In this document: positions 1 to 64,000 of the stretch, piece after piece
Layout: every line of letters starts with the position of its first letter
Position numbering within the stretch: position 1 is the first letter of the stretch
Sequence record: MZ501103
DNA: 64,000 nucleotides
Strand: one strand, 5' to 3'
Source of the DNA: Escherichia phage SelmaRatti
The notes under the pieces: generated by a model
The model's database searches: none
What the model saw: only the letters and a program-made list of their open reading frames with translations
Told to the model about the DNA's origin: nothing
Position numbers and translations under genes: made by a program

Positions 1-221
1 CTAGCTAGCTGTTGGTTTATTTGCTCTACAGTAAGCTTAGCTTTATTACTACAATGTGGGCAACCACTACCCTTTCTTATATTATTTAGGTAAGCTTTCC
101 ATTGGTGGCCATTTAAGCATTTAAACATGGCTGGTGTTCTTATGTTAACCCATTCACTTACTATACTAAAGCCTCGTGACTCTAACTCTTTATTTATTTG
201 TTTTGCTGTTAACTTTTTCAC
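1..221 (-). CDS. T5orf172-type zinc-ribbon endonuclease-like paralog, partial (gene continues past window start)
   Basis: Minus-strand translation from GTG at 221 gives VKKLTAKQINKELESRGF...GHQWKAYLNNIRKGSGCPHCSN, the same GHxW/GCPxC repeat as 9649-10512 and 24387-25076. Confidence 0.45.
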   Translation of the reverse strand, partial: MKKLTAKQINKELESRGFSIVSEWVNIRTPAMFKCLNGHQWKAYLNNIRKGSGCPHCSNKAKLTVEQINQQLA

Positions 222-240
222 TATACTTTATATACAACAA

Positions 241-262
241 AGGAGAGCCGAAGCTCTCCTTT
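241..262. terminator. symmetric GC hairpin (AGGAGAGC-CGAA-GCTCTCCT) followed by T-run, bidirectional terminator candidate
   Basis: Perfect inverted repeat followed by TTTTCTTT; lies just beyond the stop of the minus-strand gene 269-559. Confidence 0.55.
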
Positions 263-268
263 TCTTTA

Positions 269-559
269 TTATTTTTTACCTACTGGCGTAGCTCTATCAA
301 GTTCACTAGACAATGAAGTGATACGTTTTACCTTATTTACCGGGATGAATCGGAAGCTATCATTAGTACGGCTAAATACTAGAATCTCGTCGTCTTTTGG
401 TTGGCGAATACGCTCCTGGGCGAATCGTTTACTGAGATACTTATCAGAAAAGTCCATAGTACCTTGAAGATACGTAGTACCTTTTTGACGTAATTTCTCA
501 TAATGAAGGTAGAACTCGTTATGAGCTTCACATGCGGAGATGATTTCTTGTTTATTCAT
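269..559 (-). CDS. hypothetical protein (96 aa)
   Basis: ORF in minus-strand gene array. Confidence 0.5.
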   Translation of the reverse strand: MNKQEIISACEAHNEFYLHYEKLRQKGTTYLQGTMDFSDKYLSKRFAQERIRQPKDDEILVFSRTNDSFRFIPVNKVKRITSLSSELDRATPVGKK

Positions 560-574
560 GCAAAAATCCCCTTA

Positions 575-985
575 TTACTTAGTGATAGCTCGGATTGCTT
601 CTGCCAGATGAGCAGCCGCTTTACCAGTCAGTTTGTCGATAATTGCATCATCCAGAAAATCTGGTGCTAGGCCAGCATCAGAGAATGCTGAACGAAGATC
701 GGCATGAGCTTGGGCTTTAGAAGTGCGAGAACCACCAGAAGCTTTTTCTCCAGTAGATGCGCTAGATTTAGAAGCAGAGCCAGCAGCTTTCTTGATGTAC
801 AAACCTGCTTTAGTCAGCTTCATACGAAAACCGTTCGGAGTTACACCATTTTCCTGGGCAATTTCGCTAACAATTTCCATGCTAACACCCGGACGTTCAT
901 CCTCTGGGAATTGCTCCATACGAGCAACGTATTCGGAAGACATTTTTTCGAACAGTTCATCAGTCCACTGAGTTGGAGTAGTCAT
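575..985 (-). CDS. hypothetical protein (136 aa)
   Basis: ORF; antisense ORFs 704-1006 and 723-971 considered spurious. Confidence 0.55.
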   Translation of the reverse strand: MTTPTQWTDELFEKMSSEYVARMEQFPEDERPGVSMEIVSEIAQENGVTPNGFRMKLTKAGLYIKKAAGSASKSSASTGEKASGGSRTSKAQAHADLRSAFSDAGLAPDFLDDAIIDKLTGKAAAHLAEAIRAITK

Positions 986-1091
986 ATTTTATATTTCCTT
1001 AATTAAGAATTAAACAGAATAGTTCTTTCAAACTATGAGAATATTATATCAAGAATTATAGGATTAAGCAACTGAAATTTTTCGGTAATTG

Positions 1092-1346
1092 CTACACATC
1101 TAGTTCAACAATCTCCCAATCGTCGGCCAGAGCCTCGTCTAGGGTAAGGTTTACTTGACGGATAAGTGGGGATTCCATACCGTTCTCCCACACATGTTCA
1201 GTCACTGTACCCTGCTCTACGTTAAATTCTAAAACCACTGTAAAGTGTTTATTATTTTCCCAGCTATCCCGCTGGAGATATTTTACATCCCCATCTTTCA
1301 GTAAATCTGTTAGCTTACTCACGGCGTTTTCCTTTTTCTTTATCAA
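1092..1346 (-). CDS. hypothetical protein (84 aa)
   Basis: ORF, overlaps upstream gene end. Confidence 0.4.
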   Translation of the reverse strand: MIKKKENAVSKLTDLLKDGDVKYLQRDSWENNKHFTVVLEFNVEQGTVTEHVWENGMESPLIRQVNLTLDEALADDWEIVELDV

Positions 1347-2019
1347 GTTTCAGGGCAGCCTTGACAGCTTCGTTAATCAACGTAATAATTTCTTCACGAG
1401 TCCATTTATATCCTAGAGATTTTACGTCAACCCCTAGCTTTTCCAGATGTTTAACAGAGGCCAACTCGTAATTCATATAGTGGACGTTCTGTTGTTTGCC
1501 TTCCGATAGAAGCCATACACGGTAACAACCAACAGGATTATCCATTGCTTTTTTGATTTCACCGATACACTGGTATCCAGGAACCCAAACAAGCTCACCA
1601 ACTGCAAATTCTTCTGCTACAGCATCATCAGGAATAATTGGAGGATTCAATGGATCTACAATATCGTTCAAACGAAGTAGAGCACCGTATCGTTCCAGAA
1701 CAGATTTAACCATTGCTACAGAGCGATAATTACGATCGGCAATTTCTTCGAAAGAATCACCAGATAAATACTGCTCAATAACGTTAGCTAACTCGATGCC
1801 TTCAATGAGTGTGCCACGTTTCTTTTTCTTCATTTCGGCAACTTGAATCTGGCGATCTTGCCACTCCTCAATCATCCTTTCCATAGTTGGATTGGACGAT
1901 ACGCCGAGCATTTCACATGCTGCTTTCTTAGTACCACCGTTCTCCAGATGCTCTATAACCTTTTTAAAGACTTCATCTGGGATTTCATGGATATGTTTCT
2001 TTCTACGAGAACCAGCCAT
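1315..2019 (-). CDS. hypothetical protein, possible HTH DNA-binding N-terminus (234 aa)
   Basis: ORF; N-terminal segment GGTKKAACEMLGVSSNPTMERMIEEW looks like a helix-turn-helix. Confidence 0.55.
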   Translation of the reverse strand: MAGSRRKKHIHEIPDEVFKKVIEHLENGGTKKAACEMLGVSSNPTMERMIEEWQDRQIQVAEMKKKKRGTLIEGIELANVIEQYLSGDSFEEIADRNYRSVAMVKSVLERYGALLRLNDIVDPLNPPIIPDDAVAEEFAVGELVWVPGYQCIGEIKKAMDNPVGCYRVWLLSEGKQQNVHYMNYELASVKHLEKLGVDVKSLGYKWTREEIITLINEAVKAALKLDKEKGKRRE

Positions 2020-2087
2020 ATTTAAACTCCTCTCTCAAATTTATGAATCTATTATACAGAAATTTTTTGAACTATGCAAATAAATTT

Positions 2088-2330
2088 TTATGATTCCTTG
2101 AGCAAAGAAGCAAGTTCAGCATAGACTTTATCTAATTCAAAGCCGATGCGAAGAGACACGTTTGTTTTCCGTTGTTTAAGTAACCACTCGGATATGTTAG
2201 GGATGCCAGCTAGTCTAGCAGGAACCACCCTACATAGCTTTTCCGAAGTGTCGTAAACAGGAAATTTATGTTCTTTTACTGGAAACTTCCTTGTTTCCCA
2301 TTTTTTATTCTTCACTGTCATTTCTAGCAC
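2088..2330 (-). CDS. hypothetical protein (80 aa)
   Basis: ORF. Confidence 0.4.
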   Translation of the reverse strand: MLEMTVKNKKWETRKFPVKEHKFPVYDTSEKLCRVVPARLAGIPNISEWLLKQRKTNVSLRIGFELDKVYAELASLLKES

Positions 2331-5094
2331 CTAGCTCCGCCATTGCTTCATCATGCATATGTTTCTCCTCATCAGTCATAAACTTATACGGGATTGGCAT
2401 ACACTCGATTTTACAATAAGTCCTGTACCAGTCTACAATATTCTCCGTGTTCATATCCTTGCCAATACCCATCATACCAAGATACATTCTTGCATATTTT
2501 GGGTTAGCACTCTGACCTGTTTTAAGGAAGAAATCTTTCTTCTTACCTTTCAGAGCTTCTATGAATGGTTTGATAGTGACATTTGAACACTTCTTAATAT
2601 CTTCCCAGAACATCTCGTGCATCTTATGGAAGAATGCAGCTCGATCATTAGGTTTATCCTTGATATATTGTTCAACATGCTCAACTGTTACATCTTTAAT
2701 AGACTCAAGATGATAGTAGCGAACAAGAAGTAGTTTAGCTTCATACGCATCTGCATGGCGTGGAGCACAATAATCAGGAGTTGAATACAAAATAGCTTTG
2801 ATTCGCTCTTCCGTATATTCCTTCCCAGCACCTTCGATAGTTCCCCAGCTTTCACTGAAAATATCAATAGTTGCACCCTGATCAAGCAAGTAATAGCGTA
2901 GAGTACTAGTATAGTTTCTAGATTCCAGCTCCCTGCGACGTGCATATAGTTGCTGTGCTAACTCCAGCCAACCCTCATCAATGTTATATTGCTCAGAACC
3001 TGCGGAGAATCCACTCGTAGATTTATCAATAAAATAATAGATATTCTGAGCACCACGGTCGCGCCTGATTGCTTGAAAACGCATGTTTGGCGCTTGGTTA
3101 CTGGTTCTAGTGATAACGAATACGTTATCAAAATAGTTGAAGTCAACACCACTAGTTACGGATGGACTACATAATAAGCAATCAATTTGTTGATCAATCA
3201 GCTCATTAGTTGTGTAATCCAGAATACGTCTAATATCCACATCAGACGTAGAATTTGAGTGGATTTCCTTAACTAACGCACCCGTATTACGACGTAATGC
3301 CATACCCTTCTCATTCAGCTCATCAGGGCCACAATCAGATACCAGAATAGATTTCTCACCCATCTCTAGAGAAGTCTGAAGTGCAACCCAAATACTGGAT
3401 TCATCAGGAAACTCATAAGCATGAGCTTTTGACAGCATTTTACGGTGATGATTATAAAATGCAACCGGTTTATCAAACTCGATCAAAGAACCATATGCTT
3501 CAATTGTTTCTGCACTAATATCACCATCTGATAATATAATGATTTTTGCAGTTGCAAGAATATCCCGAAGAACCTGAATACATTCACGACGTTGTTTAAC
3601 AACCGGGGCGAATAATAGGTCGTTCATTACTGCATCACATTCATCGATAAAGATTGCATCAATTTGACCAATAAAACTCTTGAACTTATGCAAAGAGTGA
3701 ATAGTTGTGGACATACGGTCAATAGCACCACGCTTAAAATTAAGCATATCTACAGACTTATCATATTGTCCTGCACTAAATTTCTTAGCATTGGAAGATA
3801 CTAGCGCTCTAGTATTTGTAACTGCTAAAAAGTTGCCAGGAAGAACACCTGCGTCCAGCCATTTAGTTACTGCCGTAGTTTTACCAGTACCAAGACTTGC
3901 CTTAACAAAGGTTATGTGGCCTTTTGGAGGCACAATGTTAATCTTCAGGTATGGAACTTCTGGTGGAGAATCCACTTCTAATTTCTTGAGTGGAACACCC
4001 TTCAGATTTAATGGAATCTCACGTTTAGAATTATTAACAAACGCTTTGAGAGCCTGCTTACGACCGTTATTAAAGTAATCTTGAATATTACGACTGTTAT
4101 CTTTAGTTGCAATATATTCAGATAAAGCGGGTTTAATCTCACGTTCTAGCCATGCGAAATCAACACCATCCTCTAATGCTCTATGGTATAGTTTAGGGAT
4201 AATACGCAAGTACACCCCATCCTCAGCTTCTTCCAATTCGCTGATAGTTTCTTCTACTTTATCAGACGCGATCTTTTTGCCTTTAATTTGGTCAAGTAAG
4301 GAATAGAATTCCTCTTTGAACTCCCCTCTAGTTGTTTCATAGTCAACCAGATTATTAGGCAAATTTACCTTCGAACCTTTAACATACACCAGACGTGGCT
4401 TACTATCCGCTTTAAACGGATCAACAATACCATCACTAAATAAAGGATCGGCAAAATAATGGAGCTGGACAGATGAATAATAAGCTAAGTCGGCAATGTC
4501 AAAACCGAATTTTTGCTTACTACTATCATTGATAGACGTAAATAAGAACTTTAACTGACCTTGAGTTACCTTGACGTTAGATTCTAGCATTAAGTGCATT
4601 CGGATACCTGGTTTTAGGCCAGCCGAAGACGATGCATGAGCAATAAACCCTGCATCAAGAGGAAACATGTCCTCACTAATACTATTCAACATCTTAATAA
4701 TGTGACGGGCCATGCCTACAAGATTAAACTTGTCGTACCCACCGGTATCTAGGATACCATCCACGTCCATAGCAATAATATTGCTAGGGTTAGACACATT
4801 AAAGTTACCTTTCTTACGTCGCACATTATTTTTAGGTGCAAGACATCGACCTCGTACCGCAACGATATGAGGGTCAGACGTTAAACGTCTCATAAGTGGT
4901 AACATTTCGGCAAGGCTTTGCGGGTCGTGCTCTTCTATTACATCAAATTTGAAGGGCATAGAGGCTGGTTTACCTTCTGGATGCTCTTTCGAGAATCGCT
5001 TGGCAAAGGTATAATCTTCCGCTTTGATTTCTCGCCAAATACCTGTTGCTAAATCACGAGAAAATCCGGCGTGACCTTGAAGAATAGAAAACAC
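2305..5094 (-). CDS. large P-loop ATPase, SF2-helicase-like, possible replication-initiation or origin-binding protein (929 aa)
   Basis: Walker A SLGTGKTT and DExD-like Walker B IFIDECD in the central region; 2.8-kb ORF. Confidence 0.6.
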   Translation of the reverse strand: MFSILQGHAGFSRDLATGIWREIKAEDYTFAKRFSKEHPEGKPASMPFKFDVIEEHDPQSLAEMLPLMRRLTSDPHIVAVRGRCLAPKNNVRRKKGNFNVSNPSNIIAMDVDGILDTGGYDKFNLVGMARHIIKMLNSISEDMFPLDAGFIAHASSSAGLKPGIRMHLMLESNVKVTQGQLKFLFTSINDSSKQKFGFDIADLAYYSSVQLHYFADPLFSDGIVDPFKADSKPRLVYVKGSKVNLPNNLVDYETTRGEFKEEFYSLLDQIKGKKIASDKVEETISELEEAEDGVYLRIIPKLYHRALEDGVDFAWLEREIKPALSEYIATKDNSRNIQDYFNNGRKQALKAFVNNSKREIPLNLKGVPLKKLEVDSPPEVPYLKINIVPPKGHITFVKASLGTGKTTAVTKWLDAGVLPGNFLAVTNTRALVSSNAKKFSAGQYDKSVDMLNFKRGAIDRMSTTIHSLHKFKSFIGQIDAIFIDECDAVMNDLLFAPVVKQRRECIQVLRDILATAKIIILSDGDISAETIEAYGSLIEFDKPVAFYNHHRKMLSKAHAYEFPDESSIWVALQTSLEMGEKSILVSDCGPDELNEKGMALRRNTGALVKEIHSNSTSDVDIRRILDYTTNELIDQQIDCLLCSPSVTSGVDFNYFDNVFVITRTSNQAPNMRFQAIRRDRGAQNIYYFIDKSTSGFSAGSEQYNIDEGWLELAQQLYARRRELESRNYTSTLRYYLLDQGATIDIFSESWGTIEGAGKEYTEERIKAILYSTPDYCAPRHADAYEAKLLLVRYYHLESIKDVTVEHVEQYIKDKPNDRAAFFHKMHEMFWEDIKKCSNVTIKPFIEALKGKKKDFFLKTGQSANPKYARMYLGMMGIGKDMNTENIVDWYRTYCKIECMPIPYKFMTDEEKHMHDEAMAELGARNDSEE

Positions 5095-5712
5095 AACAAT
5101 ACTCCTGTGTTGGTTAATCGAAAATCTTTTCTTTAGGACTATTCAGAAAGAATAGAACAACTATTACTACTATTTACGTAAACATCAATTATCATCAAGC
5201 AATATGAATAAGTTATCATATCTCAGTGCTGTGCTCTCTTCGCTCATATACAGAATAGAACCTAGGTCATTGGCCGCTAAGCCGATTCTATTTGTCCTCA
5301 CTATCCTATTGGTAGGTGACTACTGTACGTGCCGCCATTCGCTGCTCTTTTCGTTCGCACCCCCATATAAAGCTCTGCCTATATAACGAGCTAAATATGC
5401 ACGGTTTGGATTTACCTTTCCGAATTCAGGGTACACAGATCACTTAATTGAAGATTAACTAATGCAATATAAACACTAGTAACAGTTAAAACAACCCTTA
5501 ATGGGGCAGCCTAACTGTTCCGTATCGCGGATTGTAAACAAGAAAAATTAGCAAAATCAATTTTTACTAATGTCTCTCAATTCAATATAAATATTATATC
5601 AAGATTTTGAGCACCGTGCAAGTAAATTTTTCCCAAAGGTGCTATCAGTGTCTTTGAGTACAGAGAAAACCGAGCCAAAATGACTCGGTAATCAGAGTTC
5701 AGCTAGTAAAAA

Positions 5713-6105
5713 TCATTCATCATTTAGGCCTGGAACATAAATCCCAATACGGTTTAATTGTTCTTTAGCTTCTTTGAGAATATCTGGAGTGTACTCCCAA
5801 ATATCATCTTTCACCTGTAAAAGATGGGGCGAACAACCGTCATCAGGCACACGACATATGGCAAAACCACGTGGATGGAACAAAGAGAAATTTAGGGAAA
5901 CAATTAAACCCATAGAGGACAATTCATTCCAGTCCATCTCCCATTCCCCGGCATATCCAGACAGGAAAACGCCAGTGCAGGGATCATCTATTTGCTGCTC
6001 TGGAAAAGTGAAGGAGGCTTGCTTTACCCCCAACCAACGTTGTAGCAGCTTCTCAGCACGCTTCACCAAACTAGGATCAATCTGGCGCCAATATACTTGT
6101 TCCAT
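5713..6105 (-). CDS. hypothetical protein (130 aa), tandem paralog of 6115-6543
   Basis: ORF; shares segment ELxxMGLxxxLNxxLFxP with neighbour. Confidence 0.55.
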   Translation of the reverse strand: MEQVYWRQIDPSLVKRAEKLLQRWLGVKQASFTFPEQQIDDPCTGVFLSGYAGEWEMDWNELSSMGLIVSLNFSLFHPRGFAICRVPDDGCSPHLLQVKDDIWEYTPDILKEAKEQLNRIGIYVPGLNDE

Positions 6106-6114
6106 TCTGCCTCC

Positions 6115-6543
6115 TTAAGCAGTTAAACCTGGGATCATATACCCGAAACGGCGAAGTTTCTGAATCCCCTCATTCACTTCTTCCGGTGAGTAAGACCAAC
6201 CATAACGTTCATTAACCTGAAAACCAGGAGATTCACTAGTTTTATAGTTAACAACTAGGCGATGCTTAGCAGGCATAAACAGCTTATAGTTTAACGCAAA
6301 AACTAAGCCCATTTCGTCTAACTCTTTCCAGCCCACAATCTCTTCAAGACCATCCTCTACCTGCACAATTAAACCAATACAGGGGGCCTCATCAATATCA
6401 TCCTTAAAAGCAAAGGAGATTTCGTTATTCTCACACCATATTTTCAAAGAGTTAATAGCCTCATTATACAGGCTAGCTGGGAGAGTACGCCAAAAGTTAA
6501 CCAAAATTGGGTTAGCTTCTTTAGAGAATACATTATTGAACAT
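6115..6543 (-). CDS. hypothetical protein (142 aa), tandem paralog of 5713-6105
   Basis: ORF; WKELDEMGLVFALNYKLFMP similar to neighbour. Confidence 0.55.
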   Translation of the reverse strand: MFNNVFSKEANPILVNFWRTLPASLYNEAINSLKIWCENNEISFAFKDDIDEAPCIGLIVQVEDGLEEIVGWKELDEMGLVFALNYKLFMPAKHRLVVNYKTSESPGFQVNERYGWSYSPEEVNEGIQKLRRFGYMIPGLTA

Positions 6544-6545
6544 AT

Positions 6546-6995
6546 TTACACCTTAAATTGTTGTAAGGATTTACACATTTCAATATCTGGGCTAAATTCT
6601 AGCATATAGCTAACAGCTTTTAAATCTTGAAGATTTATCCCAGTCCTACCGTTGACTATAACCGTTGGATACTGATACATCATAGCACCAGCACGCTCAA
6701 TAAGGTCATCAACGTTAGTAGTCAAATTTACTACTTGACCAGGATATTTCTTATACCATTCCCCAATACGCAAGTGTGCAAGGTTAGGTTCAACAGTTTC
6801 TAGCTCTTCACGTCGCTTGTTGTAAAACATATGGGTTTTATGATAAAAGTTACCACGAAAGGCATGAATATTACATACCTCTTCTAAGTCATAATCATCC
6901 CACAATGCTTTACCACTAGCAGTATCAGTACGGAAGGCTCGTACACCACTTTCAACACTCAAACCTACACCACTGATAATAATTAATCTACGCAT
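6546..6995 (-). CDS. truncated Sir2-like (sirtuin N-terminal half) protein, probably non-catalytic (149 aa)
   Basis: ISGVGLSVESGVRAFR matches sirtuin GAGIS.ESGIP.FR; TTNVDDLIERAG matches TQNID.LHERAG; the expected catalytic His position reads VIVNG (Asn); no zinc-ribbon or C-terminal half. Confidence 0.45.
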   Translation of the reverse strand: MRRLIIISGVGLSVESGVRAFRTDTASGKALWDDYDLEEVCNIHAFRGNFYHKTHMFYNKRREELETVEPNLAHLRIGEWYKKYPGQVVNLTTNVDDLIERAGAMMYQYPTVIVNGRTGINLQDLKAVSYMLEFSPDIEMCKSLQQFKV

Positions 6996-7209
6996 TTTTC
7001 ACCTGTTCTCTAAAGTTTTGCCCAATACTGTCTAACAGCTCAGCTAATTCTTTATTGCCTTTCTCCATTAAGGTATTAGCAATAACTTCTAGCATAGTAG
7101 CGCAGGATTCAACACCATCCTTATAGCCAGTTTCCCAGTGCTGCATTAATGCGTTTTCCAAAGCGGTGTTTAAATCACTGCCTGGTAGCATCGGCTTCGA
7201 GAATGCCAT
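6988..7209 (-). CDS. hypothetical protein (73 aa)
   Basis: ORF. Confidence 0.45.
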   Translation of the reverse strand: MAFSKPMLPGSDLNTALENALMQHWETGYKDGVESCATMLEVIANTLMEKGNKELAELLDSIGQNFREQVKNA

Positions 7210-7381
7210 AAAGTTTCTCCTCTAGTTCCATAACACGATTTTCATAAGAGGCACGCAACTTTTCAATTGCCAGTGCACGCACTGTAACCTCATTAGAATT
7301 AATAGCTAATTGGGCCAGATCTTCTGTTTCCATACGTCCGTTGTAAATTAAGCGATATTTAAGATGTTTTACGTTTTTCAT
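7175..7381 (-). CDS. hypothetical protein (68 aa)
   Basis: ORF. Confidence 0.4.
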   Translation of the reverse strand: MKNVKHLKYRLIYNGRMETEDLAQLAINSNEVTVRALAIEKLRASYENRVMELEEKLYGILEADATRQ

Positions 7382-7773
7382 ACTTTTAGCTCCGCCCCAA
7401 TATCCTCATAGAAGTAATCGTAGTAAACTTGCTTAATATGATGCTTAATAACAGAGGAGAAATCCTCTGTGCCATTAGAGGTAACATTAAATACTTGTAA
7501 GTGGTTCCAATACACAAATTCTAGAGTCTCTTTTAAGTCTTCAGGTTCTTCGTATATAGGATTATAGACAGTAATATCTAATTCTTGCTCTACAAAGTCG
7601 CCTAGTAATGTAGGATACCCAATACCTTCTAGTAATGAGTAATCACCCGTAGCAGCAAAAATAGCTTCCTGAATAGTATCTACCCCTAAGTGATAATGTC
7701 CTAACTTAGATACAACAATAAATGGTTTTAGTTCCATATACCCTCCTCTCAAATTTATAAATCTATTATACAT
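7378..7773 (-). CDS. hypothetical protein (131 aa)
   Basis: ORF. Confidence 0.5.
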   Translation of the reverse strand: MYNRFINLRGGYMELKPFIVVSKLGHYHLGVDTIQEAIFAATGDYSLLEGIGYPTLLGDFVEQELDITVYNPIYEEPEDLKETLEFVYWNHLQVFNVTSNGTEDFSSVIKHHIKQVYYDYFYEDIGAELKV

Positions 7774-7835
7774 ATATTTTTAGCTGAAAGCAAATAAAAT
7801 AAAAGCCAGGTCGACTAGCAACCTGGCTGATTAGC

Positions 7836-9662
7836 TTATTTAAGATTTAAGTGTTTTACTCTACCAAGCACTTCTTTTTGTTTCCCAGAATTGAAAGGCC
7901 TACTGCCCGGGGATCCCAGGTACCCGCAAACCCTACGTGTAACCTCTATTTCTTCAGATCCACAACCCGGACATACAAACCCACGTTCAGAAGCAACAGA
8001 TTCACCCATATATCCGCAGTTGAAACACTCATCAATTGGTATATTAACACCAATATAATGGCTACATTCTAGCCCCTTATCCACCACATACTCAAGAGCT
8101 TTGTGGAACTTTTTCATTTGAGGTAGTTCCACAAATGATATATTACCACCATTAGCTATTTTGGTAAAATGAGCTTCGTACTCAAATTTAGTATCTGGGG
8201 CTACTTTCTCTCTTACGTCCAAATGGTGACTATTAGTAAGATAGCCTTTATCTGTTAACCAAGAATACTCTGGGAACCTACGTTCTAGTAATTTATTAAA
8301 ACGATTACATAGAGACTCACTAGGAGTAGCATACAAGCTAAACCCAAGATTAGTCTCATTAGCTTTAACTTCGCAACGATTTTTTAGGTGAGTGAGAACT
8401 TCCTCTGTAAATTCAATACAATCCCTATGGGTTTGTGGTAGACCAAACATTATTTGGCACATCTCATAGACCCCAATGTATCCAAGAGATACAGAAGATC
8501 TACCCTCAAAAATAGGCCATACATACTCTTCCCCATCTAAACGCACACCAAAACCCCCGTGCATATAAAGAATAGGGGCTTGTTTAGCCTTCACTTTCTT
8601 AAGTCTATTTAAGAAAAAATCATGAGCTTCAAAAGCCTCATCCACATATTTGTCCAGAATATCCCAGAAATCTTCAAAAACCCCATCTGCCTCAGCAGCA
8701 ACCATAGGTAGATTAATAGACACTACACCTAAATTATTGCGCCCTGCAATTTCTCCGGAGGGGATAGCAGATAAAAAGCTACGACAACCCATAGGTGCTT
8801 TAAAATCACCAGTAACAGCTACAACTTTCTCGTAACTTAAATAGTCCGGGTACATACGGGTAGCAGAACACTCAAGTGCTAGCTGTTTTATATCGTAGTT
8901 AGGGTCGCCTGGATTTTTATTTAACCCTTCTTTAACTGAGAATACTAGTTTAGGGAAGATAGGGGTTGACTCAGCAGCACCTAAACCTTTAATACGGTTT
9001 TGGAGGATGGCTTTCTGAATCATCCTTTCCTCCCACCCCTGTCCTAGCCCAAAGCCAAGCGTAACAAAAGGAGTCTGTCCATTAGAGTTAAATAATGAAT
9101 TAGTTTCATACTCTAGGGCTTGGAATGCGTCATAACACTCTTTTTCAGTAAGTTCAGTAGCATATACAGCAGCTTTCCTTTCATCCTTGAGCCAACGTAG
9201 ACCACGACCCAGATGTTTATTGTAAGACTTTCTGACATACGGGGCTAGAACCTCATCGATACGATCAATAGAGGTGCCACCATACTGAGCACCAGATACT
9301 TGGGCAATAATCTGAGCAGTGATTGCACATGCAGTAGTTATGGATTTAGGAGTTTCAATATTTGCATTACCAATTTTAGTACCATTCTTCAGCATGCTAC
9401 CAAGGTCTACTAAGCAACAGTTAGTGTACCCCTGTGCTCTGTAATCCATATCATGAATGTGTATCTTACCTAGATTATGGGCGTCTAACAGGTGTTTAGG
9501 TAACTCTTGCGATACTAAATACTTGTTAACTTCCCCAGCTAATAAGTCTCTTTGAGTATGGAACATCTCACTAGGTTTATTAGCATTATTATGCTGTAAA
9601 TCCTTATCCGCAGTTAGAGTGAGCAGACCTTTGCAATTCTCAATTAATTCATTCTCTGTCAT
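7836..9662 (-). CDS. nrdD: anaerobic ribonucleoside-triphosphate reductase (class III RNR)
   Basis: 608 aa; C-terminal glycyl-radical motif RVCGYLG preceded by Cys-rich zinc ribbon (CFNCGY...CPGCGS). Confidence 0.85.
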   Translation of the reverse strand: MTENELIENCKGLLTLTADKDLQHNNANKPSEMFHTQRDLLAGEVNKYLVSQELPKHLLDAHNLGKIHIHDMDYRAQGYTNCCLVDLGSMLKNGTKIGNANIETPKSITTACAITAQIIAQVSGAQYGGTSIDRIDEVLAPYVRKSYNKHLGRGLRWLKDERKAAVYATELTEKECYDAFQALEYETNSLFNSNGQTPFVTLGFGLGQGWEERMIQKAILQNRIKGLGAAESTPIFPKLVFSVKEGLNKNPGDPNYDIKQLALECSATRMYPDYLSYEKVVAVTGDFKAPMGCRSFLSAIPSGEIAGRNNLGVVSINLPMVAAEADGVFEDFWDILDKYVDEAFEAHDFFLNRLKKVKAKQAPILYMHGGFGVRLDGEEYVWPIFEGRSSVSLGYIGVYEMCQIMFGLPQTHRDCIEFTEEVLTHLKNRCEVKANETNLGFSLYATPSESLCNRFNKLLERRFPEYSWLTDKGYLTNSHHLDVREKVAPDTKFEYEAHFTKIANGGNISFVELPQMKKFHKALEYVVDKGLECSHYIGVNIPIDECFNCGYMGESVASERGFVCPGCGSEEIEVTRRVCGYLGSPGSRPFNSGKQKEVLGRVKHLNLK

Positions 9663-10512
9663 TGATTATTTCCTCGATAAACTTTATAGCTACTTTTGGT
9701 TCAATATTGAAGAATTCCGTAGCACCGTCAAAATCTTTGTACTGGCAATTCTGCTCTTTAAAGTAGTTATGGGCTAATTTTTCTATTAGAACTGCACCAC
9801 TATATTCTCCAATTTCAAATACTTTAATTATTTCCAAATCAGTAAGGTGGCTACTAGACCTAATATGTAGAAGTCTACGCTCTGGATTGTTAGATCTACC
9901 TATTTTAACTCCGTGTGATGGGCTATGCATAACATATATCTTAGTACTTTCTAAATCTCTATAACTACAGTAAGGACAACCATTCCCTCTTAATACAGAT
10001 CCTGGAGTAGCTTCCCACCTATGCCCTGCACCACAAAGAAAGGCGGTCTTAGTATTCGCATTACTATACTCACCCACTATTCTGATATTTCTGGCAGCAA
10101 GACGATCATTTATAGTATTAACACTAAGTTTCTGTTTATTAGCAGCACAAGATGGGCAGCCACTACCTCTATTAATTATACTATTAAGTGTAGTAGCCCA
10201 CTCATGACCACAAACACACCTAAATTTAGTATTTATATCAGCACTATTTTTATAGCCGTTCAACAATGTAATACCTCTGTCCTGTAATATAGTATTAATT
10301 TTATCAATATCTAGTTTACGGCTACTAATAGAGCAAGTATGACACTTGGTCTTTCCATTCCTAATGGCGTCAAATTTAGCTGTCCATTGATGACCGTATT
10401 CGCACTGATACGTATGCCTATACCTAGAATTTTGATATGGCTTATCCACCATAGTAAAACCACGCTCGGCTAGGCATTTATCTACTTCTTCTTGAGTTAA
10501 TTTTTTCGGCAT
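9649..10512 (-). CDS. T5orf172-type endonuclease-like protein with repeated zinc-ribbon modules
   Basis: Three repeats of GHxW...G.GCPxC plus C-terminal IYVMHS...KIGRSNNPERRL (GIY-YIG-like); start moved to Met15 (MPKKLTQEE) by paralog alignment and RBS GGAGA. Confidence 0.6.
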   Translation of the reverse strand: MPKKLTQEEVDKCLAERGFTMVDKPYQNSRYRHTYQCEYGHQWTAKFDAIRNGKTKCHTCSISSRKLDIDKINTILQDRGITLLNGYKNSADINTKFRCVCGHEWATTLNSIINRGSGCPSCAANKQKLSVNTINDRLAARNIRIVGEYSNANTKTAFLCGAGHRWEATPGSVLRGNGCPYCSYRDLESTKIYVMHSPSHGVKIGRSNNPERRLLHIRSSSHLTDLEIIKVFEIGEYSGAVLIEKLAHNYFKEQNCQYKDFDGATEFFNIEPKVAIKFIEEIINDRE

Positions 10513-10540
10513 TCCACTTCTCCACAGAATTTTTACACCT

Positions 10541-10569
10541 ATTATACTAAACATTATCCACTATGTCAA
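10541..10569 (-). promoter_or_regulatory. sigma70-type promoter (TTGACA-17-TATAAT) on minus strand
   Basis: Reverse complement reads TTGACATAGTGGATAATGTTTAGTATAAT upstream of the 10512 start. Confidence 0.55.
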
Positions 10570-10706
10570 TTAAAATTTTCTTTCGCCATCTAATACTGTA
10601 ATATTTCGCGTATAAATAAATGATTATCTAGTATCATATTTCTACCTTTATAAGCAAGTAAATTTTTTATTTAAAAGCAATATCATAGGTTTATTTAAAA
10701 TTATAC

Positions 10707-10735
10707 TTGCTTTTTGCTGTAAACCTTGTTATAAT
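10707..10735 (+). promoter_or_regulatory. T5-type early promoter (TTGCTT-17-TATAAT)
   Basis: ACTTGCTTTTTGCTGTAAACCTTGTTATAATAT upstream of phoH. Confidence 0.6.
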
Positions 10736-10811
10736 ATATTTGTAAGTTGATAAACAAGATCTCTTTGTTGATCCTCTGTTAGAAGCGAAGTACACTATAG
10801 GAGTGTTATTT

Positions 10812-11564
10812 ATGGGAAAAGCACGTCAAAAAAGAGAGAACCGCAATGGTTCAAGAAAGCGTGGCAACAAATATGAGAATAACGTAATTCAGGCTGATTT
10901 TTCTAATGATTACGCTAACCCAGTTGCTAAATCCCTAGTAGGTAAAAACCGAGAGCAAAAATCATATATCAATATGATCAAGAACAACACAGTGACTGTG
11001 GGTATTGGTGAGCCAGGTACTGGTAAAACCTTTATCCCGTCTGTTCTTGCAGCTCAGGAACTCGTAGACATTCACTCAGATATTGAGCAAGTGATTCTAG
11101 TCCGTCCTAATGAACCTCTAGGTAAGTCTCTTGGTATGCTTCCTGGTGATCTAGCAGAAAAGCTAGAGCCTTGGTTAGAGCCAATAGCTGATGGTATGAA
11201 ATGGGCCATCGGTGATCATGCCTATAATGGGTATGTCGAACGTCAGAAAATTAAATTTTTGGCTGTAGAACATGCTCGTGGCAGAACTTTCAACAACTCC
11301 TATGTAATTGTCGATGAAGCTCAGAATATTTCCGTTGAGGCAATGATTTGTCTCCTAACTCGTGTAGGACAAGACTGCCGTTTAATTATCTGTGGAGATA
11401 TAGCTCAGAAAGACATTAAAGGTGACTCAGGTCTAGCACTCCTTATGGAAGTCTATGAAAAATACGAAAATGCCCCATTCTCAATGATCGAATTGATTGA
11501 TAACGTTCGTTCTGTTGAGTCTAAAGCATTCTATGATATTTTTAAAGACATGGGGAAGGTGTAA
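10812..11564 (+). CDS. phoH: PhoH-like ATPase
   Basis: Walker A GEPGTGKTF; start placed at ATG 10812 after RBS AGGAG rather than the GTG at 10803. Confidence 0.8.
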   Translation: MGKARQKRENRNGSRKRGNKYENNVIQADFSNDYANPVAKSLVGKNREQKSYINMIKNNTVTVGIGEPGTGKTFIPSVLAAQELVDIHSDIEQVILVRPNEPLGKSLGMLPGDLAEKLEPWLEPIADGMKWAIGDHAYNGYVERQKIKFLAVEHARGRTFNNSYVIVDEAQNISVEAMICLLTRVGQDCRLIICGDIAQKDIKGDSGLALLMEVYEKYENAPFSMIELIDNVRSVESKAFYDIFKDMGKV

Positions 11565-11565
11565 T

Positions 11566-11763
11566 ATGGGAGACGTTGTACATCTACACCGAAAAACTAA
11601 AATACATCGTACTTCACTGAGTGCTGCTAATATGATTACACGTAAGGAAGGGGAAGAAAGTCCTAAGACTACCCTAGCGTGGAAAATTGTAACCTCAAAT
11701 CCAAATCGGCCCTTCAATTATAATGAACTAAGTACCTCAATAGATATTCTGCTGAGAACTTAA
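11566..11763 (+). CDS. hypothetical small protein (65 aa)
   Basis: ORF with RBS GGGGAAGGTG; the longer ORF-track version overlaps phoH. Confidence 0.4.
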   Translation: MGDVVHLHRKTKIHRTSLSAANMITRKEGEESPKTTLAWKIVTSNPNRPFNYNELSTSIDILLRT

Positions 11764-11907
11764 GTGGCCAAAAACTAGACTGACAACACAGAAGGCCTGG
11801 GTATGAAAATGCTCGGGCCTTTTCTATCAGAAAATTTTATTTGCCAAATGACTGAGAATAAAGTAAACTATTTCCTAAATCCTGATAACTATAAAAAGGA
11901 AAGCCAA

Positions 11908-14900
11908 ATGAGCCATCGCATTGAAAAAGTAATTAAACGTGACGGTACTGTAGAAGACTTTGCTCCTGAAAAACTCAATGGTTGGGCAGAGTATGGTTGC
12001 AAAACAGTTGATGTAAGTTGGTCAGCCATTACTATGGCTGCTCAAAAAACCCTACCTAAAGGGGTTGTAGATTCCGACACTCTTATGGACGCATTAATTA
12101 AAGCTGCTGAAAGTCTTATCAAAGATAACCCAGCATACGATGTGCCAGCAAAGGAATTACGTCTTGCGCAAATGCGTAAGCGCCTTTATGACTCTTTCGA
12201 ACCACCTTCTCTACGCTTCTTCCATGACCACATGGTTAGCGTAGGTACATGGGAAGACATGAGTGCATGGATTACCGATGAGCAATTTGAAGCTCTGAAT
12301 CAGGTTATCGACCATGATCGTGACCGTCTTTTTACTAGTGGTGGGCTGAAGCAGTTCTTTGATAAGTATTCACGTCGTAACATAGCCACTGGTGAAATTT
12401 ACGAAACCCCTCAATTCGCCTATATGGGTATGGCAATGGCGATGTTATCTCAACCTAACTGGACAATTCTAGATGCAATCGATCTCTACAATGCAATGTC
12501 GCTCCACAAGATCAACGTTCCTACGCCGCCATTGGTTGGCTTGCGCTCTAGTGACCGTGGATTTGCTAGTTGCTGCCTCGTGGATTCCACTGACACATTG
12601 GATTCAATCGACACAGCAGAGCACATCGTCTTCAAAATGGTCGCAGCCAGAGCGGGAATCGGGTATCATCTTGAAAGCAGATCAATTGCTGATCCGGTGC
12701 GAAATGGGGCATTCCCGCATTCCGGAAAACTGCCATATTATCGACACATTGACCGCTCAGTAAAGGCCAATACTCAGCAAACTCGTGGTGGTTCTGCTAC
12801 AGTGTCTTATCCATACTTCGACCCTGAAATCATTCAATTGATGCAGGTTAAGCAACAACGTGCTACAGATGAGAATAAAATCGATAAGATGGATTATTCT
12901 CTGAGCTTTAACAATCTTTTGTTAAAACGTTATCTTAAAAACGAAGATATTACGCTAATGTCATACTTCTATGCTCCAGAAGTTCATGAAGCGTTTTATA
13001 GTGATGACGAGGCTAAATTTGAAGAAATCTACGTGGCAGCGGAGAAACGTGTGGCATCTCTTACAAAAATCGACCACGAAGGAAAAACAGTTCCAGCAGC
13101 TCCTAAAGTCTCTGCAAAAGAAATCCTAGATACTTGGCTACGTATCCGAATGGAAACAGGACGTATGTACGCTCACCACATCGGGGAATCTAATCGTCAC
13201 GGTAACTTTCTTGATCCAATCCGTATGACTAACCTTTGTGTAGCTCCAGAAACAAAAATTTTAACCAAAAATGGTAACATAGAGATTATTGATTTAGTTG
13301 GTAAAGAAGTAGAGATTTGGAACGGGCAAGAATGGTCAACAGTTATCCCTGCTAAAACTGGGGAAGCTCAGGAGTTGATGAAAATCACATTCTCTGATGG
13401 ATCTACTATTGAATCTACTCTTTATCATAAGTTCTACCACCAGCCCAAATATGTAAGAGAGGATCGTAGTACCTCCTTCAAACAGGGTCTAGAAGAGGTA
13501 CGAGCAGTAGACTTGCAAGTAGGTATGAAAATGCCTAAATTTAGTAATCCTATTGTAGATCATGGAAATATGGTACTAAAATCTCCTTATACTAACGGTT
13601 TCTTCACTGGAGATGGAACTTATGGAAGACATGGAGAACCTAAGCTGTACTTCTATGAAAAAGGAGGCAAACTACCATTAGTGGATAAAATTGACGCAAA
13701 GATTCAGGGAAGTGGATTACTGGACAGCACAGGTAGACTGAGTTATATTGTTAAGTCTGATTTAATGCCGAAGTATTTTGTACCTGGCCCAGAATACACT
13801 ATTGATAGCCGTATCAAATGGTTAGAGGGATATTTAGATGCAGATGGCTGCATACAGAAAAATGGCACAACCCCTAGTATTGTGGTTGCTTCGGCAGAGC
13901 CTGATTTTCTAAGTAAAGTGAAGGATTTGTTACTAGAATTGGGGATTACTAGCAAGATTATTTTAGGACGCCAAGAAGGTGACTACGAGTTACCAGATGG
14001 TACTGGTAGTAGTAGTAAACTATACCACTGCAAGGAGACTAGTAGGCTTATTGTGGGGAGTAGTGGCTTCTGGAAACTTAAAGATTTAGGACTCTCTTTG
14101 GATAAAGAGAAACTCTTAAACCTAACACGCCCCAATAGAGACGCAACCCGTTTTGTAACTGTAACTAACGTTGAGTTTACTGGTCGTATTAGTGATACCT
14201 ATTGCTTTACAGAACCTAAATTAAACTTGGGTGTATTTAATGGCATTTTAGCTGGTAACTGTGTAGAGATTACTCAGCCTACACGCCCGTTCCACCACAT
14301 CACAGAGCTGTATAAGACAAAAGAGCAGCTTGATCAAATGAAGCCGGAGGATATTGGTGAAGTATCTCTGTGTAACTTAGGTGGTGTTGTACTTGGACGC
14401 ATGGAATCTCTGGCTGAGTGGGAAAAAACTTGCTACATCCTTCTGAAATTCGTTGATACAATTATTGAAATTCAGGATTATCCGTTCCCAACTATGGAAT
14501 ATACGGCTAAGAAACGTCGTAATGTTGGTATTGGCCTGATGAACGCAGCAGGTGCAATGGCAGCAGAAGGTCTGGCTTATGAAGGTATTGAAGCCCGTAA
14601 CTGGATTCACCGTGAGGCTGAAAAACTGTCTTACTTCCTGCATAAAGCCTCTGTACGCCTAGCTAAAGAACAGGGCGCATGTGAGTGGTTTGATCGTACT
14701 AAACCATCTAAAGGAATTCTGGTAATCGACACTTACAAGAAAACTGTTGATGAACTGGTATCCGTAGGTCTAGAAATGGATTGGGAATCTCTGCGTGCAG
14801 ATATTCTGAAATACGGTATGCGTAACTCTGTTCTGACTGCGCAGATGCCTGGAGAAAGCTCTTCTGTACTATTGGGTGTTACCAACTCAATTGAGCCACC

Positions 14901-15264
14901 TCGTAAGATTGTATCTATCAAGGGTAGTGCAGTGAATAAAGTAATTGCAATTGCTCCAGGTGCAACCGATTGGGATACTCTCATGAGCTATAAACTGGCC
15001 TATGATATTGATCGCACTGAGTGGATCAAGTGGAACGCCGTTTACCAAAAATTCTTGAGTCAGTCATCAAGTTTCCAGATGTATTATGATTACTCTAAAT
15101 TCGAGAATGAAATCATCCCTGGCCCAGTAGTAGTTCGTGACTTTATGACTGCGGTTAAGTATGGTATAAAAACCTGGTATTATGCTAACTTTAACACTGC
15201 GAATGGTGGAGGAGCTGGTGAAGAGGCGGCAACAGGTTGTGCATCAGGCGGTTGTCAGTTATAA
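11908..15264 (+). CDS. nrdA: ribonucleoside-diphosphate reductase large subunit (class Ia), intein-containing
   Basis: ATP-cone-like N-terminus after ATG 11908 (MSHRIEKVIKRDGT); active-site NLC/VEI split by an insert; exteins sum to about 777 aa. Confidence 0.85.
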   Translation: MSHRIEKVIKRDGTVEDFAPEKLNGWAEYGCKTVDVSWSAITMAAQKTLPKGVVDSDTLMDALIKAAESLIKDNPAYDVPAKELRLAQMRKRLYDSFEPPSLRFFHDHMVSVGTWEDMSAWITDEQFEALNQVIDHDRDRLFTSGGLKQFFDKYSRRNIATGEIYETPQFAYMGMAMAMLSQPNWTILDAIDLYNAMSLHKINVPTPPLVGLRSSDRGFASCCLVDSTDTLDSIDTAEHIVFKMVAARAGIGYHLESRSIADPVRNGAFPHSGKLPYYRHIDRSVKANTQQTRGGSATVSYPYFDPEIIQLMQVKQQRATDENKIDKMDYSLSFNNLLLKRYLKNEDITLMSYFYAPEVHEAFYSDDEAKFEEIYVAAEKRVASLTKIDHEGKTVPAAPKVSAKEILDTWLRIRMETGRMYAHHIGESNRHGNFLDPIRMTNLCVAPETKILTKNGNIEIIDLVGKEVEIWNGQEWSTVIPAKTGEAQELMKITFSDGSTIESTLYHKFYHQPKYVREDRSTSFKQGLEEVRAVDLQVGMKMPKFSNPIVDHGNMVLKSPYTNGFFTGDGTYGRHGEPKLYFYEKGGKLPLVDKIDAKIQGSGLLDSTGRLSYIVKSDLMPKYFVPGPEYTIDSRIKWLEGYLDADGCIQKNGTTPSIVVASAEPDFLSKVKDLLLELGITSKIILGRQEGDYELPDGTGSSSKLYHCKETSRLIVGSSGFWKLKDLGLSLDKEKLLNLTRPNRDATRFVTVTNVEFTGRISDTYCFTEPKLNLGVFNGILAGNCVEITQPTRPFHHITELYKTKEQLDQMKPEDIGEVSLCNLGGVVLGRMESLAEWEKTCYILLKFVDTIIEIQDYPFPTMEYTAKKRRNVGIGLMNAAGAMAAEGLAYEGIEARNWIHREAEKLSYFLHKASVRLAKEQGACEWFDRTKPSKGILVIDTYKKTVDELVSVGLEMDWESLRADILKYGMRNSVLTAQMPGESSSVLLGVTNSIEPPRKIVSIKGSAVNKVIAIAPGATDWDTLMSYKLAYDIDRTEWIKWNAVYQKFLSQSSSFQMYYDYSKFENEIIPGPVVVRDFMTAVKYGIKTWYYANFNTANGGGAGEEAATGCASGGCQL
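13237..14259 (+). mobile_element. intein with LAGLIDADG homing-endonuclease domain inside nrdA
   Basis: 341 aa in frame; starts with Cys after NL, ends in Asn followed by Cys of CVEI; motifs GFFTGDGT and LEGYLDADGC. Confidence 0.75.
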
Positions 15265-15272
15265 TAAAAACA

Positions 15273-15300
15273 AGGAGATCTTCGGGTCTCCTTTTTCTTT
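15273..15300 (+). terminator. rho-independent terminator after nrdA
   Basis: AGGAGA-TCTTCGGG-TCTCCT hairpin then TTTTTCTTT. Confidence 0.7.
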
Positions 15301-15310
15301 GAAATTTTAC

Positions 15311-15339
15311 TTGCTAATCGCTACCAGATTTGCTATAAT
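15311..15339 (+). promoter_or_regulatory. T5-type early promoter (TTGCTA-17-TATAAT)
   Basis: TTACTTGCTAATCGCTACCAGATTTGCTATAATATT upstream of nrdB. Confidence 0.65.
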
Positions 15340-15370
15340 ATTCCTGAAATAGTGAGAAAGAGGAAAATCA

Positions 15371-16516
15371 ATGACTACTTTACTAAACCTGAATTGGGAT
15401 CATACTAATGCTGACCTTTTCCTGGGAGATTCTCTCGGTATCGCAGATTATGTACGTGTAGCACATCCAGAACTAGAACGTCTGGCGTTATTAGCTCGCT
15501 CTCAATTTTGGACTGAAACTGAAATCAGTCTGGAAGCAGATAAGAAACAATGGCCTAATCTCCCACGAGAAATTCAGGAAATTACCCTCCTGAACTTAGC
15601 ATGGCAGACTCAAACAGATTCTTTCATTAGTCGCGCGCCTGAAGCAGCTATTATGCCGCTTGTAAGTCGTCCAGAATTGGAAGGCATGCTCAAACAGTGG
15701 AGCTATTTTGAAGACCTGCATAGTCGTGCTTATAGCAATATTATTCGTAATGTTCTGACTGATCCAGCAGAATTTATTGATTCTGTAACCAAAAACCAAG
15801 AAGCATTCGCACGCATCGCTGATTCTGTTGAACTATTCGATGAACTGTACCAGTTAGGTCAGTATTTCATCGCAGTACGCGATCATCGTGGTGACAATAC
15901 ATATCCAGAAACTGAGTTCCCTGAAGTTAAACGTGAAACTCAGGCTAAGCTATTAGACGCTTACTTTGCGATCTATGGTCTGGAAGCAATGCAGTTTTAC
16001 GCATCCTTTGCATGTACCTTTGCATTAGCAGAGAACGATATTCTGCAAGGTATTGCTAAAAATCTGCAATTAATCGCTAAAGATGAAGCTCTGCACACTC
16101 AGATGTCCAAAGCAATCATCCAGATTATGTTCCAGCAGTTTGACAAAGATCTGGTGGATGAAGCAGTGGCTAAAGCACCAGCACAGCTCCTGAAAACTCT
16201 GAAAACTGAAATTGAATGGGGTCACTTCATTTTCAAAGGTCGTAGTCTTATTGGCTTGAATGCAGAACTTCTAGAAGAATATCTGTACTTTGTGGGGCGT
16301 AATGCATTTATGCACATCGGTGTAGAATGGCCTAGTCATTTACCAGCAATCACTAAGAACCCCATTCCGTGGATCATGAACTGGCTGGATACCACTTCTT
16401 TACAGCCTGCTCCACAAGAAATCCAGATCGGTGCAGCATATCGTGTAGGTCAAGTCACCGAAACCTCTACTGATACTCTGAAAGATCTGGGTAATGAATT
16501 TGGAGATTTCTTATGA
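15371..16516 (+). CDS. nrdB: ribonucleoside-diphosphate reductase small subunit
   Basis: 381 aa directly downstream of nrdA; length and position typical of class Ia beta subunit. Confidence 0.8.
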   Translation: MTTLLNLNWDHTNADLFLGDSLGIADYVRVAHPELERLALLARSQFWTETEISLEADKKQWPNLPREIQEITLLNLAWQTQTDSFISRAPEAAIMPLVSRPELEGMLKQWSYFEDLHSRAYSNIIRNVLTDPAEFIDSVTKNQEAFARIADSVELFDELYQLGQYFIAVRDHRGDNTYPETEFPEVKRETQAKLLDAYFAIYGLEAMQFYASFACTFALAENDILQGIAKNLQLIAKDEALHTQMSKAIIQIMFQQFDKDLVDEAVAKAPAQLLKTLKTEIEWGHFIFKGRSLIGLNAELLEEYLYFVGRNAFMHIGVEWPSHLPAITKNPIPWIMNWLDTTSLQPAPQEIQIGAAYRVGQVTETSTDTLKDLGNEFGDFL

Positions 16517-17046
16517 TTACAGCAATGTATGCAGTTGGGCCGAATGGAGAGTTCGGCCTCCGAGGTAAACTTCCCTGGGGTTCCTTCAAAGAAGAACTAG
16601 ATGCTTTCTATTCTCAACTGGACGTGTTGAATCCAGATAACATCATCATTGGTGCGGGTACTTATTTAGCACTTCCAGAAGTTGTTCGGCAACGTATGAT
16701 TGGAGAATCTGACCTCTTTATTCGTGCGGATCGTCCTCTGCCTGATGATATTAAACATGGTATTTACACTCCAATTTCTAAGATTGGGGATACATTACCT
16801 ACATTCTTAAAAGATCAACAGACAGTGGTTTTAGGTGGCGCAACATTACTGTACGAAATGTATATTCATGGACATATTGAAAGTGCTTTTGTATCAACAA
16901 TCTTTAGTAATCAAAAACTAGAGGCAGATGTACATCTGGATAATATGATTCTAGATTACAACTATGAATCTACTCGTTTAGTTTACGCAACCGGCGCAAA
17001 CAGTGATAACAGCCTGCGATTTGTACAGGAATTGGTTACTTATTAA
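16513..17046 (+). CDS. frd: dihydrofolate reductase
   Basis: 177 aa; start overlaps nrdB stop (ATGA); N-terminus MITAMYAVGPNGEFGLRGKLPW is DHFR-like. Confidence 0.75.
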   Translation: MITAMYAVGPNGEFGLRGKLPWGSFKEELDAFYSQLDVLNPDNIIIGAGTYLALPEVVRQRMIGESDLFIRADRPLPDDIKHGIYTPISKIGDTLPTFLKDQQTVVLGGATLLYEMYIHGHIESAFVSTIFSNQKLEADVHLDNMILDYNYESTRLVYATGANSDNSLRFVQELVTY

Positions 17047-17879
17047 TGAAACAGTATATTGATTTAATTAATAAAGTTTTATCTGAGGGAACTCACGTGT
17101 CTGACCGGACAGGTGTAGGTACTATCTCTTCCCTAAATAATATTGTCTCTTTTGACCTTACTAAAGGGTTTCCAGCAGTAACAACAAAAGCACTAGCGTG
17201 GAAATCCGTGGTAGGGGAGTTGTTGTGGTTCCTCTCAGGATCCACTAACTTGTATGATCTAGAAGAGTATACTCATGGGACTAGAGGAGAGAAGCGTACT
17301 ATCTGGCATCCTAATTATGAAAAACAAGGGGTCGAAAAAGGCTACACTGAAGGTTATCTGGGATATATTTATGGGAAAACCTGGAGAGACTTCTTCGGCA
17401 CAGACCAGATTATGAAACTAATCGAGGATATCAAATCCGATACTTTTCATAATAGAAAAATGGTAGTCTCAGCATGGAATCCTGCAAAACTTGACGACGT
17501 TGTGCTTTCCCCCTGCCACGTAATGTTCTCCGTAAACCAAAGAGATGGACACCTACACTTAACATGGTACCAGGTTAGTTGTGATGTATTTCTGGGATTA
17601 CCATTTAATATAGCTAGCTATGCCTTACTCTGTCATATTTTAGCTGCACTCACAGGAAAGAAACCTGGGTCAGTAACGGGACATCTTGTGGACACTCATA
17701 TTTACTTAAATCACCTAGACCAAGTAAAGGAGCAAGTAACTAGAGAACCCCTGGAGCTACCTAGACTAGTGCTACCAAACTTCTCTTCCTTAGAAGATCT
17801 TCTGGCCCTAACACCCAAAGACTTTATCCTGGAAGAATATAAACATCACCCTAAATTAACTGGTAAAATGGCAGCATGA
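17046..17879 (+). CDS. thyA: thymidylate synthase
   Basis: 277 aa; catalytic-Cys region LSPCHVMFSVNQ and LGLPFNIASYALL. Confidence 0.85.
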   Translation: MKQYIDLINKVLSEGTHVSDRTGVGTISSLNNIVSFDLTKGFPAVTTKALAWKSVVGELLWFLSGSTNLYDLEEYTHGTRGEKRTIWHPNYEKQGVEKGYTEGYLGYIYGKTWRDFFGTDQIMKLIEDIKSDTFHNRKMVVSAWNPAKLDDVVLSPCHVMFSVNQRDGHLHLTWYQVSCDVFLGLPFNIASYALLCHILAALTGKKPGSVTGHLVDTHIYLNHLDQVKEQVTREPLELPRLVLPNFSSLEDLLALTPKDFILEEYKHHPKLTGKMAA

Positions 17880-18649
17880 TTTACATCTATAGTATAACTC
17901 AGTTATCTACTGGAAGACAGTACGTTGGATCGACTAAGGATATTGAGGCTAGAAAGCGTAAACATTTTTACTCACTAAGTAAGGGGAACCACCATAACGC
18001 TTTTCTACAGAGAGCTTATGATAAAACCGGAAAGCAAGACTTTGTATTTGACATCTTAGATACTACTGAAGAAGTAGATCAGCAGTTCCTACTAGAAGAA
18101 GAGTGGGCTAAGGAGCTGGGAGCAGAGTTCAACATAGGTAGTTACGGTGGTGGGGATAATCTCACAAATAATCCTCGAAGAGAGGAGATTATTAAGAGAA
18201 TTGGTGAGAGTGTTAGAAAGCATATAGCGTCCTTATCTGAAGAAGAAAGAAAAGCCCGGTGGAGTAGACCAGGTGAGCTAAACTATAACTGGAAGGGAGG
18301 AGTATCTACTCGCTCAAAAACATGTATTGATTGTGGTTCCCTACTAGCCCTTAATAACACTAATGGGGAGTACTGTAATAGTTGCAGGGATCGAACAGGT
18401 GAGAATAACCCCTTTTATGGGAAGAAGCATACTGAAGAGGCTCTGAGCAAGATGTCTCAGGCTTCTAAGCAGTACCAAGAAAGTATTAGAGAGGGAAAGA
18501 CACCCCTTCCTACCCACTTTAAGGCAGTACGTGTGGATGGTGTGGAATACGTTAGTATGAGTGCAGCAGCTATAGCATTGGGGTGTTCCACAGCGACTAT
18601 AGGTAATAGAGTTCGTTCACCTAAGTTCCCGACGTATGAGTTTGTATAA
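17876..18649 (+). CDS. GIY-YIG homing endonuclease
   Basis: N-terminal IYIYSITQLSTGRQYVGSTKDIEARKRKHF; overlaps thyA stop. Confidence 0.75.
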   Translation: MIYIYSITQLSTGRQYVGSTKDIEARKRKHFYSLSKGNHHNAFLQRAYDKTGKQDFVFDILDTTEEVDQQFLLEEEWAKELGAEFNIGSYGGGDNLTNNPRREEIIKRIGESVRKHIASLSEEERKARWSRPGELNYNWKGGVSTRSKTCIDCGSLLALNNTNGEYCNSCRDRTGENNPFYGKKHTEEALSKMSQASKQYQESIREGKTPLPTHFKAVRVDGVEYVSMSAAAIALGCSTATIGNRVRSPKFPTYEFV

Positions 18650-18658
18650 TTTAAATAG

Positions 18659-18682
18659 CCCTTCGGGGCTATTATATTTAAA
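18659..18682 (+). terminator. rho-independent terminator
   Basis: TAGCCC-TTCG-GGGCTA hairpin followed by T-rich tract. Confidence 0.65.
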
Positions 18683-18751
18683 TTTCATTTGCTTATTTAG
18701 TGAAATTTAAATATAATATACTCAATTAATAAACAAAGGATAAATACGAAT

Positions 18752-19261
18752 ATGATTAATCCAAAAGTAGCTAATGCCTATATTAAGTACAAAGAAGGGA
18801 CAGCTTCAAAAGAGCAGCTAAAGTTGCTGCTAGATGTAATAGCCCAAACGTTCCATTATATGGAACTACATGCACTAAATAGTGATGAGGACTGCCAGCT
18901 AGTCATTCGTTATGATGGAGTAGGTCAGGAAGAGGAATGGCCGGACTATCTAGCAGAGGAGATAGATAGTATAGAGTGTGATGAATCTTTAACTGCTGAG
19001 GAAACAGCACAGAAGGTTCAAAGAGTACTAGATGAATATTATAAAACCAAACCTAAGAGGGGTGCAACCTGTTCCATAGAAACTCTCACACCTTGTGAAG
19101 ATGATATTCAAGAGGTAACTGAGTGGTTCTCAGAGTTTAAAGAATATACCCACTACTTTAGTGAGCCAGCTTTTCTCTCACTATTAGCACTACCTAGAAT
19201 GTATAAACCAGCAGATAGTGAACCATCACATTGGCCTGAAGATACCTACGAAGGGGAATAA
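18752..19261 (+). CDS. hypothetical acidic protein (169 aa)
   Basis: ORF downstream of promoter-like TTTGCTT...TATAAT. Confidence 0.55.
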   Translation: MINPKVANAYIKYKEGTASKEQLKLLLDVIAQTFHYMELHALNSDEDCQLVIRYDGVGQEEEWPDYLAEEIDSIECDESLTAEETAQKVQRVLDEYYKTKPKRGATCSIETLTPCEDDIQEVTEWFSEFKEYTHYFSEPAFLSLLALPRMYKPADSEPSHWPEDTYEGE

Positions 19262-19263
19262 TA

Positions 19264-19740
19264 ATGTCGGTTTTCCACGTTTACACAGATGGGGCTTGTA
19301 AGGGTAATCCGGGTTTAGGTGCTTGGGGTTTCGTAGTTTATGATCCTAATGACGAACGTTTAGGTTCTAAGTCGGGTTTCAGCCCAAAAACTACAAATAA
19401 TGAAATGGAACTCACAGCTATTGTTGAAGTTCTGCGCTGGGCCACTAAGAATGATAAACGCCCAGTTATAATTTACACTGACTCTGCATACTGTAAAAAT
19501 GGTATGGAGAGTTGGGTATTTGCCTGGCAAAAGAAAGGATGGAAAAAAGCAGATGGTGAGGCCCCTCTTAATCTAGAACTATGGAAAGAGGCATTTTCTT
19601 TACTACAGAAATATATAAACTTCCATGACACTACGCCTACTTTTATAAAAGTCAAAGGTCACTCAGGGGACCCTAGAAATGATGAAGTAGATGCTCTATG
19701 TAACACAGTTATTACTGAGCAAGAACTTGCTGAGATGTAA
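19264..19740 (+). CDS. rnh: ribonuclease H
   Basis: VFHVYTDGACKGNPGLGAWGFVV and TNNEMEL RNase H1 motifs. Confidence 0.85.
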   Translation: MSVFHVYTDGACKGNPGLGAWGFVVYDPNDERLGSKSGFSPKTTNNEMELTAIVEVLRWATKNDKRPVIIYTDSAYCKNGMESWVFAWQKKGWKKADGEAPLNLELWKEAFSLLQKYINFHDTTPTFIKVKGHSGDPRNDEVDALCNTVITEQELAEM

Positions 19741-19760
19741 TAAATAAATTAAAAATCTTC

Positions 19761-19789
19761 TTGCTTAAAGCCCTCTAATTTAGTATAAT
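19761..19789 (+). promoter_or_regulatory. T5-type early promoter
   Basis: TTGCTT-17-TATAAT. Confidence 0.6.
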
Positions 19790-19816
19790 ATTCGTATTGA
19801 AAGTGAGGAGGGCTTT

Positions 19817-20095
19817 ATGCGAATTTATAACTCAAATTCATTAGGATTTAAACCGTTGAGAAAACGTGCACAATCACCTCGTCAAATAAGAAAGGCTAAT
19901 ATTGGTGAGCCAGAAACACGTCTCCCACCTCCTCCAGAACAACGTTTAGTTTATCTGGATGAAGAATTAGCTGAACGCGAAAGAAAAGCTCAAGAAGAGA
20001 TTGAGCGTAAGAAAATGTGTACTGCTCCAGCGTATAATAAAGGAGCGTATCAATATGTTTCCGATGCAGAACAAGCCAAGATGGTTGGTAGATAA
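19817..20095 (+). CDS. hypothetical protein (92 aa)
   Basis: ORF after promoter and RBS GAGGAGGG. Confidence 0.5.
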   Translation: MRIYNSNSLGFKPLRKRAQSPRQIRKANIGEPETRLPPPPEQRLVYLDEELAERERKAQEEIERKKMCTAPAYNKGAYQYVSDAEQAKMVGR

Positions 20096-20178
20096 TTTTT
20101 AAAAAATTCAGTTGCTAAACGCTTCAAATTCTCGTATAGTATACTTCATAAATTGATAAACAAAAAGGAAAACAAATA

Positions 20179-20694
20179 ATGGCTAAGCAGAAAAACGCAA
20201 AAACTCAAGCAGCTACTACAGTTAAAACTTTCCCGCAGACTGAGGCTAACCGCAAAGCTCGTCTGGAACGCCACCTGCGCAAGCACCCTACTGATGCTCA
20301 AGCTGCACAGGCACTGAATCGTCCGGCTCCTATTCGTCAAAAGCCGAAGGCTAAGAATGCTACTCGTTCTGTAGCCCGCCTTGTGACCTATGTACAGGGT
20401 TATGGTCACAAATCTGTTCCAGTAACACTGAGTTTCAATGCTGGAGCTGAATTGTTCTCTCGTAATGGCATGGCCATGAAAGATTATGAGAAAGCAGTTA
20501 ACCAGAAGCGTAAACCAACGGCAGATGTACTGCGTGATGCTCGTGGACAGTTTGGTTCTGTTAAGCCAAATATCTTCGGTGTAGAGTATAGCAAAGATAA
20601 CGTTCGTGCTCTGTGCTACGGTGTAGGGATTAAATTCACGGGCGATTCTGCTCGTAAATCTGCTAAACCAGCTCGTAAACGTAAAGCGAAGTAA
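20179..20694 (+). CDS. hypothetical basic protein (171 aa), possible nucleic-acid binder
   Basis: ORF; Lys/Arg-rich termini. Confidence 0.55.
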   Translation: MAKQKNAKTQAATTVKTFPQTEANRKARLERHLRKHPTDAQAAQALNRPAPIRQKPKAKNATRSVARLVTYVQGYGHKSVPVTLSFNAGAELFSRNGMAMKDYEKAVNQKRKPTADVLRDARGQFGSVKPNIFGVEYSKDNVRALCYGVGIKFTGDSARKSAKPARKRKAK

Positions 20695-20700
20695 TAGATA

Positions 20701-20726
20701 AGAGGGGCTTTCGCCCCTCTTAGTTT
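20701..20726 (+). terminator. rho-independent terminator
   Basis: AGAGGGGC-TTTC-GCCCCTCT hairpin then TAGTTT. Confidence 0.65.
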
Positions 20727-20735
20727 GGAGAAACT

Positions 20736-20957
20736 ATGCGTAATTTTGTAGTAAAGAATGATTTTAACCGTGCTAGCACTCATAAGTCTGCTAGAGATTA
20801 CACACGACTTTCTAGTCATGAGATAATGGATTTAGCAGTGGATGAGTTAGACTTAGATGACCTCTCTATGGAAGAGAACTGGGATGTCAGTGAAGATATG
20901 CTTCCTGGTTTTAAAGACCCCAAGAAGTGGGAGTCTATTAAAGAGACAACTCTTTAA
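20736..20957 (+). CDS. hypothetical protein (73 aa)
   Basis: ORF. Confidence 0.45.
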   Translation: MRNFVVKNDFNRASTHKSARDYTRLSSHEIMDLAVDELDLDDLSMEENWDVSEDMLPGFKDPKKWESIKETTL

Positions 20958-20985
20958 TAGTTTTCTACACAATAAAGGATAAGTT

Positions 20986-21687
20986 ATGAAAGTAAAACCA
21001 TTTGGTATGCTAGATATTGAATCTCTAGGAACTCCAGGAGATTGTGGTACTACTCATATTGTAATGCCTTCTTTCGCTTTTGTGGCTATGCACGGAATTG
21101 ATAAAGATCCTGGTCTAGTGTTTGTTACTTTAGATGTACAAGATCAGCTTAATTCTGGAGCTAAAGTTACGGCATCTACTCTAGCATTCTGGATGGATCA
21201 AGCTAAACATAGCCCGTCTGCTGTCCACATTATGGAAGCTATGAAGGAACGTAATCCAAAACTGATTGCCTTCCAAAATGGTAAACATTATTGCACTAAT
21301 AAATTAGGCTCAAACTATGCTGCCTTCTCTATGGCTAAAAACATTATGGAATCGGCTCTAGGAGAGAATGCTCTATACTACGGCAATGGCCCGGAGTTTG
21401 ATATGACTATCTACTCTGCAAATACGTTCCACGCGGGAACTCACGAAGAGGTAGTTCCGTGGAAATTCTGGAACTTAGGTAATGTTCGATCTATACGCAA
21501 TCTTTGGATGCAGGCTGGCTATAGTTATAAAGATCTAGAAGCCGAAGGTATTAGCTGGGCAATAGCTAAAATGGAGAAGATGGACACCATTCGTTATGGG
21601 ATCTATCCGGTTAAGCATGATCCAGCATTCGATGCCTTAGTTGAGAGCTATTGTATTGCAGCTATGATCGAAAAAATGAAAATTTGA
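20986..21687 (+). CDS. hypothetical protein (233 aa)
   Basis: ORF with RBS AAAGGA. Confidence 0.55.
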   Translation: MKVKPFGMLDIESLGTPGDCGTTHIVMPSFAFVAMHGIDKDPGLVFVTLDVQDQLNSGAKVTASTLAFWMDQAKHSPSAVHIMEAMKERNPKLIAFQNGKHYCTNKLGSNYAAFSMAKNIMESALGENALYYGNGPEFDMTIYSANTFHAGTHEEVVPWKFWNLGNVRSIRNLWMQAGYSYKDLEAEGISWAIAKMEKMDTIRYGIYPVKHDPAFDALVESYCIAAMIEKMKI

Positions 21688-21774
21688 TTTGCTTCCGGCT
21701 CCAAAATTCTGTATAATATATTCATAAATTTGAGAAAACAATAAAAAAAAGAAAACAATAAAAGGAAAACAAAT

Positions 21775-21957
21775 ATGCCAGTATCTAAAAATGTTCGTAA
21801 AAATGGTAAGAAAGCTACTCGTAACCTGGGTATCCGTCGTATGGCTGAACGTCAATCAGGTGTCCAGAAAATCTTTGATCTGCTAAATCGTGCTAATCCT
21901 AAAATTGATAACAGTAACGATACTGTTCTGCGCACTCTGCTGGCAATTGGTCTGTAA
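21775..21957 (+). CDS. hypothetical small basic protein (60 aa)
   Basis: ORF after T5-type promoter at about 21690-21725. Confidence 0.45.
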   Translation: MPVSKNVRKNGKKATRNLGIRRMAERQSGVQKIFDLLNRANPKIDNSNDTVLRTLLAIGL

Positions 21958-22010
21958 TAAACCAAGTTTAAACAAATTCAAATCTCAAATTTCATATAAG
22001 GAAGCAAATA

Positions 22011-22649
22011 ATGACTACTAGTATTTCTAAAACTCGCGCTCTGGCAACTATCAAATCTCTGGAAGCTAAAATCCGTAAAGCTACTGAACAACAGCTTCTG
22101 ATCGCTGTTGGTGAAGGTAAGGATAAAAATAAGGTTGTAGTTGGCGCTGCAATCGAAGTAGACGATCTGTCTGCTCGTATTAAGACTGATTTCCAGTCTC
22201 TGCTGGATATGATGTCCCAGCGTGATCGTATCAAAGCTGCTCTGATTAAAAGCAATGCTGAAACAATCGTTGAGATTGGCTCTCGTAAGATGACTGTTGC
22301 GGAAGCAATTGAAGCTAAGCGTTCTATGGAACTTAAAGCCCAACTGCTGGATAACATGCGTAAGCAGTTCCATGCCGCTACGGTTAAGTTTAATACGCAG
22401 AAAGCACAGTTTGATGCTAAATATGAGCGTTTGCAGGATAGCATGGCTACCCGCGATAAGAAAACTTCCGAAGATGAAGTTAAAATGCAGCTCAACCTGC
22501 TGGAACTCAAGAATACTCCATTCTTGATTGACCCGCTGGAACTGGAAAAGCTGATTAAGCAGCACGACGAGGAATACCAGGACTTTGCAACAAATGTTGA
22601 CTTTGTTCTGTCCGAGTCTAACGCCTCTACCTTTATTGAAGTAGAGTAA
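22011..22649 (+). CDS. hypothetical protein (212 aa)
   Basis: ORF with RBS AAGGAAG; antisense ORFs 21978-22790 and 21992-22510 rejected. Confidence 0.55.
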   Translation: MTTSISKTRALATIKSLEAKIRKATEQQLLIAVGEGKDKNKVVVGAAIEVDDLSARIKTDFQSLLDMMSQRDRIKAALIKSNAETIVEIGSRKMTVAEAIEAKRSMELKAQLLDNMRKQFHAATVKFNTQKAQFDAKYERLQDSMATRDKKTSEDEVKMQLNLLELKNTPFLIDPLELEKLIKQHDEEYQDFATNVDFVLSESNASTFIEVE

Positions 22650-23091
22650 TAATTTAAAAGCTAGTAAATCGGTAGACGAAAGCCCAAGCATCTTACCTCG
22701 CAGCAGCGGTTGAAATACGAGGTTAAATAAGACCGCTGACCATACTATAAAGTATAATCTATTGGAGATTATGTTTATTACATCAGACACTTAATCTGAC
22801 ACGTAAAAACAAAGCGTCGTTGATATTACCGACACAACTTCAAAGATCAACATTTAAGTATGAAAGCTGAAAAGTTTAAAGAACTCAAACTTCTAAACTT
22901 CTAAAGCTAAAAGATGCAAAGTATTCGTTGATGATTCAAACCCTAGATCAAAGGTACATGGCTCGTAAGATATGGCCTGTGGCGCCTCTAGGCTGTTTAT
23001 CGGTTTACTAGTTTCACAATTTAAAAATGTATTTGCTAATCTACTAAATTATATGTATAATATATTTTTAAATTGATGAAACGAGGCTATT

Positions 23092-23913
23092 ATGGGTAAA
23101 TTACAAAAACAAATACTACCATATATAGATTATATTCGAGAAATTATAAAATATAATCCTTATACCGGTAAATTATTTTATAAGCCTAATAAATACAAGA
23201 ATAAAACTTGGCACACCCTATATGCTGGGAGAGAAATATGTAGTAAGAACTCTAATGGGTACATCAGAGTTAGCTTGCTCTTAGGTAATAAACCCACAAT
23301 TATTTATGGGCACCGAATAGCGTGGTTGCTCCATTATGGTGAAGAGCCACCTGATATGATCGACCATATAAATACCATACCGTGGGATAACAGAATTCTT
23401 AATCTAAGAGAGACAAATTTTAAGTTAAATAGGATTAATACTGATAAAACCGTAGGTGTAGAACTCCTCTCCGAGGGTTTTGTGTATAGCATTACATTAG
23501 GTGGAAAGTTTTTCGTATCTCCTGGCTTCACCACTTTCGAACAAGCTAAAGGGGAAAGAGAAAAACTAGTAAATGGTTTATGTAATGCAGAAATTGGGAA
23601 GCAGACCAATATTCTAATAGACGATGTTAGAGATCTACCTGAAATGTCCATTATTTGTCGTACAGTTATAGGTGCGCTGGAACTATCAGATATGTTTAGT
23701 TTCACAGGATCCTATTTATTTATGGACTCAGATTTAGGGGATCCAGAGGTACAAGGAAAAGATTTATTAGATCATATACTATTTTTAGGTCAAAGACCAC
23801 TAAAAGTGGTTCTAGTAACATCTAATCCTGTTGACGCAGAGTACATGAGAGGAACCCTTACGTCTTATGGATACCGAGAAAATCCCAATAGATTAGAATA
23901 TGATCTATTTTAA
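23092..23913 (+). CDS. HNH homing endonuclease
   Basis: GHRIAWLLHYGEEPPDMIDHINTIPWDNRILNLRE HNH-type motif. Confidence 0.65.
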   Translation: MGKLQKQILPYIDYIREIIKYNPYTGKLFYKPNKYKNKTWHTLYAGREICSKNSNGYIRVSLLLGNKPTIIYGHRIAWLLHYGEEPPDMIDHINTIPWDNRILNLRETNFKLNRINTDKTVGVELLSEGFVYSITLGGKFFVSPGFTTFEQAKGEREKLVNGLCNAEIGKQTNILIDDVRDLPEMSIICRTVIGALELSDMFSFTGSYLFMDSDLGDPEVQGKDLLDHILFLGQRPLKVVLVTSNPVDAEYMRGTLTSYGYRENPNRLEYDLF

Positions 23914-23925
23914 GGAGTAAAAAGA

Positions 23926-24375
23926 ATGAAGGCAGCTTTGCTTTTAGTAGCTGCCCTTACCTTCAGCTTTAGTAGTCAGGCATCGCACGATGCAAAAGAA
24001 ATAGATTGCATTGCTAAAAATATCTATTTCGAAAGTCGTGGTGAGGGCATAAAGGGAATGACGGCGATTGCACATGTTACTAAAAACCGTGTAAACTCCG
24101 GTAAATTCCCAGATTCCTACTGTAAAGTATTATATCAGTCTAACCAGTTCTCTTGGGTATCTAAGAGACCAAAAGTTGATAAAACTGATGAGGCTTGGCA
24201 AACCGCCAAGAATTTAGCTAGAGTGATATACTACGTTGATTTACCACAAGATCCTACACATGGAGCACTATACTTCCATAGTGGTAAAGATAAACCTTAC
24301 TGGACAAAGAAGTTTAAGAAAACAACTAAGATTAAGGGACATACGTTTTATAAACCTGTTGTCACTAAAACTTAA
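23926..24375 (+). CDS. secreted SleB/CwlJ-like cell-wall hydrolase
   Basis: Signal peptide MKAALLLVAALTFSFSSQA; AKNIYFESRGEG...AIAHVTKNRV...FP.S.C.VLYQSNQFSWV. Confidence 0.75.
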   Translation: MKAALLLVAALTFSFSSQASHDAKEIDCIAKNIYFESRGEGIKGMTAIAHVTKNRVNSGKFPDSYCKVLYQSNQFSWVSKRPKVDKTDEAWQTAKNLARVIYYVDLPQDPTHGALYFHSGKDKPYWTKKFKKTTKIKGHTFYKPVVTKT

Positions 24376-24386
24376 AAATTTATTAA

Positions 24387-25076
24387 ATGAAAAAATTAAC
24401 ACAGGAAGAAGTAGAGAGTTACCTAGTTAGTAGAGGCTTATTCACTAATGATAAGTATACTAATACTAGGACTAAAATGCAGTTCTGTTGCACCTATGGA
24501 CATGTTTTTAATGCTACCCTAAATAATATTAGGAACGGAAGAGGTTGTCCCTACTGCTATGGAAATGTTAGGTACACTCAAGAACAAGTATCTGAATATT
24601 TGCGTAGTTTAGGATATTACACCATTACCAAATATATAAATAATAACTCTAAGCTACAACTTACTTGTAGTAAGGGGCATGTATGGATTACCACTTTTAG
24701 TGCCATAAAAAATATGGGTAATAGATGCCCTGAGTGCTCCAATATATGGAGCGATGGTGGGATACTTTATATAATAACTAGTTCATTAGGTACAAAAATA
24801 GGAATTACTAATTCTCCTGCTCGTAGGTTAAGGGATTTGATTACTGCATCCGGGGATCCCACAGCTAAGTATTATGGTCATTATACATATGGTAGCTCTT
24901 CTAAATCAGAAACCCTTGCTTTAGAGAAGAAGGCACATATGTATTTTAAAAGTCATAATTGTGGTTATAGTGGATTTGCTGGATCTACTGAATACTTTAA
25001 TATTTCCACCGAAGAGGCAGAAGAATTCCTCTTGAAAGAGGGGGCCACAATAGTACAGAAAGAGGGTGGTTTATGA
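24387..25076 (+). CDS. T5orf172-type endonuclease-like protein
   Basis: Paralog of 9649-10512: GH.W/GCPxC zinc ribbons plus ILYIITSSLGTKIGITNSPARRL. Confidence 0.6.
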   Translation: MKKLTQEEVESYLVSRGLFTNDKYTNTRTKMQFCCTYGHVFNATLNNIRNGRGCPYCYGNVRYTQEQVSEYLRSLGYYTITKYINNNSKLQLTCSKGHVWITTFSAIKNMGNRCPECSNIWSDGGILYIITSSLGTKIGITNSPARRLRDLITASGDPTAKYYGHYTYGSSSKSETLALEKKAHMYFKSHNCGYSGFAGSTEYFNISTEEAEEFLLKEGATIVQKEGGL

Positions 25077-25242
25077 AGAACTTGATCGTCATTGGTGTTA
25101 ATACTCGCGGTATTCGTACTACGAAAACTGTTAAAACTTCCAACGTTGCTGAGATCACTACGAACCCTAAGAAGTTTGATTTCGCTAAAGTCTCGGCAGT
25201 TATGACAGAACAATCTTTTAACCAAGCACTGGGAATTAAATA

Positions 25243-25686
25243 ATGGAAGAGAATATTCTAGATGTTTTGCGTAGGGCTTTGCAGGGATCTAAGGTTGATG
25301 GTTCTGATAAAGAAGTAGCTAAAAGCTACCAGACCATAATCGGAGATCTTCAGCGTGTTGATAAAGACTTCATTACTTCTGAACAGTTTGTATCTTATCT
25401 AAAAGCTCAACTGAAAAGCATTAATCAGACGAAAGCTAAACTTCACGGTCAAGACCTTGATAATTATAGCTTGCAGTCTGCTCAGTATGAATATATACTG
25501 AACAAATGGTTACAGCAGTATTTGCCACCTCAGTTATCTGATTCTGAGATTCGCAAATACTTTGCAGAATTAGTTAAGTTGAACCCTGGGATTACAAAAG
25601 GTATGCTGATGAAAGCGATTAAGGAAGAATTTCCTGGGCGTTATGATGGTGGTACTGCTGCTCAGATTGCTGGCGAATTTAATTAA
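25243..25686 (+). CDS. GatB/YqeY-domain protein
   Basis: C-terminal LPPQLSDSEIRKYFAELVKLNPGITKGMLMKAIKEEFPGRYDGGTAAQIAGE resembles YqeY. Confidence 0.55.
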   Translation: MEENILDVLRRALQGSKVDGSDKEVAKSYQTIIGDLQRVDKDFITSEQFVSYLKAQLKSINQTKAKLHGQDLDNYSLQSAQYEYILNKWLQQYLPPQLSDSEIRKYFAELVKLNPGITKGMLMKAIKEEFPGRYDGGTAAQIAGEFN

Positions 25687-25694
25687 AAATTTAC

Positions 25695-25723
25695 TTGCTA
25701 AATGCTTATAAATTCTGTATAAT
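25695..25723 (+). promoter_or_regulatory. T5-type early promoter
   Basis: TTGCTA-17-TATAAT followed by the recurrent CATAAATT box. Confidence 0.65.
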
Positions 25724-25800
25724 ATATTCATAAATTAGAGAGTAATTCTTCTCTAATTTATTAAATAGTGGGGTGTGGAAATCACTTATGTAGTAACACT

Positions 25801-25872
25801 GCCGTCCTAGTATAATTGGTATTATCAAGCCGTAACTGGTGGAAGATGTAGGTTCGAATCCTACGGTCGGTA
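25801..25872 (+). pseudogene. tRNA-like element, degenerate (no clean anticodon arm)
   Basis: Perfect T-arm GTAGG-TTCGAAT-CCTAC and 6/7 acceptor pairing, but D and anticodon stems do not fold canonically. Confidence 0.35.
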
Positions 25873-26375
25873 AGAACTGGATAACTGATGCTTTTAACGT
25901 AAAAGCTTCCGAGGTTAGTTGCGCACTGCCTAAACCACGCGGTAGTTGGTTCCAGACTAACCAACCAGTCTGCTGAATAGTTTTATTACGATTTAACTAT
26001 GTCCAGGCTAAAGAAGAACTTTAGAAGGTATTTCTAGGGTAGTGAAGTTCTTTCTCCATATCGGAGTAGTTTTTCAGGCTATCCACAAAGTGGGAAATGC
26101 TGACATGAGAGATGTCACTAATGGTGCACAATAGCACAGGTAATTCGCGATAACTCCTGTTGAGTAGCAGCAAAAGGCGGGAAGTCATGACCCCAAGCCT
26201 AACCGAGTCCTCAATATACCGCAGGACATAACCACTAAGTCACCCTGACTTAAACTGGAAAATAATAGACGTTACCGTATTTTGTCTTGAAATACTTAAT
26301 GAGTGAGACTTATGACTCTCCCGGTATCGTCTGTATTTTTAAGAGTTTTTACGAGAGTTCTTAAAAATACTTAAA

Positions 26376-26450
26376 CGGGGTGTAGTCTAAGGGAGAGGCA
26401 GGAGTCTTCTAAATTCCTTTATGCAGGTTCGAATCCTGTCACCTCGGCCA
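26376..26450 (+). tRNA. tRNA-Arg(TCT)
   Basis: Hand-folded cloverleaf: acceptor CGGGGTG/CACCTCG, anticodon loop CTTCTAA, T-loop TTCGAAT, encoded CCA. Confidence 0.65.
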
Positions 26451-26484
26451 ATTTTATTAACTGTAACTAAAACAAAGGAAATAT

Positions 26485-27432
26485 ATGTTTAATACTAAAA
26501 ATATGAAAGAACTAACTTCTGAGCAGAAAGTAATTCGTACTATTAAACGTTGGGGGATTGGTGCTGTAGTTGGTTTAGCAGGTTTAATCCTAGCTTTTAA
26601 TTCATATACTATTGTTTCTGATGGTACGGTTAAAACTCAAACATTCCTGGGTAAAGTAGACCCTAATCCAGTATTACCTGGTTTCCATATTGTAAACCCG
26701 TTTGCATCTTTCGATACTTTCAGTACAAAAGATATTGCTGTAAAATTAGATAAACTTCAGGTTCCTAGTCAGGATAAGTTTAAATCCACTGTTGACCTGA
26801 CTGTTATGTTACAATTTGATGGTTCTAAGGCACCGATCAACCGTATTAATGCAGGTACTCAGGATCAGGCTCTAGATAAGTACGTAACTGAAAAATTACT
26901 GTCCACTATTCGTGAGTTCGGTAAGTCTGTACCTAAAGCACAAGATTTATTTGATGCTAAAATTCAGGCTCAATTGCAAACTGCAATTCAACAGGAAGTT
27001 GAAGAGTATGCACGCCCATATGGTTACACAGTTAAGCAGGTATTCCTTCAGGATATTACTTTGCCACCGGTAATCATGGAACAGGTACAGAATACCAAAG
27101 TTCGTGAAGAACAGGTTAATGCTGCTAAAGCTGAATTAGCTCGTGTTGAACAGGAAGCACAGCAAAAAGTTAAACAAGCAGAAGCAGATCGTGAAGCTCG
27201 CAACAACCAAGCTATCGCTAATGAACGTGACGCAGATGCTAAACTGTACGCAGCTAAGAAAGAAGCTGAAGCTAACGCCGCACTGCAACGTACCATTACT
27301 CCTGAGATGATTCGTTGGAAACAACTGGAAGTTGAGATGATTCGTGCTCAGAAATATCAAGGTGGTGTGCCGCAGACTGTGGTTGGCACTGGTTACGATG
27401 GCCAGATGATTATGGATATGCGTAATAAGTAA
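26485..27432 (+). CDS. SPFH/band-7 (prohibitin/HflKC-like) membrane protein
   Basis: N-terminal TM helix, SPFH-like core, long Ala/Glu/Gln coiled coil. Confidence 0.7.
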   Translation: MFNTKNMKELTSEQKVIRTIKRWGIGAVVGLAGLILAFNSYTIVSDGTVKTQTFLGKVDPNPVLPGFHIVNPFASFDTFSTKDIAVKLDKLQVPSQDKFKSTVDLTVMLQFDGSKAPINRINAGTQDQALDKYVTEKLLSTIREFGKSVPKAQDLFDAKIQAQLQTAIQQEVEEYARPYGYTVKQVFLQDITLPPVIMEQVQNTKVREEQVNAAKAELARVEQEAQQKVKQAEADREARNNQAIANERDADAKLYAAKKEAEANAALQRTITPEMIRWKQLEVEMIRAQKYQGGVPQTVVGTGYDGQMIMDMRNK

Positions 27433-27571
27433 TATCCACGCGTAATATTCGAAGTAAGCCCTGTGTTTCCTGGAGAGCGCAGGCAATTAAATGAATTTAT
27501 ATAAAATTTTGCTTGTTTTTGCGCGTAAAATTTTATATAATATTTACTCAAATTTGGAAGAATACGTTAAC

Positions 27572-27943
27572 ATGAATACTAATAAGAAAGGAAATATAGG
27601 GCTAGGAAGTGCGATTGCTCACTTTACTAGTAAAGGTTTGATTGTTTCACTACCTTTAAATGACAGTCAAGATTACGATCTAATCGTAGATATGGGGGGT
27701 ACTCTAAATAAAGTTCAGGTGAAATATACCTCCCAAAAGGCACCCTCTGGTAGTTATATTCTAGCTATGAGAAGTACAAGTGGCACTTCTAGAGTAGCGT
27801 ATAAGACTCTTAATGAAACTAATATTGATTTAGTGTTTGTGTATACTGATCAGTATCAGTTGTTAATTCCAATTAAGAAATTAACTAATAAAAATCAAAC
27901 TACCCTTACTAAAGAATTAGTACAAGAATTCCGAGTTATATAA
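27572..27943 (+). CDS. hypothetical protein, possible PD-(D/E)xK-like fold (123 aa)
   Basis: Start moved to ATG 27572 downstream of a T5-type promoter; DYDLIVDMGG...KVQVK resembles D-x-D/E-x-K. Confidence 0.4.
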   Translation: MNTNKKGNIGLGSAIAHFTSKGLIVSLPLNDSQDYDLIVDMGGTLNKVQVKYTSQKAPSGSYILAMRSTSGTSRVAYKTLNETNIDLVFVYTDQYQLLIPIKKLTNKNQTTLTKELVQEFRVI

Positions 27944-27945
27944 AA

Positions 27946-28035
27946 GGAAGAATACGTTAAAAGGTAAACGAGCTGATTGCTAATCAGTAGCTCTGAAATA
28001 TAGCCTTGTGGGTTCGATTCCCACTTCTTCCGCCA
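27946..28035 (+). tRNA. tRNA-Ser(GCT), long variable arm
   Basis: Acceptor GGAAGAA/TTCTTCC, D-stem CGTT/AACG, anticodon loop TTGCTAA, T-arm GTGGG-TTCGATT-CCCAC, CCA encoded. Confidence 0.7.
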
Positions 28036-28041
28036 AACATA

Positions 28042-28116
28042 GGGTCGGTAGCTTAAAGTTAAAGCGGTGGCCTCATAAGCTAACGAGTAGGAGTTAGATT
28101 CTCCTCCGACCCACCA
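28042..28116 (+). tRNA. tRNA-Met or Ile2 (CAT)
   Basis: Acceptor GGGTCGG/CCGACCC, anticodon loop CTCATAA, unusual T-loop TTAGATT, CCA encoded. Confidence 0.6.
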
Positions 28117-28291
28117 AATTAAGGAAATAAGATGTATAGACATCCACCTCCGCCAACACGTCGTTCTAGAGAAGTTATCCTCATGGAATTGACTAAAAAC
28201 TTCAAGGCAACTCTTGAAGATAGAGATTTAGGCACAGATGAAGATGTTGATTTCATCTGTAAACTATTAAAAATGAAACTGGAGAAACAAC

Positions 28292-28498
28292 ATGGCTAAT
28301 CCTGAAATTACCGCACAACGTTTCATGCTTAAAGGCATGATTGCTGAGGCAGGTATGACTCAAGAAGTTGTAGATTTTCAAAAGCAATTCCTCAATATTC
28401 TCACTCAAGCCAAAGAGCTAGGAGAGAAAGAACATGGAGCAGCAATTATGGCTATATCTCTTATTAGTCTAGACTTGGCTGAAGAATCAGGAGTTTAA
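28292..28498 (+). CDS. hypothetical protein (68 aa)
   Basis: ORF with RBS GGAGAAA. Confidence 0.45.
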   Translation: MANPEITAQRFMLKGMIAEAGMTQEVVDFQKQFLNILTQAKELGEKEHGAAIMAISLISLDLAEESGV

Positions 28499-28528
28499 CT
28501 CCTCCAAGCAGAAATTTTAAAAATGTAC

Positions 28529-28558
28529 TTGCCTTTTGCTTTAAATTTCTGATATAAT
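28529..28558 (+). promoter_or_regulatory. T5-type early promoter
   Basis: TTGCCT-18-TATAAT then ATAAATTGATGAG. Confidence 0.6.
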
Positions 28559-28587
28559 AGTTATATAAATTGATGAGAGGAATCAGA

Positions 28588-28863
28588 ATGTCAAAACGTG
28601 TTACAGCAACTGGTATTGAAAGTGTAATCTGCAAATCCTGGGAAGACAGGGAAGGTGAGATTGAATGGCTTTATTTCTATGATGTAGAACTTCTACCGGA
28701 AGTTAAAGCTAAATGTATTGAAGCTGGTATGGCTCCTGATGCTACTGCTGATGTTGAGATTATCATGAATAAGCTAGAGGGTCTGGTAATCACTGTTAGT
28801 GATGAGGGCGAAGAAGTCTTCGAACTTCCGTTCTCCTTAACTGTCACTCCTAAGTTCGACTAA
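28588..28863 (+). CDS. hypothetical protein (91 aa)
   Basis: ORF; start at ATG 28588 after RBS GAGG. Confidence 0.5.
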   Translation: MSKRVTATGIESVICKSWEDREGEIEWLYFYDVELLPEVKAKCIEAGMAPDATADVEIIMNKLEGLVITVSDEGEEVFELPFSLTVTPKFD

Positions 28864-28991
28864 CTAATACAGCACTGAGCAAGTTCTTCAAAATTTTACT
28901 TGCTCAGTGCCATAAAACTTGATATAATAGTTATCTAATTTGGAAACATATTTAAAAGTGTTTAAACTAGTATTTGAATACTTTTAAATGT

Positions 28992-29075
28992 GCATCGTTG
29001 GCAGAATGGCTATTGCAGCGGTCTGTAAATCCGTGCCCTTCGGGGTTGGTGGTTCAAATCCATCACGATGCACCA
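28992..29075 (+). tRNA. tRNA-Tyr(GTA), long variable arm
   Basis: Acceptor GCATCGT/ACGATGC, anticodon loop CTGTAAA, variable hairpin GCCCTTCGGGGT, T-arm GGTGG-TTCAAAT-CCATC, CCA. Confidence 0.65.
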
Positions 29076-29434
29076 AATTAAAGGAGCTGCTGATGCATCC
29101 TGAAAACTTCTTTATTTACTGCGAGGATAAGTAGCTGAAACGTAGAATTAACAAAGTCTATCATTATCGTGCTAGTCAACAGCCTTATATATACGCTTTT
29201 GACGGTGATCACATTCCACTAGAACAATTATCCTGTGATTACATGATATTGAAGAACTTTGACGAGACAAAGATCTCAAGCGTTCATAATCGACAGAATC
29301 CATTAACGTGGAAATATAAGAAGAAAAAGAAAGGCATCAAATTCTTAAAAAATGTAGTTGCTTAGTTTCCAAAAGTTCTGTATAATAATTACATAAATTG
29401 AACTGGAGAAGCAACATGACAGAACAAGGTAAAT

Positions 29435-29507
29435 CGACCGTTGGCTGAATTGCTTAGGTGAAGGATTGCAAATCCTTTTTATGTGAGTTCAAATCTCATG
29501 CGGTCGT
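29435..29507 (+). tRNA. tRNA-Cys(GCA)
   Basis: Anticodon arm AAGGA-TTGCAAA-TCCTT, T-arm GTGAG-TTCAAAT-CTCAT, acceptor 6/7 pairs; D-arm irregular. Confidence 0.55.
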
Positions 29508-29517
29508 CTAAATTTTA

Positions 29518-29600
29518 GGGTCGTTAGCCAAGTGGTTTGGCGGCGGATTGTTAATCCGTGTCGAAAGACAACGTAGGTTCGATTCCTGCACCCGCTGCCA
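29518..29600 (+). pseudogene. tRNA-Asn(GTT)-like, aberrant (about 14-nt extra segment, non-pairing acceptor)
   Basis: D-arm GCCA/TGGC and anticodon arm GCGGA-TTGTTAA-TCCGT fold well, but 3-prime ACCCGCT does not pair with 5-prime GGGTCGT. Confidence 0.4.
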
Positions 29601-29620
29601 TCTTAATAGAGGATTTCGAA

Positions 29621-29785
29621 ATGAAAGTATTTCGATTAGTAGTAAGTGATCGACGTTCTAGCAAAGATCGTTCGAAGTATACCTTAGCCCACTATGGTAA
29701 AGATGAAAAAGAAGTAATGGTGGAGTTTGGGATTAATCATCGCTACTTAGAAGTTTACTCTATTAAGGAAGTTTATCCGTATTAA
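29621..29785 (+). CDS. hypothetical small protein (54 aa) between tRNA genes
   Basis: ATG 29621 after RBS AGAGGA; ORF-track start lies inside the upstream tRNA-like element. Confidence 0.4.
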   Translation: MKVFRLVVSDRRSSKDRSKYTLAHYGKDEKEVMVEFGINHRYLEVYSIKEVYPY

Positions 29786-29863
29786 GGGTCGTTAGCTCAA
29801 TTGGTTAGTAGCACTTGCCTTTTAAGCAATAGGTTGAAGGTTCGAGTCCTTCACTACCCACCA
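29786..29863 (+). tRNA. tRNA-Lys(TTT)
   Basis: Acceptor GGGTCGT/ACTACCC (one mismatch), anticodon loop CTTTTAA, T-arm GAAGG-TTCGAGT-CCTTC, CCA. Confidence 0.65.
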
Positions 29864-29870
29864 AATTTTT

Positions 29871-29944
29871 GCTCGGTTAGTTTAATGGGAGAACCCCGTC
29901 TTTACACGGCGGTTGCGATAGTTCGATTCTATCACCGAGTACCA
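29871..29944 (+). tRNA. tRNA-Val(TAC)
   Basis: Acceptor GCTCGGT/ACCGAGT, anticodon loop TTTACAC, T-arm GATAG-TTCGATT-CTATC, CCA. Confidence 0.6.
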
Positions 29945-29969
29945 ATTAACTCAAAATAAGGAATTGCAA

Positions 29970-30329
29970 ATGCAATTATCAAGCAAGATTCAAGGTTATT
30001 TCGGTCATGTGACAATGGAGTTCGCTATCTCTAAAGGTTGGGATTTCGAGCAAGATCTAGCTGAGTTCTACAAAGATATTGATCTGAACGTACCGTATAT
30101 GGGACTTTCTACTGGTCAGGAGATCACAGAAGCCGATGTATTCAAGGCAAGTCAAGGTGAGATAACACCTAGTTTTGCCACTTTTTGGAGTGGCTTCACA
30201 ATTAAAGAAGAAGCTCCAGATGATGATGTATTTATGCAAAGCATGCACTCTGGGAGTTCTGATATGTTATTTGTTAAAGATGTACGACATATCCAAGAAG
30301 TGGTAAAAACGTATTTGCAAAATGCTTAA
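29970..30329 (+). CDS. hypothetical protein (119 aa)
   Basis: ORF; ATG 29970 after RBS TAAGGAA. Confidence 0.5.
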   Translation: MQLSSKIQGYFGHVTMEFAISKGWDFEQDLAEFYKDIDLNVPYMGLSTGQEITEADVFKASQGEITPSFATFWSGFTIKEEAPDDDVFMQSMHSGSSDMLFVKDVRHIQEVVKTYLQNA

Positions 30330-30876
30330 TTTCTTGTTATAATATTTATATAAATTGATGCGAAAATAGCTGCCTAGATACCAGGTGTATGACGTCTACA
30401 CTAGCAGAGCTACCGAAAAAGAGATCCTCAGGATAAACGTCGTAGCAAAATTAGTCTGGTATCCATCAATTTAGTTCACTAAGGTATTAGCTCGACCTAG
30501 GACTGGCTGCCAAAAAGCACGACCCCTACGACTCGGGAGAAGTTCTAGATTAGTCCACTAGATTCAGCGGCAACTGAATAGTGTATCGGGTTTGTGAAGA
30601 GCGGCTATCCTCTACTGGCTAATGTATGAGGTTAGTACGCACACCGAGCTAATAGCCTTAGTAAACTAAAGAATTTGGGCGAATAGTGTCAGCGGGAGCA
30701 CACCAGACTTGCAATCTGGGAGGGAGGGTTCGAGCCACTCTTTGTCCACCAAATTAAAAAGAATGCGCGCGATTGACGGAATAGGTATACGTGTAAGCCT
30801 TAGAAGTTGAATTTTGAGGGTTCGAATCCCATCGAGGCGTAACTGCCTGGTGTGATAGAGGCATCATCTTATTATT

Positions 30877-30967
30877 GGAAGAGCAAATCGAATTGGCGAC
30901 GAAAACCGCTGGGAAAGTGGCTGACTGGTAAAACGGCTTGAGAGTTCAAATCTCTCCTCTTCCGCCA
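30877..30967 (+). tRNA. type-II-length tRNA-like gene, anticodon unresolved (possibly Ser or Leu)
   Basis: Perfect acceptor GGAAGAG/CTCTTCC and T-arm GAGAG-TTCAAAT-CTCTC with CCA; internal arms not resolved by hand. Confidence 0.45.
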
Positions 30968-30979
30968 AACAATTTATAA

Positions 30980-31074
30980 GGTAGGTCAATCCAACGGCTG
31001 GCGATGGACTCCGACTTGAAATCGGTTGATCGTAGTGATACGGTGTAAGGGTTCGATCCCCTTACCTACCTCCA
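30980..31074 (+). tRNA. tRNA-Ser(TGA)-like, long variable arm
   Basis: Acceptor GGTAGGT/ACCTACC, T-arm AAGGG-TTCGATC-CCCTT, anticodon stem-loop CCGA-CTTGAAA-TCGG, CCA. Confidence 0.55.
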
Positions 31075-31440
31075 AATCTTGAAGTATGCCGGAATCGGTA
31101 GACGGGGCTTCCTAAAGGGCGTAAGGGGAACATCCACTCCTCATAAGATACCCGAAAACGAGGCTGAGATAAATGGTCTATCTCGTGAAGGTTCAAGTCC
31201 TTCTGCTTCTTGATACCTCTATGGCTCAAAGTGTAACGGTGCTATTTGATGCTCTTAGTAAGACTTTCCCGACATGCGTTCGGGGGTAAGCTGCTAAGAC
31301 TAGAGTAGAAGAGTTTCGGAGAGCCGCCACAATTGAAAATTCGTACTCGTCTTGAGCTGCGTGCAATAGGAGATAACTTGATTAGTATTCTAGAACATGC
31401 TAATTGAGGAAGGTTTCTCTAACCCTGCGAGTTTTCAATT

Positions 31441-31531
31441 GTGGCTATATCATAATTGGTTAATGATCCTGATTGTGAATCAGGCCTTCCAAGCCTCGCT
31501 GAGTAGGGTTCGATTCCCTCTAGCAGCTCCA
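31441..31531 (+). tRNA. tRNA-His(GTG)-like with unusually long extra arm
   Basis: D-arm TCAT/ATGA, anticodon arm CCTGA-TTGTGAA-TCAGG, T-loop TTCGATT, CCA; 19-nt variable region and one acceptor mismatch. Confidence 0.45.
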
Positions 31532-31548
31532 ACTTTAAGGAAACATTT

Positions 31549-31770
31549 ATGCACGTTTTTGAGTTTAGTGATAAAAGTAACAATAAACGAGTTATTGTTA
31601 TTGGAGAAACATACCGAGCTTATGAACAAACTGACGGCTCTGTTATCTTGAATGATGAGAAAGCTGGTTTCAGTTTCTATCCTGACGAACCTTATGAAGA
31701 GTTTCGTACTAAGTTTCTTTTACCAGACTGGCTAGCAGTAGCCGAGCAACGAGAATCCAAAGATGGCTGA
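31549..31770 (+). CDS. hypothetical protein (73 aa)
   Basis: ORF with RBS AAGGA immediately after tRNA-like gene. Confidence 0.5.
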   Translation: MHVFEFSDKSNNKRVIVIGETYRAYEQTDGSVILNDEKAGFSFYPDEPYEEFRTKFLLPDWLAVAEQRESKDG

Positions 31771-32285
31771 TAATCTAAAATTAAGGTTGACAAACAAAAG
31801 AAATACGTTGAGGTTGAATTAGGCGAATAACGCTTAAAGCTAACTTTCGAGTTTCTTCAGCAGTTGGCTATGACAGTTATGACTGATAAGTCTCCTGTTA
31901 TTGAAAAAGAAATCCCGTTGAAATAATGGGATCATCGCTCTTAAAGCATTGCCGGAGATGCAACGGTCTTGTAAACCGTGGAACGGGCGTGACAGCAGGA
32001 AGTAGACTGCAACTCCATGCTATCCAGGAGTATAAATGTAGAAGCTAAGACTTTAGATAGCCATTGTCTTAGCGTGAGCAATCACGTAGTTGCAACAGAC
32101 CAGGGGGATCGCAACGTTAAAATCAAAGCTCCTGTACTTATTAAACTTAATGGGACTATCAATCCACAAGCCGGACTACGAGCGATTATCGGGTATTCAC
32201 TTAATAAGCAAGCCTGCCTTCCAGTTTTTATCTTGCTTCTGGGTTAACAAAAAGCTGAGCCAAATTCTAACATCAGGGAGATCTA

Positions 32286-32654
32286 ATGAAAGCGTATCAA
32301 AACCTTAAATCTGGCGTAATTAACATTGTTCATAACAATCAGATCATTCAACTATGTTCTAAAGATGGTGAACTTAAACAGAAAGTTCTAGTCGAAGATC
32401 TAGAAGGTATCACACCTCACTTTGACCCTGAGGCCTTTCGCATTGTAGATGTGGAAGTGATTCCTCAAATCGAGGGAGGTCAGCACCTAAATGTCAATGT
32501 GTTAAGTCGTGATCAGCTTTTGGATGCACAGAAACATCCTGAAAAATACCCTCAATTAACTATCCGTGTTTCAGGGTATGCTGTACGTTTTAACTCACTG
32601 ACGCGTGAACAGCAGAACGACGTTATTAGTCGTACATTTACTCAGGCGATGTAA
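32286..32654 (+). CDS. GrcA/YfiD-like autonomous glycyl-radical cofactor
   Basis: [11 protein letters not shown]...[36 protein letters not shown] matches the PFL C-terminal glycyl-radical domain. Confidence 0.8.
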
Positions 32655-32735
32655 TGGGGCTTGGATACGGTTTCTACGAACTACGTAAGGTAGTCGAGCA
32701 AACTCCATTTATCTCCCAAGTTTTAGGAGAAATGT

Positions 32736-32981
32736 GTGGATCGAGCATTAAGACGTCATCACCGGCAACGTGTAAAGAACAACCGCAAGAAGTATTGGAC
32801 AGTCTTCCCACATGAAGAAAGCCCTAAGCGGTTAGGTATTATCACTACTACTCCTTGCATCTGTTCTTGTTGGATGTGCGGGAATCCTCGCAAACACTTT
32901 AAGAATAGTAAAGCAGGGATGAAAACCTCGGAGATTAGGAAAATGGTGGATGGTAAGCTTTGGCGTGATCATGTGAAATAG
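32736..32981 (+). CDS. hypothetical Cys-rich basic protein (81 aa), GTG start
   Basis: RBS AGGAG 6 nt before GTG; CICSCWMCG cluster. Confidence 0.45.
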   Translation: MDRALRRHHRQRVKNNRKKYWTVFPHEESPKRLGIITTTPCICSCWMCGNPRKHFKNSKAGMKTSEIRKMVDGKLWRDHVK

Positions 32982-33240
32982 TTTGCTCTTTTTCCTGATG
33001 ATGATGTATCATGTATGGCAGTGAAGCCTTGAGCCTTGAGCTTTCGCTTTAATGCATTGTGAAATTTTTATAGATTCACAATGACATTAAGGCCACGCTC
33101 CACCGAAAGGTGATAATGGCAAGAGATTTGGATGAGGCTCGACAGGAAACTGTCGGGCCTTTTCTATATACAGGTAAATAATTTATGTATAACAAAATTC
33201 ATCCACATTAGGTTAATTTAAAAGACTTAATGGAGGTAAT

Positions 33241-33588
33241 ATGAGCCGTACTTATCGTAGACAATCTGGTGATCAGTGGTGGAAGTCTAAAGCTAATTAC
33301 ACCCAGGGATATACTTTCCTCAAAGCAAGTGGCTACTACATTCGTGTTATTTATGCTAAATCCTGGGATGAGGTAGAACAGGAAATGGAAGAAGCAACCA
33401 TTAGTAATGAGAAAAAGGATGGTTATAACTGGAATTCTGTTAGTAAGAATGTTAAGTGGCATTCTAATAAAATGGTTCGTCAAGGAAATCGTCAAGAACT
33501 CCACCGCGTGATGAAAGATCCAGAAAATTATGACTATAATCGCGATCATGACATGCGTAAGCGTGGATTATGGTGGTGCTATGATTGA
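33241..33588 (+). CDS. hypothetical protein (115 aa)
   Basis: ORF with RBS GGAGG. Confidence 0.5.
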   Translation: MSRTYRRQSGDQWWKSKANYTQGYTFLKASGYYIRVIYAKSWDEVEQEMEEATISNEKKDGYNWNSVSKNVKWHSNKMVRQGNRQELHRVMKDPENYDYNRDHDMRKRGLWWCYD

Positions 33589-34102
33589 GAACAAAATGGA
33601 AGAATGGAAAATCATCGAGAATTTTCCATCTTATGAGGTTTCTAGCTTAGGTAGGGTTAGAAACTTAAAAACAGGAAAAATCCGAAAACCCGTAGTACAT
33701 CACAGTGGATACTTACAACTAAACCTAGTAAAGAAAGATGGGTCTAAAAAGACTGTGTATATCCATAGGGTAGTGGCCTTTGCTTTCTGCAATCCTCCTA
33801 AAAACTGGAAAGAATTAACTGTCAATCATAAAGATGGAAATAAGGAAAATGTAGAGGCTACTAACCTAGAGTGGATTAGTATGTCAGATAATTTAAAACA
33901 CACAAGACTTACTGGTTTAAATCATATAGATGGTGAAATGAACGGTAGGGCTTTATTAACAGCAGAACAGGTTCTTTGGATACGGAATGTTTATATACCC
34001 AGGGACAAGGAATTTGGGCAGAAAGCCCTTGCAGAAAAATTCAATGTTAGCAAAGCCACTATAAGCCATATAATAACACGTAGGACTTGGACAGAAATTT
34101 AA
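33581..34102 (+). CDS. HNH homing endonuclease
   Basis: ELTVNHKDGNKENVEATNLEW HNH motif; start at ATG 33581 overlapping upstream stop. Confidence 0.65.
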   Translation: MIENKMEEWKIIENFPSYEVSSLGRVRNLKTGKIRKPVVHHSGYLQLNLVKKDGSKKTVYIHRVVAFAFCNPPKNWKELTVNHKDGNKENVEATNLEWISMSDNLKHTRLTGLNHIDGEMNGRALLTAEQVLWIRNVYIPRDKEFGQKALAEKFNVSKATISHIITRRTWTEI

Positions 34103-34170
34103 ATAATTCATTTGCTAAACCTCTCTTTTCTTGCTATAATATGTTTATAAATTGATGAGAGAGGTTTGAA

Positions 34171-34452
34171 ATGAAAACTCGTCTAGATTGTGCTGTTCAT
34201 GTTCTTGAACATGATGTTGTGGGAACCTGTATGTCTTACCACGAAGCAGGTCGCTTAATTAAAGAACGTGTGGCAGATGTGTGCGGATTGAAGATTACTG
34301 TTAAGGAAGCTGATGATCTTTTAGGTCAAGCACTAGAGAAAACCGAAATGTTTCTCTGCGATTCTTGTTCTTGGTGGTGTGAAGCTCACGAACGTTCTTT
34401 CAACGATTATGATGTATGTCGTGATTGTAGTGGGGAGGATGAAGATGAATAA
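34171..34452 (+). CDS. hypothetical Cys-rich acidic protein (93 aa)
   Basis: ORF after T5-type promoter; CDSCSWWCEAH and CRDC pairs. Confidence 0.5.
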   Translation: MKTRLDCAVHVLEHDVVGTCMSYHEAGRLIKERVADVCGLKITVKEADDLLGQALEKTEMFLCDSCSWWCEAHERSFNDYDVCRDCSGEDEDE

Positions 34453-34744
34453 GTTTATTATTGCACTGATGATCTCCGCAGTTAGTTTCGGTTCTCTGGC
34501 ATCTACCAAAGTTTCTATGAAAAACGGGAATGTTAGGATACAACAGAACGGCATTATTACCGAGTATGGTAAAGTTCGTGATGTTAAAGAACGTAATGGT
34601 AAAGTAGAAATCTATACTAATAAAAACTTCTCTACTCCAGCCGTTACTATTAGCAAACACGGTGAAATAACCACTCAACGTACTAATAGCTCCGGTTCTT
34701 TTACTTGTCGTTATGATTGCGACTTTGAAGGTGAAGATGAATAA
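34445..34744 (+). CDS. secreted protein with signal peptide (99 aa)
   Basis: MNKFIIALMISAVSFGSLA signal-peptide-like N-terminus. Confidence 0.5.
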   Translation: MNKFIIALMISAVSFGSLASTKVSMKNGNVRIQQNGIITEYGKVRDVKERNGKVEIYTNKNFSTPAVTISKHGEITTQRTNSSGSFTCRYDCDFEGEDE

Positions 34745-35132
34745 TTTAGACCCTAGAATTAAATTTGCTATTACAGAAATCCAAGATCAAATTGATGAGG
34801 ACTTCACTGTTTGGTCAAGGTCTGGTAATGGAGAATATTGCCAGCTTTATAGCATGAAAATGGGTATCTCAATTGAGCTTAATATCAACTCTGAAGGTAG
34901 AGTAGAAGCCCAACCTATGTTTAGTATTCCAGGCTTCTCTGGATTTGTTGCAGGTATGAAATTGTGTCTACCAAATAACCATCTTCATCGAGTTATTTGT
35001 CAACTAGAGACTATTAAACACTTCTTACCAGAAGATAACATTAATGACCACTACCATGAAGTAGTAGCAGCTCATATGATGAAAGAATGCAAACGTCGGA
35101 GAGAAGAACGTGAAAAAGCTAAACATCAATAG
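34737..35132 (+). CDS. hypothetical protein (131 aa)
   Basis: ORF; start inferred at ATG 34737. Confidence 0.45.
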   Translation: MNNLDPRIKFAITEIQDQIDEDFTVWSRSGNGEYCQLYSMKMGISIELNINSEGRVEAQPMFSIPGFSGFVAGMKLCLPNNHLHRVICQLETIKHFLPEDNINDHYHEVVAAHMMKECKRRREEREKAKHQ

Positions 35133-35406
35133 CACAGTGCAGATTCCAGCAACTAAGGATATTTTAACATTCCTACGTAGTGAAAACACTCAGTTTTGGC
35201 ACGACTATATTCAGGAAAATAAAAATAATCCAGATATAGTGGCTTTTGCCAAAAAACGTATTGGTGAATATAAAGATCCAGAGATTAAAGATGGGATGAT
35301 TACCATGCAATTATGGATAGCTATGAAAACCTTTGGACCCACTATGAGTCTAGGATTTACTCCACTGTTTACTAATATTCTAATTAATGAAAAGGATCTG
35401 AAATGA
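35110..35406 (+). CDS. hypothetical protein (98 aa)
   Basis: ORF. Confidence 0.45.
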   Translation: MKKLNINSTVQIPATKDILTFLRSENTQFWHDYIQENKNNPDIVAFAKKRIGEYKDPEIKDGMITMQLWIAMKTFGPTMSLGFTPLFTNILINEKDLK

Positions 35407-35687
35407 TTATCTCTCCGTTTGCTCTTTGGTTCGTCATTGGCTCTGTGGTTGCTATTTACAGCTGTGTTGACGATGTGTTCTTCTCGAAAAACAAGGCTGT
35501 ATTATTAGAGCATCTGTGGCGAACTTCCCCAGATACTTTAATCTTCTTTGGTGCGGAAAAGGGATACAAGATCGCCCTAGTGATATTTATTATAATTGAC
35601 ACATTATTAGGGCCAGTAGCTCTCTACGGATTCTATCGTAAAACCCGCAAGATGAAACAACTCAAAGCTAAATACTTTGGGAAGTAA
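35403..35687 (+). CDS. hypothetical membrane protein (94 aa)
   Basis: Two hydrophobic helices. Confidence 0.5.
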   Translation: MIISPFALWFVIGSVVAIYSCVDDVFFSKNKAVLLEHLWRTSPDTLIFFGAEKGYKIALVIFIIIDTLLGPVALYGFYRKTRKMKQLKAKYFGK

Positions 35688-35797
35688 AGAATTCGCGTAG
35701 GACCGAGTTGCGTCACCTGCAACTGTTACGGATAAGGGAGTCGTGCCCCTTAGTGCGGTAAGTGGTGAGTTGGTCGCTGACCTTAACTGGAGATGAT

Positions 35798-36142
35798 ATG
35801 ACTATAGTATTAATTCTTGTTACCACTTGGTTTTTAATTGGTGCTGGGTATGCAGTAGATGTACTTAGACATTTGGACGAATATTCTGCTGAATGGTTCA
35901 TCAAATACCTTCGTATCGACAACAAGGAACATGAATTTAAAGATGAAAAGCAGAAAAAGGCAGTAGAGAAAATGACAGCCAAAGAATGTTTATTCTACAT
36001 GCGTATTATAGGATTCTTTGGGTTATTAATTGCTGGCCCAATTGGTTCTACTATTGCTCCGTACAAAGAAACAGTTGCTGACATCAAATTATGGAGAAAT
36101 GCAGGGGTACTACGCAAAGCTAGAGAAACTAATATTACATAA
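35798..36142 (+). CDS. hypothetical membrane protein (114 aa)
   Basis: ATG 35798; MTIVLILVTTWFLIGAGYAV TM helix. Confidence 0.5.
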   Translation: MTIVLILVTTWFLIGAGYAVDVLRHLDEYSAEWFIKYLRIDNKEHEFKDEKQKKAVEKMTAKECLFYMRIIGFFGLLIAGPIGSTIAPYKETVADIKLWRNAGVLRKARETNIT

Positions 36143-36296
36143 GATTGACACTAAGTCAACTTACTAGCAAAAGCAAATAATGACAAAGCCCAGCCTGCAC
36201 TTTTGCGACTGGGCTATTTTTGTAATAAAATTTTAGTTGCATAGATGCCCAAACTTTTGTATAATATACTCATAGATTGAGGCAATAGGATTAAAT

Positions 36297-36995
36297 ATGA
36301 GAATCATTTCTAAATTCGCAGATGTGTATGATTTGCAGAACAGTTTGTTTGATCCCGATCGTGTTTGGGAGCGTAAAACTGAAGAGTTACTAGTTAAGGT
36401 AACTGATGATGCAGAAAAGAACATTGTGCATACTCGCCAAGTATTTCGTGAGGGTTCACTATCTTTCCGTGGTGACTTCGAATACTTCGTAAACCCACTG
36501 TTTATTGCAGGTGAAGTTTACTGGCTACACGAGCTGTACTGCTGGCACCCAGCATTTAGTTTCAAAACGTTCAACCTCGACACTATGTTCGATAAAATGG
36601 AAGAGATGGGATTGCATGCTCGCTCCTACTTAATGGATAAGAGTCGTGGAGATGTTCGTGAAACAATGCGTGATTTGCTCGTTGAAGCAAAACCTAAAGC
36701 AGAACGTATCTTGTCCGAACTGCGTGTACCGATTGCATATGTGAAAGGTATTAAGAAGAACGATAACGATGATGTTCGTAACTTCGTGATTCAGACTAAC
36801 ATTCGTTTCCATCAGTCAGGTATTCCGTGGCAGGAAATTGAAAGTAACTTATACCGTTTACACCAGATGATCGAGCAATATATCTGGGGCGTGTTAGGAA
36901 CCGGTGAACCAAATACTATTACGATTTCCGATAAGGATCGCTTAGCTGCACATGGATTTGATACGATTACATCATTCAGGAATATGAAAAGATGA
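36297..36995 (+). CDS. hypothetical protein (232 aa)
   Basis: ORF after T5-type promoter near 36245-36275. Confidence 0.55.
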   Translation: MRIISKFADVYDLQNSLFDPDRVWERKTEELLVKVTDDAEKNIVHTRQVFREGSLSFRGDFEYFVNPLFIAGEVYWLHELYCWHPAFSFKTFNLDTMFDKMEEMGLHARSYLMDKSRGDVRETMRDLLVEAKPKAERILSELRVPIAYVKGIKKNDNDDVRNFVIQTNIRFHQSGIPWQEIESNLYRLHQMIEQYIWGVLGTGEPNTITISDKDRLAAHGFDTITSFRNMKR

Positions 36996-37435
36996 TAAAA
37001 AACTTTATTAGTTCCCTATGGCAAGGTAAGTGGTATATCCTGGGAGCAGGTCTAGCGATAGGCATCGGGTTCGGTGCTTATCACTTAGTAGATAAAGTGG
37101 AGACTCTAGCAGGAGATCTTGCGGTAGCTACTAAAAAGATTACGTCCCTAGAGACTTCCCTTAATAATATGAAAGCTGAGAGTAAACTTCGTGAAACTCG
37201 TATGAATCAGTATTTCACAATGAATAATGTTTCCCAAGCAGATCTAGACAAGAAGATTAATCAGCTTGATAAGGCACTTAGTCGTCAAGATATTATAGCT
37301 GCAAAGCCTGGATTGGTTACATTAATTGCTAAAAAGCAGAGTAAAGAATTTGAGGAGAGATTAGCATGTCTTTCTGGAAGTGTGGAATACTGCTCGCAGC
37401 CGCAATCACAATCACAGGCTGTGCACAAGAAATAA
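36992..37435 (+). CDS. i-spanin (Rz-like) candidate
   Basis: N-terminal TM helix then coiled coil; 3-prime end overlaps the lipoprotein gene in another frame. Confidence 0.6.
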   Translation: MIKNFISSLWQGKWYILGAGLAIGIGFGAYHLVDKVETLAGDLAVATKKITSLETSLNNMKAESKLRETRMNQYFTMNNVSQADLDKKINQLDKALSRQDIIAAKPGLVTLIAKKQSKEFEERLACLSGSVEYCSQPQSQSQAVHKK

Positions 37436-37719
37436 AGCCAGAACCTACACATGAGCTACCAACAGCTCACGTAGATTGGCCTAAAGGACTTCAACCTTGT
37501 AGCTTTGACTTTAAGTTTGAAAAGAAATTAGCTACAAATGGGGAAGATGGCGTAGTAGTAGTCGTACCATATAAAGATTGGAATATGTTGGCAAAATGCC
37601 GTGAGGCAGAATATTCATATATTTCACGGCTGACAAGTATGGTTTGCTTCTATCGCCAAGATTTACAAGAAAAACGTTGCTTAGTTTACTATCCACCAAT
37701 TAACAATAGGAAAGATTAA
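37366..37719 (+). CDS. o-spanin (Rz1-like) lipoprotein candidate
   Basis: Signal peptide with lipobox ITGC; gene overlaps upstream TM/coiled-coil gene. Confidence 0.6.
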   Translation: MSFWKCGILLAAAITITGCAQEIKPEPTHELPTAHVDWPKGLQPCSFDFKFEKKLATNGEDGVVVVVPYKDWNMLAKCREAEYSYISRLTSMVCFYRQDLQEKRCLVYYPPINNRKD

Positions 37720-38471
37720 TGTCAGTATTAGTCGGTTTACATGGCGAGGCAGGTGCGGGAAAAGATACCGTTGCAAAATTAATTATCGATTGGTGTAATA
37801 ACACGTATCCAACGTGTTTATCCAGTCGTTACAGTTTTGCTAAGCCCGTTTATGAACTTGCATCCGTAATTCTCGGTGTAACTCCAGAGTTTCTAGGAGA
37901 GCGCAGGGGAAAAGAGGTTGACCAATGGTTTACGGTCACACAATCTCAATTGGAGCGAGCCAGAGATGTGTGGTTTAAGTACGGTATCGATAAGTTTGAA
38001 GACTTCTCGTACGTTTGGCCTATTTTTGAGGAAAAATATCTTAATCCTCAACAACTTATCTCAGAGAATAAAGAAGACGGACTTTATAGTTTATTTATTT
38101 CTCCGAGAAAAATGTTACAGCTCGTAGGAACAGAGCTAGGAAGGCAGCTGGTGCATGAACGCATTTGGCTCATAATTCTGGAGCAATCCATCGCTAAAGA
38201 CGACCCAGATGTCGCCGTAATAACAGATGTGAGATTCCCCAATGAAGGAGAGTTACTAAGAGAAACAAACCATTTAGATATGGATTCTTTGATATTAAAT
38301 GTAGTACCCGCTGAGCAGAAGTTCACTATTAAATCAGATCATCCATCTGAAAGTGGTATTCCTGCAAAATATATTACTCACGAATTAGTTAATAAATTCG
38401 ATGGTATCAATAACCTTAAACTAGAAGTTTATAACTTCTGTGACTTAGAGCTAAAACCACTAGTTGGATAA
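37719..38471 (+). CDS. deoxynucleoside monophosphate kinase-like P-loop kinase
   Basis: P-loop GEAGAGKDT near N-terminus; 250 aa. Confidence 0.6.
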   Translation: MSVLVGLHGEAGAGKDTVAKLIIDWCNNTYPTCLSSRYSFAKPVYELASVILGVTPEFLGERRGKEVDQWFTVTQSQLERARDVWFKYGIDKFEDFSYVWPIFEEKYLNPQQLISENKEDGLYSLFISPRKMLQLVGTELGRQLVHERIWLIILEQSIAKDDPDVAVITDVRFPNEGELLRETNHLDMDSLILNVVPAEQKFTIKSDHPSESGIPAKYITHELVNKFDGINNLKLEVYNFCDLELKPLVG

Positions 38472-38483
38472 TCAAGGATCGCT

Positions 38484-39080
38484 ATGACTAATAAAAAAGA
38501 AGAAAAGACTAACCTGTTTCACTCCATTCGCCAATCTAATGAGTATACCTTTTTCTTTGATGAAGAATTAGGTCCGCCGGATGAATACCGTGATTTATCA
38601 ATGGTACTTATGCAAGCAAATGAGAACGACGAAATTAATCTGATGATTAATGGTCCAGGTGGTTATGTTGATACTGCTGCACAGTTATCTAACTTAATTG
38701 CTAATTGCCGTGGAACAGTTATAGGGCATCTGGTTGGTCCTAGTGCTTCTGCTTACTGCACAATCTTCCTATCTTGCCACGGTTGGGTAGTACATCCGCA
38801 TGCTACGCTAATGGGACACACGTTCTCTGGGGGGTTCTGCGAGAAAGGTCAAGAAATCAAGAAAGCCTATGAATCTTACAACAAGTTCGTAGAAGATATG
38901 ATGCTAGATGTCTACTATCCATTCTTCTCAATAGATGAAATCGACGAGATGGTAAAAGACAACAAAAATATCTATCTAGATAGCAAGGAAATCCATAAGC
39001 GTATTGAAATCTTGGCAAAATATCGATCTGAGCAATATAATAAAGCCCAGTTACCTCAATTCGAGGAGCATAAAGAATAG
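38484..39080 (+). CDS. ClpP/S14-S49-like serine peptidase homolog
   Basis: MINGPGGYVDTAAQLSNLIANCRGTVIGHLVGPSASAYCTIF resembles the ClpP INSPGG core. Confidence 0.55.
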   Translation: MTNKKEEKTNLFHSIRQSNEYTFFFDEELGPPDEYRDLSMVLMQANENDEINLMINGPGGYVDTAAQLSNLIANCRGTVIGHLVGPSASAYCTIFLSCHGWVVHPHATLMGHTFSGGFCEKGQEIKKAYESYNKFVEDMMLDVYYPFFSIDEIDEMVKDNKNIYLDSKEIHKRIEILAKYRSEQYNKAQLPQFEEHKE

Positions 39081-39092
39081 TAAGTAGTTTTA

Positions 39093-39124
39093 AGCCAGGG
39101 TTTAACGACCCTGGCTTTTCTTTT
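39093..39124 (+). terminator. rho-independent terminator
   Basis: AGCCAGGG-loop-CCCTGGCT hairpin then TTTCTTTT. Confidence 0.7.
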
Positions 39125-39145
39125 AAGAAAAATAAGGAAAAATAA

Positions 39146-39682
39146 ATGTTAACACAGAAGGAATTAAAAAGAAAGATAGAGTACAACCCAGAAACAGGAG
39201 AGTTCTTTAGGAAGCTGAAAAGTGGTAAAAAGTTAATAAATAATAGACCTAACAAAGATGGGTATATTTTAATAGGAGTTGCAGGGGGTGGAGTGCCACA
39301 ACAACTAGCCCATCGATTAGCTTTCCTTTACATGACTGGAAAAATACCAAAAATCGTTGACCATATTAATAGAAATACAGGAGATAATCGTTGGTGTAAT
39401 CTTAGAGACGCTACTCCACAACAAAACAGCAGAAATAGAAAGTCTAATAATAAGTCAGGATACTTAGGTGTATTTTGGAGTAAGGTTGCACAAAAATGGC
39501 AAGTACAAGTAACTGGATCAAACGAAGAGCTAGTATACGGAGGGTTATTCGAATACTTGGAACTGGATAAAGCAGTCGAAAAAGCAAATGAGCTAAGATT
39601 ACAGTACCATGGTTCTAGGGCAATGGTAGAGGTTTTCGATAATACACGACCGTTACCGCCTATTAAGGGATTAAATATGTGA
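39146..39682 (+). CDS. HNH homing endonuclease with AP2-like DNA-binding domain
   Basis: VDHINRNTGDNRWCNLRDATPQQN HNH motif; paralogs at 41873, 45342, 60574. Confidence 0.7.
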   Translation: MLTQKELKRKIEYNPETGEFFRKLKSGKKLINNRPNKDGYILIGVAGGGVPQQLAHRLAFLYMTGKIPKIVDHINRNTGDNRWCNLRDATPQQNSRNRKSNNKSGYLGVFWSKVAQKWQVQVTGSNEELVYGGLFEYLELDKAVEKANELRLQYHGSRAMVEVFDNTRPLPPIKGLNM

Positions 39683-39811
39683 TCCAACCCCCGGATATAA
39701 AGTATACTTGACATTACGCAAAAAATTTTGTGCTCCAGAAGTGATCTTTAAAAACACATTGTAATTTTCCTCCAAAATTAGTATAATGGTATTGGTTAGA
39801 GGAGGTTACAA

Positions 39812-40468
39812 TTGGAAAAGTTCTTACAATTATTAACGGTACTGCTCCAAGAAGCGAAAGATCCAGCATCGCTTCTTAAACGTCTGCTAACTATCTTAGT
39901 TGCTGTCATTATTTTCTTGTTTGTAAGTAACACTAGCGAGGTGATGTCATTTTTAAAGACTTTCTCCACGTCTTCGGTTTTACAGGATGTTCAAACCCAA
40001 AGGATAGATAACTTTCCTAATGTAGCACGAGAAAAGAGCATGGTACTCTTTTCTCAAACGGGTGCGGATGCTGTTTTTGTCGTCAAGTATAAACCCGATG
40101 CCATTAATGATTATTCTAACATTATTGCATGGGAAAGCAATGCGCAATTAGATAGGGCTGACTTGGCCGATAAAGCGGTAAATAAAACGTCTGAGCTATA
40201 TAGACGTCACTTGGAAGGCTTTAACTACGCATCGGATTTAAGTGTAAAAGTAAATAAATACATGGGGTTAAATATACCTGCGTTTAAGAACGTTACTTTT
40301 AATTACATATACACTTGTCCGTATTTCAATCTAAACAATATCTATGCTGGATATATTGGTATTGCTTGGAAAGATAATCCTGTAGATGCAGCCGATTCTG
40401 AACAGTTCAAGGAATATTTAGCAAAGCTCTGTTCCCCACAACAGAGATCTTTAGGTAGGTCAATATGA
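39812..40468 (+). CDS. holin candidate (218 aa)
   Basis: TM segment LLTILVAVIIFLFV; directly upstream of and overlapping the endolysin gene. Confidence 0.55.
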   Translation: MEKFLQLLTVLLQEAKDPASLLKRLLTILVAVIIFLFVSNTSEVMSFLKTFSTSSVLQDVQTQRIDNFPNVAREKSMVLFSQTGADAVFVVKYKPDAINDYSNIIAWESNAQLDRADLADKAVNKTSELYRRHLEGFNYASDLSVKVNKYMGLNIPAFKNVTFNYIYTCPYFNLNNIYAGYIGIAWKDNPVDAADSEQFKEYLAKLCSPQQRSLGRSI

Positions 40469-40878
40469 GTTTTAAATTTGGTAAAAATAGCGAAAAACAA
40501 TTAGCTACTGTTAAGCCAGAGCTACAAAAAGTAGCTCGTAGGGCTTTAGAATTATCTCCATATGATTTCACGATCGTACAGGGTATTCGTACAGTAGCAC
40601 AAAGTGCCCAGAATATTGCTAATGGTACTTCATTTTTAAAAGATCCTAGTAAAAGCAAGCATATTACTGGGGATGCTCTTGATTTTGCTCCATATATTAA
40701 TGGCAAAATTGATTGGAATGACTTAGAAGCATTTTGGGCAGTTAAAAAGGCTTTTGAACAAGCTGGTAAAGAGCTAGGCATTAAACTTCGTTTTGGTGCT
40801 GATTGGAATGCTTCGGGAGACTATCACGATGAAATAAAACGTGGTACCTATGATGGCGGTCATGTAGAACTAGTTTAA
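40465..40878 (+). CDS. endolysin, M15-family L-alanyl-D-glutamate peptidase-like
   Basis: 137 aa; HITGDALDF and DGGHVEL zinc-peptidase motifs. Confidence 0.75.
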   Translation: MSFKFGKNSEKQLATVKPELQKVARRALELSPYDFTIVQGIRTVAQSAQNIANGTSFLKDPSKSKHITGDALDFAPYINGKIDWNDLEAFWAVKKAFEQAGKELGIKLRFGADWNASGDYHDEIKRGTYDGGHVELV

Positions 40879-40888
40879 TTAATAACTT

Positions 40889-40914
40889 AGGCGGGAATAT
40901 TCCCGCCTTTTTAG
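40889..40914 (+). terminator. rho-independent terminator
   Basis: GGCGGGA-ATAT-TCCCGCC hairpin then TTTTT. Confidence 0.7.
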
Positions 40915-40955
40915 GCAAAGGGGGCTTTAATAATTTTTGAAGATAGGAGAAAGCC

Positions 40956-41372
40956 ATGTTTGCAGAACTATTCACTATGATGCTGCTAGGTATCTGGAAA
41001 ATAAGTCTAGTAGTATTCGTTTTAATGATAGTCTTTACTATCCTTGCATTAACTACCCGAAATAGCTTATTAATAAAGGTTATTCACGGACTAGAGTATA
41101 TAATTATGGGTTCATTCGGCGTTTGTAAATGCAATTGCCATAGAGATACGAAATATTGTTGGTTATGGATGGAACTAGAGAATCCTATATCCATAGCTTT
41201 GGCTGTTTCATTCGGTATGATTCTTATGGCCCTTACTCTAGCATTAATACCTTTGATGTTAGCTGGAGGAGTTACAGCGTATTTCACCCTTTTCTCCCCA
41301 ATAACTATGTACTCAATTTACCCAATAACTATGTATCTAGTTAGGAAAAGATTTATACATGTAGTAGATTAA
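40956..41372 (+). CDS. hypothetical polytopic membrane protein (138 aa)
   Basis: Several hydrophobic helices. Confidence 0.5.
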   Translation: MFAELFTMMLLGIWKISLVVFVLMIVFTILALTTRNSLLIKVIHGLEYIIMGSFGVCKCNCHRDTKYCWLWMELENPISIALAVSFGMILMALTLALIPLMLAGGVTAYFTLFSPITMYSIYPITMYLVRKRFIHVVD

Positions 41373-41447
41373 GATAAAAAAGTAGTTGACTTTTAGCCCT
41401 AGTTATTATATAATATATACATAAATTAGTTAAGAGAGGTATATATT

Positions 41448-41876
41448 ATGTCTGATCGTTTCTACACTCAAATGGCTGAACATTTTCGTATACCACATTA
41501 CGAGCTAAACATTGCACTCCGTGATCATGACTCTCCTGAGTACAAAAAGCTCGAAAAGAAAGCGGAAAAATCTATTGATACAAAGGTAGGTGCATCTATG
41601 TCTAAGGGCAAAAAGTTAACTCGTCTTGATCTTAATAAAATTTTAACTGAACTTTTGGGTACTGATATTGAAGGTGCTAAATTACCGCTTCTTGTACTAG
41701 AGACTATGATTAAAAAGGTCAAAAATAAAGAGTATAAAAAGGTAGAAGTCCCAGAAGGAAGATTGAAGGCTCCTTATCAGGAAGCATTAACCGAGTGTTT
41801 GGGTGTAAATCTTGATCTGAGCACCGCAACCGTAAAAACTATGAAAAACTTCTTAGAGGCCATTAATAAATTGTGA
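41448..41876 (+). CDS. hypothetical protein (142 aa)
   Basis: ORF after T5-type promoter. Confidence 0.5.
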   Translation: MSDRFYTQMAEHFRIPHYELNIALRDHDSPEYKKLEKKAEKSIDTKVGASMSKGKKLTRLDLNKILTELLGTDIEGAKLPLLVLETMIKKVKNKEYKKVEVPEGRLKAPYQEALTECLGVNLDLSTATVKTMKNFLEAINKL

Positions 41877-42379
41877 TTACTATGGAAAGATTATTAGAGG
41901 TACTAGAATATCATGAAGATGGTACTCTAACCTGGAAACCTAGACCGGAAGGTACAAGAGGTTGGAATACTAGCCTTAACAATATGCCTGCTGGGTCTAT
42001 TAATGCTGATGGCTATCTAATGCTCTCTATTGATGGAGAACGAATACTTGCGCATAGAGCAATCTTCTTTATGCACAAAGGCTATTTACCTGATATAGTA
42101 GATCATGATGATACCAATACGCTAAACAATCGTATTGGTAACTTAATAGAAGCTACAAAAGCTCAAAATGCTTTTAATAGGAAATCGGCTAATAAAAATA
42201 ACCTATTGGGATTAAAAAACATATCTCAAAGAGGGAAGTCTTTTAGAGTAAAAATCTCTAGGGCAGGAATCAATTATATGAAAACGTGCAGTTCTTTGGA
42301 AGAAGCAATTGCATGGAGAGATAAAAAACTAGAAGAACTCCACGGTGAGTTTGCCAGCAAAGGAAATAAAAATGTCTAA
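41873..42379 (+). CDS. HNH homing endonuclease (AP2-like)
   Basis: IVDHDDTNTLNNRIGNLIEATKAQN; paralog of 39146 and 45342. Confidence 0.65.
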   Translation: MITMERLLEVLEYHEDGTLTWKPRPEGTRGWNTSLNNMPAGSINADGYLMLSIDGERILAHRAIFFMHKGYLPDIVDHDDTNTLNNRIGNLIEATKAQNAFNRKSANKNNLLGLKNISQRGKSFRVKISRAGINYMKTCSSLEEAIAWRDKKLEELHGEFASKGNKNV

Positions 42380-42662
42380 ATTAGTCTATCTATTAAAAGG
42401 TTCCACTTGTAACCCATGTAAACTTTTCGAACCAGTATTTGATAAAGTAGTCAGCGACTATAATTTGGAAATCCATAAAGAGACTGATAATACAGAATTA
42501 ATGCAGAAATTTGGTGTGCGCCAAGTTCCTGTAGTAGTTCTGGCAGATCGCTTACCTAATGGTCGAGTAGAAGCTAACCATATTTTGATTGGACGTCAGC
42601 TTCGTAAAGAAACTATGCACGAAGCTATTAAAAATTTCCTGGATGATAACCCAGAGGATTAA
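42372..42662 (+). CDS. thioredoxin-fold protein (CxxC)
   Basis: GSTCNPCKLFEP active-site-like motif; start at ATG 42372. Confidence 0.55.
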   Translation: MSKLVYLLKGSTCNPCKLFEPVFDKVVSDYNLEIHKETDNTELMQKFGVRQVPVVVLADRLPNGRVEANHILIGRQLRKETMHEAIKNFLDDNPED

Positions 42663-42668
42663 TAAACA

Positions 42669-42700
42669 AAGCCTGATCAGCTAAGATCAGGCTTTTATTT
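42669..42700 (+). terminator. rho-independent terminator
   Basis: AAGCCTGATC-loop-GATCAGGCTT hairpin then TTTATTTT. Confidence 0.7.
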
Positions 42701-42759
42701 TACTTGCTTTTTACTAAAAATTTTGGTATAATACTTATATAAATTGATAGGAGGATTAA

Positions 42760-43005
42760 ATGTTAGCAGAGCAAGCAAAACGTTTAGCTAGGATAAATAG
42801 AGTTGCACTCTTTAAGAGCCGAAAGAAAACGTATAGATGGGTTGAGCGGAGGATAGTATCTTCTGTAGAGGCTGGGGGTTCTTTTATACAATTTAATCGT
42901 GATGAAATTAGTTATGAAGCTATAAAAGCCCTCTATAAAGATGGTTATACTCTCCAATTATCTAATGAGTATGGCACAACTATTTTAACTGTTATTTGGG
43001 AATAA
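42760..43005 (+). CDS. hypothetical protein (81 aa)
   Basis: ORF after T5-type promoter. Confidence 0.5.
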   Translation: MLAEQAKRLARINRVALFKSRKKTYRWVERRIVSSVEAGGSFIQFNRDEISYEAIKALYKDGYTLQLSNEYGTTILTVIWE

Positions 43006-43007
43006 TT

Positions 43008-43871
43008 ATGAAAAAAGAATTTAATGTGCATAAAACACTAGTAGTACCTGATGATGTTAATTTATTCTTTGTTGGTGATATTCATGGATGCAACGATTTA
43101 CTAGAAGATGCACTACAATTAGCTGGCTATAACGGCAAGAAAGACTGCGTTGTATGCGTGGGGGATTTAATTGATCGAGGCACGCAGAACCTACAAGTTT
43201 TAGCCAAATTCCTGTATAATCCACGCTTTATCAGTGTCCGTGGAAACCACGACCAGTTTATGATTGTGGGAGATTGGGCTAACTGGATGTATAATGGTGG
43301 TATGTGGGCTATGAATGAACTAGATGCAGATACCATTAAAAATATTGCCGAAGATATGGCTGAAAAACTTCCAGTATTTCTGACTGTGCTGCATCGTGGC
43401 AAGAAATTTGGTGTTGTTCATGGTGGTGTACCTTTTACATACAAAGAATGTGGTAACGAAGTAGAAACCCAAGTATGGGATAATCTTATTGCGCAAGTAG
43501 AAGCAGCTAAGGAAGACCCACATGACCATCCGGGATACCATGTTGAACCATATTTATGGGATCGAGATGTAATCCAAGAAATAGGCTTCTACTTGTCCAA
43601 AAATGGTGAGGAACACCCATATTTCCAGCGTTATGCAGGATTTAAAGAAAAATACATGGTAGAAGTGCCAGAAGTTAAGGGGGTAGATTTTGTGTTCCAC
43701 GGACACACTGGGGTTCCTTACCCACTTCTTTATAAAAACCGTGTTTATCTTGATACTGGCGGTGTTTTCAACGGGCAGTTGACGGTTGCGCAAGTTAATG
43801 ATGAAACTGGCAAAATCACAACATTTACCACGCTTCGCGAAGATAGCTGTGGCATACAGAGGATTCTTTAA
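43008..43871 (+). CDS. Ser/Thr protein phosphatase (calcineurin-like metallophosphatase)
   Basis: GDIHG, GDLIDRG and GNHD motifs. Confidence 0.8.
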   Translation: MKKEFNVHKTLVVPDDVNLFFVGDIHGCNDLLEDALQLAGYNGKKDCVVCVGDLIDRGTQNLQVLAKFLYNPRFISVRGNHDQFMIVGDWANWMYNGGMWAMNELDADTIKNIAEDMAEKLPVFLTVLHRGKKFGVVHGGVPFTYKECGNEVETQVWDNLIAQVEAAKEDPHDHPGYHVEPYLWDRDVIQEIGFYLSKNGEEHPYFQRYAGFKEKYMVEVPEVKGVDFVFHGHTGVPYPLLYKNRVYLDTGGVFNGQLTVAQVNDETGKITTFTTLREDSCGIQRIL

Positions 43872-44392
43872 TGAAAGTCTGCTTTTGGAGCGATCTACAC
43901 TTAGGACATGAAAATATTACTAAATTCAGACCAATCTTCTCTACTATGGAAGAGCATGATGAATTTATTATGGATACTATTACATCCATGAAAGATAAGC
44001 GTACAGTATTTTATATTTTAGGGGATGCATTTGTATCTAGAAATGGTTTGGAGAAATTCGAAAAACTCTTTAGTAATGTTAGAACTACATTAGTTTTGGG
44101 GAACCACGACTTAGAACGAGAAGGGTTATCTTTCAAAGACTTAGTGGGAGTTGTAGATAACGTACAATCCCTAGTTAAGTATAAAAACTTTTGGCTTTCC
44201 CATGCTCCAGTACATCCAGAAGAGTTAAGGGGCAAGAAGAACTTACATGGGCATACTCACTTTGAGTTAATGGGGGACCACCGTTATATTAACGTTTGTG
44301 TAGAGTATGCAAAATCACCAGTACGCCTGGAAGACATCATGAATGGTAAGTACACTTCTCATGATAAAACTAGCTGGATGTTAAATGTCTAA
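43871..44392 (+). CDS. metallophosphoesterase
   Basis: SDLHLGH, GDAF, GNHD and GHTH motifs. Confidence 0.65.
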   Translation: MKVCFWSDLHLGHENITKFRPIFSTMEEHDEFIMDTITSMKDKRTVFYILGDAFVSRNGLEKFEKLFSNVRTTLVLGNHDLEREGLSFKDLVGVVDNVQSLVKYKNFWLSHAPVHPEELRGKKNLHGHTHFELMGDHRYINVCVEYAKSPVRLEDIMNGKYTSHDKTSWMLNV

Positions 44393-44500
44393 GTATATAG
44401 CTGAGGTTATTATTAAACGAATTATACAGGCGATAGCAATACTTATAATCATTTGTATTGCTATTGGCACAGGATTAGGCATTTTAATTGAAAGTTTTAT

Positions 44501-44529
44501 TTGCTAAAATGCCTAAGTTTCTGTATAAT
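44501..44529 (+). promoter_or_regulatory. T5-type early promoter
   Basis: TTGCTA-17-TATAAT then TTTATAAATTGATGAG. Confidence 0.65.
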
Positions 44530-44559
44530 TACTTTATAAATTGATGAGAAGGAATCAAA

Positions 44560-44991
44560 ATGAACAAAGTTGATAAAGCTCTAGTTTTCGCAGCAGCAGA
44601 TAAGTTTGAACAAGTTAAGGCAACTTTCCGAACCTTGTTCCAGTCTTACGTTCAGGATAAGTCTAATCCTATCTCTGAACGTTTGATGGTCTGGGAATGT
44701 CATGCATGCAATGCCTTATTAATTGCTGATTATCGTAGCGATATAGATAAAGATCTGTGCGAAATTCTTATCGCTGAGGAGGCAGAACGTTATCAGTTAA
44801 TCTCTTTCCAAGATTTGGCAGAGCATATCATTCCCGATGATCTTTGGGATAAATACTATGGTGATCCTGAAGATGAAGGAATGACTCCAGAAGCATGCAT
44901 TGAGCTGATCTGCAAAGATCATCCTGAAATTGCAGAGAAATTTGAAAAAGTTTTTGCTTCTGAGTTCTCCGGCGTTGTTAACGATTGGTAA
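44560..44991 (+). CDS. hypothetical acidic protein (143 aa)
   Basis: ORF. Confidence 0.5.
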   Translation: MNKVDKALVFAAADKFEQVKATFRTLFQSYVQDKSNPISERLMVWECHACNALLIADYRSDIDKDLCEILIAEEAERYQLISFQDLAEHIIPDDLWDKYYGDPEDEGMTPEACIELICKDHPEIAEKFEKVFASEFSGVVNDW

Positions 44992-45051
44992 GTAATTAAA
45001 AAATTCAGTTGCTTTAAGCCTTAAAATTCTGTATAATAAGTTCATAAATTA

Positions 45052-45345
45052 ATGAGAGAGGAAATTCTAATGGAAAACATGACTAAAGACTTCGACGCCT
45101 CTAACCTTACCAAGACTGAAATGGCCAATGTATTAGCAATTCTTCTCGACATGCAAGGATTTGAGGGGCAACTGATGAAAATGTCCATCCCAGCAATGAA
45201 AAAGATGTATGATTCTCTTAATAAGAACGCTATGGCCTTTAACTTAGCGAAACAAGAGGCACGATTTGCTAAAGAGCATCAAGCAGTGGCAGAACGCCGA
45301 GCAGCTAGCTTTGAGCGTGAAGTCAAGCAATTAAAGAAAAAATGA
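45052..45345 (+). CDS. hypothetical protein (97 aa)
   Basis: ORF after T5-type promoter. Confidence 0.5.
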   Translation: MREEILMENMTKDFDASNLTKTEMANVLAILLDMQGFEGQLMKMSIPAMKKMYDSLNKNAMAFNLAKQEARFAKEHQAVAERRAASFEREVKQLKKK

Positions 45346-45878
45346 TAACACAAGAAAGATTAAAAGAGCTATTTGAATACCGCCAGGAAACGGGCGAGTT
45401 TATAAGGAAAGTCAGTAGAGGGCGAGGTAAAGCAGGTAGTATTGCTGGTAGTCCTGATAAGGATGGTTATATATTTATTGGAATAAATAGAAAAAGATAT
45501 GCAGCCCATAGATTAGCCTTTTTGTATATGGAGGGGTATATTCCAAATCTAGTACACCACTTAAATAATATAAGAAAAGATAATAGATGGTGTAATTTAA
45601 AAGATTGTACGTCCCAAGAGAATAATCGTAGCAAAATCGCTCAATCTAATTCGGGGTACTTAGGAATTACTTGGAAAAAAGATAGACAACAATGGAGAGT
45701 CCAGGTCAGAAGCGCCGAAAGTATTACAGTACACGGAGGCTACTTTAGGTATCTAGATTTAGAGTTGGCAGTTCAAAGAGCTAATGAACTACGTTTAGAA
45801 CTACATGGGGCTAACGCTGTTATAGAAACTTTTGATCATACAAAACCCTTACCTACTTTAGAGGAATTAAATAAATGA
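45342..45878 (+). CDS. HNH homing endonuclease (AP2-like)
   Basis: LVHHLNNIRKDNRWCNLKDCTSQENN; paralog of 39146. Confidence 0.7.
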   Translation: MITQERLKELFEYRQETGEFIRKVSRGRGKAGSIAGSPDKDGYIFIGINRKRYAAHRLAFLYMEGYIPNLVHHLNNIRKDNRWCNLKDCTSQENNRSKIAQSNSGYLGITWKKDRQQWRVQVRSAESITVHGGYFRYLDLELAVQRANELRLELHGANAVIETFDHTKPLPTLEELNK

Positions 45879-46156
45879 TTACAGAAATTTTAATTGGGTT
45901 ACTAATTCTTACTACGCTAGTAGCGATTGGTGGAGTTATTGGGGTTGTAAACGCACGAAAAAACATGGAAAGTATGCTCATTACTAATGATGGATTACAC
46001 CACCGTTTGCTAGAGCAAGAGCAAGATATTGAATTAGCACAAAGACGCTCAGATATTCTTAAAGAAAAATTAAATAATATAGAAGCAATAATTGGGAATA
46101 ATAAATTACCCGCTAAAGTAATGCGTACACAGATAATCACGGAGATTAAAAAATGA
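45875..46156 (+). CDS. hypothetical membrane protein (93 aa)
   Basis: N-terminal TM helix. Confidence 0.45.
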   Translation: MITEILIGLLILTTLVAIGGVIGVVNARKNMESMLITNDGLHHRLLEQEQDIELAQRRSDILKEKLNNIEAIIGNNKLPAKVMRTQIITEIKK

Positions 46157-46395
46157 TGTTTATTCTAGCATTTTATATAATCGTGGTAGGGGTTCTAGTT
46201 ACTAAGTACCATACATGGGCACCAAAGAATGTAGCTAAGGTAGCATTATTTGTTATTCCAGTTCCCCTTGTTATATTTTCTATGCTACTAGTGATGTTAA
46301 TCGGTAAAGTGACGAAGACCGATGTTAAGCGCATTGCTGACGAATTGCAACAGTCCTGTGATATGATTGAGGATATTATTAAAGATGAAACTTAA
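46153..46395 (+). CDS. hypothetical membrane protein (80 aa)
   Basis: Two TM helices. Confidence 0.45.
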   Translation: MMFILAFYIIVVGVLVTKYHTWAPKNVAKVALFVIPVPLVIFSMLLVMLIGKVTKTDVKRIADELQQSCDMIEDIIKDET

Positions 46396-46711
46396 TTTCA
46401 ATGAGTTAAATACTTTGCATGAGCTGTTACAGTTTGTAAATAATAATATTAGTATTCCAGATGATACACTAGAAGTTCTCATGTTAATAGAGAAAAAGGT
46501 AGGGGTTGAAATTGAGGATTCTTGGAAACCACTTTCTACATTAACACCTCTCAAAATGAAGGTGGTTGTTAAAAATATTGAAACTGGAGAAGAACGTGAG
46601 ATGGTTCGTACAGAACTAGCGAATAGTTACTCTCCAACGTCTGTAGTGATGCAACATGATGGTGTTTCCGAAGTTCTACAGACAGCTAATTACGTATGGC
46701 GTCTCCCATGA
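46367..46711 (+). CDS. hypothetical protein (114 aa)
   Basis: ORF; true start may be the internal Met. Confidence 0.45.
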   Translation: MRILLKMKLNFNELNTLHELLQFVNNNISIPDDTLEVLMLIEKKVGVEIEDSWKPLSTLTPLKMKVVVKNIETGEEREMVRTELANSYSPTSVVMQHDGVSEVLQTANYVWRLP

Positions 46712-46810
46712 TTGATTTAGTACCAATTACTGCTGGGCTAATAGCATTATTAGTGCTAGCAGTTTTCATTATTGTGGAGCAGGCCAAAGTAATAAGGAGA
46801 CTTAAAAACA

Positions 46811-47011
46811 ATGATAAAACGTATTGTTTATCAGACACCAAAGATTGTAACTGAGTATTTTGTATTACTGCCTCAGATTGTATTTCTAACAGCATTATTT
46901 AATATACTTTTTCGACATCTAGGAATAACGGAAAATATATTCTATACTTCTGGGTTACTTCCTTTTATGTACGAAGGCATCATTATGGCAATTAACGGGG
47001 TTCGTAAATGA
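46811..47011 (+). CDS. hypothetical small membrane protein (66 aa)
   Basis: Hydrophobic ORF; an unlisted 49-aa TM ORF lies at 46708-46857. Confidence 0.4.
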   Translation: MIKRIVYQTPKIVTEYFVLLPQIVFLTALFNILFRHLGITENIFYTSGLLPFMYEGIIMAINGVRK

Positions 47012-47469
47012 CAGCACTACAACAACTACAGAATTACTGGTTTGATAACCAATTTAACGATCTCTTCATCCAGTTGTTTGTCGAAACGAACGGACGCTTC
47101 AACTACCGATTCTTTAATAAGTTTCACGAAACAAAATTCTCACATACAGAAATTAATGCAGCAATCCAAGACCTAACTGGTTCTAAAGTAATTCAGTATC
47201 GTGAAGTAGACTTCACACCAGATTGTTTTGGGTTTGAATTGTTTAAGAAAGCGTATAAATTTGGTAAGTTTGAGGATGCTCGTCAATGGGTTCATGATTT
47301 CTGGTACAACACCGATATTGTCCCTAGTCGCGTGCTGATTCTTAACTGGATTGCTAAGCAACATCCACCTAAAACGCAATCATCCTTCTTACCGACTGAC
47401 ACAGGAAACCTCTACCATGACAGAAAAGAAAAATCCATTATTGGAGCAGATGAAGGAGTGGGAGAGTAA
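47008..47469 (+). CDS. hypothetical protein (153 aa)
   Basis: ORF. Confidence 0.5.
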   Translation: MTALQQLQNYWFDNQFNDLFIQLFVETNGRFNYRFFNKFHETKFSHTEINAAIQDLTGSKVIQYREVDFTPDCFGFELFKKAYKFGKFEDARQWVHDFWYNTDIVPSRVLILNWIAKQHPPKTQSSFLPTDTGNLYHDRKEKSIIGADEGVGE

Positions 47470-47788
47470 TATTGAAACTGGTCTAATAGACGGTGAAGAT
47501 ATTGTCAACTCCATGCTAGAAGTAACAGTAGATAATATTAATCCTATTTTGGCTGGAGAAACCTCAGATCTTATAGGACTCTCTAGCACATTTGATTCTT
47601 TGGCTAAATTAGCTTTAGACGATGAAGAGATAACTAAAGAAGATCTCGCTACAGCTATGAATATGGCTATTAATGCTTACATCGGTAAACGTACTGATGA
47701 ACTTGGTAAACAGATCAATAAGCGTGATGCTACGCTAGGTCTTATGGAAACGGCCACTATGTTAAGAAGTGGTAAACAACTTCATTAA
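47351..47788 (+). CDS. hypothetical acidic protein (true start probably internal Met near 47417)
   Basis: ORF overlapping upstream gene. Confidence 0.45.
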   Translation: MLSNIHLKRNHPSYRLTQETSTMTEKKNPLLEQMKEWESNIETGLIDGEDIVNSMLEVTVDNINPILAGETSDLIGLSSTFDSLAKLALDDEEITKEDLATAMNMAINAYIGKRTDELGKQINKRDATLGLMETATMLRSGKQLH

Positions 47789-47794
47789 TTTTAG

Positions 47795-47828
47795 GAGGCC
47801 AGAACAACTAAGTCCTGGCCTTTTATGT
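47795..47828 (+). terminator. rho-independent terminator
   Basis: GGCCAG-loop-CTGGCC hairpin then TTTTATGTTTT. Confidence 0.65.
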
Positions 47829-47844
47829 TTTCAAGGAACTTCAA

Positions 47845-48048
47845 ATGCAAGTATATGTCCTTACTAGAGATATAAATGAGTATAATCAGGATGGTGAGTA
47901 TTTTGTAAAAGTATTCGCTGAAAAGCCAAGTAAACAACAATTATTAGATGCGGGGGTACCCGAAGACCAGGCTAAGTGTATACTACAAGATAAAGAGTTT
48001 ACCGGGGATGCTTACGAATGTTTCTACCTTAACTGTGAGACTATTTAA
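47845..48048 (+). CDS. hypothetical protein (67 aa)
   Basis: ORF. Confidence 0.45.
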   Translation: MQVYVLTRDINEYNQDGEYFVKVFAEKPSKQQLLDAGVPEDQAKCILQDKEFTGDAYECFYLNCETI

Positions 48049-48490
48049 TATGAGAGAGAAAGTAAATGAATTATTAATCGAGGAAGCTAACAACTTTCCA
48101 ATAAATAGATTCATTAAATCGGATGGATCTATTAATAGAACTAAGATTAAGCAGCTACATCCCGACTTTCAACAAGAAGCACTAAACCTTATATTTATCA
48201 AGAAAGCTGTTGCAGTTCATGGAGCTTTCTTTGGGTATGAACGTGTAAATTATAAGACAATGCAACAGCAAGTCGAGATCTACTGCCCGGACCATGATGG
48301 TTATTACTGGCAAACTGCTAGATCTCATTTAGAAGGGCACGGTTGTCGACTGTGTGCACACAAGGTTGTGCAGCGTGTCACGGATTATGGAACTTATACC
48401 GTGCCATCATGTTACCATAAATTTGTAATTGACGATAATCATATAGTTTGGTATAATAAGTTTTCAAAGTTAAGAATGGAGATAAAATAA
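47948..48490 (+). CDS. hypothetical protein with Cys/His cluster (true start probably Met near 48050)
   Basis: CPDHDGYYWQTARSHLEGHGCRLCAHK putative zinc-binding segment. Confidence 0.45.
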   Translation: MRGYPKTRLSVYYKIKSLPGMLTNVSTLTVRLFNMREKVNELLIEEANNFPINRFIKSDGSINRTKIKQLHPDFQQEALNLIFIKKAVAVHGAFFGYERVNYKTMQQQVEIYCPDHDGYYWQTARSHLEGHGCRLCAHKVVQRVTDYGTYTVPSCYHKFVIDDNHIVWYNKFSKLRMEIK

Positions 48491-48670
48491 TGGAAACACT
48501 TTTTTAATGCTCGTAGGTTCGTTAGTAGTTATATTAGCACTTCTACTAATCTGCAATATTCTTAATAATAAGAATTTAGAGTTAAAGTGTGAGAACCAAA
48601 TCCTTAATCGTGAACTTACACAATATAATGTAGCAGCTCGCAAGCTGTTAGACAAACTGGAGAATAAATA

Positions 48671-49282
48671 ATGTTTACACAACAAACCATTAAAGTAGTA
48701 GCAGATCATGAACTCGACACATGGGATTACAGCTTTAAAGATCTGACTGCTACAGTACAGTTTAAATCTATGCAACTGTCGTTTTTGCACACTGATCTTC
48801 AAGGTTGTAAAGAGTTTCAGGCTAAGCTCATCGATGCTCGTAAGATTTTTGGTACGGCTCGCATCCCGGCTGATAACCTGATTAATGCACTAATCGATGC
48901 AGGGTACAAACTCGTGAAGACCGAGGTGAACCGCCCTAGTACTCCAGTGACTATTAGAGATCCGTGGCAGTCAGGGACAATCTCAATGCTGAATAACTCC
49001 GATAAAAGATTAATGTCGGATATGCACAATGTTCATTGTGGTGGTGTGGTAAGCAATACGCAATCATATAAGTTTGGTGAAGATTGCGGCCCTTCTGTAC
49101 AGCTGCAACATACCCAAGAGGCTTTTGAATCTGATATGCGAAGCGTAGCACCTGAGGATGCTGGAGTTTCTAGGAGTTCTGTTTGTACTATTCATTTTAA
49201 TAATCTTAGGCCTGGGAATATAAATGATACTATCCTTGAAGCGTTGGGGGCTGCTCTTAATGAAGATAAGAGAGGTAGTTAA
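48671..49282 (+). CDS. hypothetical protein (203 aa)
   Basis: ORF. Confidence 0.5.
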   Translation: MFTQQTIKVVADHELDTWDYSFKDLTATVQFKSMQLSFLHTDLQGCKEFQAKLIDARKIFGTARIPADNLINALIDAGYKLVKTEVNRPSTPVTIRDPWQSGTISMLNNSDKRLMSDMHNVHCGGVVSNTQSYKFGEDCGPSVQLQHTQEAFESDMRSVAPEDAGVSRSSVCTIHFNNLRPGNINDTILEALGAALNEDKRGS

Positions 49283-49629
49283 TGATATTTGGTAAAACAA
49301 AAATAACTTCTGCTGGTGACGATTTAATTACTCTTAGTCTCTACTATAAAGATGAAAATGTAGAATTAGAAACATTAGAGTATATTCTAATAACTACTAA
49401 TAAGCCAAAAATAGGAGAGTTATTTGATATAATATCTATAGTCTCTGCTAGGGAAGATATTCCAAGTATAACACCAAAGAATATAGCTCACTTAGCACAA
49501 CAATTAGGAATCCTATGGTATAAAGTAGATCTTCCAGCTAAAGAAAGAACCAAAGGAACCTTTGCAGAAGTTGCAAGAAAACCTAAGCCAGAAAAGAAAG
49601 AAACAGGGGAGCAAGCGTCTGATATATGA
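49282..49629 (+). CDS. hypothetical protein (115 aa)
   Basis: ORF. Confidence 0.5.
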   Translation: MIFGKTKITSAGDDLITLSLYYKDENVELETLEYILITTNKPKIGELFDIISIVSAREDIPSITPKNIAHLAQQLGILWYKVDLPAKERTKGTFAEVARKPKPEKKETGEQASDI

Positions 49630-50339
49630 TTAAAGAAGCTGAAAAATTAAAACGTCTCATCCAGTTAGCGCGTGGTGCTACACAAAAGAGTCTTTCACAG
49701 CTAACTGATGAAGAAAAATATGCAGTAATGTTTTTAGGAGATCATTATCCTGCTAAGTGGGATAAGGGTAAGATCAAATATGATCGTGATGCAAAACAAG
49801 TAGTTTGGTCAGGCTCATATGTAGAGGTGAATAAAGCATTAAAGGCTTTAGATCCTGCAGCAAAAGGTTTCTCTTCTAATGCTATTCATATTCTAATTGA
49901 TGAAGATCTCCCAAGATTTAAGGAAGCATCATTTAAAGAAGCATTAGCTAGCGAAGATCTTATTCCTTTCAAACATGGCAAATATGCACATCTTCCTCCA
50001 CTAGAAAAAGAGAAACCAACTCTAGTTAAAGATGAAGTTTATCGTGGGATTGGCACAATGCTAGCGAGTTTGACTGTAGCTCTCCATAAAGATCTAGAGT
50101 TAACGCCCTTAGAAAATGCTGTGCATTTCATGTGCCATAAATATGAGGATACATTTAAAGAACTATGTAAGTCGCTAGGAATGCCAAGTTACACGATATT
50201 AAACTACGCTCCTGAGTATACTAGAGCAGCTCGCGGAACTATGGATTACGATGATACAGGATCAACTGCTTCCTATTTAGCAACTTATATCTACTTCGCA
50301 TCCTTAGGTATCAAACTCAAATCCAAGAAGGAGGAATAA
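49626..50339 (+). CDS. hypothetical protein (237 aa)
   Basis: ORF. Confidence 0.55.
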   Translation: MIKEAEKLKRLIQLARGATQKSLSQLTDEEKYAVMFLGDHYPAKWDKGKIKYDRDAKQVVWSGSYVEVNKALKALDPAAKGFSSNAIHILIDEDLPRFKEASFKEALASEDLIPFKHGKYAHLPPLEKEKPTLVKDEVYRGIGTMLASLTVALHKDLELTPLENAVHFMCHKYEDTFKELCKSLGMPSYTILNYAPEYTRAARGTMDYDDTGSTASYLATYIYFASLGIKLKSKKEE

Positions 50340-50356
50340 AAGTTAACAAAATTTTC

Positions 50357-50386
50357 TTGACAACTCATTGCGGCACATGTTATAAT
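50357..50386 (+). promoter_or_regulatory. sigma70-type promoter (TTGACA-18-TATAAT)
   Basis: TTCTTGACAACTCATTGCGGCACATGTTATAATAATC; no ORF follows. Confidence 0.65.
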
Positions 50387-50393
50387 AATCTCA

Positions 50394-50560
50394 TAGATTA
50401 ACAACTACTCTAGTTGATTAACTCTAGGGGCGATGATTATTACACGAATGTCTCGTATAGCTTGCGGCTGAGCAACAGCGGTATGACGGCATGAGTACTC
50501 ACGTAATTAATCACGCGCCCCCAGGAGAGACTCTCATGAAATTGGGGGTCTCTTTTTCTT
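50394..50560 (+). ncRNA. candidate small non-coding RNA (about 165 nt) bounded by promoter and terminator
   Basis: Strong promoter at 50357-50386 and terminator hairpin AGAGAC...GTCTCT plus TTTTTCTTT at 50525-50560, with no ORF of 20 codons or more between. Confidence 0.45.
50525..50560 (+). terminator. rho-independent terminator
   Basis: GAGAGACTC-loop-GGGGGTCTCT then TTTTTCTTT. Confidence 0.65.
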
Positions 50561-50639
50561 TATATTATTTAAATATTTAAATATTTTTAATGGCAATATC
50601 TGTGTTCAAGATGATACACCGGTTGCCGCTCATCTGCTA

Positions 50640-51300
50640 GGATGGCACAACACTTTCTAGTAGACTCCTAAGTTTCTAGGAAAACTCTCACTTTCTAGGG
50701 CAGTTTCTCTCCAACGTTACATATCCTAGGCCGGTTTTCCTATACAGGGCGGTTATGGGGAGGGCGGTTATTTCTAGAAGACATTTTTTGAAAACATTTT
50801 TCCAGAAATTACTGTCGGATTTGCACCTTGTGTTTCTAGAAATTTATGGTCGGATTTGCACAATCGCCTAAGTTTTTAGGAACATATAATCTCCTGAAAA
50901 TGGCAGCATTATTTCGGGCCGAAGGCCCATGATTGCCTGAGTTTTTAGGGCCACAGAAATTTTCACTTGTCAAGCTATTTTGCCCCATTTTGCTAATAAA
51001 ATTTTACTTTTTCTGCACCTATCTCAAATTAACCCAAATTATCTCAACTCTTCCCCAAAATCCCCGCAAATCGGGTGCCCCGCACCAAACATGCGCCCCT
51101 CTCACAGTTCCCTCAAATTTCTCTCGCTATCTCACCTTCACTACAAACCTATACAATCACACACCATCTCATCGAAGTCACAAAAATTTCATCGGATTCG
51201 CACAGCTCAACACATGTCGGATTTGCACATACTCTAGCTAATTCCACAGGATTCGAACGCAGTTCGTGATTGCTGGAGTTTTTAGGGAGACAGATTCGTC
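50640..51300. repeat. dispersed short repeat family, about 8 copies of (A/G)GTTT(C/T)TAGG
   Basis: Copies near 50646, 50663, 50684, 50774, 50833, 50871, 50942, 51283. Confidence 0.55.
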
Positions 51301-51415
51301 ACTCTCACGAATTTATAAATTTTTTTCGGGTCGGATTTGCACACTACCAAAAATTGTCGGATTTGCACATACATGCCCGCACGTAACACCCGTGGAGCAT
51401 TGTCGGATTTGCACA
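50814..51415. repeat. iteron-like direct repeats, 7 copies of GTCGGATTTGCACA
   Basis: Copies at 50814, 50849, 51192 (variant TCGGATTCGCACA), 51216, 51330, 51356, 51402, all same orientation. Confidence 0.8.
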
Positions 51416-51420
51416 AAAGC

Positions 51421-51438
51421 GCAGGGCAATTGCCCTGC
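51421..51438. repeat. perfect 18-bp palindrome GCAGGGCAATTGCCCTGC
   Basis: Exact reverse-complement symmetry. Confidence 0.8.
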
Positions 51439-51443
51439 TCGCC

Positions 51444-51615
51444 TGAATGCGAATGATAATGAGAATCAATCTCGTTTAAAAAGCTGAATGCGAATGATAA
51501 TGATTCGCATTTAAGAAAGGGAATGAGAACTATTCAAGAAGTGAAATGATTCTCATTTAAAAAGTGGAGTGATTATCGGTTAGCTAGTGAAATGCGAATG
51601 ATAATGATTCGCATT
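51444..51615. repeat. three copies of AATGCGAATGATAATGA, two forming palindromes AATGCGAAT-N7-ATTCGCATT
   Basis: Copies at 51444, 51485, 51591; related half-sites AATGATTCTCATT at 51543. Confidence 0.75.
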
Positions 51616-51648
51616 TAAAAATGGAAGTGAGAAACACTATTATTTAAG

Positions 51649-51730
51649 TTATCCACAGACTTATCAACAGCACGATTTGACTTGACAGAATCCTAGCCAT
51701 TTTGAGGCGTTATTAACAGACTTATCCACA
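51649..51730 (+). promoter_or_regulatory. cluster of DnaA-box-like 9-mers (TTATCCACA x2, TTATCAACA, TTATTAACA)
   Basis: Exact consensus TTATCCACA at 51649 and 51722; one-mismatch boxes at 51661 and 51710. Confidence 0.6.
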
Positions 51731-51738
51731 GCTTATCC

Positions 51739-51758
51739 TACTGTATAAATATACAGTA
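51739..51758. promoter_or_regulatory. LexA-box-like palindrome TACTGTATAAATATACAGTA
   Basis: CTGT-N8-ACAG with AT-rich spacer, matching the SOS-box consensus. Confidence 0.6.
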
Positions 51759-51998
51759 TTCCTATGTAGTGAATAATTCTAATATAGGCCTAAAACGTCC
51801 TGAATCGCATTCTAACGCGTTTAATTTTGGTGGAGGTATTTTAATATGGGGAAATTTGAGGAAGGCCATAAAAGGTGGGGCCAGTAGTTGCGCCCCGTGA
51901 TTATTAGTGGTAGATATATTTTTGCCAATAGCGGCGGATACTGTCGCCACCAGCGGAATCATTCACAGCCTCAACATTACCCGCGAAAATATATAATC

Positions 51999-52343
51999 TC
52001 ATTGTGCCACCTTTCGAAACGCTATTTCAATACTATCCGCAGTGGATTGAATATATGCGCCTTTCATTATCAGGCGCTCGGTGCATATCTTGCGAAAAAT
52101 GTTGATAAAATCATCTTCATTTTCTGCAATTAATGCCTCACCCATAACCTGAACGTCACAAGACCCAAAAGTTAAAAATTGAAACGCTAGTTCACGGGCG
52201 ACAACGGCAGAAATTTTATAATGCGCCTTACCCTCATAAATATTAACCACGCCTTTATAAACTGGTGAAAGCTGATTTAAATAGTTTGCTAATAATGCCG
52301 GACGGCAATTAGCAACAAAACGATTGCCCTCATAAATAACCAT
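51999..52343 (-). CDS. hypothetical protein (114 aa), last gene of the inverted-repeat-flanked module
   Basis: ORF with strong SD GGGAGG. Confidence 0.55.
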   Translation of the reverse strand: MVIYEGNRFVANCRPALLANYLNQLSPVYKGVVNIYEGKAHYKISAVVARELAFQFLTFGSCDVQVMGEALIAENEDDFINIFRKICTERLIMKGAYIQSTADSIEIAFRKVAQ

Positions 52344-52466
52344 TTTATAACCTCCCGATCAGATAGCCTGATAAAAGCATAAAGATACCCAACGAAAGAG
52401 GGTCATTCTTAAATAAGGTGGCGATAAAACCGCCAGCCATTGCAAGGAGAACAACAATAACGCTTT

Positions 52467-52679
52467 TCATAGTACCCCACGAAACGCAGCGTAAAAGGTG
52501 GCAAAATGTTTAACCGTTTCAGCGATCACGTTGCCGCGCTTATCAAATTTTTTCTCGGTAACACGAAAGGCATTTTTGTTACGTGCTACATATTCGATTT
52601 TACAATCTGGACGCTCGAACGTGTTAACATCCACCAGCTTAAAGCCTTTCGAACGTGCAAGAGAAACGTTGCGTATCAT
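52467..52679 (-). CDS. hypothetical basic protein (70 aa)
   Basis: ORF with SD AAGGAG. Confidence 0.5.
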   Translation of the reverse strand: MIRNVSLARSKGFKLVDVNTFERPDCKIEYVARNKNAFRVTEKKFDKRGNVIAETVKHFATFYAAFRGVL

Positions 52680-52681
52680 TT

Positions 52682-52864
52682 TTATTCTCCTTTACTAATC
52701 ATGCAGCCCAGCAGATAAGAAAATACAGCAATGCCAGCGCCAATAGTAACCATTGGTTTTGTATTTACTAAACCGCAATAAGAATCTTGAATACCATAAG
52801 CGGTGGCGAAAAGAGTCAGAATAGCGCCCAAGATACCCGCCAGAATAGCTCGAAAAATAACCAT
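52682..52864 (-). CDS. small two-helix membrane protein (60 aa)
   Basis: MVIFRAILAGILGAILTLFATAYG and VTIGAGIAVFSYLLGCMI hydrophobic helices; SD AGGGGA. Confidence 0.5.
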   Translation of the reverse strand: MVIFRAILAGILGAILTLFATAYGIQDSYCGLVNTKPMVTIGAGIAVFSYLLGCMISKGE

Positions 52865-52913
52865 TTTTATTTCCCCTAGTTAGTGGGTGATACTGTATAT
52901 CCCCCGTTATTAC

Positions 52914-53144
52914 TTACATTAAAATAATTTTTGCAGCTTGTTTTTTGGTGCAATGTTCCGCTTTCAATTCATCCAGCAAAAAACCAGCCGTTGGCTGATC
53001 AATTTGATCATTATCATAAAGCGCCTGAATGGTAGTGTAAGTTTTAGCAATGCCGTATTCTTGCACCATTTCATGAATGATGACGCGGTTAGATACCCAG
53101 CCTTGCGCGGTGAACAGATGACTAGCAGAAGAATAAGCAACCAT
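52914..53144 (-). CDS. hypothetical protein (76 aa)
   Basis: Start set at the Met preceded by SD GGAGG rather than the longer ORF-track start at 53201. Confidence 0.5.
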   Translation of the reverse strand: MVAYSSASHLFTAQGWVSNRVIIHEMVQEYGIAKTYTTIQALYDNDQIDQPTAGFLLDELKAEHCTKKQAAKIILM

Positions 53145-53261
53145 TTTAAGCCTCCAAATTTTTGGGAAAATTTTCAGTCCACCGTTTCGGTGTAAAGGCA
53201 TTATAACAAAAAAGGCCGCCGATTATGGCGACCTTTACAAAACTTTACATTAGGTTAATTA

Positions 53262-54236
53262 TTACTCGCTTTCGCTGTTTTGGGTAAAGGTGGAAATATC
53301 AATACCTTTCACCATTTCATCAATCATTTCAGCGATATTAAAACTTTGCACCATTTCCAGCATTGCCGCCTCCATAGCCGCTCCTGCTACCGCTTTCGCT
53401 TTCGCATTAGTCGGGGCGTACTGGTCAACCGCTACACTCAGCAGGTTAGCGATCACTACACGACCAATCGGCGTATCAATATACCCTTTAATCATAAACG
53501 GTGCTTTTTTAGCCGCTACTTTCGTAATTTGAGTCAGTGCAATTTTACCCGCTTCCAGTTTTGCAGCGTTTACAACAGCAGACTTATTGGCGGCAACGAT
53601 AGAAGATACTTTAGTCATGATATTTCCTTTATTTTCAGTAGTTTGAGTGCTAGAATTTACAGCATATTTTTTCGTGTTGTCAATAGGCTGATTTTCCTCC
53701 TTCCAGAAGGAAAAGCCCGCGCTTTCGATAACCCCATCATATATGTATGGGTATATTTCCGACGGTAGCAAAAAATTGCCATCATCATCAAAGGCCATTA
53801 CAGCCGCCAGACGATAACCGTCACTAATTGACCGATTCCAGCCAACGGATAAATAACTCCAAAATGAATCAAGAAAGTTTTCAACGTCATAAAGGTCCTT
53901 ATCATAAGGCTCATAATTTTCTATCGAAAAAGCTTCTAAGCCCACCCCAGTATCATAGGCTTTTACTGTGCTACCTTTTACAATTATAAAATCAGCATCC
54001 AGCCCCCTACTAGAAAGTAGGTGATTATCTCGATTATATAAAACAAGCGTTGCCCCTTGCTTGTACAGTTGCAAAAAACTACTCATATCATAGGCGTCAT
54101 ATTCATCAAAAAAGTTTTGATGAATAGTTTCAGCCTTGTTAACAAAGTGTTTGATGATGGATGTTCTGCTACCATCCAGCAGGTTACACAGCGAACTTTT
54201 TAAGACGGCTGCGTTATCTGGTTTATATAGCCTCAT
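53262..54236 (-). CDS. hypothetical protein (324 aa) with Ala/Lys-rich amphipathic helical C-terminus
   Basis: SD GGGAGG; C-terminal 130 aa of repeated amphipathic/hydrophobic helices (GRVVIANLLSVAVDQ, AVAGAAMEAAMLEMV). Confidence 0.6.
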   Translation of the reverse strand: MRLYKPDNAAVLKSSLCNLLDGSRTSIIKHFVNKAETIHQNFFDEYDAYDMSSFLQLYKQGATLVLYNRDNHLLSSRGLDADFIIVKGSTVKAYDTGVGLEAFSIENYEPYDKDLYDVENFLDSFWSYLSVGWNRSISDGYRLAAVMAFDDDGNFLLPSEIYPYIYDGVIESAGFSFWKEENQPIDNTKKYAVNSSTQTTENKGNIMTKVSSIVAANKSAVVNAAKLEAGKIALTQITKVAAKKAPFMIKGYIDTPIGRVVIANLLSVAVDQYAPTNAKAKAVAGAAMEAAMLEMVQSFNIAEMIDEMVKGIDISTFTQNSESE

Positions 54237-54351
54237 TTGTTGGCCTCCCTCGTTAATCGGTAGAAGAATGATAATGGTATTTTCTTTCTAGGGCAAGTAT
54301 TATTTTACCTTTTTATTTTCCTTGCCTAACGCCTAGTTTTATGCTAACCGC

Positions 54352-54423
54352 GCAGCGGTGTAATAAAGAGCAAAACACGGCGAAGCCACCAGGCCGACGC
54401 GTCGAGGCTTTACTTTAATATTA
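54352..54423 (-). promoter_or_regulatory. structured 5-prime leader candidate (long imperfect inverted repeat) upstream of the 324-aa gene
   Basis: GCAGCGGTGTAATA pairs with TATTACACCGCAGC across about 45 nt containing the palindrome GACGCGTC. Confidence 0.35.
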
Positions 54424-54497
54424 CACCGCAGCGTTTTGCTCGTTAGAAAGCGATTTAGGCCGCGTAAAATTGATTGCAGTTGTTAACACTACCTTTC

Positions 54498-54517
54498 TAC
54501 CCTGTATATTTATACAG
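54498..54517. promoter_or_regulatory. LexA-box-like palindrome CCCTGTATATTTATACAGTA
   Basis: CTGT-N8-ACAG; reverse complement nearly identical to the box at 51739. Confidence 0.6.
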
Positions 54518-54526
54518 TAGGAAAAC

Positions 54527-54596
54527 CTGTGGATAAGCCCTTATATCACCACCTATTGTGTCAAATCATTTTGTGCTGTGGATAACTTTGTGGATA
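54527..54596 (-). promoter_or_regulatory. cluster of three DnaA-box consensus 9-mers (TGTGGATAA on plus strand)
   Basis: Exact TTATCCACA on minus strand at 54527-54535, 54576-54584, 54588-54596. Confidence 0.65.
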
Positions 54597-54635
54597 ACTT
54601 AAATGATAGTGGTTCTCACTTAAACCGATAGTTTC

Positions 54636-54716
54636 TTATAGTTATTATTATAGTAGTGATTATTTTTATAGTTATTATTTTTATAGTTATTATTTTTATA
54701 GTTATTATTTCTATTT
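54636..54716. repeat. AT-rich tandem repeat, about 4 units of ATAGTTATTATTTTT
   Basis: Head-to-tail units; roughly 90 percent A+T; 40 bp from the DnaA-box cluster. Confidence 0.75.
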
Positions 54717-55453
54717 AATTTATAAGTATATTATATAATATGAAATAGTTAGTTGGCTAATGAGATTTTCCGGGATTAGTAGTCTGCTAATAGTTCAGGC
54801 TGTTACAATCCACCAGCATGATTATCATCCTAGCAATTATTAGTCTGCTATCTTTCTAATACACAACAACAAATAAAAGTCAATTAATTTATTTCATAAA
54901 ATAACTCAATGCCCCTTGATTTTAAAAAGTCAATACCTTTTACAACTATTTTTCAATTTTGCTTTTGTTAAATATTTGTTAAATCGAAAATGAGCCGCCT
55001 AAAACGCCCTAGAAAGCGGTAAAATTTTCAGGTATGCCATTGCATAGCCTACCCTCGTTTATCGTCACCACGAGCTTTTTAGATTTTGTCAAGTAGGGGA
55101 GAGCAAATATAAATGAAAAAATTACTTGCCTATTTGCTTTGTTTTGTGGTATTCGCGCGCCCGTTTCTTTTAATTTTAGGCCGTCACCGCACGCCATCCG
55201 GTGAATCGTGTCTTTACGTTTCTTTACAAAAATAAGGTTGCGCCATTTTCGGGAATCCCCTATTATTTATCACGTAGGGCGGCAATGACGAACTACACGG
55301 CGGGAAGTTTACCGCCGCGCTCTTTAAAAATTGGGTATATCTTAAAGTCTATCGGCGGTAAACTTATCTATTATAAGGAATCGACGATATGAAACAAACT
55401 TTATTAATCACCGGTAAACCAGCCAAAAATTGGATGGCAATACTAGAAAGCTG

Positions 55454-55481
55454 TTGACAATAGCTCAACAATCCGTAAAAT
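55454..55481 (+). promoter_or_regulatory. sigma70 promoter (TTGACA-16-TAAAAT), pre-early operon P1
   Basis: Near-consensus -35 and -10 elements. Confidence 0.6.
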
Positions 55482-55587
55482 ATCGATTCACGCAGTACAA
55501 GAAAGGTAGCCAGCAAGGTTTAGAAATGGTCTGGCGAAATATTATGATTGACTTGAAAGAAAATCATAAAAAACTGCAAAAAATTGT

Positions 55588-55616
55588 TTGACAACCTAGC
55601 CGATAGGCTTTAAGAT
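55588..55616 (+). promoter_or_regulatory. sigma70 promoter (TTGACA-17-TAAGAT), pre-early operon P2
   Basis: Consensus -35 with 17-bp spacer, about 140 bp upstream of first pre-early ORF. Confidence 0.6.
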
Positions 55617-55754
55617 GTACCCCGTAGTAACTGCTCTTTAACGACTTGGAAAACGATAATGTTTAGGCTAACTCCTAGTGGATTTTTTCTTATTATCTGC
55701 TACTTTCTAGCAGATAATGCGGAACAATCCATCAAATAACTTGGAGTTTATACC

Positions 55755-56006
55755 ATGAAAAACGTTATTACCGCGCCTAAAATTGGTCAATCCGTCTTCA
55801 TTCCTTTCGTTACTAAAACGGATGAATTAACCGGAAAAGCCGAACGTATTAAAGGTGCGGCGCTTATGCCGTTCGATACAATCGATGCGGTATACGCTGA
55901 AACGGAACGTAGTAACAACGGAAAAACTATTTATAGCGTTCGGGTTAAATCTGGCGACGCTGTAAAGGTTGTTCAACGTAACGAAAAATGGGAAGCCGTA
56001 GCGTAA
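55755..56006 (+). CDS. hypothetical pre-early protein (83 aa)
   Basis: ORF with conserved TGGAGTT RBS context. Confidence 0.55.
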   Translation: MKNVITAPKIGQSVFIPFVTKTDELTGKAERIKGAALMPFDTIDAVYAETERSNNGKTIYSVRVKSGDAVKVVQRNEKWEAVA

Positions 56007-56100
56007 TAGTGTTACTTTATATTCCTCTGTTTCAGGGGAATATAATAATTAACATTAGGTTAATCTAATCCCTTAAATTAAATTAATTGGAGTTATAATC

Positions 56101-56517
56101 ATGGCTAACGTTAAAACCGAAAAATCTGCAAAATTCGCATGGAATGAAGAAAACACCCAGCAGGCTGTTACCATGTATCAGCAGCTCATCAATGAAAACG
56201 GCTTGGAGTTCGCCAACAGCGACGGCCTGAGAGAGATCGCAAAAGCAGTGGGCGCGGCTTCTCCCGTATCCGTTCGGTCAAAATTGTCCAGAGCGAAAGT
56301 CTATCAAAAAAGCGATAAGCCTCGCAAGGTTGGCGGCGGCAGTTCAATTCGCAAGGCGCACTATGTACGCGTTATTGCAAAACATGCTATTGATTCCGGC
56401 ATTATCAAAGACGCTGACGATTTAGCAAGCCTTGAAATCGCAAAATTGGAAACGCTGGACGCCGTGGCGCAACTATTGGGCGTTGCCGATGAAGTAAAGC
56501 AGGCCGCAGGTGAATAA
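56101..56517 (+). CDS. hypothetical pre-early protein (138 aa)
   Basis: ORF with TGGAGTTATAATC-ATG context. Confidence 0.55.
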   Translation: MANVKTEKSAKFAWNEENTQQAVTMYQQLINENGLEFANSDGLREIAKAVGAASPVSVRSKLSRAKVYQKSDKPRKVGGGSSIRKAHYVRVIAKHAIDSGIIKDADDLASLEIAKLETLDAVAQLLGVADEVKQAAGE

Positions 56518-56574
56518 ATTTAATTAGCTGGGAATATTCCCCGCTATAATTTCCCTTTGACTGGAGTTATTAAA

Positions 56575-56772
56575 ATGATCTTTTACCCCACTGAATCGCT
56601 AATTTTAGGCTTATTTATTATGGCGGCCTCATTATTATTTGCTTATTTTCAAAATGATTTAGATTCGTATTATTTTAAGCGAAAAGCTAAATTGGCAAAG
56701 CGTTTAGGTCTGATTTGTTTTATTGCCGCCATTGCTCTTGGTGTAAGTTCAAGCCTAATGCCTATTAGTTAA
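56575..56772 (+). CDS. small membrane protein (65 aa)
   Basis: ATG 56575 after CTGGAGTT RBS; two TM helices. Confidence 0.5.
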   Translation: MIFYPTESLILGLFIMAASLLFAYFQNDLDSYYFKRKAKLAKRLGLICFIAAIALGVSSSLMPIS

Positions 56773-56869
56773 ATATTGCAAATTATAACGCCACTCATTT
56801 GCGGCGTTATATCTGGCAATATTTGCCAATAACAAACGTTTTTAATCCCTTCAATGGAGTTTTATTACT

Positions 56870-58534
56870 ATGGTTATTTCCGCAGAAAAACAAATCCAGA
56901 TTCTCAACCTTGCCGCTGATTTTAATTTTTATGGTAAACGTCTGCGCGCTACTAAGCTGGAAGTTTGTGACGATATATCAAAAGCTGTTTATGATACGCC
57001 GAAACATTCCACCGCTATTTGTGACTGGCTGGAAGCAAATAAGCCAGCGAAACCGAAAGCGGCAAAAGCTGAAAAGGCGATTAAAAACGATGATCGCCCC
57101 GAAGCGGCTGGGATTGTTTCTAGTACGGTGGAGCAATGGGAAGTAAAACAAGGTAAACGCTTTATTATTACATCGATTCAGAATAATACGTTCCCACATA
57201 AAAACTTTTTAGCCTCGCTTGAACAATATGCCCAGTTTATCGGCGCTGATTTGCTTGTTTCTAAGTATATTTATAATAAAAACGGATTCCAAAATGGAGA
57301 AGGGGCAGACGGTATCAAATATGATTCCGCATTTGATAAATATATCTGCGAGAAAAATGTATTTTTAAACAATCGCCGTTTTGCTTTCATGGCTGAAATT
57401 AATGTTTTGCCAACCGCAGATTATCCGCTTTCTGGATTCGCTGAAACTGCAACGGCTTTAAATATTGAAGGGCTGGCAATTGGTCACGCTAAAATTACCG
57501 CCGAAAGCGTGCCAGCTTTAAAAGGTGGAGTAGTGCGCCGTATGTATTCAACCGGAACGGCAACGTTAAAAAACTACATTCAGCAGAAAGCAGGACAAAA
57601 GGCCGGGGCGCTGCATAATTTCGGGGCGCTTATTGTTGAGTTCGACGACGACGGGGAATTTTTTGTTCGCCAGCTTGAAACGATGGACGAAAGCGGCGTT
57701 TTTTACGATTTGAATATTTACGCCACTCCCACCGGATGCTATGAAACAACGGGGCACGTTTTAGGTTTACAATATGGCGATATTCACGCCGAAAAATTAG
57801 ATGATGATTGTGCCGTTGCGTCATGGGCTGGCGAAAATAGCTTGCTTGATATTTTAAAGCCTAAATATCAGTTTGTGCATGACGTGCATGATTTTACATC
57901 GCGCAATCACCACAACCGCGCGTCTGGTGTATTCCTAGCGAAACAGTATGCAGCCGGACGTGATAAAGTTCTGGATGATCTCATCGACACGGGGCGCGTG
58001 CTGGAATCAATGGAACGCGATTTCTCGCAAACAATCATCGTGGAGTCTAACCATGATCTGGCGCTTTCCCGCTGGCTGGATGATCGTAATGCTAACATTA
58101 AAGACGACCCAGCAAACGCGGAACTATATCACCGCCTTAATGCTGCAATCTATGAAGCTATTGCAGAAAAAGACGACACTTTCAACGTGCTAGATTATGC
58201 GCTGCGCAAGGTTGCAGGCTGTGAATTTAACGCCATTTTCCTTACTACTGATCAATCTTTCAAGATTGCAGGCATTGAATGCGGCGTACACGGTCACAAT
58301 GGCATTAACGGAAGCCGTGGCAATCCGAAACAGTTTAAGAAATTGGGCAAATTAAACACCGGACACACTCACACGGCTAGTATTTACGGCGGCGTATATA
58401 CCGCTGGCGTGGCTGGTTCCCTTGATATGGGTTACAACGTTGGCGCGTCAAGCTGGACGCAAACGCATTTAATTACCTATGCGAACGGCCAGCGCACTTT
58501 GATTGACTTTAAAAACGGCAAATTTTTCGCGTAA
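56870..58534 (+). CDS. A1: A1-like pre-early protein, SbcD/Mre11-like metallophosphoesterase
   Basis: 554 aa; phosphoesterase motifs GDIH, HDVHD, ESNHD, GVHGHNG, GHTHT; position in pre-early operon upstream of dmp. Confidence 0.6.
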   Translation: MVISAEKQIQILNLAADFNFYGKRLRATKLEVCDDISKAVYDTPKHSTAICDWLEANKPAKPKAAKAEKAIKNDDRPEAAGIVSSTVEQWEVKQGKRFIITSIQNNTFPHKNFLASLEQYAQFIGADLLVSKYIYNKNGFQNGEGADGIKYDSAFDKYICEKNVFLNNRRFAFMAEINVLPTADYPLSGFAETATALNIEGLAIGHAKITAESVPALKGGVVRRMYSTGTATLKNYIQQKAGQKAGALHNFGALIVEFDDDGEFFVRQLETMDESGVFYDLNIYATPTGCYETTGHVLGLQYGDIHAEKLDDDCAVASWAGENSLLDILKPKYQFVHDVHDFTSRNHHNRASGVFLAKQYAAGRDKVLDDLIDTGRVLESMERDFSQTIIVESNHDLALSRWLDDRNANIKDDPANAELYHRLNAAIYEAIAEKDDTFNVLDYALRKVAGCEFNAIFLTTDQSFKIAGIECGVHGHNGINGSRGNPKQFKKLGKLNTGHTHTASIYGGVYTAGVAGSLDMGYNVGASSWTQTHLITYANGQRTLIDFKNGKFFA

Positions 58535-58591
58535 TTAAATTATTTCCCTAGCGGCTTGAAATATAGCCGCTATTATAGGAGCTAAATTAGA

Positions 58592-58849
58592 ATGAAAGTT
58601 ACATTACCCAAAACATTGGACGAAAAAGTATTCATTTCACCGGATGAAATGGAATCCGGTGAAGTTTACAGCTTCGGGCCTATCCTAGCCGCCAAAACTA
58701 ATACGGATGGCATTATTACGGTCAATTATCGTGATAATGATATTGTTCCTTTTGAAGATGATGACGCTTTTTATGAGTGGCTAATCGTTAATAATTTACC
58801 CGTAGACGGTGAATTAACGCCATATCAAATGCAAATTATCATTAAATAA
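58592..58849 (+). CDS. hypothetical pre-early protein (85 aa)
   Basis: ORF with RBS AGGAG. Confidence 0.5.
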   Translation: MKVTLPKTLDEKVFISPDEMESGEVYSFGPILAAKTNTDGIITVNYRDNDIVPFEDDDAFYEWLIVNNLPVDGELTPYQMQIIIK

Positions 58850-58860
58850 AGGTATCAATA

Positions 58861-59151
58861 ATGAAAATTAATTTACCTAGTAGTGAGTTTTCCCCTAAAT
58901 CCCTTTTATTAGATGATATTATTAATCAATATTCTTACATAAACGGGGAAGTATATCGCGCTTGTTCTGACTTCCTAGATTATCCCGATTATCCAATCTA
59001 TAAGGGTGATTTCATTATACCTGTTTATAATGGTGTGCTAGTAGTATGTAAAGCTGGGGCTATTGTTATAGATAGCTGCACATTATCACAAGAAACGTTT
59101 AAAGTGCCGATAGAGTTAACTAATTATTCTACTAGTATCACAGTACAATAA
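58861..59151 (+). CDS. hypothetical pre-early protein (96 aa)
   Basis: ORF. Confidence 0.5.
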   Translation: MKINLPSSEFSPKSLLLDDIINQYSYINGEVYRACSDFLDYPDYPIYKGDFIIPVYNGVLVVCKAGAIVIDSCTLSQETFKVPIELTNYSTSITVQ

Positions 59152-59187
59152 ATTAAGTCCCTTATTAAATTAATTGGAGTCATAAAC

Positions 59188-59583
59188 ATGGATAAATCTA
59201 ACCGTATCCCATTCGATCGCGCTCAGTCTTCTATTGTTCTGGTTTATTCTAATGGTGAACGTTACCACGTCGAGGCGGGGCACGTTATTGGTGAATTGCT
59301 AGACTTTAACGAGGCGCTACAGGTTACTACTTTCGCCTATACCACGGGCAAGGCAGCAAGCCGCATTAAAGCGAAAGGCGTTTATATTGATACCATGAAA
59401 CAAGAAACCATCATTATTGACGCTGTAAAATCAGGTCTAGCCTTTGCAGTAGTCGCACCTTGCCCCGCTTGCCTCGATGATCAATTGATTAGCGCAAAAG
59501 TATATACTTGTGCGGGTATTCGTTCCAATGTATCCGGTGAGGATGTTAGTTTTATCGCTGATGCGTTGGCTTATGGTCTTTAA
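59188..59583 (+). CDS. hypothetical pre-early protein (131 aa), possible A2-like partner
   Basis: ORF with TTGGAGTCATAAAC-ATG context; A2 assignment is positional guess only. Confidence 0.45.
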   Translation: MDKSNRIPFDRAQSSIVLVYSNGERYHVEAGHVIGELLDFNEALQVTTFAYTTGKAASRIKAKGVYIDTMKQETIIIDAVKSGLAFAVVAPCPACLDDQLISAKVYTCAGIRSNVSGEDVSFIADALAYGL

Positions 59584-59596
59584 TAGTTAATTTATT

Positions 59597-59620
59597 ATTG
59601 CCCGCTGATAAATAGCGGGC
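59597..59620 (+). terminator. hairpin, weak terminator or attenuator
   Basis: TTGCCCGCT-loop-AGCGGGCAA without a strong T-run. Confidence 0.35.
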
Positions 59621-59663
59621 AATGCTGAATTAATCTAATCCCTTAAATGGAGAACGTAACAAA

Positions 59664-60398
59664 ATGAATCAAGTTAAAACGAATATTACCCGCAATTTCC
59701 CGCATATTTCCCGCGTCATGATTTGGGACTTAGACGGCACTATCGTTAATTCATTCCATCGCGTAGCGCCTTGCTTTGATGATAACGGGAATCTAGATTT
59801 AAATAAGTATTCCCGCGAAGCCTGCAAACATAATTTAATAATGCAAGATACTTTATTGCCGCTTGTTACATATATGCGCCAGTGCATGAATGACGCAAAT
59901 ACTTTAAACATTATCTGTACAGCTCGACTGATGAGAAAGTCGGACTATTATTATTTGCGTAAACAAGGCTTACGAGGGGGTGTGAATAGTAATATCCGTG
60001 TATTTTCCCGCGATACACTACACAAATATTTTAAAGCTGATAAGGTTAGCGAAATATACCACAGCAAAGACGCAGTATATAAATCTTATTATTTTGAATT
60101 ATTTAAACAGTTATATCCGAACGCTGATTTTACAATGATTGATGATCATAAAGGCGTGCTATCAGCGGCGGCATCATACGGATTTAAAACGCTGGACGCG
60201 CAAGCCGTTAACGATATTCTATCAATCGGCGTGGCATTGATAGGTGAAACCTTTATCGATGAATCTCTTGAGGATGATAATGATTATCAGTTCCTAGCCG
60301 ACCGTCTGCAATTATGTTGGGAAGGTATGACCGAGGAAGAACGCGCAGAATATAGTTGCAGCCCGCAACAATATATTGAGAAACTAAAAGTTGCGTAA
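59664..60398 (+). CDS. dmp: 5-prime-deoxyribonucleotidase, HAD-family (Dmp-like)
   Basis: 244 aa; HAD motif I in VMIWDLDGTIVNS. Confidence 0.7.
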   Translation: MNQVKTNITRNFPHISRVMIWDLDGTIVNSFHRVAPCFDDNGNLDLNKYSREACKHNLIMQDTLLPLVTYMRQCMNDANTLNIICTARLMRKSDYYYLRKQGLRGGVNSNIRVFSRDTLHKYFKADKVSEIYHSKDAVYKSYYFELFKQLYPNADFTMIDDHKGVLSAAASYGFKTLDAQAVNDILSIGVALIGETFIDESLEDDNDYQFLADRLQLCWEGMTEEERAEYSCSPQQYIEKLKVA

Positions 60399-60417
60399 TA
60401 ATTAAAGTTGAAATTGT

Positions 60418-60451
60418 TTCACCCTGCAATTAAAATGGTTGCAGGGTGAAA
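60418..60451. terminator. long hairpin between convergent dmp and HNH genes
   Basis: TCACCCTGCAA-loop-TTGCAGGGTGA. Confidence 0.45.
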
Positions 60452-60573
60452 TAGTTAGCAGGGTAATAGTAACGGGGGTGGCGGTTAGGAGACTAAGTAT
60501 TCTCCCACTAGCCACTGCACCCACCCACGCGTACGTAATCCAAAGAATTTGGTAAAAGTCATTTTAGTGCTAA

Positions 60574-61071
60574 TTAATTATGATTTGCAAACTCGCCGTG
60601 ATAATGCTCCCTGGCTTTTTTAAGCTCTTTTTCAGCCTGCTCAATGGTTTTAAAAGTTCCTACGGTAATTCTATTGCCATTTACACGTAGTTTTGCTTCG
60701 AACTTTTCCTCCCCACGTTTATATACCCCCTTAACTCCGGTAGATTCATTTTTCCATCCCGAAGAGTTTTTGCCATTCTCTGCATTTGTTGCTTTACGCA
60801 GGTTATTCCACCTATTGTTGAAAGGGTCTTGATCTTTATGATCAATGAGAAACTCACTAGGATCTTCTCCTGTCATGTATAGATACGCTACCAGATGGGC
60901 CTTATATAACCCATTACTGCCCATTGATAGGGATATTCCTGAGCTATTTCTACTGCCTGCTGGCTTACCTTTACGACTCCCTGAGTTCCAAGTAAATATA
61001 CCCGTCTCTGGATCATAATCAAATTTCTTCTGGTATTCTGCTAAGGGGAGTAGAGGTTTATGATTTGCCAT
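60574..61071 (-). CDS. HNH homing endonuclease (AP2-like)
   Basis: LIDHKDQDPFNNRWNNLRKATNAEN HNH motif. Confidence 0.7.
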   Translation of the reverse strand: MANHKPLLPLAEYQKKFDYDPETGIFTWNSGSRKGKPAGSRNSSGISLSMGSNGLYKAHLVAYLYMTGEDPSEFLIDHKDQDPFNNRWNNLRKATNAENGKNSSGWKNESTGVKGVYKRGEEKFEAKLRVNGNRITVGTFKTIEQAEKELKKAREHYHGEFANHN

Positions 61072-61255
61072 CTATCTTGAATCTCCTCCGAGAACTTCTT
61101 GAATCATCATTCCACTCCCACTCGAACTCCGCACGTTTCTCGTCAAACTTCCGCTCCCTTTCCGCAGTATATTTACGATGCTTGTTAATAGCCGCAGTCA
61201 TTCCGAAAACTCCCGCGAGTATCCCAATAATAAAAGCAATTATAATACTAAACAT
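61058..61255 (-). CDS. small membrane protein (65 aa)
   Basis: N-terminal TM helix MFSIIIAFIIGILAGVFGMTAAI. Confidence 0.45.
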   Translation of the reverse strand: MFSIIIAFIIGILAGVFGMTAAINKHRKYTAERERKFDEKRAEFEWEWNDDSRSSRRRFKIDGKS

Positions 61256-61442
61256 CTAATTCCCTCTCAATTTGCAGAATACGGGTGCTGTCACAACGTT
61301 GCAGTAGTACTAGCTTTTCTAGAGTAACTTGTTGTTGTTTTACTTGAGCTTCTAGAGTTTTTAAGCGGAGATACACGATACGAGAGACAATGAAGATTGC
61401 CCAGACTAATATTACTATTAGTGTAACTGCCATTTCCATCAT
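61248..61442 (-). CDS. small membrane protein (64 aa)
   Basis: TM helix VTLIVILVWAIFIVS; overlaps neighbours. Confidence 0.45.
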   Translation of the reverse strand: MMEMAVTLIVILVWAIFIVSRIVYLRLKTLEAQVKQQQVTLEKLVLLQRCDSTRILQIERELDV

Positions 61443-61850
61443 TTACGTTTCTCCGTTAATAAAGTTTCAATTCTAGCTAAGTGATTATCTAAGATACATT
61501 GCCCAATAATCACAATCCCTAGCAACGCAATAAGTACCCATTCCATTAAATCCACCCCGCCATAGCTGCTAACCAAAAACCTGCGAAAATAAAGAATAGG
61601 ATAGTTCCGAACCCAAAGCTATTAATCCAGCTATCGTACACTTCTCCACGTCTGCTCTTTCTTTTGTTTGACATATCTTTCATGCTCCTATAAATATGGT
61701 ATTTAAAATATTCTATAATTTGTGCATAACCAACCGTGCCTGTGAACTCCTAAAAGGACTTCTACTTTTCTTACATAGTGGTTTCTGCCAATATACCATC
61801 CAAAAAATAAAAAATTTAGTTTACTTGGATGTCTTTTTGCTTTATACTAA

Positions 61851-62117
61851 TTACAGGTAGTTAGATTGCTCTAGTTTAAATTTACAATCACCATATTTAA
61901 GATCAAACTGACTGAGATCCCACCACCCAAACTTAGTACGGAGCTGTACTACTGGAAAGCGATCTCCCTTAATACGAACTTTTTGAACCTTGAGGCCGTA
62001 ATGTTCCTCTCCCGCACCTCCAAAAGATTTTACAAATCCCGTACAAAATGGTTTGGGGGCAGGTGCACAACCAGATAACATAACTGCGGCAACTAGTGCA
62101 ATTACAAACTTTTTCAT
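61851..62117 (-). CDS. llp: Llp-like lipoprotein (receptor-blocking superinfection-exclusion candidate)
   Basis: 88 aa; signal peptide with lipobox LSGC; divergent from the receptor-binding protein gene. Confidence 0.55.
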   Translation of the reverse strand: MKKFVIALVAAVMLSGCAPAPKPFCTGFVKSFGGAGEEHYGLKVQKVRIKGDRFPVVQLRTKFGWWDLSQFDLKYGDCKFKLEQSNYL

Positions 62118-62202
62118 ATTTATCTCTCCATTTCTATTTTATGAATATATTATAGCAAAGTAGAGAGATAAAAGCAAATACATTTTTATAATAGGAGATT
62201 AT

Positions 62203-63990
62203 ATGGGTTTTTTCGCTGGAAAATATAGTGATGGTAAGACCGTACTATCTTTAAATACTGAATCTGGGGGTGACATTAATGCCCACAAAACTCCTAATGC
62301 CAATACTATATTTCATTCTGATATGCCATTTGTTCTAGTTGAGAGTACGTATGAGAGTGCGTTAAGTAATGCTGGTAATGGGTTCTTTGTATGCCAAATG
62401 CCTTCTGTAATAGCCAATTTAAAGAGTAATGACCCTGGTATGGTTATACTAACCGCTGTTGAGATAAATGGTACACATAGAGCTTTTCTTAATGGTACTC
62501 AATCCCAGGTTGGACAATTTCTTACATTTTTTGAAGATCTCTCTATTGGCAGGGCTGGTGCTGAATTAGGTCTTACGTCAGCTTTTGCATCTGGTAATAG
62601 CTTAGCACATGGTACTTATACTTATAACTCCAGTCTAGGCCATGAAGAGTCAATAGCTAGGCAAGGTACTGGTGGTACTATATCACAGGCTTCTGGGTTT
62701 AACTTATACAGACCAAAAGGGGCGTACGCCGGTGAAGCTATAGGCAGAGCATGGACTTTAGCAGGATTTCCAGCAGGAGCGTCTACAGTACCTATAGACG
62801 GTGGTAATGCTGACTACTGGCACCCTAATTGGCAAGCCCCTATAGGAGCCGCTTATAGAGGACATAATTGGTTTTACGTTTGTAACTCTAATATACGTGG
62901 TTATGTAGGTAAAAAGGGCACAGTACCAGCTAATGTTAACTTATTGTATCAATCTCCTACTTACCCTGATAAGGTTTATATATGTAAAGGTTCAACATCT
63001 AACCTAGCAGCACAGGCCGCTAAGAAAGTGTATGTGCAGGATTGGTATAACATAACTCCTACCAAAGTTATTTGGTATGTACTTAATTTGAGGTATTCTA
63101 ACGGTAATATGGGTGTATCTGGTAACCCATTTACCGGATCAGATATACTTATAACTCCATCTAATTTTACTATAAAAGGGGTTAGTCTACCAAATACTGG
63201 ATATAAGTTTATCAACCAAAATGCTTTTGGTAATTTAGGCTATAGACCAGATATGGAGTACATTGGAAATAATGCAGCGTACACTGGAGCCTTTGGAGAC
63301 ACCACTGCGCGTTGTGAAATTGTAGGATCTAGTAACGGATCTTTATGGTCTCCTGTAGATTATGGAGGGGCTAAGTCTCAGATTAGTATTTACAAGTTCG
63401 GAGCTGGTAAGCAATGGTACGTAAACTCAAGTAATAACACTATAGGTAATGAGCATGGAGCTGTGTGGAGTCCTAGTACTGTACCTTTAAGACTATTTCC
63501 TAATAATGTTGCTAGTACCTACGTTGGTGATGATATAACCCCAGCGTATCCTGGAGCAGGTAACTACTATACGGCTCTAGCTACCATAGGACTAGGATTA
63601 CCTAATGCTAACGCAACGGTAATATTAACTACGGAAGTTATTATGGGTAATATTAATACGGCTGGAGGAGCCATACGCACATACGGTGGTACTGCTTGGC
63701 AAGTACAAGGAAGAAGACAGCATAGTTACACGGAAGGTGATGGAATATTCCATCAAATATTAACCTTACCTCCTGGATACTTAGTCCCTTATCACTCCAC
63801 TACTGCATACAGTTATACTCAAACTTGGGCAAGTAGACCTGATGAGTTAACATTTAGAAGAAACGGATATATTTATACTATTAAAAATCTAGGAAATGGT
63901 AATGCTGAATTGGGCGTAATTATTCATGCTGCTGAGGCTGCAGCTATTTTCCTACCTAGATTAAGAGTAACAGTTCAACGCCTTACCTAA
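62203..63990 (+). CDS. oad: receptor-binding tail protein, pb5/Oad-like
   Basis: 595 aa; N-terminus MGFFAGKYSDGKTVLSLNTESGGD; Gly/Asn/Tyr-rich; adjacent divergent lipoprotein. Confidence 0.55.
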   Translation: MGFFAGKYSDGKTVLSLNTESGGDINAHKTPNANTIFHSDMPFVLVESTYESALSNAGNGFFVCQMPSVIANLKSNDPGMVILTAVEINGTHRAFLNGTQSQVGQFLTFFEDLSIGRAGAELGLTSAFASGNSLAHGTYTYNSSLGHEESIARQGTGGTISQASGFNLYRPKGAYAGEAIGRAWTLAGFPAGASTVPIDGGNADYWHPNWQAPIGAAYRGHNWFYVCNSNIRGYVGKKGTVPANVNLLYQSPTYPDKVYICKGSTSNLAAQAAKKVYVQDWYNITPTKVIWYVLNLRYSNGNMGVSGNPFTGSDILITPSNFTIKGVSLPNTGYKFINQNAFGNLGYRPDMEYIGNNAAYTGAFGDTTARCEIVGSSNGSLWSPVDYGGAKSQISIYKFGAGKQWYVNSSNNTIGNEHGAVWSPSTVPLRLFPNNVASTYVGDDITPAYPGAGNYYTALATIGLGLPNANATVILTTEVIMGNINTAGGAIRTYGGTAWQVQGRRQHSYTEGDGIFHQILTLPPGYLVPYHSTTAYSYTQTWASRPDELTFRRNGYIYTIKNLGNGNAELGVIIHAAEAAAIFLPRLRVTVQRLT

Positions 63991-64000
63991 AGGAGGAAAT

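What the first reader, a model, noticed from the sequence alone, without database searches (positions are those of the whole stretch)
13237..14259. LAGLIDADG intein splitting the NrdA active site
Seen in sequence: a 341-aa in-frame insert sits between NL and CVEI of the class Ia RNR active-site motif, begins with Cys, ends with Asn followed by Cys, and carries two LAGLIDADG-like motifs (GFFTGDGT, LEGYLDADGC). The penultimate residue is Gly rather than the usual His. Established knowledge: inteins commonly target RNR active sites. Inference: a probably active, mobile intein whose splicing is required for aerobic dNTP synthesis.
Basis: partly seen in the sequence, partly recalled or inferred. 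Interest (0 to 1): 0.5.

Follow-up and report, generated by a model that had tools for sequence, protein, structure and literature searches.

The report
Homing-endonuclease intein in phage NrdA
A T5-like phage's aerobic ribonucleotide reductase gene carries a self-splicing, probably mobile protein insert (an intein with a LAGLIDADG homing endonuclease) directly in front of the catalytic cysteine; it is real, but it is an ordinary member of a large known family and is already annotated in GenBank.

Summary
Window 13237-14259 encodes 341 in-frame residues (CVAPET...GILAGN) between ...MTNL and CVEITQP of NrdA. A related T5-like phage (HildyBeyeler) lacks exactly these residues, and only 4 of 445 T5-like records carry them. 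The insert passes the curated intein N-terminal and LAGLIDADG models. Its predicted fold matches solved intein-endonucleases (TliVMA, PI-SceI, PI-PfuI). It keeps Cys1, T61/H64, D320, Asn341, Cys+1 and both LAGLIDADG aspartates (D126, D203). The +1 Cys is the equivalent of E. coli C439, the thiyl-radical cysteine. [quoted passage not shown] The penultimate Gly is the rule for this family, not a defect: about 165 of 185 relatives scored have Gly and none has His. The terminal residue is Asn or Gln. One relative, very probably the Chilo iridescent virus RNR intein, has been shown to splice. Among the three intein-bearing T5-like phages, the intein's synonymous divergence (0.05-0.06) is 2-4 times lower than that of the flanking exteins, and its dN/dS is 0.07-0.16. 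This fits recent horizontal spread of a selected, functional element. The exact protein is GenBank QXV84363.1, "intein-containing ... precursor". Verdict: correct reading, already known, low interest.

The parts
11848..15264 (+). nrdA precursor gene (class Ia RNR alpha subunit with the intein). The mechanical ORF starts at 11803. The deposited protein QXV84363.1 starts at M16 (11848). Phage SP3's annotation starts at the equivalent of 11908.
   Evidence: ORF list. PF02867 E 1e-112 and TIGR02506 569 bits against a cut-off of 341. Exact match to NCBI QXV84363.1.
11848..13236 (+). N-extein, ending ...DPIRMTNL (the N437-L438 equivalents).
   Evidence: Alignment with the intein-free alleles and with E. 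coli R1 4r1r.
13237..14259 (+). Intein, 341 aa: a HINT splicing domain interrupted by a double-motif LAGLIDADG endonuclease domain.
   Evidence: TIGR01445 34 bits (cut-off 24.5) and PF14528 50.7 bits (cut-off 22.5). AF2 model with pLDDT 80.5 matches TliVMA, PI-SceI and PI-PfuI inteins at E 1e-10 to 7e-14. Absent from 441 of 445 T5-like records.
13237..13254 (+). Block A (CVAPET), with the Cys1 nucleophile.
   Evidence: Cys1 is invariant in 14 of 14 aligned phage homologues and present in all 80 IMG/VR loci.
13417..13428 (+). Block B TxxH motif (T61-L-Y-H64).
   Evidence: T and H are invariant in the 14-sequence alignment.
13597..13620 (+). LAGLIDADG motif 1 (GFFTGDGT), with the putative catalytic Asp126.
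   Evidence: The motif is conserved in most homologues and degenerate in the Caulobacter phage copies.
13828..13851 (+). LAGLIDADG motif 2 (GYLDADGC), with the putative catalytic Asp203.
   Evidence: PF14528 match over intein aa 194-280. Alignment.
14191..14217 (+). Block F (SDTYCFTEP), with the conserved Asp320.
   Evidence: The Asp is invariant in 14 of 14 homologues.
14236..14259 (+). Block G (FNGILAGN): penultimate Gly340 and terminal Asn341.
   Evidence: Family consensus is FNGILTG(N/Q).
14260..14262 (+). +1 Cys codon. It is both the C-extein nucleophile for splicing and the equivalent of the E. coli C439 thiyl-radical cysteine.
   Evidence: HMMER alignment to 4r1r.
14260..15264 (+). C-extein (CVEITQP...GCASGGCQL) plus the stop codon.
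15371..16516 (+). nrdB, the partner small subunit (context only).
   Evidence: PF00268 E 3e-36.

Best explanation
The insert is a canonical class 1 intein with an embedded monomeric, two-motif LAGLIDADG homing endonuclease. It sits in the nrdA gene of a T5-like (Tequintavirus) phage, immediately N-terminal to the thiyl-radical cysteine.

Inferred mechanism, from the conserved residues and established intein chemistry:
1. The 1138-aa precursor is translated.
2. Cys1 performs the N-S acyl shift, assisted by T61 and H64.
3. The +1 Cys (the C439 equivalent) attacks the thioester to form the branched intermediate.
4. Asn341 cyclises to release the intein. There is no penultimate His, which is the normal state for this family.
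5. An S-N shift rebuilds the ...TNL-CVEI... finger loop and gives active NrdA.

The released intein, or the precursor, would act as a site-specific endonuclease. It would cut intein-free nrdA alleles of co-infecting relatives across the ...ACAAACCTT|TGTGTTGAAATT... site, and repair would copy the intein into them (homing).

Shown here: the identity of the element, its boundaries, its insertion point, its fold, the conserved residues, the polymorphism and the selection signatures. Inferred: splicing and cleavage activities.
For: Boundaries and polymorphism: there is a precise 341-aa indel relative to HildyBeyeler and five other intein-free alleles. Only 4 of 445 T5-like records carry the insert.

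Family models: intein_Nterm TIGR01445 and LAGLIDADG_3 PF14528 both score above their curated cut-offs.

Fold: the AF2 model (pLDDT 80.5, pTM 0.82) matches solved intein-endonucleases over its full length. TliVMA gives 6.6e-14, PI-SceI 4e-11 and PI-PfuI 7e-11. The parts match mini-inteins and I-DmoI.

Residues: Cys1, T61/H64, D320, N341, Cys+1, D126 and D203 are all present and conserved across homologues.

Insertion point: homologous inteins (26-53% identity) sit at the identical SNL|C-E point. This holds in 13 phage lineages and in 75 of 80 IMG/VR loci.

Penultimate residue: Gly in 67 of 80 IMG/VR loci and 98 of 105 parsed cluster representatives; no His in any.

Experimental precedent: L024 is a 43%-identical relative ending GQ|C, on a 212,482-bp contig with 28% GC, so very probably Chilo iridescent virus. 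The CIV RNR intein splices with its native Gln (PMC4031507).

Selection and spread: intein dS is 0.052-0.061 against flanking extein dS of 0.13-0.23 (Fisher p 6e-5 to 3e-3). Intein dN/dS is 0.07-0.16 (binomial p 1e-5 to 1e-4). Extein dN/dS is about 0.01 between intein-bearing phages, which implies NrdA is still functional there.

Public record and literature: the depositor's name for the identical protein is 'intein-containing ribonucleoside diphosphate reductase alpha subunit precursor'. Published work calls this site the most frequent RNR intein insertion point (PMC2677866).
Against: - No experimental evidence exists for splicing or cleavage of this particular copy.
- No C-terminal splicing-region HMM (e.g. 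TIGR01443) matched at E <= 0.1. PF14890 did not match either, although it is recorded for some relatives.
- The residue where many relatives have His in block F (KRHMG) is Asn here (KLNLG).
- The lower dS of the intein could partly reflect mosaic recombination of the flanks rather than endonuclease-driven homing. Extein divergence is clearly patchy.
- NrdA may be dispensable for the phage, so selection for splicing is weaker than for an essential gene.
Confidence: 0.93

Rival explanations
1. The intein is splicing-competent but its endonuclease is decayed or inactive. It would now be inherited only vertically or moved by general phage recombination, the late stage of the homing cycle.
For: Cleavage cannot be tested here. 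Extein divergence is mosaic, so ordinary recombination between T5-like phages is frequent. Some relatives (the Caulobacter phage inteins) have clearly lost the catalytic Asp in both motifs, which shows that decay does happen in this family.
Against: Both LAGLIDADG aspartates (D126, D203) are intact. dN/dS over the whole intein, most of which is endonuclease domain, is 0.07-0.16 among three copies. A dead endonuclease domain should drift. Intein dS is 2-4 times lower than flank dS, which indicates recent lateral spread.
Confidence: 0.2
2. The insert is a non-splicing or poorly splicing element that inactivates the phage NrdA. Lack of the penultimate His would cripple Asn cyclisation, and the phage would live on host RNR and its own NrdD.
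For: Penultimate Gly replaces the canonical His. Reference 75 of the review PMC4031507 (Wang & Liu 1997, Chlamydomonas ClpP intein) is, from my own recollection of that paper, a penultimate-Gly intein that splices poorly in E. coli. The window encodes NrdD, and the host has its own RNR.
Against: Penultimate Gly is conserved in about 90% of several hundred family members and His is never seen. A family member with the G-Q ending is reported to splice efficiently (PMC4031507). The review states that a number of functional inteins have alternative G:6 residues. Exteins in intein-bearing phages remain under very strong purifying selection (dN/dS ~0.01). All other splicing residues are intact.
Confidence: 0.04
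3. The insert is not an intein but an ordinary lineage-specific RNR domain, or a group I intron carrying a LAGLIDADG ORF.
For: LAGLIDADG ORFs are common in group I introns, and phage RNR genes often carry introns (PMC3653736).
Against: The insert is absent from 441 of 445 close relatives with a precise in-frame boundary. HINT motifs and fold are present. The reading frame is continuous. No Rfam intron or any other RNA family was found in 11000-16600 at E <= 0.5.
Confidence: 0.01

Closest known systems
Chilo iridescent virus (IIV-6) RNR large-subunit intein (CIV RIR1), characterised by Pietrokovski and co-workers
   Same: Same insertion point (SNL|C-E-I, before the thiyl-radical Cys). 43% identity over the full length to locus L024, which is very probably this virus (212,482-bp contig, 28% GC). 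Same block architecture, same LAGLIDADG domain and the same penultimate Gly.
   Different: CIV ends in Gln (G-Q|C) whereas the window's intein ends in Asn (G-N|C). The host is a eukaryotic virus.
Vibrio phage ICP1 gp203 NrdA intein (annotated as intein-containing precursor; discussed in PMC3037004 and PMC10448857)
   Same: Homologous (about 40% identity, 100% coverage), same site, LAGLIDADG type, in a phage class Ia NrdA.
   Different: It ends G-Q|C, it is fixed in the ICP1 lineage rather than sporadic, and the phage family is different.
NrdA inteins of other Demerecviridae: Salmonella phages SP3, Kenya-K36 and Kenya-K42 (98-99% aa identity); Proteus phages PM135 and PL1 (53%); Vibrio phage PG07 (41%)
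   Same: Same site and same family. SP3, K36 and K42 carry the same intein allele.
   Different: In those records the gene is annotated only as ribonucleotide reductase (PM135 has no annotation there). SP3 carries a second, unrelated 304-aa intein upstream.
Bacillus phage SPbeta bnrdE (RIR1) intein (Lazarevic et al. 1998, cited in PMC3653736)
   Same: The SPbeta-like phage BUCT082 has a homologous intein (23% identity) at the same SNL|C-E point, ending TGN|C.
   Different: Class Ib NrdE host protein, a larger intein (about 385 aa), and distant in sequence. The original paper was not available to read.
PI-PfuI, PI-SceI and TliVMA intein-endonucleases (solved structures 1dq3, 1vde, 7qsu)
   Same: Same overall two-domain fold (HINT plus double LAGLIDADG), by Foldseek E 7e-14 to 7e-11 and TMq 0.60-0.64.
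   Different: Only 11-18% sequence identity. Those proteins are larger, with extra DNA-recognition or stirrup regions, and they have the canonical penultimate His (the last point is from memory and was not tested here).

Membership tests
Class 1 intein (HINT protein-splicing element) | In-frame insertion in a conserved host protein, absent from orthologous alleles with a precise boundary | tested here: met
   HildyBeyeler and 5 other alleles lack exactly the 341 aa. 441 of 445 T5-like records lack it.
Class 1 intein (HINT protein-splicing element) | N-terminal nucleophile (Cys1/Ser1) and block B TxxH | tested here: met
   C1, T61 and H64 are present and invariant among 14 homologues. TIGR01445 scores 34 bits against a cut-off of 24.5.
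Class 1 intein (HINT protein-splicing element) | C-terminal Asn (or Gln/Asp) followed by a Cys/Ser/Thr +1 nucleophile | tested here: met
   N341 | C+1. The family shows N or Q followed by C.
Class 1 intein (HINT protein-splicing element) | Penultimate His (G:6). This is a common assisting residue, not strictly defining. | tested here: not met
   The residue is Gly340. There is no His among about 185 relatives scored. The review PMC4031507 states that functional inteins with alternative G:6 residues exist. No intein C-terminal HMM hit at E <= 0.1.
Class 1 intein (HINT protein-splicing element) | HINT fold | tested here: met
   The AF2 model matches full-length inteins and mini-inteins (Ssp DnaB, gp41-1, MchDnaB, hedgehog Hint).
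Class 1 intein (HINT protein-splicing element) | Autocatalytic protein splicing that yields ligated exteins | not testable with these tools
   Only indirect evidence is available: extein dN/dS of about 0.01 in intein-bearing phages, and a family member reported to splice.
LAGLIDADG homing endonuclease (monomeric, two-motif) | Two LAGLIDADG helices, each ending in a catalytic acidic residue | tested here: met
   GFFTGD126G and GYLDAD203G. PF14528 scores 50.7 bits against a cut-off of 22.5. I-DmoI and I-Tsp061I fold matches at E 5e-4 to 3e-3.
LAGLIDADG homing endonuclease (monomeric, two-motif) | Site-specific cleavage of the element-free allele, and homing | not testable with these tools
   Indirect evidence only: sporadic distribution (4 of 445 records), intein dS 2-4 times lower than flank dS, and dN/dS of 0.07-0.16.
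RNR thiyl-radical-site intein family (alleles of CIV RIR1, ICP1 gp203 and SPbeta RIR1) | Insertion directly N-terminal to the thiyl-radical Cys of class I/II RNR | tested here: met
   The junction lies between the L438 and C439 equivalents. Same point in 13 of 13 phage homologues and 75 of 80 IMG/VR loci. The site is described in PMC2677866.
RNR thiyl-radical-site intein family (alleles of CIV RIR1, ICP1 gp203 and SPbeta RIR1) | Full-length sequence homology, including the FNGILTG(N/Q) C-terminus | tested here: met
   26-53% identity over 99-100% of the query. 458 cluster representatives at E <= 1e-30. The window's C-terminus is FNGILAGN.
Class Ia RNR alpha subunit (NrdA), the host protein | NrdA/NrdE barrel, catalytic N437/C439/E441, C225/C462, the Y730/Y731 pair, C-terminal Cys pair, and an adjacent NrdB | tested here: met
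   TIGR02506 scores 569 bits against a cut-off of 341. The alignment to E. coli R1 (E 1e-142) shows all of these residues aligned. nrdB lies at 15371-16516. The ATP-cone match is weak (16 bits, below cut-off).

The most novel reading that the evidence does not exclude
This RNR-site intein family, which has no penultimate His in any member sampled, almost always has Gly there, and interchanges Asn and Gln freely at the terminus, may be a mechanistically distinct sub-class. C-terminal cyclisation would be catalysed by other residues. Because Cys1 and the +1 thiyl-radical Cys could form a disulfide, splicing might be redox-gated, tying maturation of the aerobic RNR to oxygen or redox state in a phage that also carries an anaerobic NrdD. 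Nothing here tests this. It is only not excluded.
Probability: 0.08. Interest if true: 0.5.

Novelty: already known. Interest (0 to 1): 0.12.

Why it matters
It matters little beyond correct annotation. The gene should be labelled an intein-containing NrdA precursor. The deposited record for the identical protein already says so, whereas the SP3, K36 and K42 records do not.

Two modest points of value came out of the work:
- T5-like phages offer a clean natural polymorphism: three or four intein-plus genomes against more than 440 intein-minus genomes, with intact target sites. The dS contrast indicates recent spread. This would make a convenient system for measuring intein homing in mixed phage infections.
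- The survey documents that this very large RNR-site intein family never uses the textbook penultimate His. That is relevant to people engineering inteins.

Tried and rejected
- Direct phmmer of the intein against PDB sequences found nothing at E <= 1. Homology to solved inteins became visible only through the predicted fold.
- PHROGs has no family for the intein.
- The word-indexed protein search returned only 25 hits. The exhaustive representative search and the IMG/VR scan were needed to see how large the family is.
- I looked for a co-conversion tract, meaning private SNPs shared by intein-plus alleles next to the junction. The three intein-plus alleles differ from one another at the few junction-proximal synonymous sites (ACT/ACA, GTA/GTT, GAG/GAA), so no clear tract exists. 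The per-100-nt mismatch profile is mosaic. I therefore relied on dS contrasts instead.
- A group I intron was considered and rejected.
- An ordinary RNR domain was considered and rejected.
- The original SPbeta intein papers (PMC19153, PMC55833) are not held. An exact-protein contig look-up found nothing, so the source phage could not be named. From the QXV accession range I suspect, but did not verify, a BASEL-collection T5-like phage.

Full report
**What is in the sequence.** The window comes from a T5-like phage (Demerecviridae, Tequintavirus). A 24-kb stretch matches Salmonella and Escherichia T5-like phages at about 93% identity over 80% of its length. nrdA itself is 95-96% identical to Salmonella phages Kenya-K36 and SP3 and to Escherichia phage HildyBeyeler. 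One ORF, 11803..15264 (+), encodes 1153 aa. Window 13237-14259 translates to 341 residues with no stop. It begins CVAPETKILT and ends FNGILAGN, and it lies between ...DPIRMTNL and CVEITQPT.

**It is an insertion, not a normal RNR domain.** I aligned the protein with those of HildyBeyeler, SP3 and K36. HildyBeyeler lacks precisely the 341 residues, and the flanks are otherwise identical on both sides. Five further intein-free alleles (slur09, chee24, Kenya-K20, Tennessee, PH204) show the same precise gap at the DNA level. Of 445 phage records matching nrdA, only 4 cover the insert. These are SP3 under two accessions, Kenya-K36 and Kenya-K42, and all four encode a 98-99% identical intein. No Rfam family, and in particular no group I intron, matches 11000-16600 at E <= 0.5.

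**Where it sits.** With the insert removed, the 777-aa extein product matches E. coli R1 (4r1r) at E = 1e-142. The motif ...MTNL|CVEI... aligns with ...QSNL|CLEI..., that is N437-L438|C439-L440-E441. The C-extein +1 nucleophile is therefore the thiyl-radical cysteine. The other landmark residues also align in the same call: C225, C462, Y730/Y731 and the C-terminal Cys pair. TIGR02506 (NrdE_NrdA) scores above its cut-off, and nrdB follows at 15371-16516. Dassa et al. [quoted passage not shown]

**It is an intein with a LAGLIDADG endonuclease.**
- Curated models: TIGR01445 (intein N-terminal splicing region) scores 34 bits against a cut-off of 24.5. PF14528 (LAGLIDADG_3) scores 50.7 bits against a cut-off of 22.5. 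No C-terminal splicing-region model matched.
- Predicted fold: an AlphaFold2 model built on a 13-sequence alignment has mean pLDDT 80.5 and pTM 0.82. Foldseek against the PDB returns intein-endonucleases over the full length: TliVMA 6.6e-14, PI-SceI 4e-11, PI-PfuI 7e-11, and PI-TkoII (2cw7). The halves match mini-inteins and hedgehog Hint domains on one side and I-DmoI on the other.
- Residues: the mechanistic residues are all present. They are C1, T61/H64 (block B), D320 (block F), N341 and C+1, plus the acidic residue of each LAGLIDADG motif, D126 and D203.

**The penultimate Gly is the family norm.**
- tblastn found homologous inteins (26-53% identity, about 100% coverage) in 338 phage records. 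I fetched 13 diverse ones: Proteus PM135, Acinetobacter Bestia, Staphylococcus RP15, Aeromonas PhAER-4, Vibrio PG07, ICP1 and 1.187.O, Rheinheimera Barba30A, Corynebacterium C3PO, Pectobacterium DU_PP_I, Caulobacter CcrColossus and CcrMagneto (annotated 'intein'), and the SPbeta-like BUCT082. All are inserted at SNL|C-E. Twelve of the 13 end ...G-(N/Q)|C; Bestia ends M-N|C.
- In 80 IMG/VR loci, the penultimate residue is Gly in 67, Ser in 12, Lys in 1 and His in none. The terminal residue is Gln in 63 and Asn in 17. The insertion site is SNL|C in 75.
- The exhaustive search of 1.84 billion representatives found 458 clusters at E <= 1e-30. Of the 105 top hits whose C-terminus I could parse, 98 have Gly and none has His.
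- Locus L024 is 43% identical and ends GILTGQ|C. It comes from a 212,482-bp contig with 28% GC, which matches Chilo iridescent virus / IIV-6 (about 212 kb, 28.6% GC; PMC6669658). The CIV RNR intein is reported to splice with its native Gln better than with Asn, and functional inteins without His at G:6 are documented (PMC4031507).
- The Gly is therefore not evidence of a defect.

**Evidence for function and mobility.** I compared the three intein-bearing T5-like phages (window, SP3, K36).
- Synonymous divergence: dS is 0.052-0.061 in the intein, against 0.13-0.17 in the N-extein and 0.16-0.23 in the proximal C-extein. Fisher p ranges from 6e-5 to 3e-3.
- Distal C-extein: the window's distal C-extein is close to the intein-free HildyBeyeler and Tennessee alleles (97.4%) and far from SP3 and K36 (90.6%).
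- Interpretation: the intein copies share a more recent ancestor than the genes they sit in. Homing into diverged alleles predicts this. General mosaic recombination could contribute as well, and no clean co-conversion tract is visible.
- Selection on the intein: dN/dS is 0.07-0.16, far below neutrality (binomial p 1e-5 to 1e-4). The whole element, most of which is endonuclease domain, has therefore been under purifying selection.
- Selection on the host gene: extein dN/dS is about 0.01 between intein-bearing phages, so NrdA remains functional there. That requires splicing, because the insert splits the catalytic finger loop.
- Composition: the intein's GC3 (0.31) is somewhat lower than that of the exteins (0.37).

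**Novelty.** The identical protein, starting at M16 (window 11848-15261), is NCBI QXV84363.1. It is named [quoted passage not shown] and sits on a 107,080-bp contig. Homologous NrdA inteins have been noted in ICP1 (PMC3037004). They are also described as a recurrent configuration of phage LAGLIDADG genes (PMC10448857). The feature is therefore already known. What this work adds is documentation of three things: its rarity among T5-like phages, the dS contrast, and the family-wide absence of the penultimate His.

**Verdict.** This is an ordinary, already annotated member of the largest RNR intein family. Splicing and endonuclease activities are strongly suggested by comparative evidence but remain untested. 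Interest is low.

Noticed in passing
window 9649-10554 (-): A 301-aa free-standing homing-endonuclease-like gene (T5orf172/MUG113 nuclease domain plus DUF4379/CapR zinc-finger repeats; phrog_681 'endonuclease' at E 2e-63). It lies between nrdD (7836-9662, -) and phoH (10803-11564, +) and overlaps the nrdD start by 14 nt. HildyBeyeler and Kenya-K36 have only about 480 nt between nrdD and phoH, so it is a second variable mobile element in the same nucleotide-metabolism cluster.
   Followed up: partly
L002 (Salmonella phage SP3) 2479-3390; equivalent empty site in the window between nt 12780 and 12781: SP3's nrdA carries a second 304-aa intein (CYSADTEVL...TVCGN|S) between ...ANTQQ and (T->S)RGGS. 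It is absent from the window, K36 and HildyBeyeler. It shares no significant sequence similarity with the window's intein (best BLASTP E 0.07), and it also has a penultimate Gly.
   Followed up: partly
window 15265-15370; L001 4041-4556: HildyBeyeler and Kenya-K20 have an annotated ~170-aa homing endonuclease gene between nrdA and nrdB. The window, SP3 and K36 have only a ~106-nt spacer there.
   Followed up: no
P0002, P0003, P0010 (metagenomic proteins): Inteins 32-36% identical to this one sit in NrdB (PF00268) rather than NrdA and end GILTGQ|S. The same intein lineage has therefore colonised both RNR subunits.
   Followed up: no
L026, L035-L037, L047, L052, L058, L073, L077, L078, L082, L083, L087, L096 (IMG/VR GVMAG contigs) and L024: Many full-length relatives (34-43% identity) lie on giant-virus (NCLDV) metagenome-assembled contigs and on what is very probably Chilo iridescent virus. 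This one intein family is therefore shared between bacteriophages and eukaryotic large DNA viruses.
   Followed up: partly
L088, L090, L092: A few relatives are inserted in a ...TVNP|C... or ...NPC|C... context rather than SNL|C. This looks like a different RNR class (NrdJ-like). One of them ends GQ|S.
   Followed up: no
window 11803-11910: The nrdA start codon is ambiguous. The mechanical ORF starts at 11803 and K36's annotation starts slightly upstream of that. QXV84363.1 and HildyBeyeler start at M16 (11848), and SP3's annotation starts at M36 (11908).
   Followed up: no
window 6546-6995 (-): A 149-aa ORF with a Sir2-family match (PF02146, E 7e-12) lies downstream of nrdD on the minus strand.
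   Followed up: no

What the first reader, a model, noticed from the sequence alone, without database searches (positions are those of the whole stretch)
25775..26375. About 500 nt of non-coding sequence led by a degenerate tRNA-like element
Seen in sequence: after a T5-type promoter (25695-25723) comes a tRNA-like element (25801-25872) with a perfect T-arm and near-complete acceptor pairing but no foldable anticodon arm, then about 500 nt with only one 60-aa reverse ORF and several stem-loops, ending at tRNA-Arg(TCT). Inference: a tRNA-like processing handle followed by a stable non-coding RNA, or a decayed tRNA gene.
Basis: inference. Interest (0 to 1): 0.55.

Follow-up and report, generated by a model that had tools for sequence, protein, structure and literature searches.

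The report
Phage T5 "RNAX" structured RNA gene
This stretch is the T5-phage gene rnaX, listed in GenBank since 2004 as a "stable RNA with unknown functions"; comparison of 43 phage versions indicates a large folded non-coding RNA that contains a tRNA look-alike as one internal branch, and its role is still unknown.

Summary
A sigma-70 promoter (25695-25723) is followed by about 645 nt with no conserved ORF, ending at tRNA-Arg(TCT) (26376). Rfam's tRNA model hits 25801-25872 at 35.5 bits but skips the anticodon arm; ARAGORN makes no call.

It is not new. The interval is the ortholog (92.8% identity) of T5 rnaX, annotated "RNAX, stable RNA with unknown functions" in T5, BF23, DT57C and Salmonella phage 5. 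I found no Rfam family and no paper on it.

New here, from 43 distinct Demerecviridae sequences:
- The whole interval fits a conserved fold: 116 pairs, 87.9% paired against 35-47% for slid controls, and 41 pairs with compensatory changes against 17-23.
- The tRNA-like part keeps acceptor, D and T arms with compensatory changes. Its "anticodon arm" is a short stem with a 6-nt loop.
- It is an internal, replaceable branch: conserved RNA starts about 35 nt upstream, and Eps7-type phages carry an unrelated stem-loop there.
- The body has invariant single-stranded islands, a possible pseudoknot, and an invariant palindromic loop (AGUCAUGA).
- A UNCG-capped hairpin sits 5 nt before tRNA-Arg.

The "decayed tRNA" reading is rejected and "stable ncRNA" is supported. 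My best guess at function, unproven, is a GOLLD/ROOL-like phage RNA.

The parts
25695..25723 (+). Sigma-70-type promoter (TTGCTA-17-TATAAT), equivalent to T5 promoter P16-17.
   Evidence: Promoter scan. The homologous T5 feature is annotated 'promoter P 16-17' and is also annotated in BF23.
25730..25761 (+). 5' leader hairpin with a 13-bp stem (AUAAAUUAGAGAG / CUCUAAUUUAU). In many relatives its apex carries an extra domain of about 162 nt.
   Evidence: Fold. Alignment with Baret shows a 162-nt insertion inside this hairpin. The insertion is single-copy and present in 248 phage records, including Klebsiella phages.
25765..25800 (+). Conserved leader AUAGUGGGGUGUGGAAAUCACUUAUGUAGUAACACU. It includes GUGG at 25768-25771, a candidate long-range pairing partner, and the invariant AACACU just before the tRNA-like domain.
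   Evidence: Upstream alignment across 14 phages. Invariant columns. In DU_PP_V, GUGG becomes ACGG together with CCAC becoming CCGU.
25801..25872 (+). tRNA-like domain. It has a 7-bp acceptor stem with one mismatch, a D-arm with G18 G19, a T-arm with loop UUCGAAU, a short 3-bp stem with a 6-nt loop in place of the anticodon arm, and no encoded CCA.
   Evidence: Rfam tRNA 35.5 bits; no ARAGORN call. Covariation on alignment A4: 87.6% of cells paired against 33-47% when slid, and 13 pairs with changes on both sides against 1-4. Orthologs are called Ser(act), SeC(tca), Leu(tag) or nothing.
25873..26332 (+). Structured body of RNAX. Helices:
- hairpin 25890-25906
- helix 25877-25882 with 26001-26006
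- long-range helix 26045-26053 with 26289-26297, which crosses helix 26268-26277 with 26322-26331 (a possible pseudoknot)

Invariant single-stranded islands:
- CUAAACCACG at 25930-25939
- AGUGGGAAA at 26089-26097
- AUAACCACU at 26228-26236
- UAAACUGGAA at 26251-26260
   Evidence: RNAalifold runs. Curated structure counted on alignment A3: 116 pairs, 87.9% paired against 35-47% slid, 41 pairs with changes on both sides against 17-23, 0 of 500 shuffles reaching the observed values. My own slid control gave a similar result. G-U pairs number 193 against 92 A-C cells in the helices.
26175..26200 (+). Hairpin that presents the invariant 8-nt loop AGUCAUGA (26183-26190), whose core UCAUGA is a palindrome.
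   Evidence: The loop is invariant in all 43 sequences. The closing stem has a different sequence in each lineage: GGC/GCC, GUGAC/GUCAC, ACUAAAY/GUUUAGU, CUAGAC/GUCUAG.
26238..26250 (+). Hairpin AGUCA-CCC-UGACU. Its arms have the same sequences as the two halves of the invariant loop above.
   Evidence: Its sequence is the same in 42 of 43 sequences; DU_PP_V keeps the arms AGUC/GACU around a different loop.
26333..26370 (+). 3'-terminal 17-bp hairpin capped by a UACG (UNCG-type) tetraloop, ending 5 nt before tRNA-Arg.
   Evidence: Folds. 98% of cells are paired, with conserved G-U wobbles. The loop varies as UACG, UGCG or UUCG. The same hairpin sits 4 nt before tRNA-Arg in a Felixounavirus.
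26376..26450 (+). tRNA-Arg(TCT) with an encoded CCA. Its RNase P site would set the 3' end of RNAX.
   Evidence: ARAGORN and Rfam at 49.3 bits. The T5, BF23 and DT57C annotations end rnaX at the base before this tRNA.

Best explanation
The interval from about 25730 to 26375 is the rnaX gene of a T5-like phage (Tequintavirus).

What the sequence comparisons show or strongly indicate:
- The strong early promoter at 25695-25723 is positioned to transcribe RNAX, tRNA-Arg and the SPFH gene as one unit.
- RNAX is a non-coding RNA of about 640 nt that adopts a conserved multi-domain fold.
- From 5' to 3' the fold has a leader hairpin, a conserved leader, a tRNA-like branch, and a body of about 460 nt. 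The body has several hairpins, long-range helices, a probable pseudoknot and invariant single-stranded islands. A terminal hairpin capped by a UNCG tetraloop closes it.
- The tRNA-like branch keeps the tRNA acceptor, D and T arms but cannot decode, and it is replaceable.

What is inferred from established tRNA-processing knowledge:
- RNase P cleavage at the 5' end of tRNA-Arg releases RNAX with the stable hairpin 5 nt from its 3' end, which would protect it from 3' exonucleases.
- The tRNA-like branch has a 12-bp acceptor/T stack, U at position -1 and an intact T and D loop. It is therefore a plausible second RNase P site, or a docking site for tRNA-binding proteins.

Function, which is a guess that I commit to:
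- RNAX acts in trans as a stable RNA scaffold. This is the same kind of role suspected for GOLLD and ROOL, the large ornate phage RNAs found beside tRNA gene clusters.
- Its conserved 3' core forms a compact tertiary structure.
- The invariant palindromic loop AGUCAUGA mediates either loop-loop self-association or docking on the related hairpin AGUCA-CCY-UGACU.
- The tRNA-like branch is an accessory surface for tRNA-binding factors.
For: Identity:
- 92.8% identity over the full length to the T5 interval annotated rnaX, 95.7% to DT57C rnaX and 97.3% to BF23 rnaX, with the same neighbours: YqeY-like gene, promoter P16-17, rnaX, tRNA-Arg, SPFH gene.
- Homologs occur in at least 525 phage records.
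- The architecture is kept in Markadamsvirinae, Sugarlandvirus and Hongcheonvirus.

Non-coding:
- No ORF is conserved in place, frame or length.

Structure:
- tRNA-like domain plus the next hairpin: 87.6% of cells paired against 33-47% in slid controls, 13 pairs with changes on both sides against 1-4, and 0 of 500 shuffles reaching the observed values.
- Whole RNA: 116 pairs, 87.9% against 35-47%, 41 against 17-23 compensatory pairs, covariation score 0.180 against 0.04-0.07, and 0 of 500 shuffles.
- 3' domain: 85.5% against 36-52%.
- The stem under the invariant loop has a different sequence in every lineage.
- In DU_PP_V, both GUGG motifs become ACGG and both CCAC motifs become CCGU.
- G-U pairs are twice as frequent as A-C cells in the helices, which fits an RNA read from the + strand.
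- The fold z-score is -3.85.

Modularity typical of large structured RNAs:
- The optional 162-nt apical domain.
- Lineage-specific insertions.
- The tRNA-like branch replaced by another stem-loop in Eps7, L039 and L071, with the flanks kept.

Independence from tRNA-Arg:
- ORFs of homing-endonuclease size are inserted between the hairpin and tRNA-Arg in SE24, CitS1, ende and gmork, and RNAX is unchanged.

Context parallel:
- GOLLD and ROOL are phage RNAs often found near tRNA islands, and GOLLD sometimes carries tRNAs in its linker (PMC12286853 and PMC5737381).
Against: - 'Stable RNA' rests on an unreferenced GenBank note, and I found no paper on rnaX.
- The structure was derived partly from the same sequences on which it was counted.
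- Most of the 43 sequences are close relatives, so independent compensatory events are few. Several rest on single lineages, such as DU_PP_V and the Klebsiella phages.
- RNAalifold gave different global topologies on different alignments, so the long-range helices and the pseudoknot are provisional.
- There is no covariance-model similarity to GOLLD, ROOL or any other large RNA at E up to 10.
- The most conserved elements (palindromic loop, AGUCA hairpin, 3' hairpin stem) do not vary, so they give no covariation evidence for any partner.
- Loss of the tRNA-like branch in Eps7-type phages shows it is not needed for the core function.
- The self-association idea is pure inference.
Confidence: 0.6

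Rival explanations
1. Cis-acting leader. The structured RNA is only the long 5' leader of the tRNA-Arg / SPFH transcript. Its folds control processing, stability or timing of what lies downstream, and it has no function once cut off.
For: It is positioned to be co-transcribed with tRNA-Arg from one promoter and abuts it. The 3' hairpin followed by tRNA-Arg also travels as a unit in a Felixounavirus that lacks the rest of RNAX.
Against: A leader of 560-870 nt with invariant single-stranded islands, long-range helices and optional peripheral domains is far more elaborate than known leaders. RNAX is unchanged where ORFs separate it from tRNA-Arg: SE24, CitS1, ende and gmork have a 510-nt ORF, and the Klebsiella phages have two or more ORFs. 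GenBank annotators call it a stable RNA.
Confidence: 0.2
2. Ribozyme. RNAX is a catalytic RNA, for example one that processes itself or acts on tRNA, with the tRNA-like branch as a built-in substrate mimic or docking module.
For: Its size, its invariant unpaired nucleotides at junctions, the probable pseudoknot and the variable peripheral helices are the profile of bacterial ribozymes.
Against: It does not match any ribozyme family in Rfam, including RNase P, group I and II introns and the small self-cleavers, at E up to 10. No candidate cleavage site or reaction could be identified. The tRNA-like branch is dispensable.
Confidence: 0.08
3. DNA-level element, such as a replication origin, a protein-binding control region or a target for homing endonucleases, rather than an RNA.
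For: It is an AT-rich intergenic region with palindromes (GTCATGAC; AGTCA-N3-TGACT) and a conserved inverted repeat. Homing-endonuclease-like genes are nearby.
Against: Compensatory changes keep RNA pairing. G-U pairs outnumber A-C cells two to one on the + strand, and conserved G-U wobbles in the 3' hairpin would be C-A mismatches on the other strand. A strong promoter reads into it. It contains a tRNA-shaped domain.
Confidence: 0.04
4. A decayed tRNA gene followed by neutral spacer or spurious small ORFs.
For: The anticodon arm is non-canonical and no CCA is encoded. Annotation pipelines label it tRNA-OTHER, pseudo or SeC. Some records call small hypothetical CDSs here.
Against: The tRNA-like arms are kept by compensatory changes across subfamilies. 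The 'spacer' is 74-99% identical across genera with invariant islands. The ORFs are not conserved.
Confidence: 0.03

Closest known systems
T5 rnaX ('RNAX, stable RNA with unknown functions'), annotated in GenBank AY543070 (T5), the BF23 tRNA region NC_042564, DT57C NC_027356 and Salmonella phage 5 AJ604531
   Same: It is the orthologous locus. Identity is 92.8-97.3%, with the same promoter, the same downstream tRNA-Arg and SPFH gene, and the same upstream YqeY-like gene.
   Different: The window's copy (about 640 nt) lacks the 162-nt apical domain of BF23, Baret and others, and lacks the 82-nt insertion of T5 that duplicates the AGUCA hairpin and AACUGGAA module. The database entries give no structure, no domains and no function.
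GOLLD and ROOL, the large ornate RNAs of phages and prophages (Rfam families; cryo-EM nanocages in PMC12286853)
   Same: They are phage-encoded and sit next to tRNA gene clusters. They are longer than 500 nt, with many junctions and pseudoknots. GOLLD has a conserved 3' part and a variable 5' part that sometimes carries tRNAs. Their function is unknown. RNAX likewise has a more variable 5' half carrying a tRNA-like branch and a better conserved 3' half.
   Different: There is no sequence or covariance-model similarity. The hosts are enterobacterial lytic T5-like phages. Oligomerisation of RNAX is untested. The embedded element is a non-decoding mimic and not a real tRNA.
tRNA-like processing handles, such as MALAT1/mascRNA, and gammaherpesvirus 68 tRNA-miRNA transcripts (recalled from my own knowledge)
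   Same: A tRNA-shaped module inside a longer non-coding transcript could recruit RNase P or RNase Z to define the ends of the transcript.
   Different: Those are eukaryotic and the handle is essential for maturation. Here the handle is internal, is flanked by conserved sequence on both sides, and is replaced by a plain stem-loop in some phages.
T4 species 1 and species 2 RNAs (rnaC, rnaD), stable RNAs of unknown function in the T4 tRNA cluster (recalled from my own knowledge, not tested here)
   Same: They are stable phage RNAs of unknown function, co-transcribed and co-processed with phage tRNAs.
   Different: They are much smaller (about 120-140 nt). No sequence comparison was made here.
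tmRNA and bacterial Y RNA (YrlA), the known RNAs with a tRNA-like domain joined to another domain
   Same: They join a tRNA-like module, with a T-arm and an acceptor-like stem, to a non-tRNA module.
   Different: ARAGORN finds no tmRNA, and Rfam finds no tmRNA or Y RNA. The tRNA-like domain here is contiguous and has a full D-arm. I saw no tag reading frame and no Ro/Rsr gene nearby.

Membership tests
T5 rnaX (GenBank misc_RNA) | Sequence homology over the whole annotated RNA. | tested here: met
   92.8% to T5, 95.7% to DT57C and 97.3% to BF23, with 100% of the query covered and the features under the match named 'rnaX: RNAX'.
T5 rnaX (GenBank misc_RNA) | Synteny: promoter P16-17, then rnaX, then tRNA-Arg, then the T5.080 (SPFH) gene, with the T5.081 (YqeY-like) gene upstream. 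| tested here: met
T5 rnaX (GenBank misc_RNA) | Accumulates as a stable RNA in infected cells. | not testable with these tools
   Only the GenBank note says so. No paper or expression data were found.
tRNA (RF00005) | 7-bp acceptor stem, D-arm with G18 G19, and T-arm with a T-Psi-C loop. | tested here: met
   Rfam 35.5 bits against a gathering score of 29. The arms covary.
tRNA (RF00005) | Anticodon arm with a 5-bp stem and a 7-nt loop, with the anticodon conserved among orthologs. | tested here: not met
   The model skips this region. The stem is 3-4 bp with a 6-nt loop, and the arm is 14 nt longer in the Klebsiella phages IME260 and Roth49. ARAGORN assigns Ser(act), SeC(tca), Leu(tag) or nothing in different phages.
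tRNA (RF00005) | 3' CCA, encoded or added, and aminoacylation. | tested here: inconclusive
   CCA is not encoded: the sequence after the discriminator is AGA, whereas the neighbouring tRNA-Arg encodes CCA. Addition of CCA and charging cannot be tested with these tools.
GOLLD / ROOL large ornate RNAs | Match to the family covariance model. | tested here: not met
   No hit at E up to 10 in the window region or in relatives.
GOLLD / ROOL large ornate RNAs | Encoded by a phage, near a tRNA island, longer than 500 nt, with multi-junction structure and pseudoknots. | tested here: met
   Context. Structure, with the pseudoknot provisional. Family descriptions.
GOLLD / ROOL large ornate RNAs | Assembly into an RNA-only homo-oligomer. 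| not testable with these tools
   The only hint is the invariant palindromic loop.
tmRNA | tRNA-like domain formed by the 5' and 3' ends, a tag reading frame, and detection by ARAGORN or Rfam. | tested here: not met
   There is no tmRNA call, and the tRNA-like domain is contiguous.
RNase P RNA / group I or II intron / other Rfam ribozymes | Match to the family covariance model. | tested here: not met

The most novel reading that the evidence does not exclude
RNAX is the founding member of a third, sequence-unrelated class of large ornate phage RNAs associated with tRNA clusters, restricted to Demerecviridae. On this reading, its conserved 3' core folds into a pseudoknotted compact body. That body self-associates through the invariant palindromic loop AGUCAUGA, or through exchange with the AGUCA-N3-UGACU hairpin. 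It displays an internal tRNA mimic that captures a tRNA-binding factor, which could be RNase P, a modification enzyme, the neighbouring YqeY-like protein, or a host tRNA-directed defence nuclease.
Probability: 0.25. Interest if true: 0.8.

Novelty: already known. Interest (0 to 1): 0.55.

Why it matters
T5 is a classical and genetically tractable model phage, and its relatives are widely used in phage therapy and phage-defence screens. Yet a conserved RNA of 600-870 nt driven by a strong early promoter has no described structure, no Rfam family and no known function.

Large, highly structured bacterial and phage RNAs are rare, and most have turned out to be ribozymes or unusual assemblies such as the GOLLD and ROOL cages. 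RNAX offers the same open question in a system where deletion mutants, RNase P mutants, probing and cryo-EM are all straightforward.

There is also a practical annotation point. Pipelines currently label its tRNA-like branch as tRNA-OTHER or tRNA-SeC and place hypothetical CDSs over it, which inflates gene and tRNA counts in hundreds of T5-like genomes.

Tried and rejected
- Rfam search at gathering threshold and at E up to 10, on the window and on 14 relatives. Only tRNA matched. Low-scoring hits such as JA02, SpF41 and miRNAs are noise.
- Literature searches for rnaX/RNAX, T5 stable RNAs, T5 RNA-seq, and Demerecviridae with ncRNA. Nothing relevant was found. One listed match turned out to have no occurrence in the main text.
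- Search for more distant homologs:
  - A scan of viral contigs with the hairpin pattern gave only known T5-like genomes.
  - Loci related to the SPFH gene gave the same genomes plus irrelevant T4-like phages.
  - Metagenome and bacterial-genome scans with GGAGTCATGACC-N(125-155)-TTTAAGAG gave 2 true T5-like hits and 20 chance hits, with none in bacterial genomes.
  - Vibrio phage pVp-1 has coding sequence, not RNAX, before its tRNA-Arg.
- Group I intron idea, prompted by GUUCCAGACUAAC resembling the R element. I dropped it because that sequence is the loop and 3' arm of a local hairpin (GUUGGUU/AACCAAC), and Rfam gives no intron hit.
- The alternative helix 77-84 with 537-543 proposed by RNAalifold. 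I rejected it because it competes with the well-supported acceptor stem.
- TTACGAGAG occurs three times in the window, but the other two copies lie in coding sequence with no hairpin context.
- The 162-nt insertion as a mobile repeat. Rejected, because it occurs once per genome and always at this site.
- I did not build covariance models, so the alignments are sequence-based or anchor-based. Register shifts in divergent lineages lower the counts.
Full report
**What is there**

The window comes from a T5-like phage; its closest relatives are Tequintavirus genomes at about 99% identity. Between a YqeY-like gene (25243-25686) and tRNA-Arg(TCT) (26376-26450) lie about 690 nt with no convincing gene.

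- A sigma-70 promoter, TTGCTA-17-TATAAT, sits at 25695-25723.
- Rfam's tRNA model matches 25801-25872 at 35.5 bits (gathering score 29), but only by skipping the anticodon arm. ARAGORN does not call it.
- No other Rfam family matches, even at E up to 10.

The 'anticodon' region does form a short stem (3 bp in the window) with a 6-nt loop.

**It is already annotated**

In the T5 reference record AY543070, the orthologous interval (40848-41566, 719 nt) is a misc_RNA. It is named rnaX, 'RNAX, stable RNA with unknown functions'. Promoter P16-17 precedes it and tRNA-Arg follows it.

- BF23 (784 nt) and DT57C (636 nt) carry the same annotation, as does Salmonella phage 5.
- The window region is 92.8% identical to T5, 95.7% to DT57C and 97.3% to BF23 over its full length.
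- Other records label the tRNA-like part tRNA-OTHER, pseudo-tRNA or tRNA-SeC(tca), or place small hypothetical CDSs over the region.
- I found no paper on rnaX in the searchable library. 'Stable RNA' thus rests on the database note alone.

**Comparative material**

A distant BLAST finds homologs in 525 phage records. I fetched representatives of four groups:

- Tequintavirus
- Epseptimavirus
- the Klebsiella Sugarlandvirus group
- Pectobacterium phage DU_PP_V (Hongcheonvirus, a different subfamily)

I added copies from IMG/VR. This gave 43 distinct sequences in 18 clusters below 97% identity. The same layout recurs in all three lineages: tRNA-like element, 500-850 nt without a conserved ORF, the terminal hairpin, and then tRNA-Arg. 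In several phages one or more ORFs are inserted before the tRNA.

Scans of metagenomes and of 185,579 bacterial genomes, using a motif pair from the conserved core, returned only two true hits. Both were T5-like gut contigs, and there were none in bacterial genomes. As far as this pattern can see, the RNA is confined to T5-like phages. Vibrio phage pVp-1 lacks it at the equivalent place.

**The tRNA-like element is a selected fold and not a decoder**

Compensatory changes across 19 representatives:

| Arm | Change | Phage |
|---|---|---|
| Acceptor | C6-G67 to U-A | DT57C |
| Acceptor | the U5-U68 mismatch becomes A-U | T5 |
| T-arm | U-A to C-G | Stitch and Klebsiella phages |
| T-arm | A-U to G-C | SE24 group |
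| D-arm | rebuilt as AGUU/GACU | IME260 |

- G18 G19 and the T-loop UUCGA are kept throughout.
- Counted on alignment A4, the cloverleaf plus the next hairpin has 87.6% of cells paired against 33-47% for slid controls. It has 13 pairs with changes on both sides against 1-4, and no shuffle of 500 reaches the observed values.
- The arm in the anticodon position is a 3-4 bp stem with a 6-nt loop (GUAACU, UUCACC or AGCCAU). It is 14 nt longer in IME260.
- ARAGORN reads the orthologs as Ser(act), SeC(tca), Leu(tag) or nothing.
- No CCA is encoded, whereas tRNA-Arg next door encodes it.

The element therefore mimics the acceptor, D and T arms of a tRNA and cannot decode.

**It is an internal, replaceable branch**

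- The 35 nt upstream (AUAGUGGGGUG...UAUGUARYAACACU) are conserved in every lineage, although sequences further upstream diverge completely.
- In Eps7, L039 and L071 the element is replaced by an unrelated 48-nt stem-loop. It is closed at the same place (GCCAGA...UCUGG), and the flanks AACACU and AAAGA..GAUAAC are retained.

The RNA thus does not begin with the tRNA-like element, and its core function does not need it.

**The body is a conserved, complex fold**

No ORF is conserved in position, frame or length. The alignment shows invariant islands separated by helices that change sequence but keep pairing, plus lineage-specific insertions. The islands are:

- CUAAACCACG
- AUCGGAG
- AGUGGGAAA
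- GGAGUCAUGACC
- AUAACCAC
- AGUCACCYUGACU
- UAAACUGGAAGAUA
- CUUAAU

I counted a curated model of 116 pairs in 23 helices on the 43-sequence alignment A3:

| Measure | Model | Slid controls |
|---|---|---|
| Cells paired | 87.9% | 35-47% |
| Pairs with changes on both sides | 41 | 17-23 |
| Covariation score | 0.180 | 0.04-0.07 |

No shuffle of 500 reached the observed values. My own count on an anchored alignment agrees, and so does the 3' domain alone.

Notable features, numbered so that position 1 is window 25789:

- A helix 89-94 with 213-218 encloses the variable 5' half.
- A long-range helix 257-265 with 501-509 crosses helix 480-489 with 534-543, which suggests a pseudoknot.
- In DU_PP_V both GUGG motifs (leader and island 3) are ACGG, and both CCAC motifs (islands 1 and 7) are CCGU. 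This implies two long-range 4-5 bp helices, one of which ties the leader upstream of the tRNA-like branch to the body.

G-U pairs are twice as common as A-C cells in the helices, and the 3' hairpin has fixed G-U wobbles. This fits an RNA read from the + strand, not a DNA element.

Caveat: RNAalifold gave different global topologies on different alignments. The hairpins are therefore firm and the long-range pairs are provisional. Many compensatory changes also come from only a few lineages.

**Two conserved features suggest interactions**

1. AGUCAUGA (26183-26190) is invariant in all 43 sequences. It is always displayed as an 8-nt loop on a stem whose sequence differs between lineages. Its core UCAUGA is self-complementary. 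Its two halves equal the arms of the equally conserved hairpin AGUCA-CCY-UGACU at 26238-26250. This points to loop-loop self-association or to docking between the two elements, but neither can be tested here.
2. The terminal hairpin (26333-26370) has 17 bp and a UACG, UGCG or UUCG tetraloop. It is conserved in sequence and ends 5 nt before tRNA-Arg.

The same hairpin precedes tRNA-Arg by 4 nt in a Felixounavirus, where a second similar copy follows tRNA-Asp. That phage lacks the rest of RNAX. Where ORFs are inserted in Epseptimavirus and Klebsiella phages, the hairpin stays with RNAX.

**How it most likely works**

Shown or strongly indicated: a conserved, structured, non-coding RNA, on the + strand, positioned to be read by a strong promoter.

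Inferred from textbook tRNA processing:
- RNase P cleavage at tRNA-Arg releases RNAX with a protective hairpin at its 3' end.
- The tRNA-like branch, with its 12-bp acceptor/T stack, U at -1 and intact T and D loops, could be a second RNase P site or a docking site for tRNA-binding proteins.
- The gene just upstream is a weak YqeY-family match (25.7 bits against a cut-off of 27). YqeY is a domain family linked to tRNA binding.

Guess: the RNA acts in trans as a stable scaffold of the GOLLD/ROOL kind. Those RNAs are also phage-encoded, sit beside tRNA islands, have a conserved 3' part and a variable 5' part that can carry tRNAs, and have no known function. There is no sequence or model similarity to them, so this is an analogy and not membership.

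Rivals:
- A purely cis-acting leader (0.2) is weakened by the RNA's complexity and its independence from tRNA-Arg adjacency.
- A ribozyme (0.08) has no family match and no identifiable reaction.
- A DNA-level element (0.04) is contradicted by the strand-specific pairing.
- A decayed tRNA plus spacer (0.03) is contradicted by the covariation.

**Verdict**

The object, however, is the already annotated T5 rnaX. Its function remains open and is readily testable in T5.

Noticed in passing
L001:1593-1756 (Escherichia phage Baret); insertion point in the window is about 25743-25750: Many relatives carry an extra domain of about 162 nt inside the apex of the RNAX 5' leader hairpin. It is single-copy, occurs in 248 phage records including Klebsiella phages, and is absent from the window, T5 and SP01. 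Some records place a 34-aa CDS over it.
   Followed up: partly
L090:1498-1535 and L090:560-597 (Felixounavirus LF110P1): The RNAX 3' hairpin (CUUUAAG..UNCG-like loop..CUUAAAG) recurs in an unrelated phage family. One copy lies 4 nt before tRNA-Arg(TCT) and a second similar copy follows tRNA-Asp. This may be a shared processing or stability module of phage tRNA clusters.
   Followed up: partly
L013:886-990 (Eps7), and also L039 and L071: Eps7-type phages have replaced the tRNA-like domain of RNAX with an unrelated 48-nt stem-loop and kept the flanks and the rest of the RNA.
   Followed up: yes
L004 (T5), minus strand, inside the rnaX insertion; alignment A5 columns about 78-200: T5 itself has an 82-nt insertion that duplicates the AGUCACCUUGAC-UAAACUGGAA module around a new hairpin.
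   Followed up: no
window 29518-29594 (+): Rfam calls a tRNA here (41.1 bits) that ARAGORN does not report. It could be a second tRNA-like RNA or an unusual tRNA. T5 annotates several 'tRNA-like stable RNAs' (RNA1, RNA2, RNA3) in this cluster.
   Followed up: no
window 31441-31531 (+) and 30980-31074 (+): ARAGORN reports a 91-nt tRNA-His and a 95-nt tRNA-Ser. The His gene is much longer than the 77-78 nt T5 tRNA-His. The call may include an adjacent stable-RNA segment or an insertion.
   Followed up: no
window 24387-25076 (+): A 229-aa ORF with T5orf172/GIY-YIG-like, CapR and zinc-finger domains. It looks like a homing endonuclease and lies two genes upstream of rnaX.
   Followed up: no
L016:1014-1771 (Klebsiella phage K7_rec14) and L018:1628-2385 (Roth49): Annotation pipelines place three or four 'hypothetical protein' CDSs over the RNAX homolog in Klebsiella phages. 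These are probably false gene calls.
   Followed up: no
window 25243-25686 (+): The gene upstream of rnaX is a weak YqeY-family match (PF09424, 25.7 bits, cut-off 27) and is annotated 'tRNA amidotransferase' or 'recombination-related exonuclease' in different records. Given the tRNA-binding association of the YqeY/GatB tail domain, it is a candidate partner of the tRNA-like branch or of the phage tRNAs.
   Followed up: partly

What the first reader, a model, noticed from the sequence alone, without database searches (positions are those of the whole stretch)
26485..27432. SPFH/band-7 membrane protein inside the tRNA region
Seen in sequence: TM anchor, SPFH-like core and a long coiled coil. Established knowledge: SPFH proteins scaffold membrane microdomains and regulate FtsH-type proteases. 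Inference: a phage-encoded membrane organiser, possibly for lysis timing, injection-site protection or superinfection exclusion.
Basis: partly seen in the sequence, partly recalled or inferred. Interest (0 to 1): 0.4.

Follow-up and report, generated by a model that had tools for sequence, protein, structure and literature searches.

The report
Phage T5-type SPFH membrane scaffold gene
The ORF is a real, well-conserved phage gene for a membrane-anchored SPFH (band-7/prohibitin-like) scaffold protein, the already-annotated T5.080 of phage T5; it is dispensable in the laboratory, yet strongly conserved and traded between unrelated phages, and its role is still unknown.

Summary
Window 26485..27432 (+) encodes a 315-aa protein with one N-terminal TM helix, an SPFH/Band_7 core (Pfam 64 bits against a cut-off of 23.6), a 76-residue helix, a second helix and a conserved C-terminal tail. 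Full-length fold matches are prohibitin, erlin, HflK/C, stomatin and QmcA. It lies between tRNA-Arg and tRNA-Ser in a T5-like phage and is 99% identical to T5.080. The SPFH assignment has been public for about 20 years, so it is not new.

What I add:
- The common "lipoprotein" label is wrong, because the protein has no Cys.
- The viable T5 st0 deletion strain lacks the gene, and CRISPRi-ART scores it "Not Fit", so it is dispensable in the lab.
- It is nevertheless near-universal in T5-likes and under strong purifying selection (dN/dS 0.01-0.1).
- Copies 72-81% identical occur in unrelated phage families, which indicates horizontal transfer.
- There is no NfeD partner, no paralogue and no universal partner gene.
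- Charge bias predicts a periplasm-facing domain, as in HflK/C and prohibitin.
- It recurs near envelope and lysis genes: a SleB-like hydrolase, the RI antiholin and Ter genes.

Best reading: a self-assembling SPFH cage on the inner membrane that acts as a conditionally useful accessory factor. Its target is not established.

The parts
25695..25723 (+). Sigma-70-type promoter-like site (TTGCTA-17-TATAAT), positional equivalent of T5 early promoter P16-17, which drives the RNAX, tRNA-Arg and SPFH unit
   Evidence: Promoter scan, 10/12 match. The region is nearly identical to the annotated T5 P16-17 region.
25731..26375 (+). Homologue of the T5 stable 'RNAX' (function unknown), lying between the promoter and tRNA-Arg. 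It contains a tRNA-like element at 25801-25872. Boundaries are approximate.
   Evidence: Alignment to T5 rnaX, T5 and DT57C annotation, and an Rfam tRNA hit of 35.5 bits at 25801-25872.
26376..26450 (+). tRNA-Arg(UCU), immediately upstream of the gene and in the same orientation
   Evidence: ARAGORN and Rfam, 49.3 bits.
26475..26479 (+). Shine-Dalgarno sequence AAGGA, 5 nt before the ATG
   Evidence: Read directly from the sequence.
26485..27432 (+). CDS of the 315-aa SPFH/Band-7 protein, orthologue of T5.080
   Evidence: ORF list, Pfam, 99% identity to T5.080, dN/dS 0.01-0.1.
26554..26616 (+). Single transmembrane anchor (residues ~24-44), preceded by a Lys/Arg-rich N-terminal tail (residues 1-23, 6 K/R). 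The predicted topology is N-in.
   Evidence: Hydropathy and charge counts and AF2 helix 12-38.
26605..27060 (+). SPFH alpha/beta core (residues ~41-192), including the invariant VPSQDK motif (residues 93-98)
   Evidence: Pfam Band_7, AF2 secondary structure, family alignment, and fold matches.
27067..27294 (+). Long continuous helix (residues 195-270, ~114 A), equivalent to the CC1 wall helix of SPFH cages
   Evidence: AF2 model with pLDDT ~80-90 and full-length alignments to prohibitin, erlin and HflK/C.
27301..27429 (+). Second helix (residues 273-290) and the conserved C-terminal tail (KYxGGVPQTVVG..MDMR). It is modelled with low confidence in the monomer and is the candidate cap or oligomerisation element.
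   Evidence: AF2 and conservation in the 25-sequence alignment.
23926..24375 (+). Context only, a possibly linked gene: secreted SleB-like cell-wall hydrolase (PF07486, T5.083 homologue, N-terminal signal peptide), 2.1 kb upstream
   Evidence: Pfam, 87 bits. A PF07486 gene recurs near the SPFH gene in three phage lineages.

Best explanation
The gene encodes a single-pass inner-membrane protein of the SPFH (stomatin/prohibitin/flotillin/HflK-C) superfamily, the orthologue of phage T5 gene T5.080.

Shown:
- It has the complete SPFH parts list: an N-terminal TM anchor, an SPFH alpha/beta core, a ~114 A wall helix, a second helix and a conserved C-terminal tail.
- It is transcribed in the orientation of, and directly behind, the early promoter P16-17, RNAX and tRNA-Arg unit.
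- It is a single-copy, stand-alone gene with no NfeD partner and no paralogue.
- It is dispensable for laboratory growth of T5.
- It is near-universal in T5-like phages, under strong purifying selection, and shared at 72-81% identity with unrelated phage families.

Inferred:
- Like every SPFH protein solved so far, it self-assembles into a large homo-oligomeric ring or cage that fences off a patch of the host inner membrane.
- The positive-inside rule and the fold ranking (prohibitin, erlin and HflC above stomatin, QmcA and flotillin) put the bulk of the protein in the periplasm, as for HflK/C.
- The most likely job is that of an accessory host-envelope modifier made early in infection. It would cage or shield an inner-membrane component, thereby stabilising the infected cell's envelope or the timing of its breakdown. 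The obvious candidate is the host FtsH quality-control protease; a membrane-tethered lysis factor is the alternative.
- The benefit would appear only under conditions absent from standard lab assays.

My confidence is about 0.95 for the protein's identity, about 0.75 for cage assembly, about 0.6 for periplasmic orientation and about 0.25 for FtsH as the target. The overall figure refers to the mechanism as a whole.
For: Identity:
- Pfam Band_7, 64.4 bits against a cut-off of 23.6.
- AF2 model, pLDDT 77.7, with the canonical order of elements.
- Foldseek probability 1.0, full-length, to erlin, prohibitin, stomatin, HflK/C, QmcA and flotillin.
- 99% identical to T5.080.

Topology:
- The N-terminal flank is K/R-rich and the C-terminal flank neutral in 23 of 25 phage family members.

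Transcription unit:
- The promoter, RNAX, tRNA-Arg and SD are nearly identical to annotated T5.

Accessory but selected:
- T5 st0 lacks the gene entirely. The deletion maps to wild-type coordinates ~33681-41878.
- CRISPRi-ART scores it 'Not Fit', with 7 guides.
- BF23 is reported to lack it (PMC12752171).
- About 430 phage records carry a >=90% identical copy, against about 439 with a >=90% identical NrdB.
- dN/dS is 0.013-0.106.

Horizontal spread:
- The gene is 72-81% identical in T4-like, ~90 kb and ~150 kb phages, whereas NrdB drops below 60% outside the T5-likes.

Envelope context:
- RI antiholin and DUF5856 lie directly upstream in T4-likes.
- A SleB-like hydrolase lies within 1.4-2.7 kb in T5-like, ~150 kb and J3S-like ~90 kb phages.
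- TerD, vWA-TerF and TelA lie adjacent in the ~150 kb lineage.

No universal partner gene was found.
Against: - Oligomerisation, membrane insertion and orientation are predictions, and no multimer modelling was possible.
- The positive-inside bias is modest (net about +3 against about +1).
- The best sequence-level PDB hit is QmcA, which faces the cytoplasm.
- There is no match to the curated HflK/HflC models and no evidence of any contact with FtsH.
- The gene-neighbour associations are not universal. FelixO1-like SE131-type phages have the hydrolase 7 kb away, T4-likes have none within 10 kb, and bacterial homologues have none. The associations may partly reflect shared ancestry or hyperplastic regions rather than function.
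- Both T5.080 and T5.083 are 'Not Fit', so no phenotype anchors any role.
- No paper reporting a functional test of a phage SPFH protein was found.
Confidence: 0.45

Rival explanations
1. Lysis-timing or lysis-inhibition accessory. The periplasm-facing SPFH assembly would hold or stabilise membrane-tethered periplasmic lysis factors (an RI-type antiholin, a signal-anchored or secreted murein hydrolase, or holin rafts). This would tune when the envelope is destroyed.
For: In enterobacterial T4-like phages the order tk, x, rI (PF24205 antiholin), DUF5856, SPFH is conserved. In Aeromonas T4-likes the gene is in the same tk-rI interval. In T5-like and ~150 kb phages a signal-peptide-bearing PF07486 hydrolase lies 1.4-2.7 kb away, in different gene orders. 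The predicted periplasmic orientation fits.
Against: The T5 holin and endolysin cassette is ~20 kb away (T5p039/040). The gene sits in an early transcription unit. The adjacency is absent in SE131-like phages and in the bacterial homologues. The tk-rI interval of T4-likes is a known variable region, so adjacency there is weak evidence. No lysis phenotype is reported, and T5 st0 lyses normally enough to be a standard lab strain.
Confidence: 0.2
2. Counter-defence or competition factor. The SPFH cage would protect the inner membrane against membrane-depolarising abortive-infection effectors, colicins or rival phages (superinfection exclusion at the DNA-entry step). It would therefore be useful only in hosts that carry such systems.
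For: The pattern is typical of accessory arms-race genes: dispensable in defence-poor lab strains, strongly conserved, and horizontally exchanged among phages sharing enterobacterial hosts. It also lies in the T5 tRNA region, whose tRNAs counter PARIS (PMC11464382), next to T5.076, which the CRISPRi-ART annotation labels 'anti-defense'. Adjacent TerD, TelA and vWA-TerF stress genes occur in one lineage. It is expressed early.
Against: There is no hit in PADLOC and no known SPFH-based anti-defence or exclusion system in the searched literature. T5 already has Llp for receptor blocking. Arms-race genes usually evolve fast, whereas this one is very conserved (dN/dS about 0.05).
Confidence: 0.15
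3. Same protein, opposite orientation. It would be a cytoplasm-facing, QmcA/stomatin/flotillin-like scaffold (N-out) that organises cytoplasmic-face membrane processes such as replication or assembly sites.
For: The best sequence-level PDB match is QmcA, E=3e-6 for the single sequence and 5e-7 for the profile. The charge bias is only moderate.
Confidence: 0.15
4. The database labels are right: it is a lipoprotein (PHROG_200, RefSeq) or a 'membrane protease' (older T5-type annotation), or merely a coiled-coil protein.
For: PHROG_200 'lipoprotein', E=2e-86. RefSeq 'lipoprotein' labels. DT57C note 'putative membrane protease'.
Against: The protein contains no cysteine at all, so there is no lipobox, and nearly all family members lack Cys in the first 50 residues. 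Established family knowledge holds that SPFH domains have no protease catalytic site; the 'protease' name derives from HflK/C being FtsH modulators. The SPFH core is confirmed by profile and fold.
Confidence: 0.02

Closest known systems
Phage T5 gene T5.080 (YP_006908; T5p078-type) and its annotated homologues RB43ORF139c, 44RRORF098c and Aeh1ORF064c
   Same: It is 99% identical over all 315 residues and has the same synteny: P16-17 promoter, RNAX, tRNA-Arg, then the gene. The SPFH/Band 7 Pfam hit for the T4-like homologues was published in 2006 (PMC1524935). Several GenBank records already say 'SPFH domain-containing/band 7 family protein'.
   Different: Nothing material. Downstream, this phage has a PD-(D/E)XK ORF where T5 has T5.077-079 plus T5.076.
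E. coli HflK/HflC (FtsH-modulating SPFH cage, PDB 7VHP/7WI3)
   Different: There is no sequence-level match at E<=1 and no hit to the curated HflK/HflC models. It is a single gene rather than a K/C pair. It is much shorter than HflK at the N-terminus. FtsH binding is untested.
Prohibitin PHB1/PHB2 and erlin-1/2 complexes (eukaryotic, non-cytoplasmic-facing SPFH cages)
   Different: Identity is 12-19%. Those proteins are hetero-oligomeric pairs in organelles, whereas this is a lone phage gene acting in a bacterial envelope.
E. coli QmcA (YbbK)-YbbJ SPFH-NfeD complex (PDB 8Z5G)
   Same: It is the best sequence-level PDB hit, E=3e-6, over residues 43-266. Length and architecture are the same.
   Different: QmcA faces the cytoplasm and is encoded with an NfeD partner (established knowledge). 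Here the charge bias predicts the opposite orientation, and no NfeD gene is among the neighbours examined in any lineage.
Chromosomal solitary SPFH genes of Morganella/Providencia and of methylotrophic Gammaproteobacteria
   Same: They belong to the same SPFH sub-clade (57-60% and 35-41% identity) and are likewise stand-alone genes of the same length and architecture.
   Different: They sit among housekeeping genes, not in phages. In a neighbour-joining tree the Morganellaceae copies nest inside the phage clade, while the methylotroph copies form the outgroup (no bootstrap).

Membership tests
SPFH / Band 7 superfamily (Pfam PF01145) | Profile match to the SPFH alpha/beta domain above the curated threshold | tested here: met
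   Band_7 E=1.8e-17, 64.4 bits against a gathering score of 23.6, residues 52-225. All listed homologues carry PF01145.
SPFH / Band 7 superfamily (Pfam PF01145) | SPFH fold in three dimensions | tested here: met
SPFH / Band 7 superfamily (Pfam PF01145) | N-terminal membrane anchor | tested here: met
   One hydrophobic segment at residues ~24-44, KD 1.79. AF2 helix 12-38. A hydrophobic N-terminal segment (KD 1.7-3.0) is found in all 36 sequences examined, phage and bacterial.
SPFH / Band 7 superfamily (Pfam PF01145) | C-terminal helical (CC1/CC2) extension and conserved C-terminal tail | tested here: met
   Helices 195-270 and 273-290. The C-terminal KYxGGVPQTVVG..MDMR is conserved. Heptad periodicity is weak.
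SPFH / Band 7 superfamily (Pfam PF01145) | Assembly into a large ring or cage oligomer on a membrane | not testable with these tools
   Only single-chain prediction was available. Assembly is inferred from all solved family members.
HflK/HflC FtsH-modulator pair | Match to curated HflK or HflC family models | tested here: not met
   NCBIfam gave 0 families at E<=0.1. No HflK/C chain was found among PDB sequence hits at E<=1.
HflK/HflC FtsH-modulator pair | Two paralogous subunits encoded together | tested here: not met
   There is a single copy in the 64-kb window. The rest of the T5 genome holds no other copy: the st0 strain, which lacks only the ~8.2-kb deleted interval, has no tblastn match.
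HflK/HflC FtsH-modulator pair | N-in topology with the bulk in the periplasm | tested here: inconclusive
   The positive-inside bias favours N-in in 23 of 25 phage members, but this is a heuristic and has no experimental support.
HflK/HflC FtsH-modulator pair | Physical and functional interaction with FtsH | not testable with these tools
   No data. It needs pull-down or FtsH-substrate turnover assays.
Stomatin/QmcA-NfeD operon type | Adjacent NfeD-family partner gene | tested here: not met
   Flanking genes here are a YqeY-like protein, a PD-(D/E)XK endonuclease, a SleB-like hydrolase and homing endonucleases. No NfeD gene appears in the T4-like, ~90 kb, ~150 kb or bacterial neighbourhoods. 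The rest of the window was not scanned exhaustively for NfeD.
Bacterial lipoprotein (label of PHROG_200 and RefSeq) | Lipobox with an invariant Cys at the signal-peptide cleavage site | tested here: not met
   There is no cysteine anywhere in the protein. There is no Cys in the first 50 residues of 22 of the 25 phage homologues examined.
Known anti-phage defence system components (PADLOC-DB) | Profile match to any defence-system protein | tested here: not met
   0 families at E<=0.1.
T5.080 orthologous group of T5-like phages | High identity and conserved synteny with T5.080 | tested here: met
   99.0% identity over 315 aa to wild-type T5. The promoter, RNAX, tRNA-Arg and RBS upstream unit is nearly identical. 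The DT57C annotation names T5.080.

The most novel reading that the evidence does not exclude
The protein is a horizontally mobile viral mimic of HflK/C or prohibitin. It would form a periplasm-facing cage that captures a specific conserved host inner-membrane machine, either FtsH or a membrane-tethered lysis factor such as an RI-type antiholin, a holin or a hydrolase. That would give virulent phages of several families a shared, previously unrecognised way to control envelope proteolysis or lysis timing. It would be the first functionally defined SPFH protein of a bacterial virus.
Probability: 0.15. Interest if true: 0.6.

Novelty: already known. Interest (0 to 1): 0.25.

Why it matters
SPFH cages are a current topic in structural cell biology: HflK/C, prohibitin, erlin, flotillin, stomatin and QmcA structures all date from 2022-2026. 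How they select and regulate their clients is still open.

This gene is a compact, single-gene, homo-oligomeric SPFH protein carried by hundreds of virulent phages. It is strongly conserved yet dispensable in the lab, and it comes with an ideal natural knockout (T5 st0 against wild-type T5). That makes it a tractable system for asking what a minimal SPFH scaffold does to a bacterial inner membrane, and why unrelated phages keep exchanging it.

Practically, the widespread 'lipoprotein' annotation propagated from PHROG_200 is wrong for this family and should be replaced by 'SPFH/band-7 domain membrane protein'.

As a scan finding it is ordinary. The gene and its domain assignment are already in public annotation.

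Tried and rejected
- NCBIfam and PADLOC scans gave no hits, so the protein cannot be filed as HflK, HflC or a defence component.
- Literature searches for 'SPFH' with 'phage T5' and for 'T5.080' returned nothing. Broader searches found only annotation-level mentions and no expression time course.
- The sequenced T5Mos and T5123 deletions were checked and do not reach the gene. The st0 deletion does.
- A conserved partner gene was sought in 47 bacterial loci. Only lineage-specific housekeeping synteny was found, e.g. trpBA-accD-folC.
- An AAA ATPase lies immediately upstream in SE131-like and J3S-like ~90 kb phages. The two ATPases are homologous (28% identity, E=4e-41). No copy was found in the T5-like window or in the flanks examined in the T4-like and ~150 kb lineages. 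I therefore reject it as a general partner.
- A recent block transfer of SPFH plus hydrolase was considered. It is unlikely, because the hydrolases are only 38-49% identical while the SPFH genes are ~75% identical, and the gene order differs.
- Megablast of the ~150 kb lineage locus against isolated phages found nothing, and tblastn found no match above 90%. That lineage is uncultured.
- Canonical coiled-coil heptad periodicity is weak. I describe the region as an SPFH wall helix rather than a classical coiled coil.
- The afdb50 fold library was unavailable.
- Minus-strand ORFs overlapping the gene (27048..27296 and 27136..27486) are treated as shadow ORFs, given the strong purifying selection in the + frame.
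Full report
**1. The observation**

An ATG-initiated ORF occupies exactly 26485..27432 on the + strand and encodes 315 aa. An AAGGA Shine-Dalgarno sequence lies 5 nt upstream of the ATG.

The gene is flanked by tRNA-Arg(UCU) at 26376-26450 and tRNA-Ser at 27946-28035. It lies at the upstream edge of a block of ten ARAGORN-called tRNAs, 26376-31531 (Rfam agrees).

- TM anchor. The protein has one hydrophobic segment and no other: residues ~24-44, with a Kyte-Doolittle 19-residue mean of 1.79.
- SPFH core. Pfam Band_7 (PF01145) matches residues 52-225 with E=1.8e-17 and 64.4 bits, against a gathering score of 23.6.
- Overall layout. An AlphaFold2 model built on a 25-sequence alignment has mean pLDDT 77.7. 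It shows helix 12-38, an alpha/beta core at 41-192, one uninterrupted helix at 195-270 (~114 A), a helix at 273-290 and a low-confidence C-terminal tail.

The only qualification concerns the 'coiled coil': heptad periodicity is weak, so it is the Ala/Glu/Lys/Gln-rich wall helix typical of SPFH cages.

**2. What genome and which gene**

The surrounding DNA is 95-97% identical to T5-like phages such as Salmonella phage Shivani, Escherichia phages DT57C and DT571/2, and mar004NP2 (Demerecviridae).

The curated DT57C and T5 records identify the gene as the orthologue of T5.080. The T5 note reads 'contains single transmembrane domain; similar to Aeh1ORF064c and 44RRORF098c'. The protein is 99% identical to T5.080.

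The 800 bp upstream are almost base-for-base the T5 unit: promoter P16-17, stable RNAX, tRNA-Arg, SD. The exception is an 87-nt deletion inside RNAX. By position, and by inference, the gene belongs to an early transcription unit shared with stable RNAs.

The SPFH/Band 7 Pfam hit for the T4-like homologues RB43ORF139c, 44RRORF098c and Aeh1ORF064c was tabulated in 2006 (PMC1524935). Several GenBank entries already call the T5-like gene 'SPFH domain-containing/band 7 family protein'. The identification is therefore already public.

**3. A wrong label**

PHROG_200 (E=2e-86) and RefSeq call the family 'lipoprotein'. The protein contains no cysteine at all, and 22 of the 25 phage homologues examined have no Cys in their first 50 residues. 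With no lipobox, the lipoprotein label fails its defining test.

'Putative membrane protease' is an inheritance from the old COG name for HflK/C. By established family knowledge, SPFH domains have no catalytic site.

**4. Dispensable, yet maintained**

Evidence that the gene is dispensable:

- The GenBank record of the viable T5 st0 deletion strain joins T5p066 to a truncated T5p079.
- A local tblastn of the whole st0 genome finds no copy, whereas wild-type T5 has one. The deletion maps to wild-type coordinates ~33681-41878, which contains T5.080 at 39791-40738.
- A transcriptome-wide CRISPRi-ART screen of T5 independently scores T5.080 'Not Fit' (7 guides, p=0.85). It also scores the nearby T5.083 'Not Fit' (PMC11879866 supplement).
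- BF23 is reported to lack the gene (PMC12752171).
- The T5Mos and T5123 deletions do not reach it (PMC11464382).

Evidence that the gene is maintained:

- About 430 phage records hold a copy at >=90% identity. About 439 hold a >=90% identical NrdB, which I used as a rough census of T5-like genomes.
- Nei-Gojobori dN/dS is 0.013-0.106 within T5-likes, with dS up to 0.87. It is about 0.08-0.09 against other phage families.

The gene is clearly functional and selected, but only under conditions that lab assays do not reproduce.

**5. Distribution and evolution**

Copies 72-81% identical occur in several unrelated lineages:

- enterobacterial T4-like myoviruses (RB43, Cronobacter leB and GAP161, Klebsiella ~175 kb phages);
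- SE131-like ~90 kb phages;
- Proteus J3S-like ~91 kb phages;
- an uncultured ~150 kb lineage.

Copies about 60% identical occur in Aeromonas T4-likes. By contrast, NrdB falls below 60% identity outside the T5-likes in all but 5 of more than 4,000 records. The SPFH gene has therefore been exchanged horizontally among phages that share enterobacterial hosts.

An exhaustive HMMER search of 1.84 billion representatives finds only 170 clusters at E<=1e-10, so this is a small, distinct SPFH clade. At sequence level it is only marginally similar to solved SPFH proteins: QmcA at 3e-6 and prohibitin-2 at 8.5e-5, with no HflK/C hit.

Chromosomal members exist. Morganella and Providencia carry copies at 57-60% identity. 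These are solitary genes among metabolic genes, with different neighbours in the two genera. Methylotroph and other MAGs carry copies at 35-41% identity in core contexts such as trpBA-accD-folC.

In a neighbour-joining tree without bootstrap, the Morganellaceae copies nest within the phage clade and the environmental bacterial copies form the outgroup. This suggests a bacterial origin, spread among phages, and one return to a host chromosome.

**6. Partners and neighbourhood**

There is no second SPFH paralogue. No NfeD gene was found among the neighbours in any lineage examined, and no gene accompanies the SPFH gene everywhere.

Recurrent local associations do exist:

- T5-like phages: a signal-peptide-bearing SleB-like hydrolase (PF07486; here 23926..24375) lies 1.9-2.7 kb upstream.
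- The ~150 kb lineage: a homologous secreted hydrolase (38% identity, E=5e-23) lies 1.4 kb downstream, and TerD, vWA-TerF and TelA lie just upstream.
- J3S-like phages: a PF07486 gene without a signal peptide lies 1.6-1.9 kb downstream.
- Enterobacterial T4-likes: the order tk, x, rI (PF24205 antiholin), DUF5856, SPFH is fixed.
- Aeromonas T4-likes: the gene lies in the same tk-rI interval.

These are all envelope or lysis-related periplasmic functions, which is suggestive. The caveats are real, however. The lineages may not be independent. The tk-rI interval is a variable region. SE131-like phages have the hydrolase 7 kb away, and the bacterial homologues show none of this.

An AAA ATPase lies directly upstream in the two ~90 kb lineages. 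The two ATPases are homologous (28% identity). No copy was found in the other lineages, within the window and locus flanks available.

**7. Topology**

The N-terminal tail (residues 1-23) has six K/R and two D/E, while the 21 residues after the TM are net neutral. The same bias holds in 23 of the 25 phage sequences.

**8. Mechanism**

Shown: a complete, single-gene SPFH protein with a membrane anchor, encoded in an early-type unit; accessory, conserved and mobile.

Inferred from the family: self-assembly into a homo-oligomeric cage that delimits an inner-membrane patch.

Committed best guess: a periplasm-facing cage that shields or sequesters a conserved inner-membrane component of the host envelope. 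By analogy with HflK/C and prohibitins, the leading single candidate is FtsH, at about 0.25.

Two observations fit either a conserved host target or the tight packing constraints of a large homo-oligomer: the unusually high cross-family conservation, and the clustering of copies by host group rather than by phage family.

Rivals:
- a lysis-timing role with RI or the hydrolase (0.2);
- counter-defence or superinfection exclusion (0.15);
- the opposite orientation (0.15);
- the database labels (0.02).

**9. Verdict**

The finding is correct but ordinary. The gene and its SPFH assignment are already in public annotation, so I rate it 'already known'.

The residual interest lies in the unexplained biology: the gene is dispensable, strongly conserved and horizontally mobile. 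There is also a ready-made natural knockout (T5 st0) for testing what a minimal viral SPFH scaffold does.

Noticed in passing
window 11803..15264 (+): The NrdA-like ribonucleotide reductase large subunit is 1153 aa, against 811 aa (2436 nt) in T5 st0. It matches its PHROG profile in two blocks, 8-486 and 739-1151. This implies a ~250-aa insertion, a candidate intein or homing-endonuclease insertion.
   Followed up: no
window 27491..27943 (+): Immediately downstream of the SPFH gene is a 150-aa PD-(D/E)XK endonuclease ORF (PF11645, phrog_5018). T5 has T5.077-079, a bidirectional terminator and T5.076 at this position, and DT57C has T5.076. T5.076 is labelled 'anti-defense, Semi-Fit' in the CRISPRi-ART annotation. 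This looks like a locus-specific replacement, and relatives align over only 77-80% of 25800-28200.
   Followed up: partly
window 25801-25872 (+) and 29518-29594 (+): There are two Rfam tRNA-model hits (35.5 and 41.1 bits) that ARAGORN did not call. The first lies inside the homologue of T5's stable 'RNAX' of unknown function, so these are tRNA-like elements.
   Followed up: no
window ~25731-26375 (+): The RNAX homologue is nearly identical to T5 rnaX but lacks an 87-nt segment present in T5 (alignment columns 588-674).
   Followed up: partly
window 27476-27480 (+): A Pu-GCGC motif (AGCGC) lies 44 nt after the SPFH stop codon. At the equivalent place T5 annotates a major single-strand interruption (nick) site with consensus Pu-GCGC.
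   Followed up: no
window 23092..23913 (+) and 24387..25076 (+): Two homing-endonuclease-like ORFs (HNH phrog_99; endonuclease phrog_681) flank the SleB-like hydrolase gene. The second is absent at this position in DT57C.
   Followed up: no
L070 1337-4936 and L071 (uncultured ~150 kb phage contigs): A phage lineage with no cultured relative carries a TelA, vWA-TerF-like and TerD cluster directly upstream of its SPFH gene, with a secreted PF07486 hydrolase just downstream. This looks like a phage-borne Ter-type membrane-stress module.
   Followed up: partly
L072 3707-4915, L102 8687-9934: In two ~90 kb phage lineages a ~400-aa AAA-type ATPase (PF00004; weak nSTAND hits) sits immediately upstream of the SPFH gene. 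The two ATPases are homologous at 28% identity. No copy was found in the T5-like window or in the T4-like and ~150 kb loci examined.
   Followed up: yes
L002 (NZ_JBHSCL010000010.1, 178 kb contig in a 'Flagellimonas marina' assembly): This contig carries tk, rI, DUF5856, SPFH and NadR-like genes 92-100% identical to Cronobacter phage leB. It is a complete T4-like phage genome sitting in a bacterial assembly, most likely a contaminant or co-cultured phage. Similar 177 kb 'Enterobacter asburiae' and 'Klebsiella plasmid' entries appear among the protein hits.
   Followed up: partly
Literature: Vi01-like phage Sajous1 gp200: [quoted passage not shown] This may be membrane carry-over, or it may hint that some phage SPFH proteins are made in quantity late in infection.
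   Followed up: no
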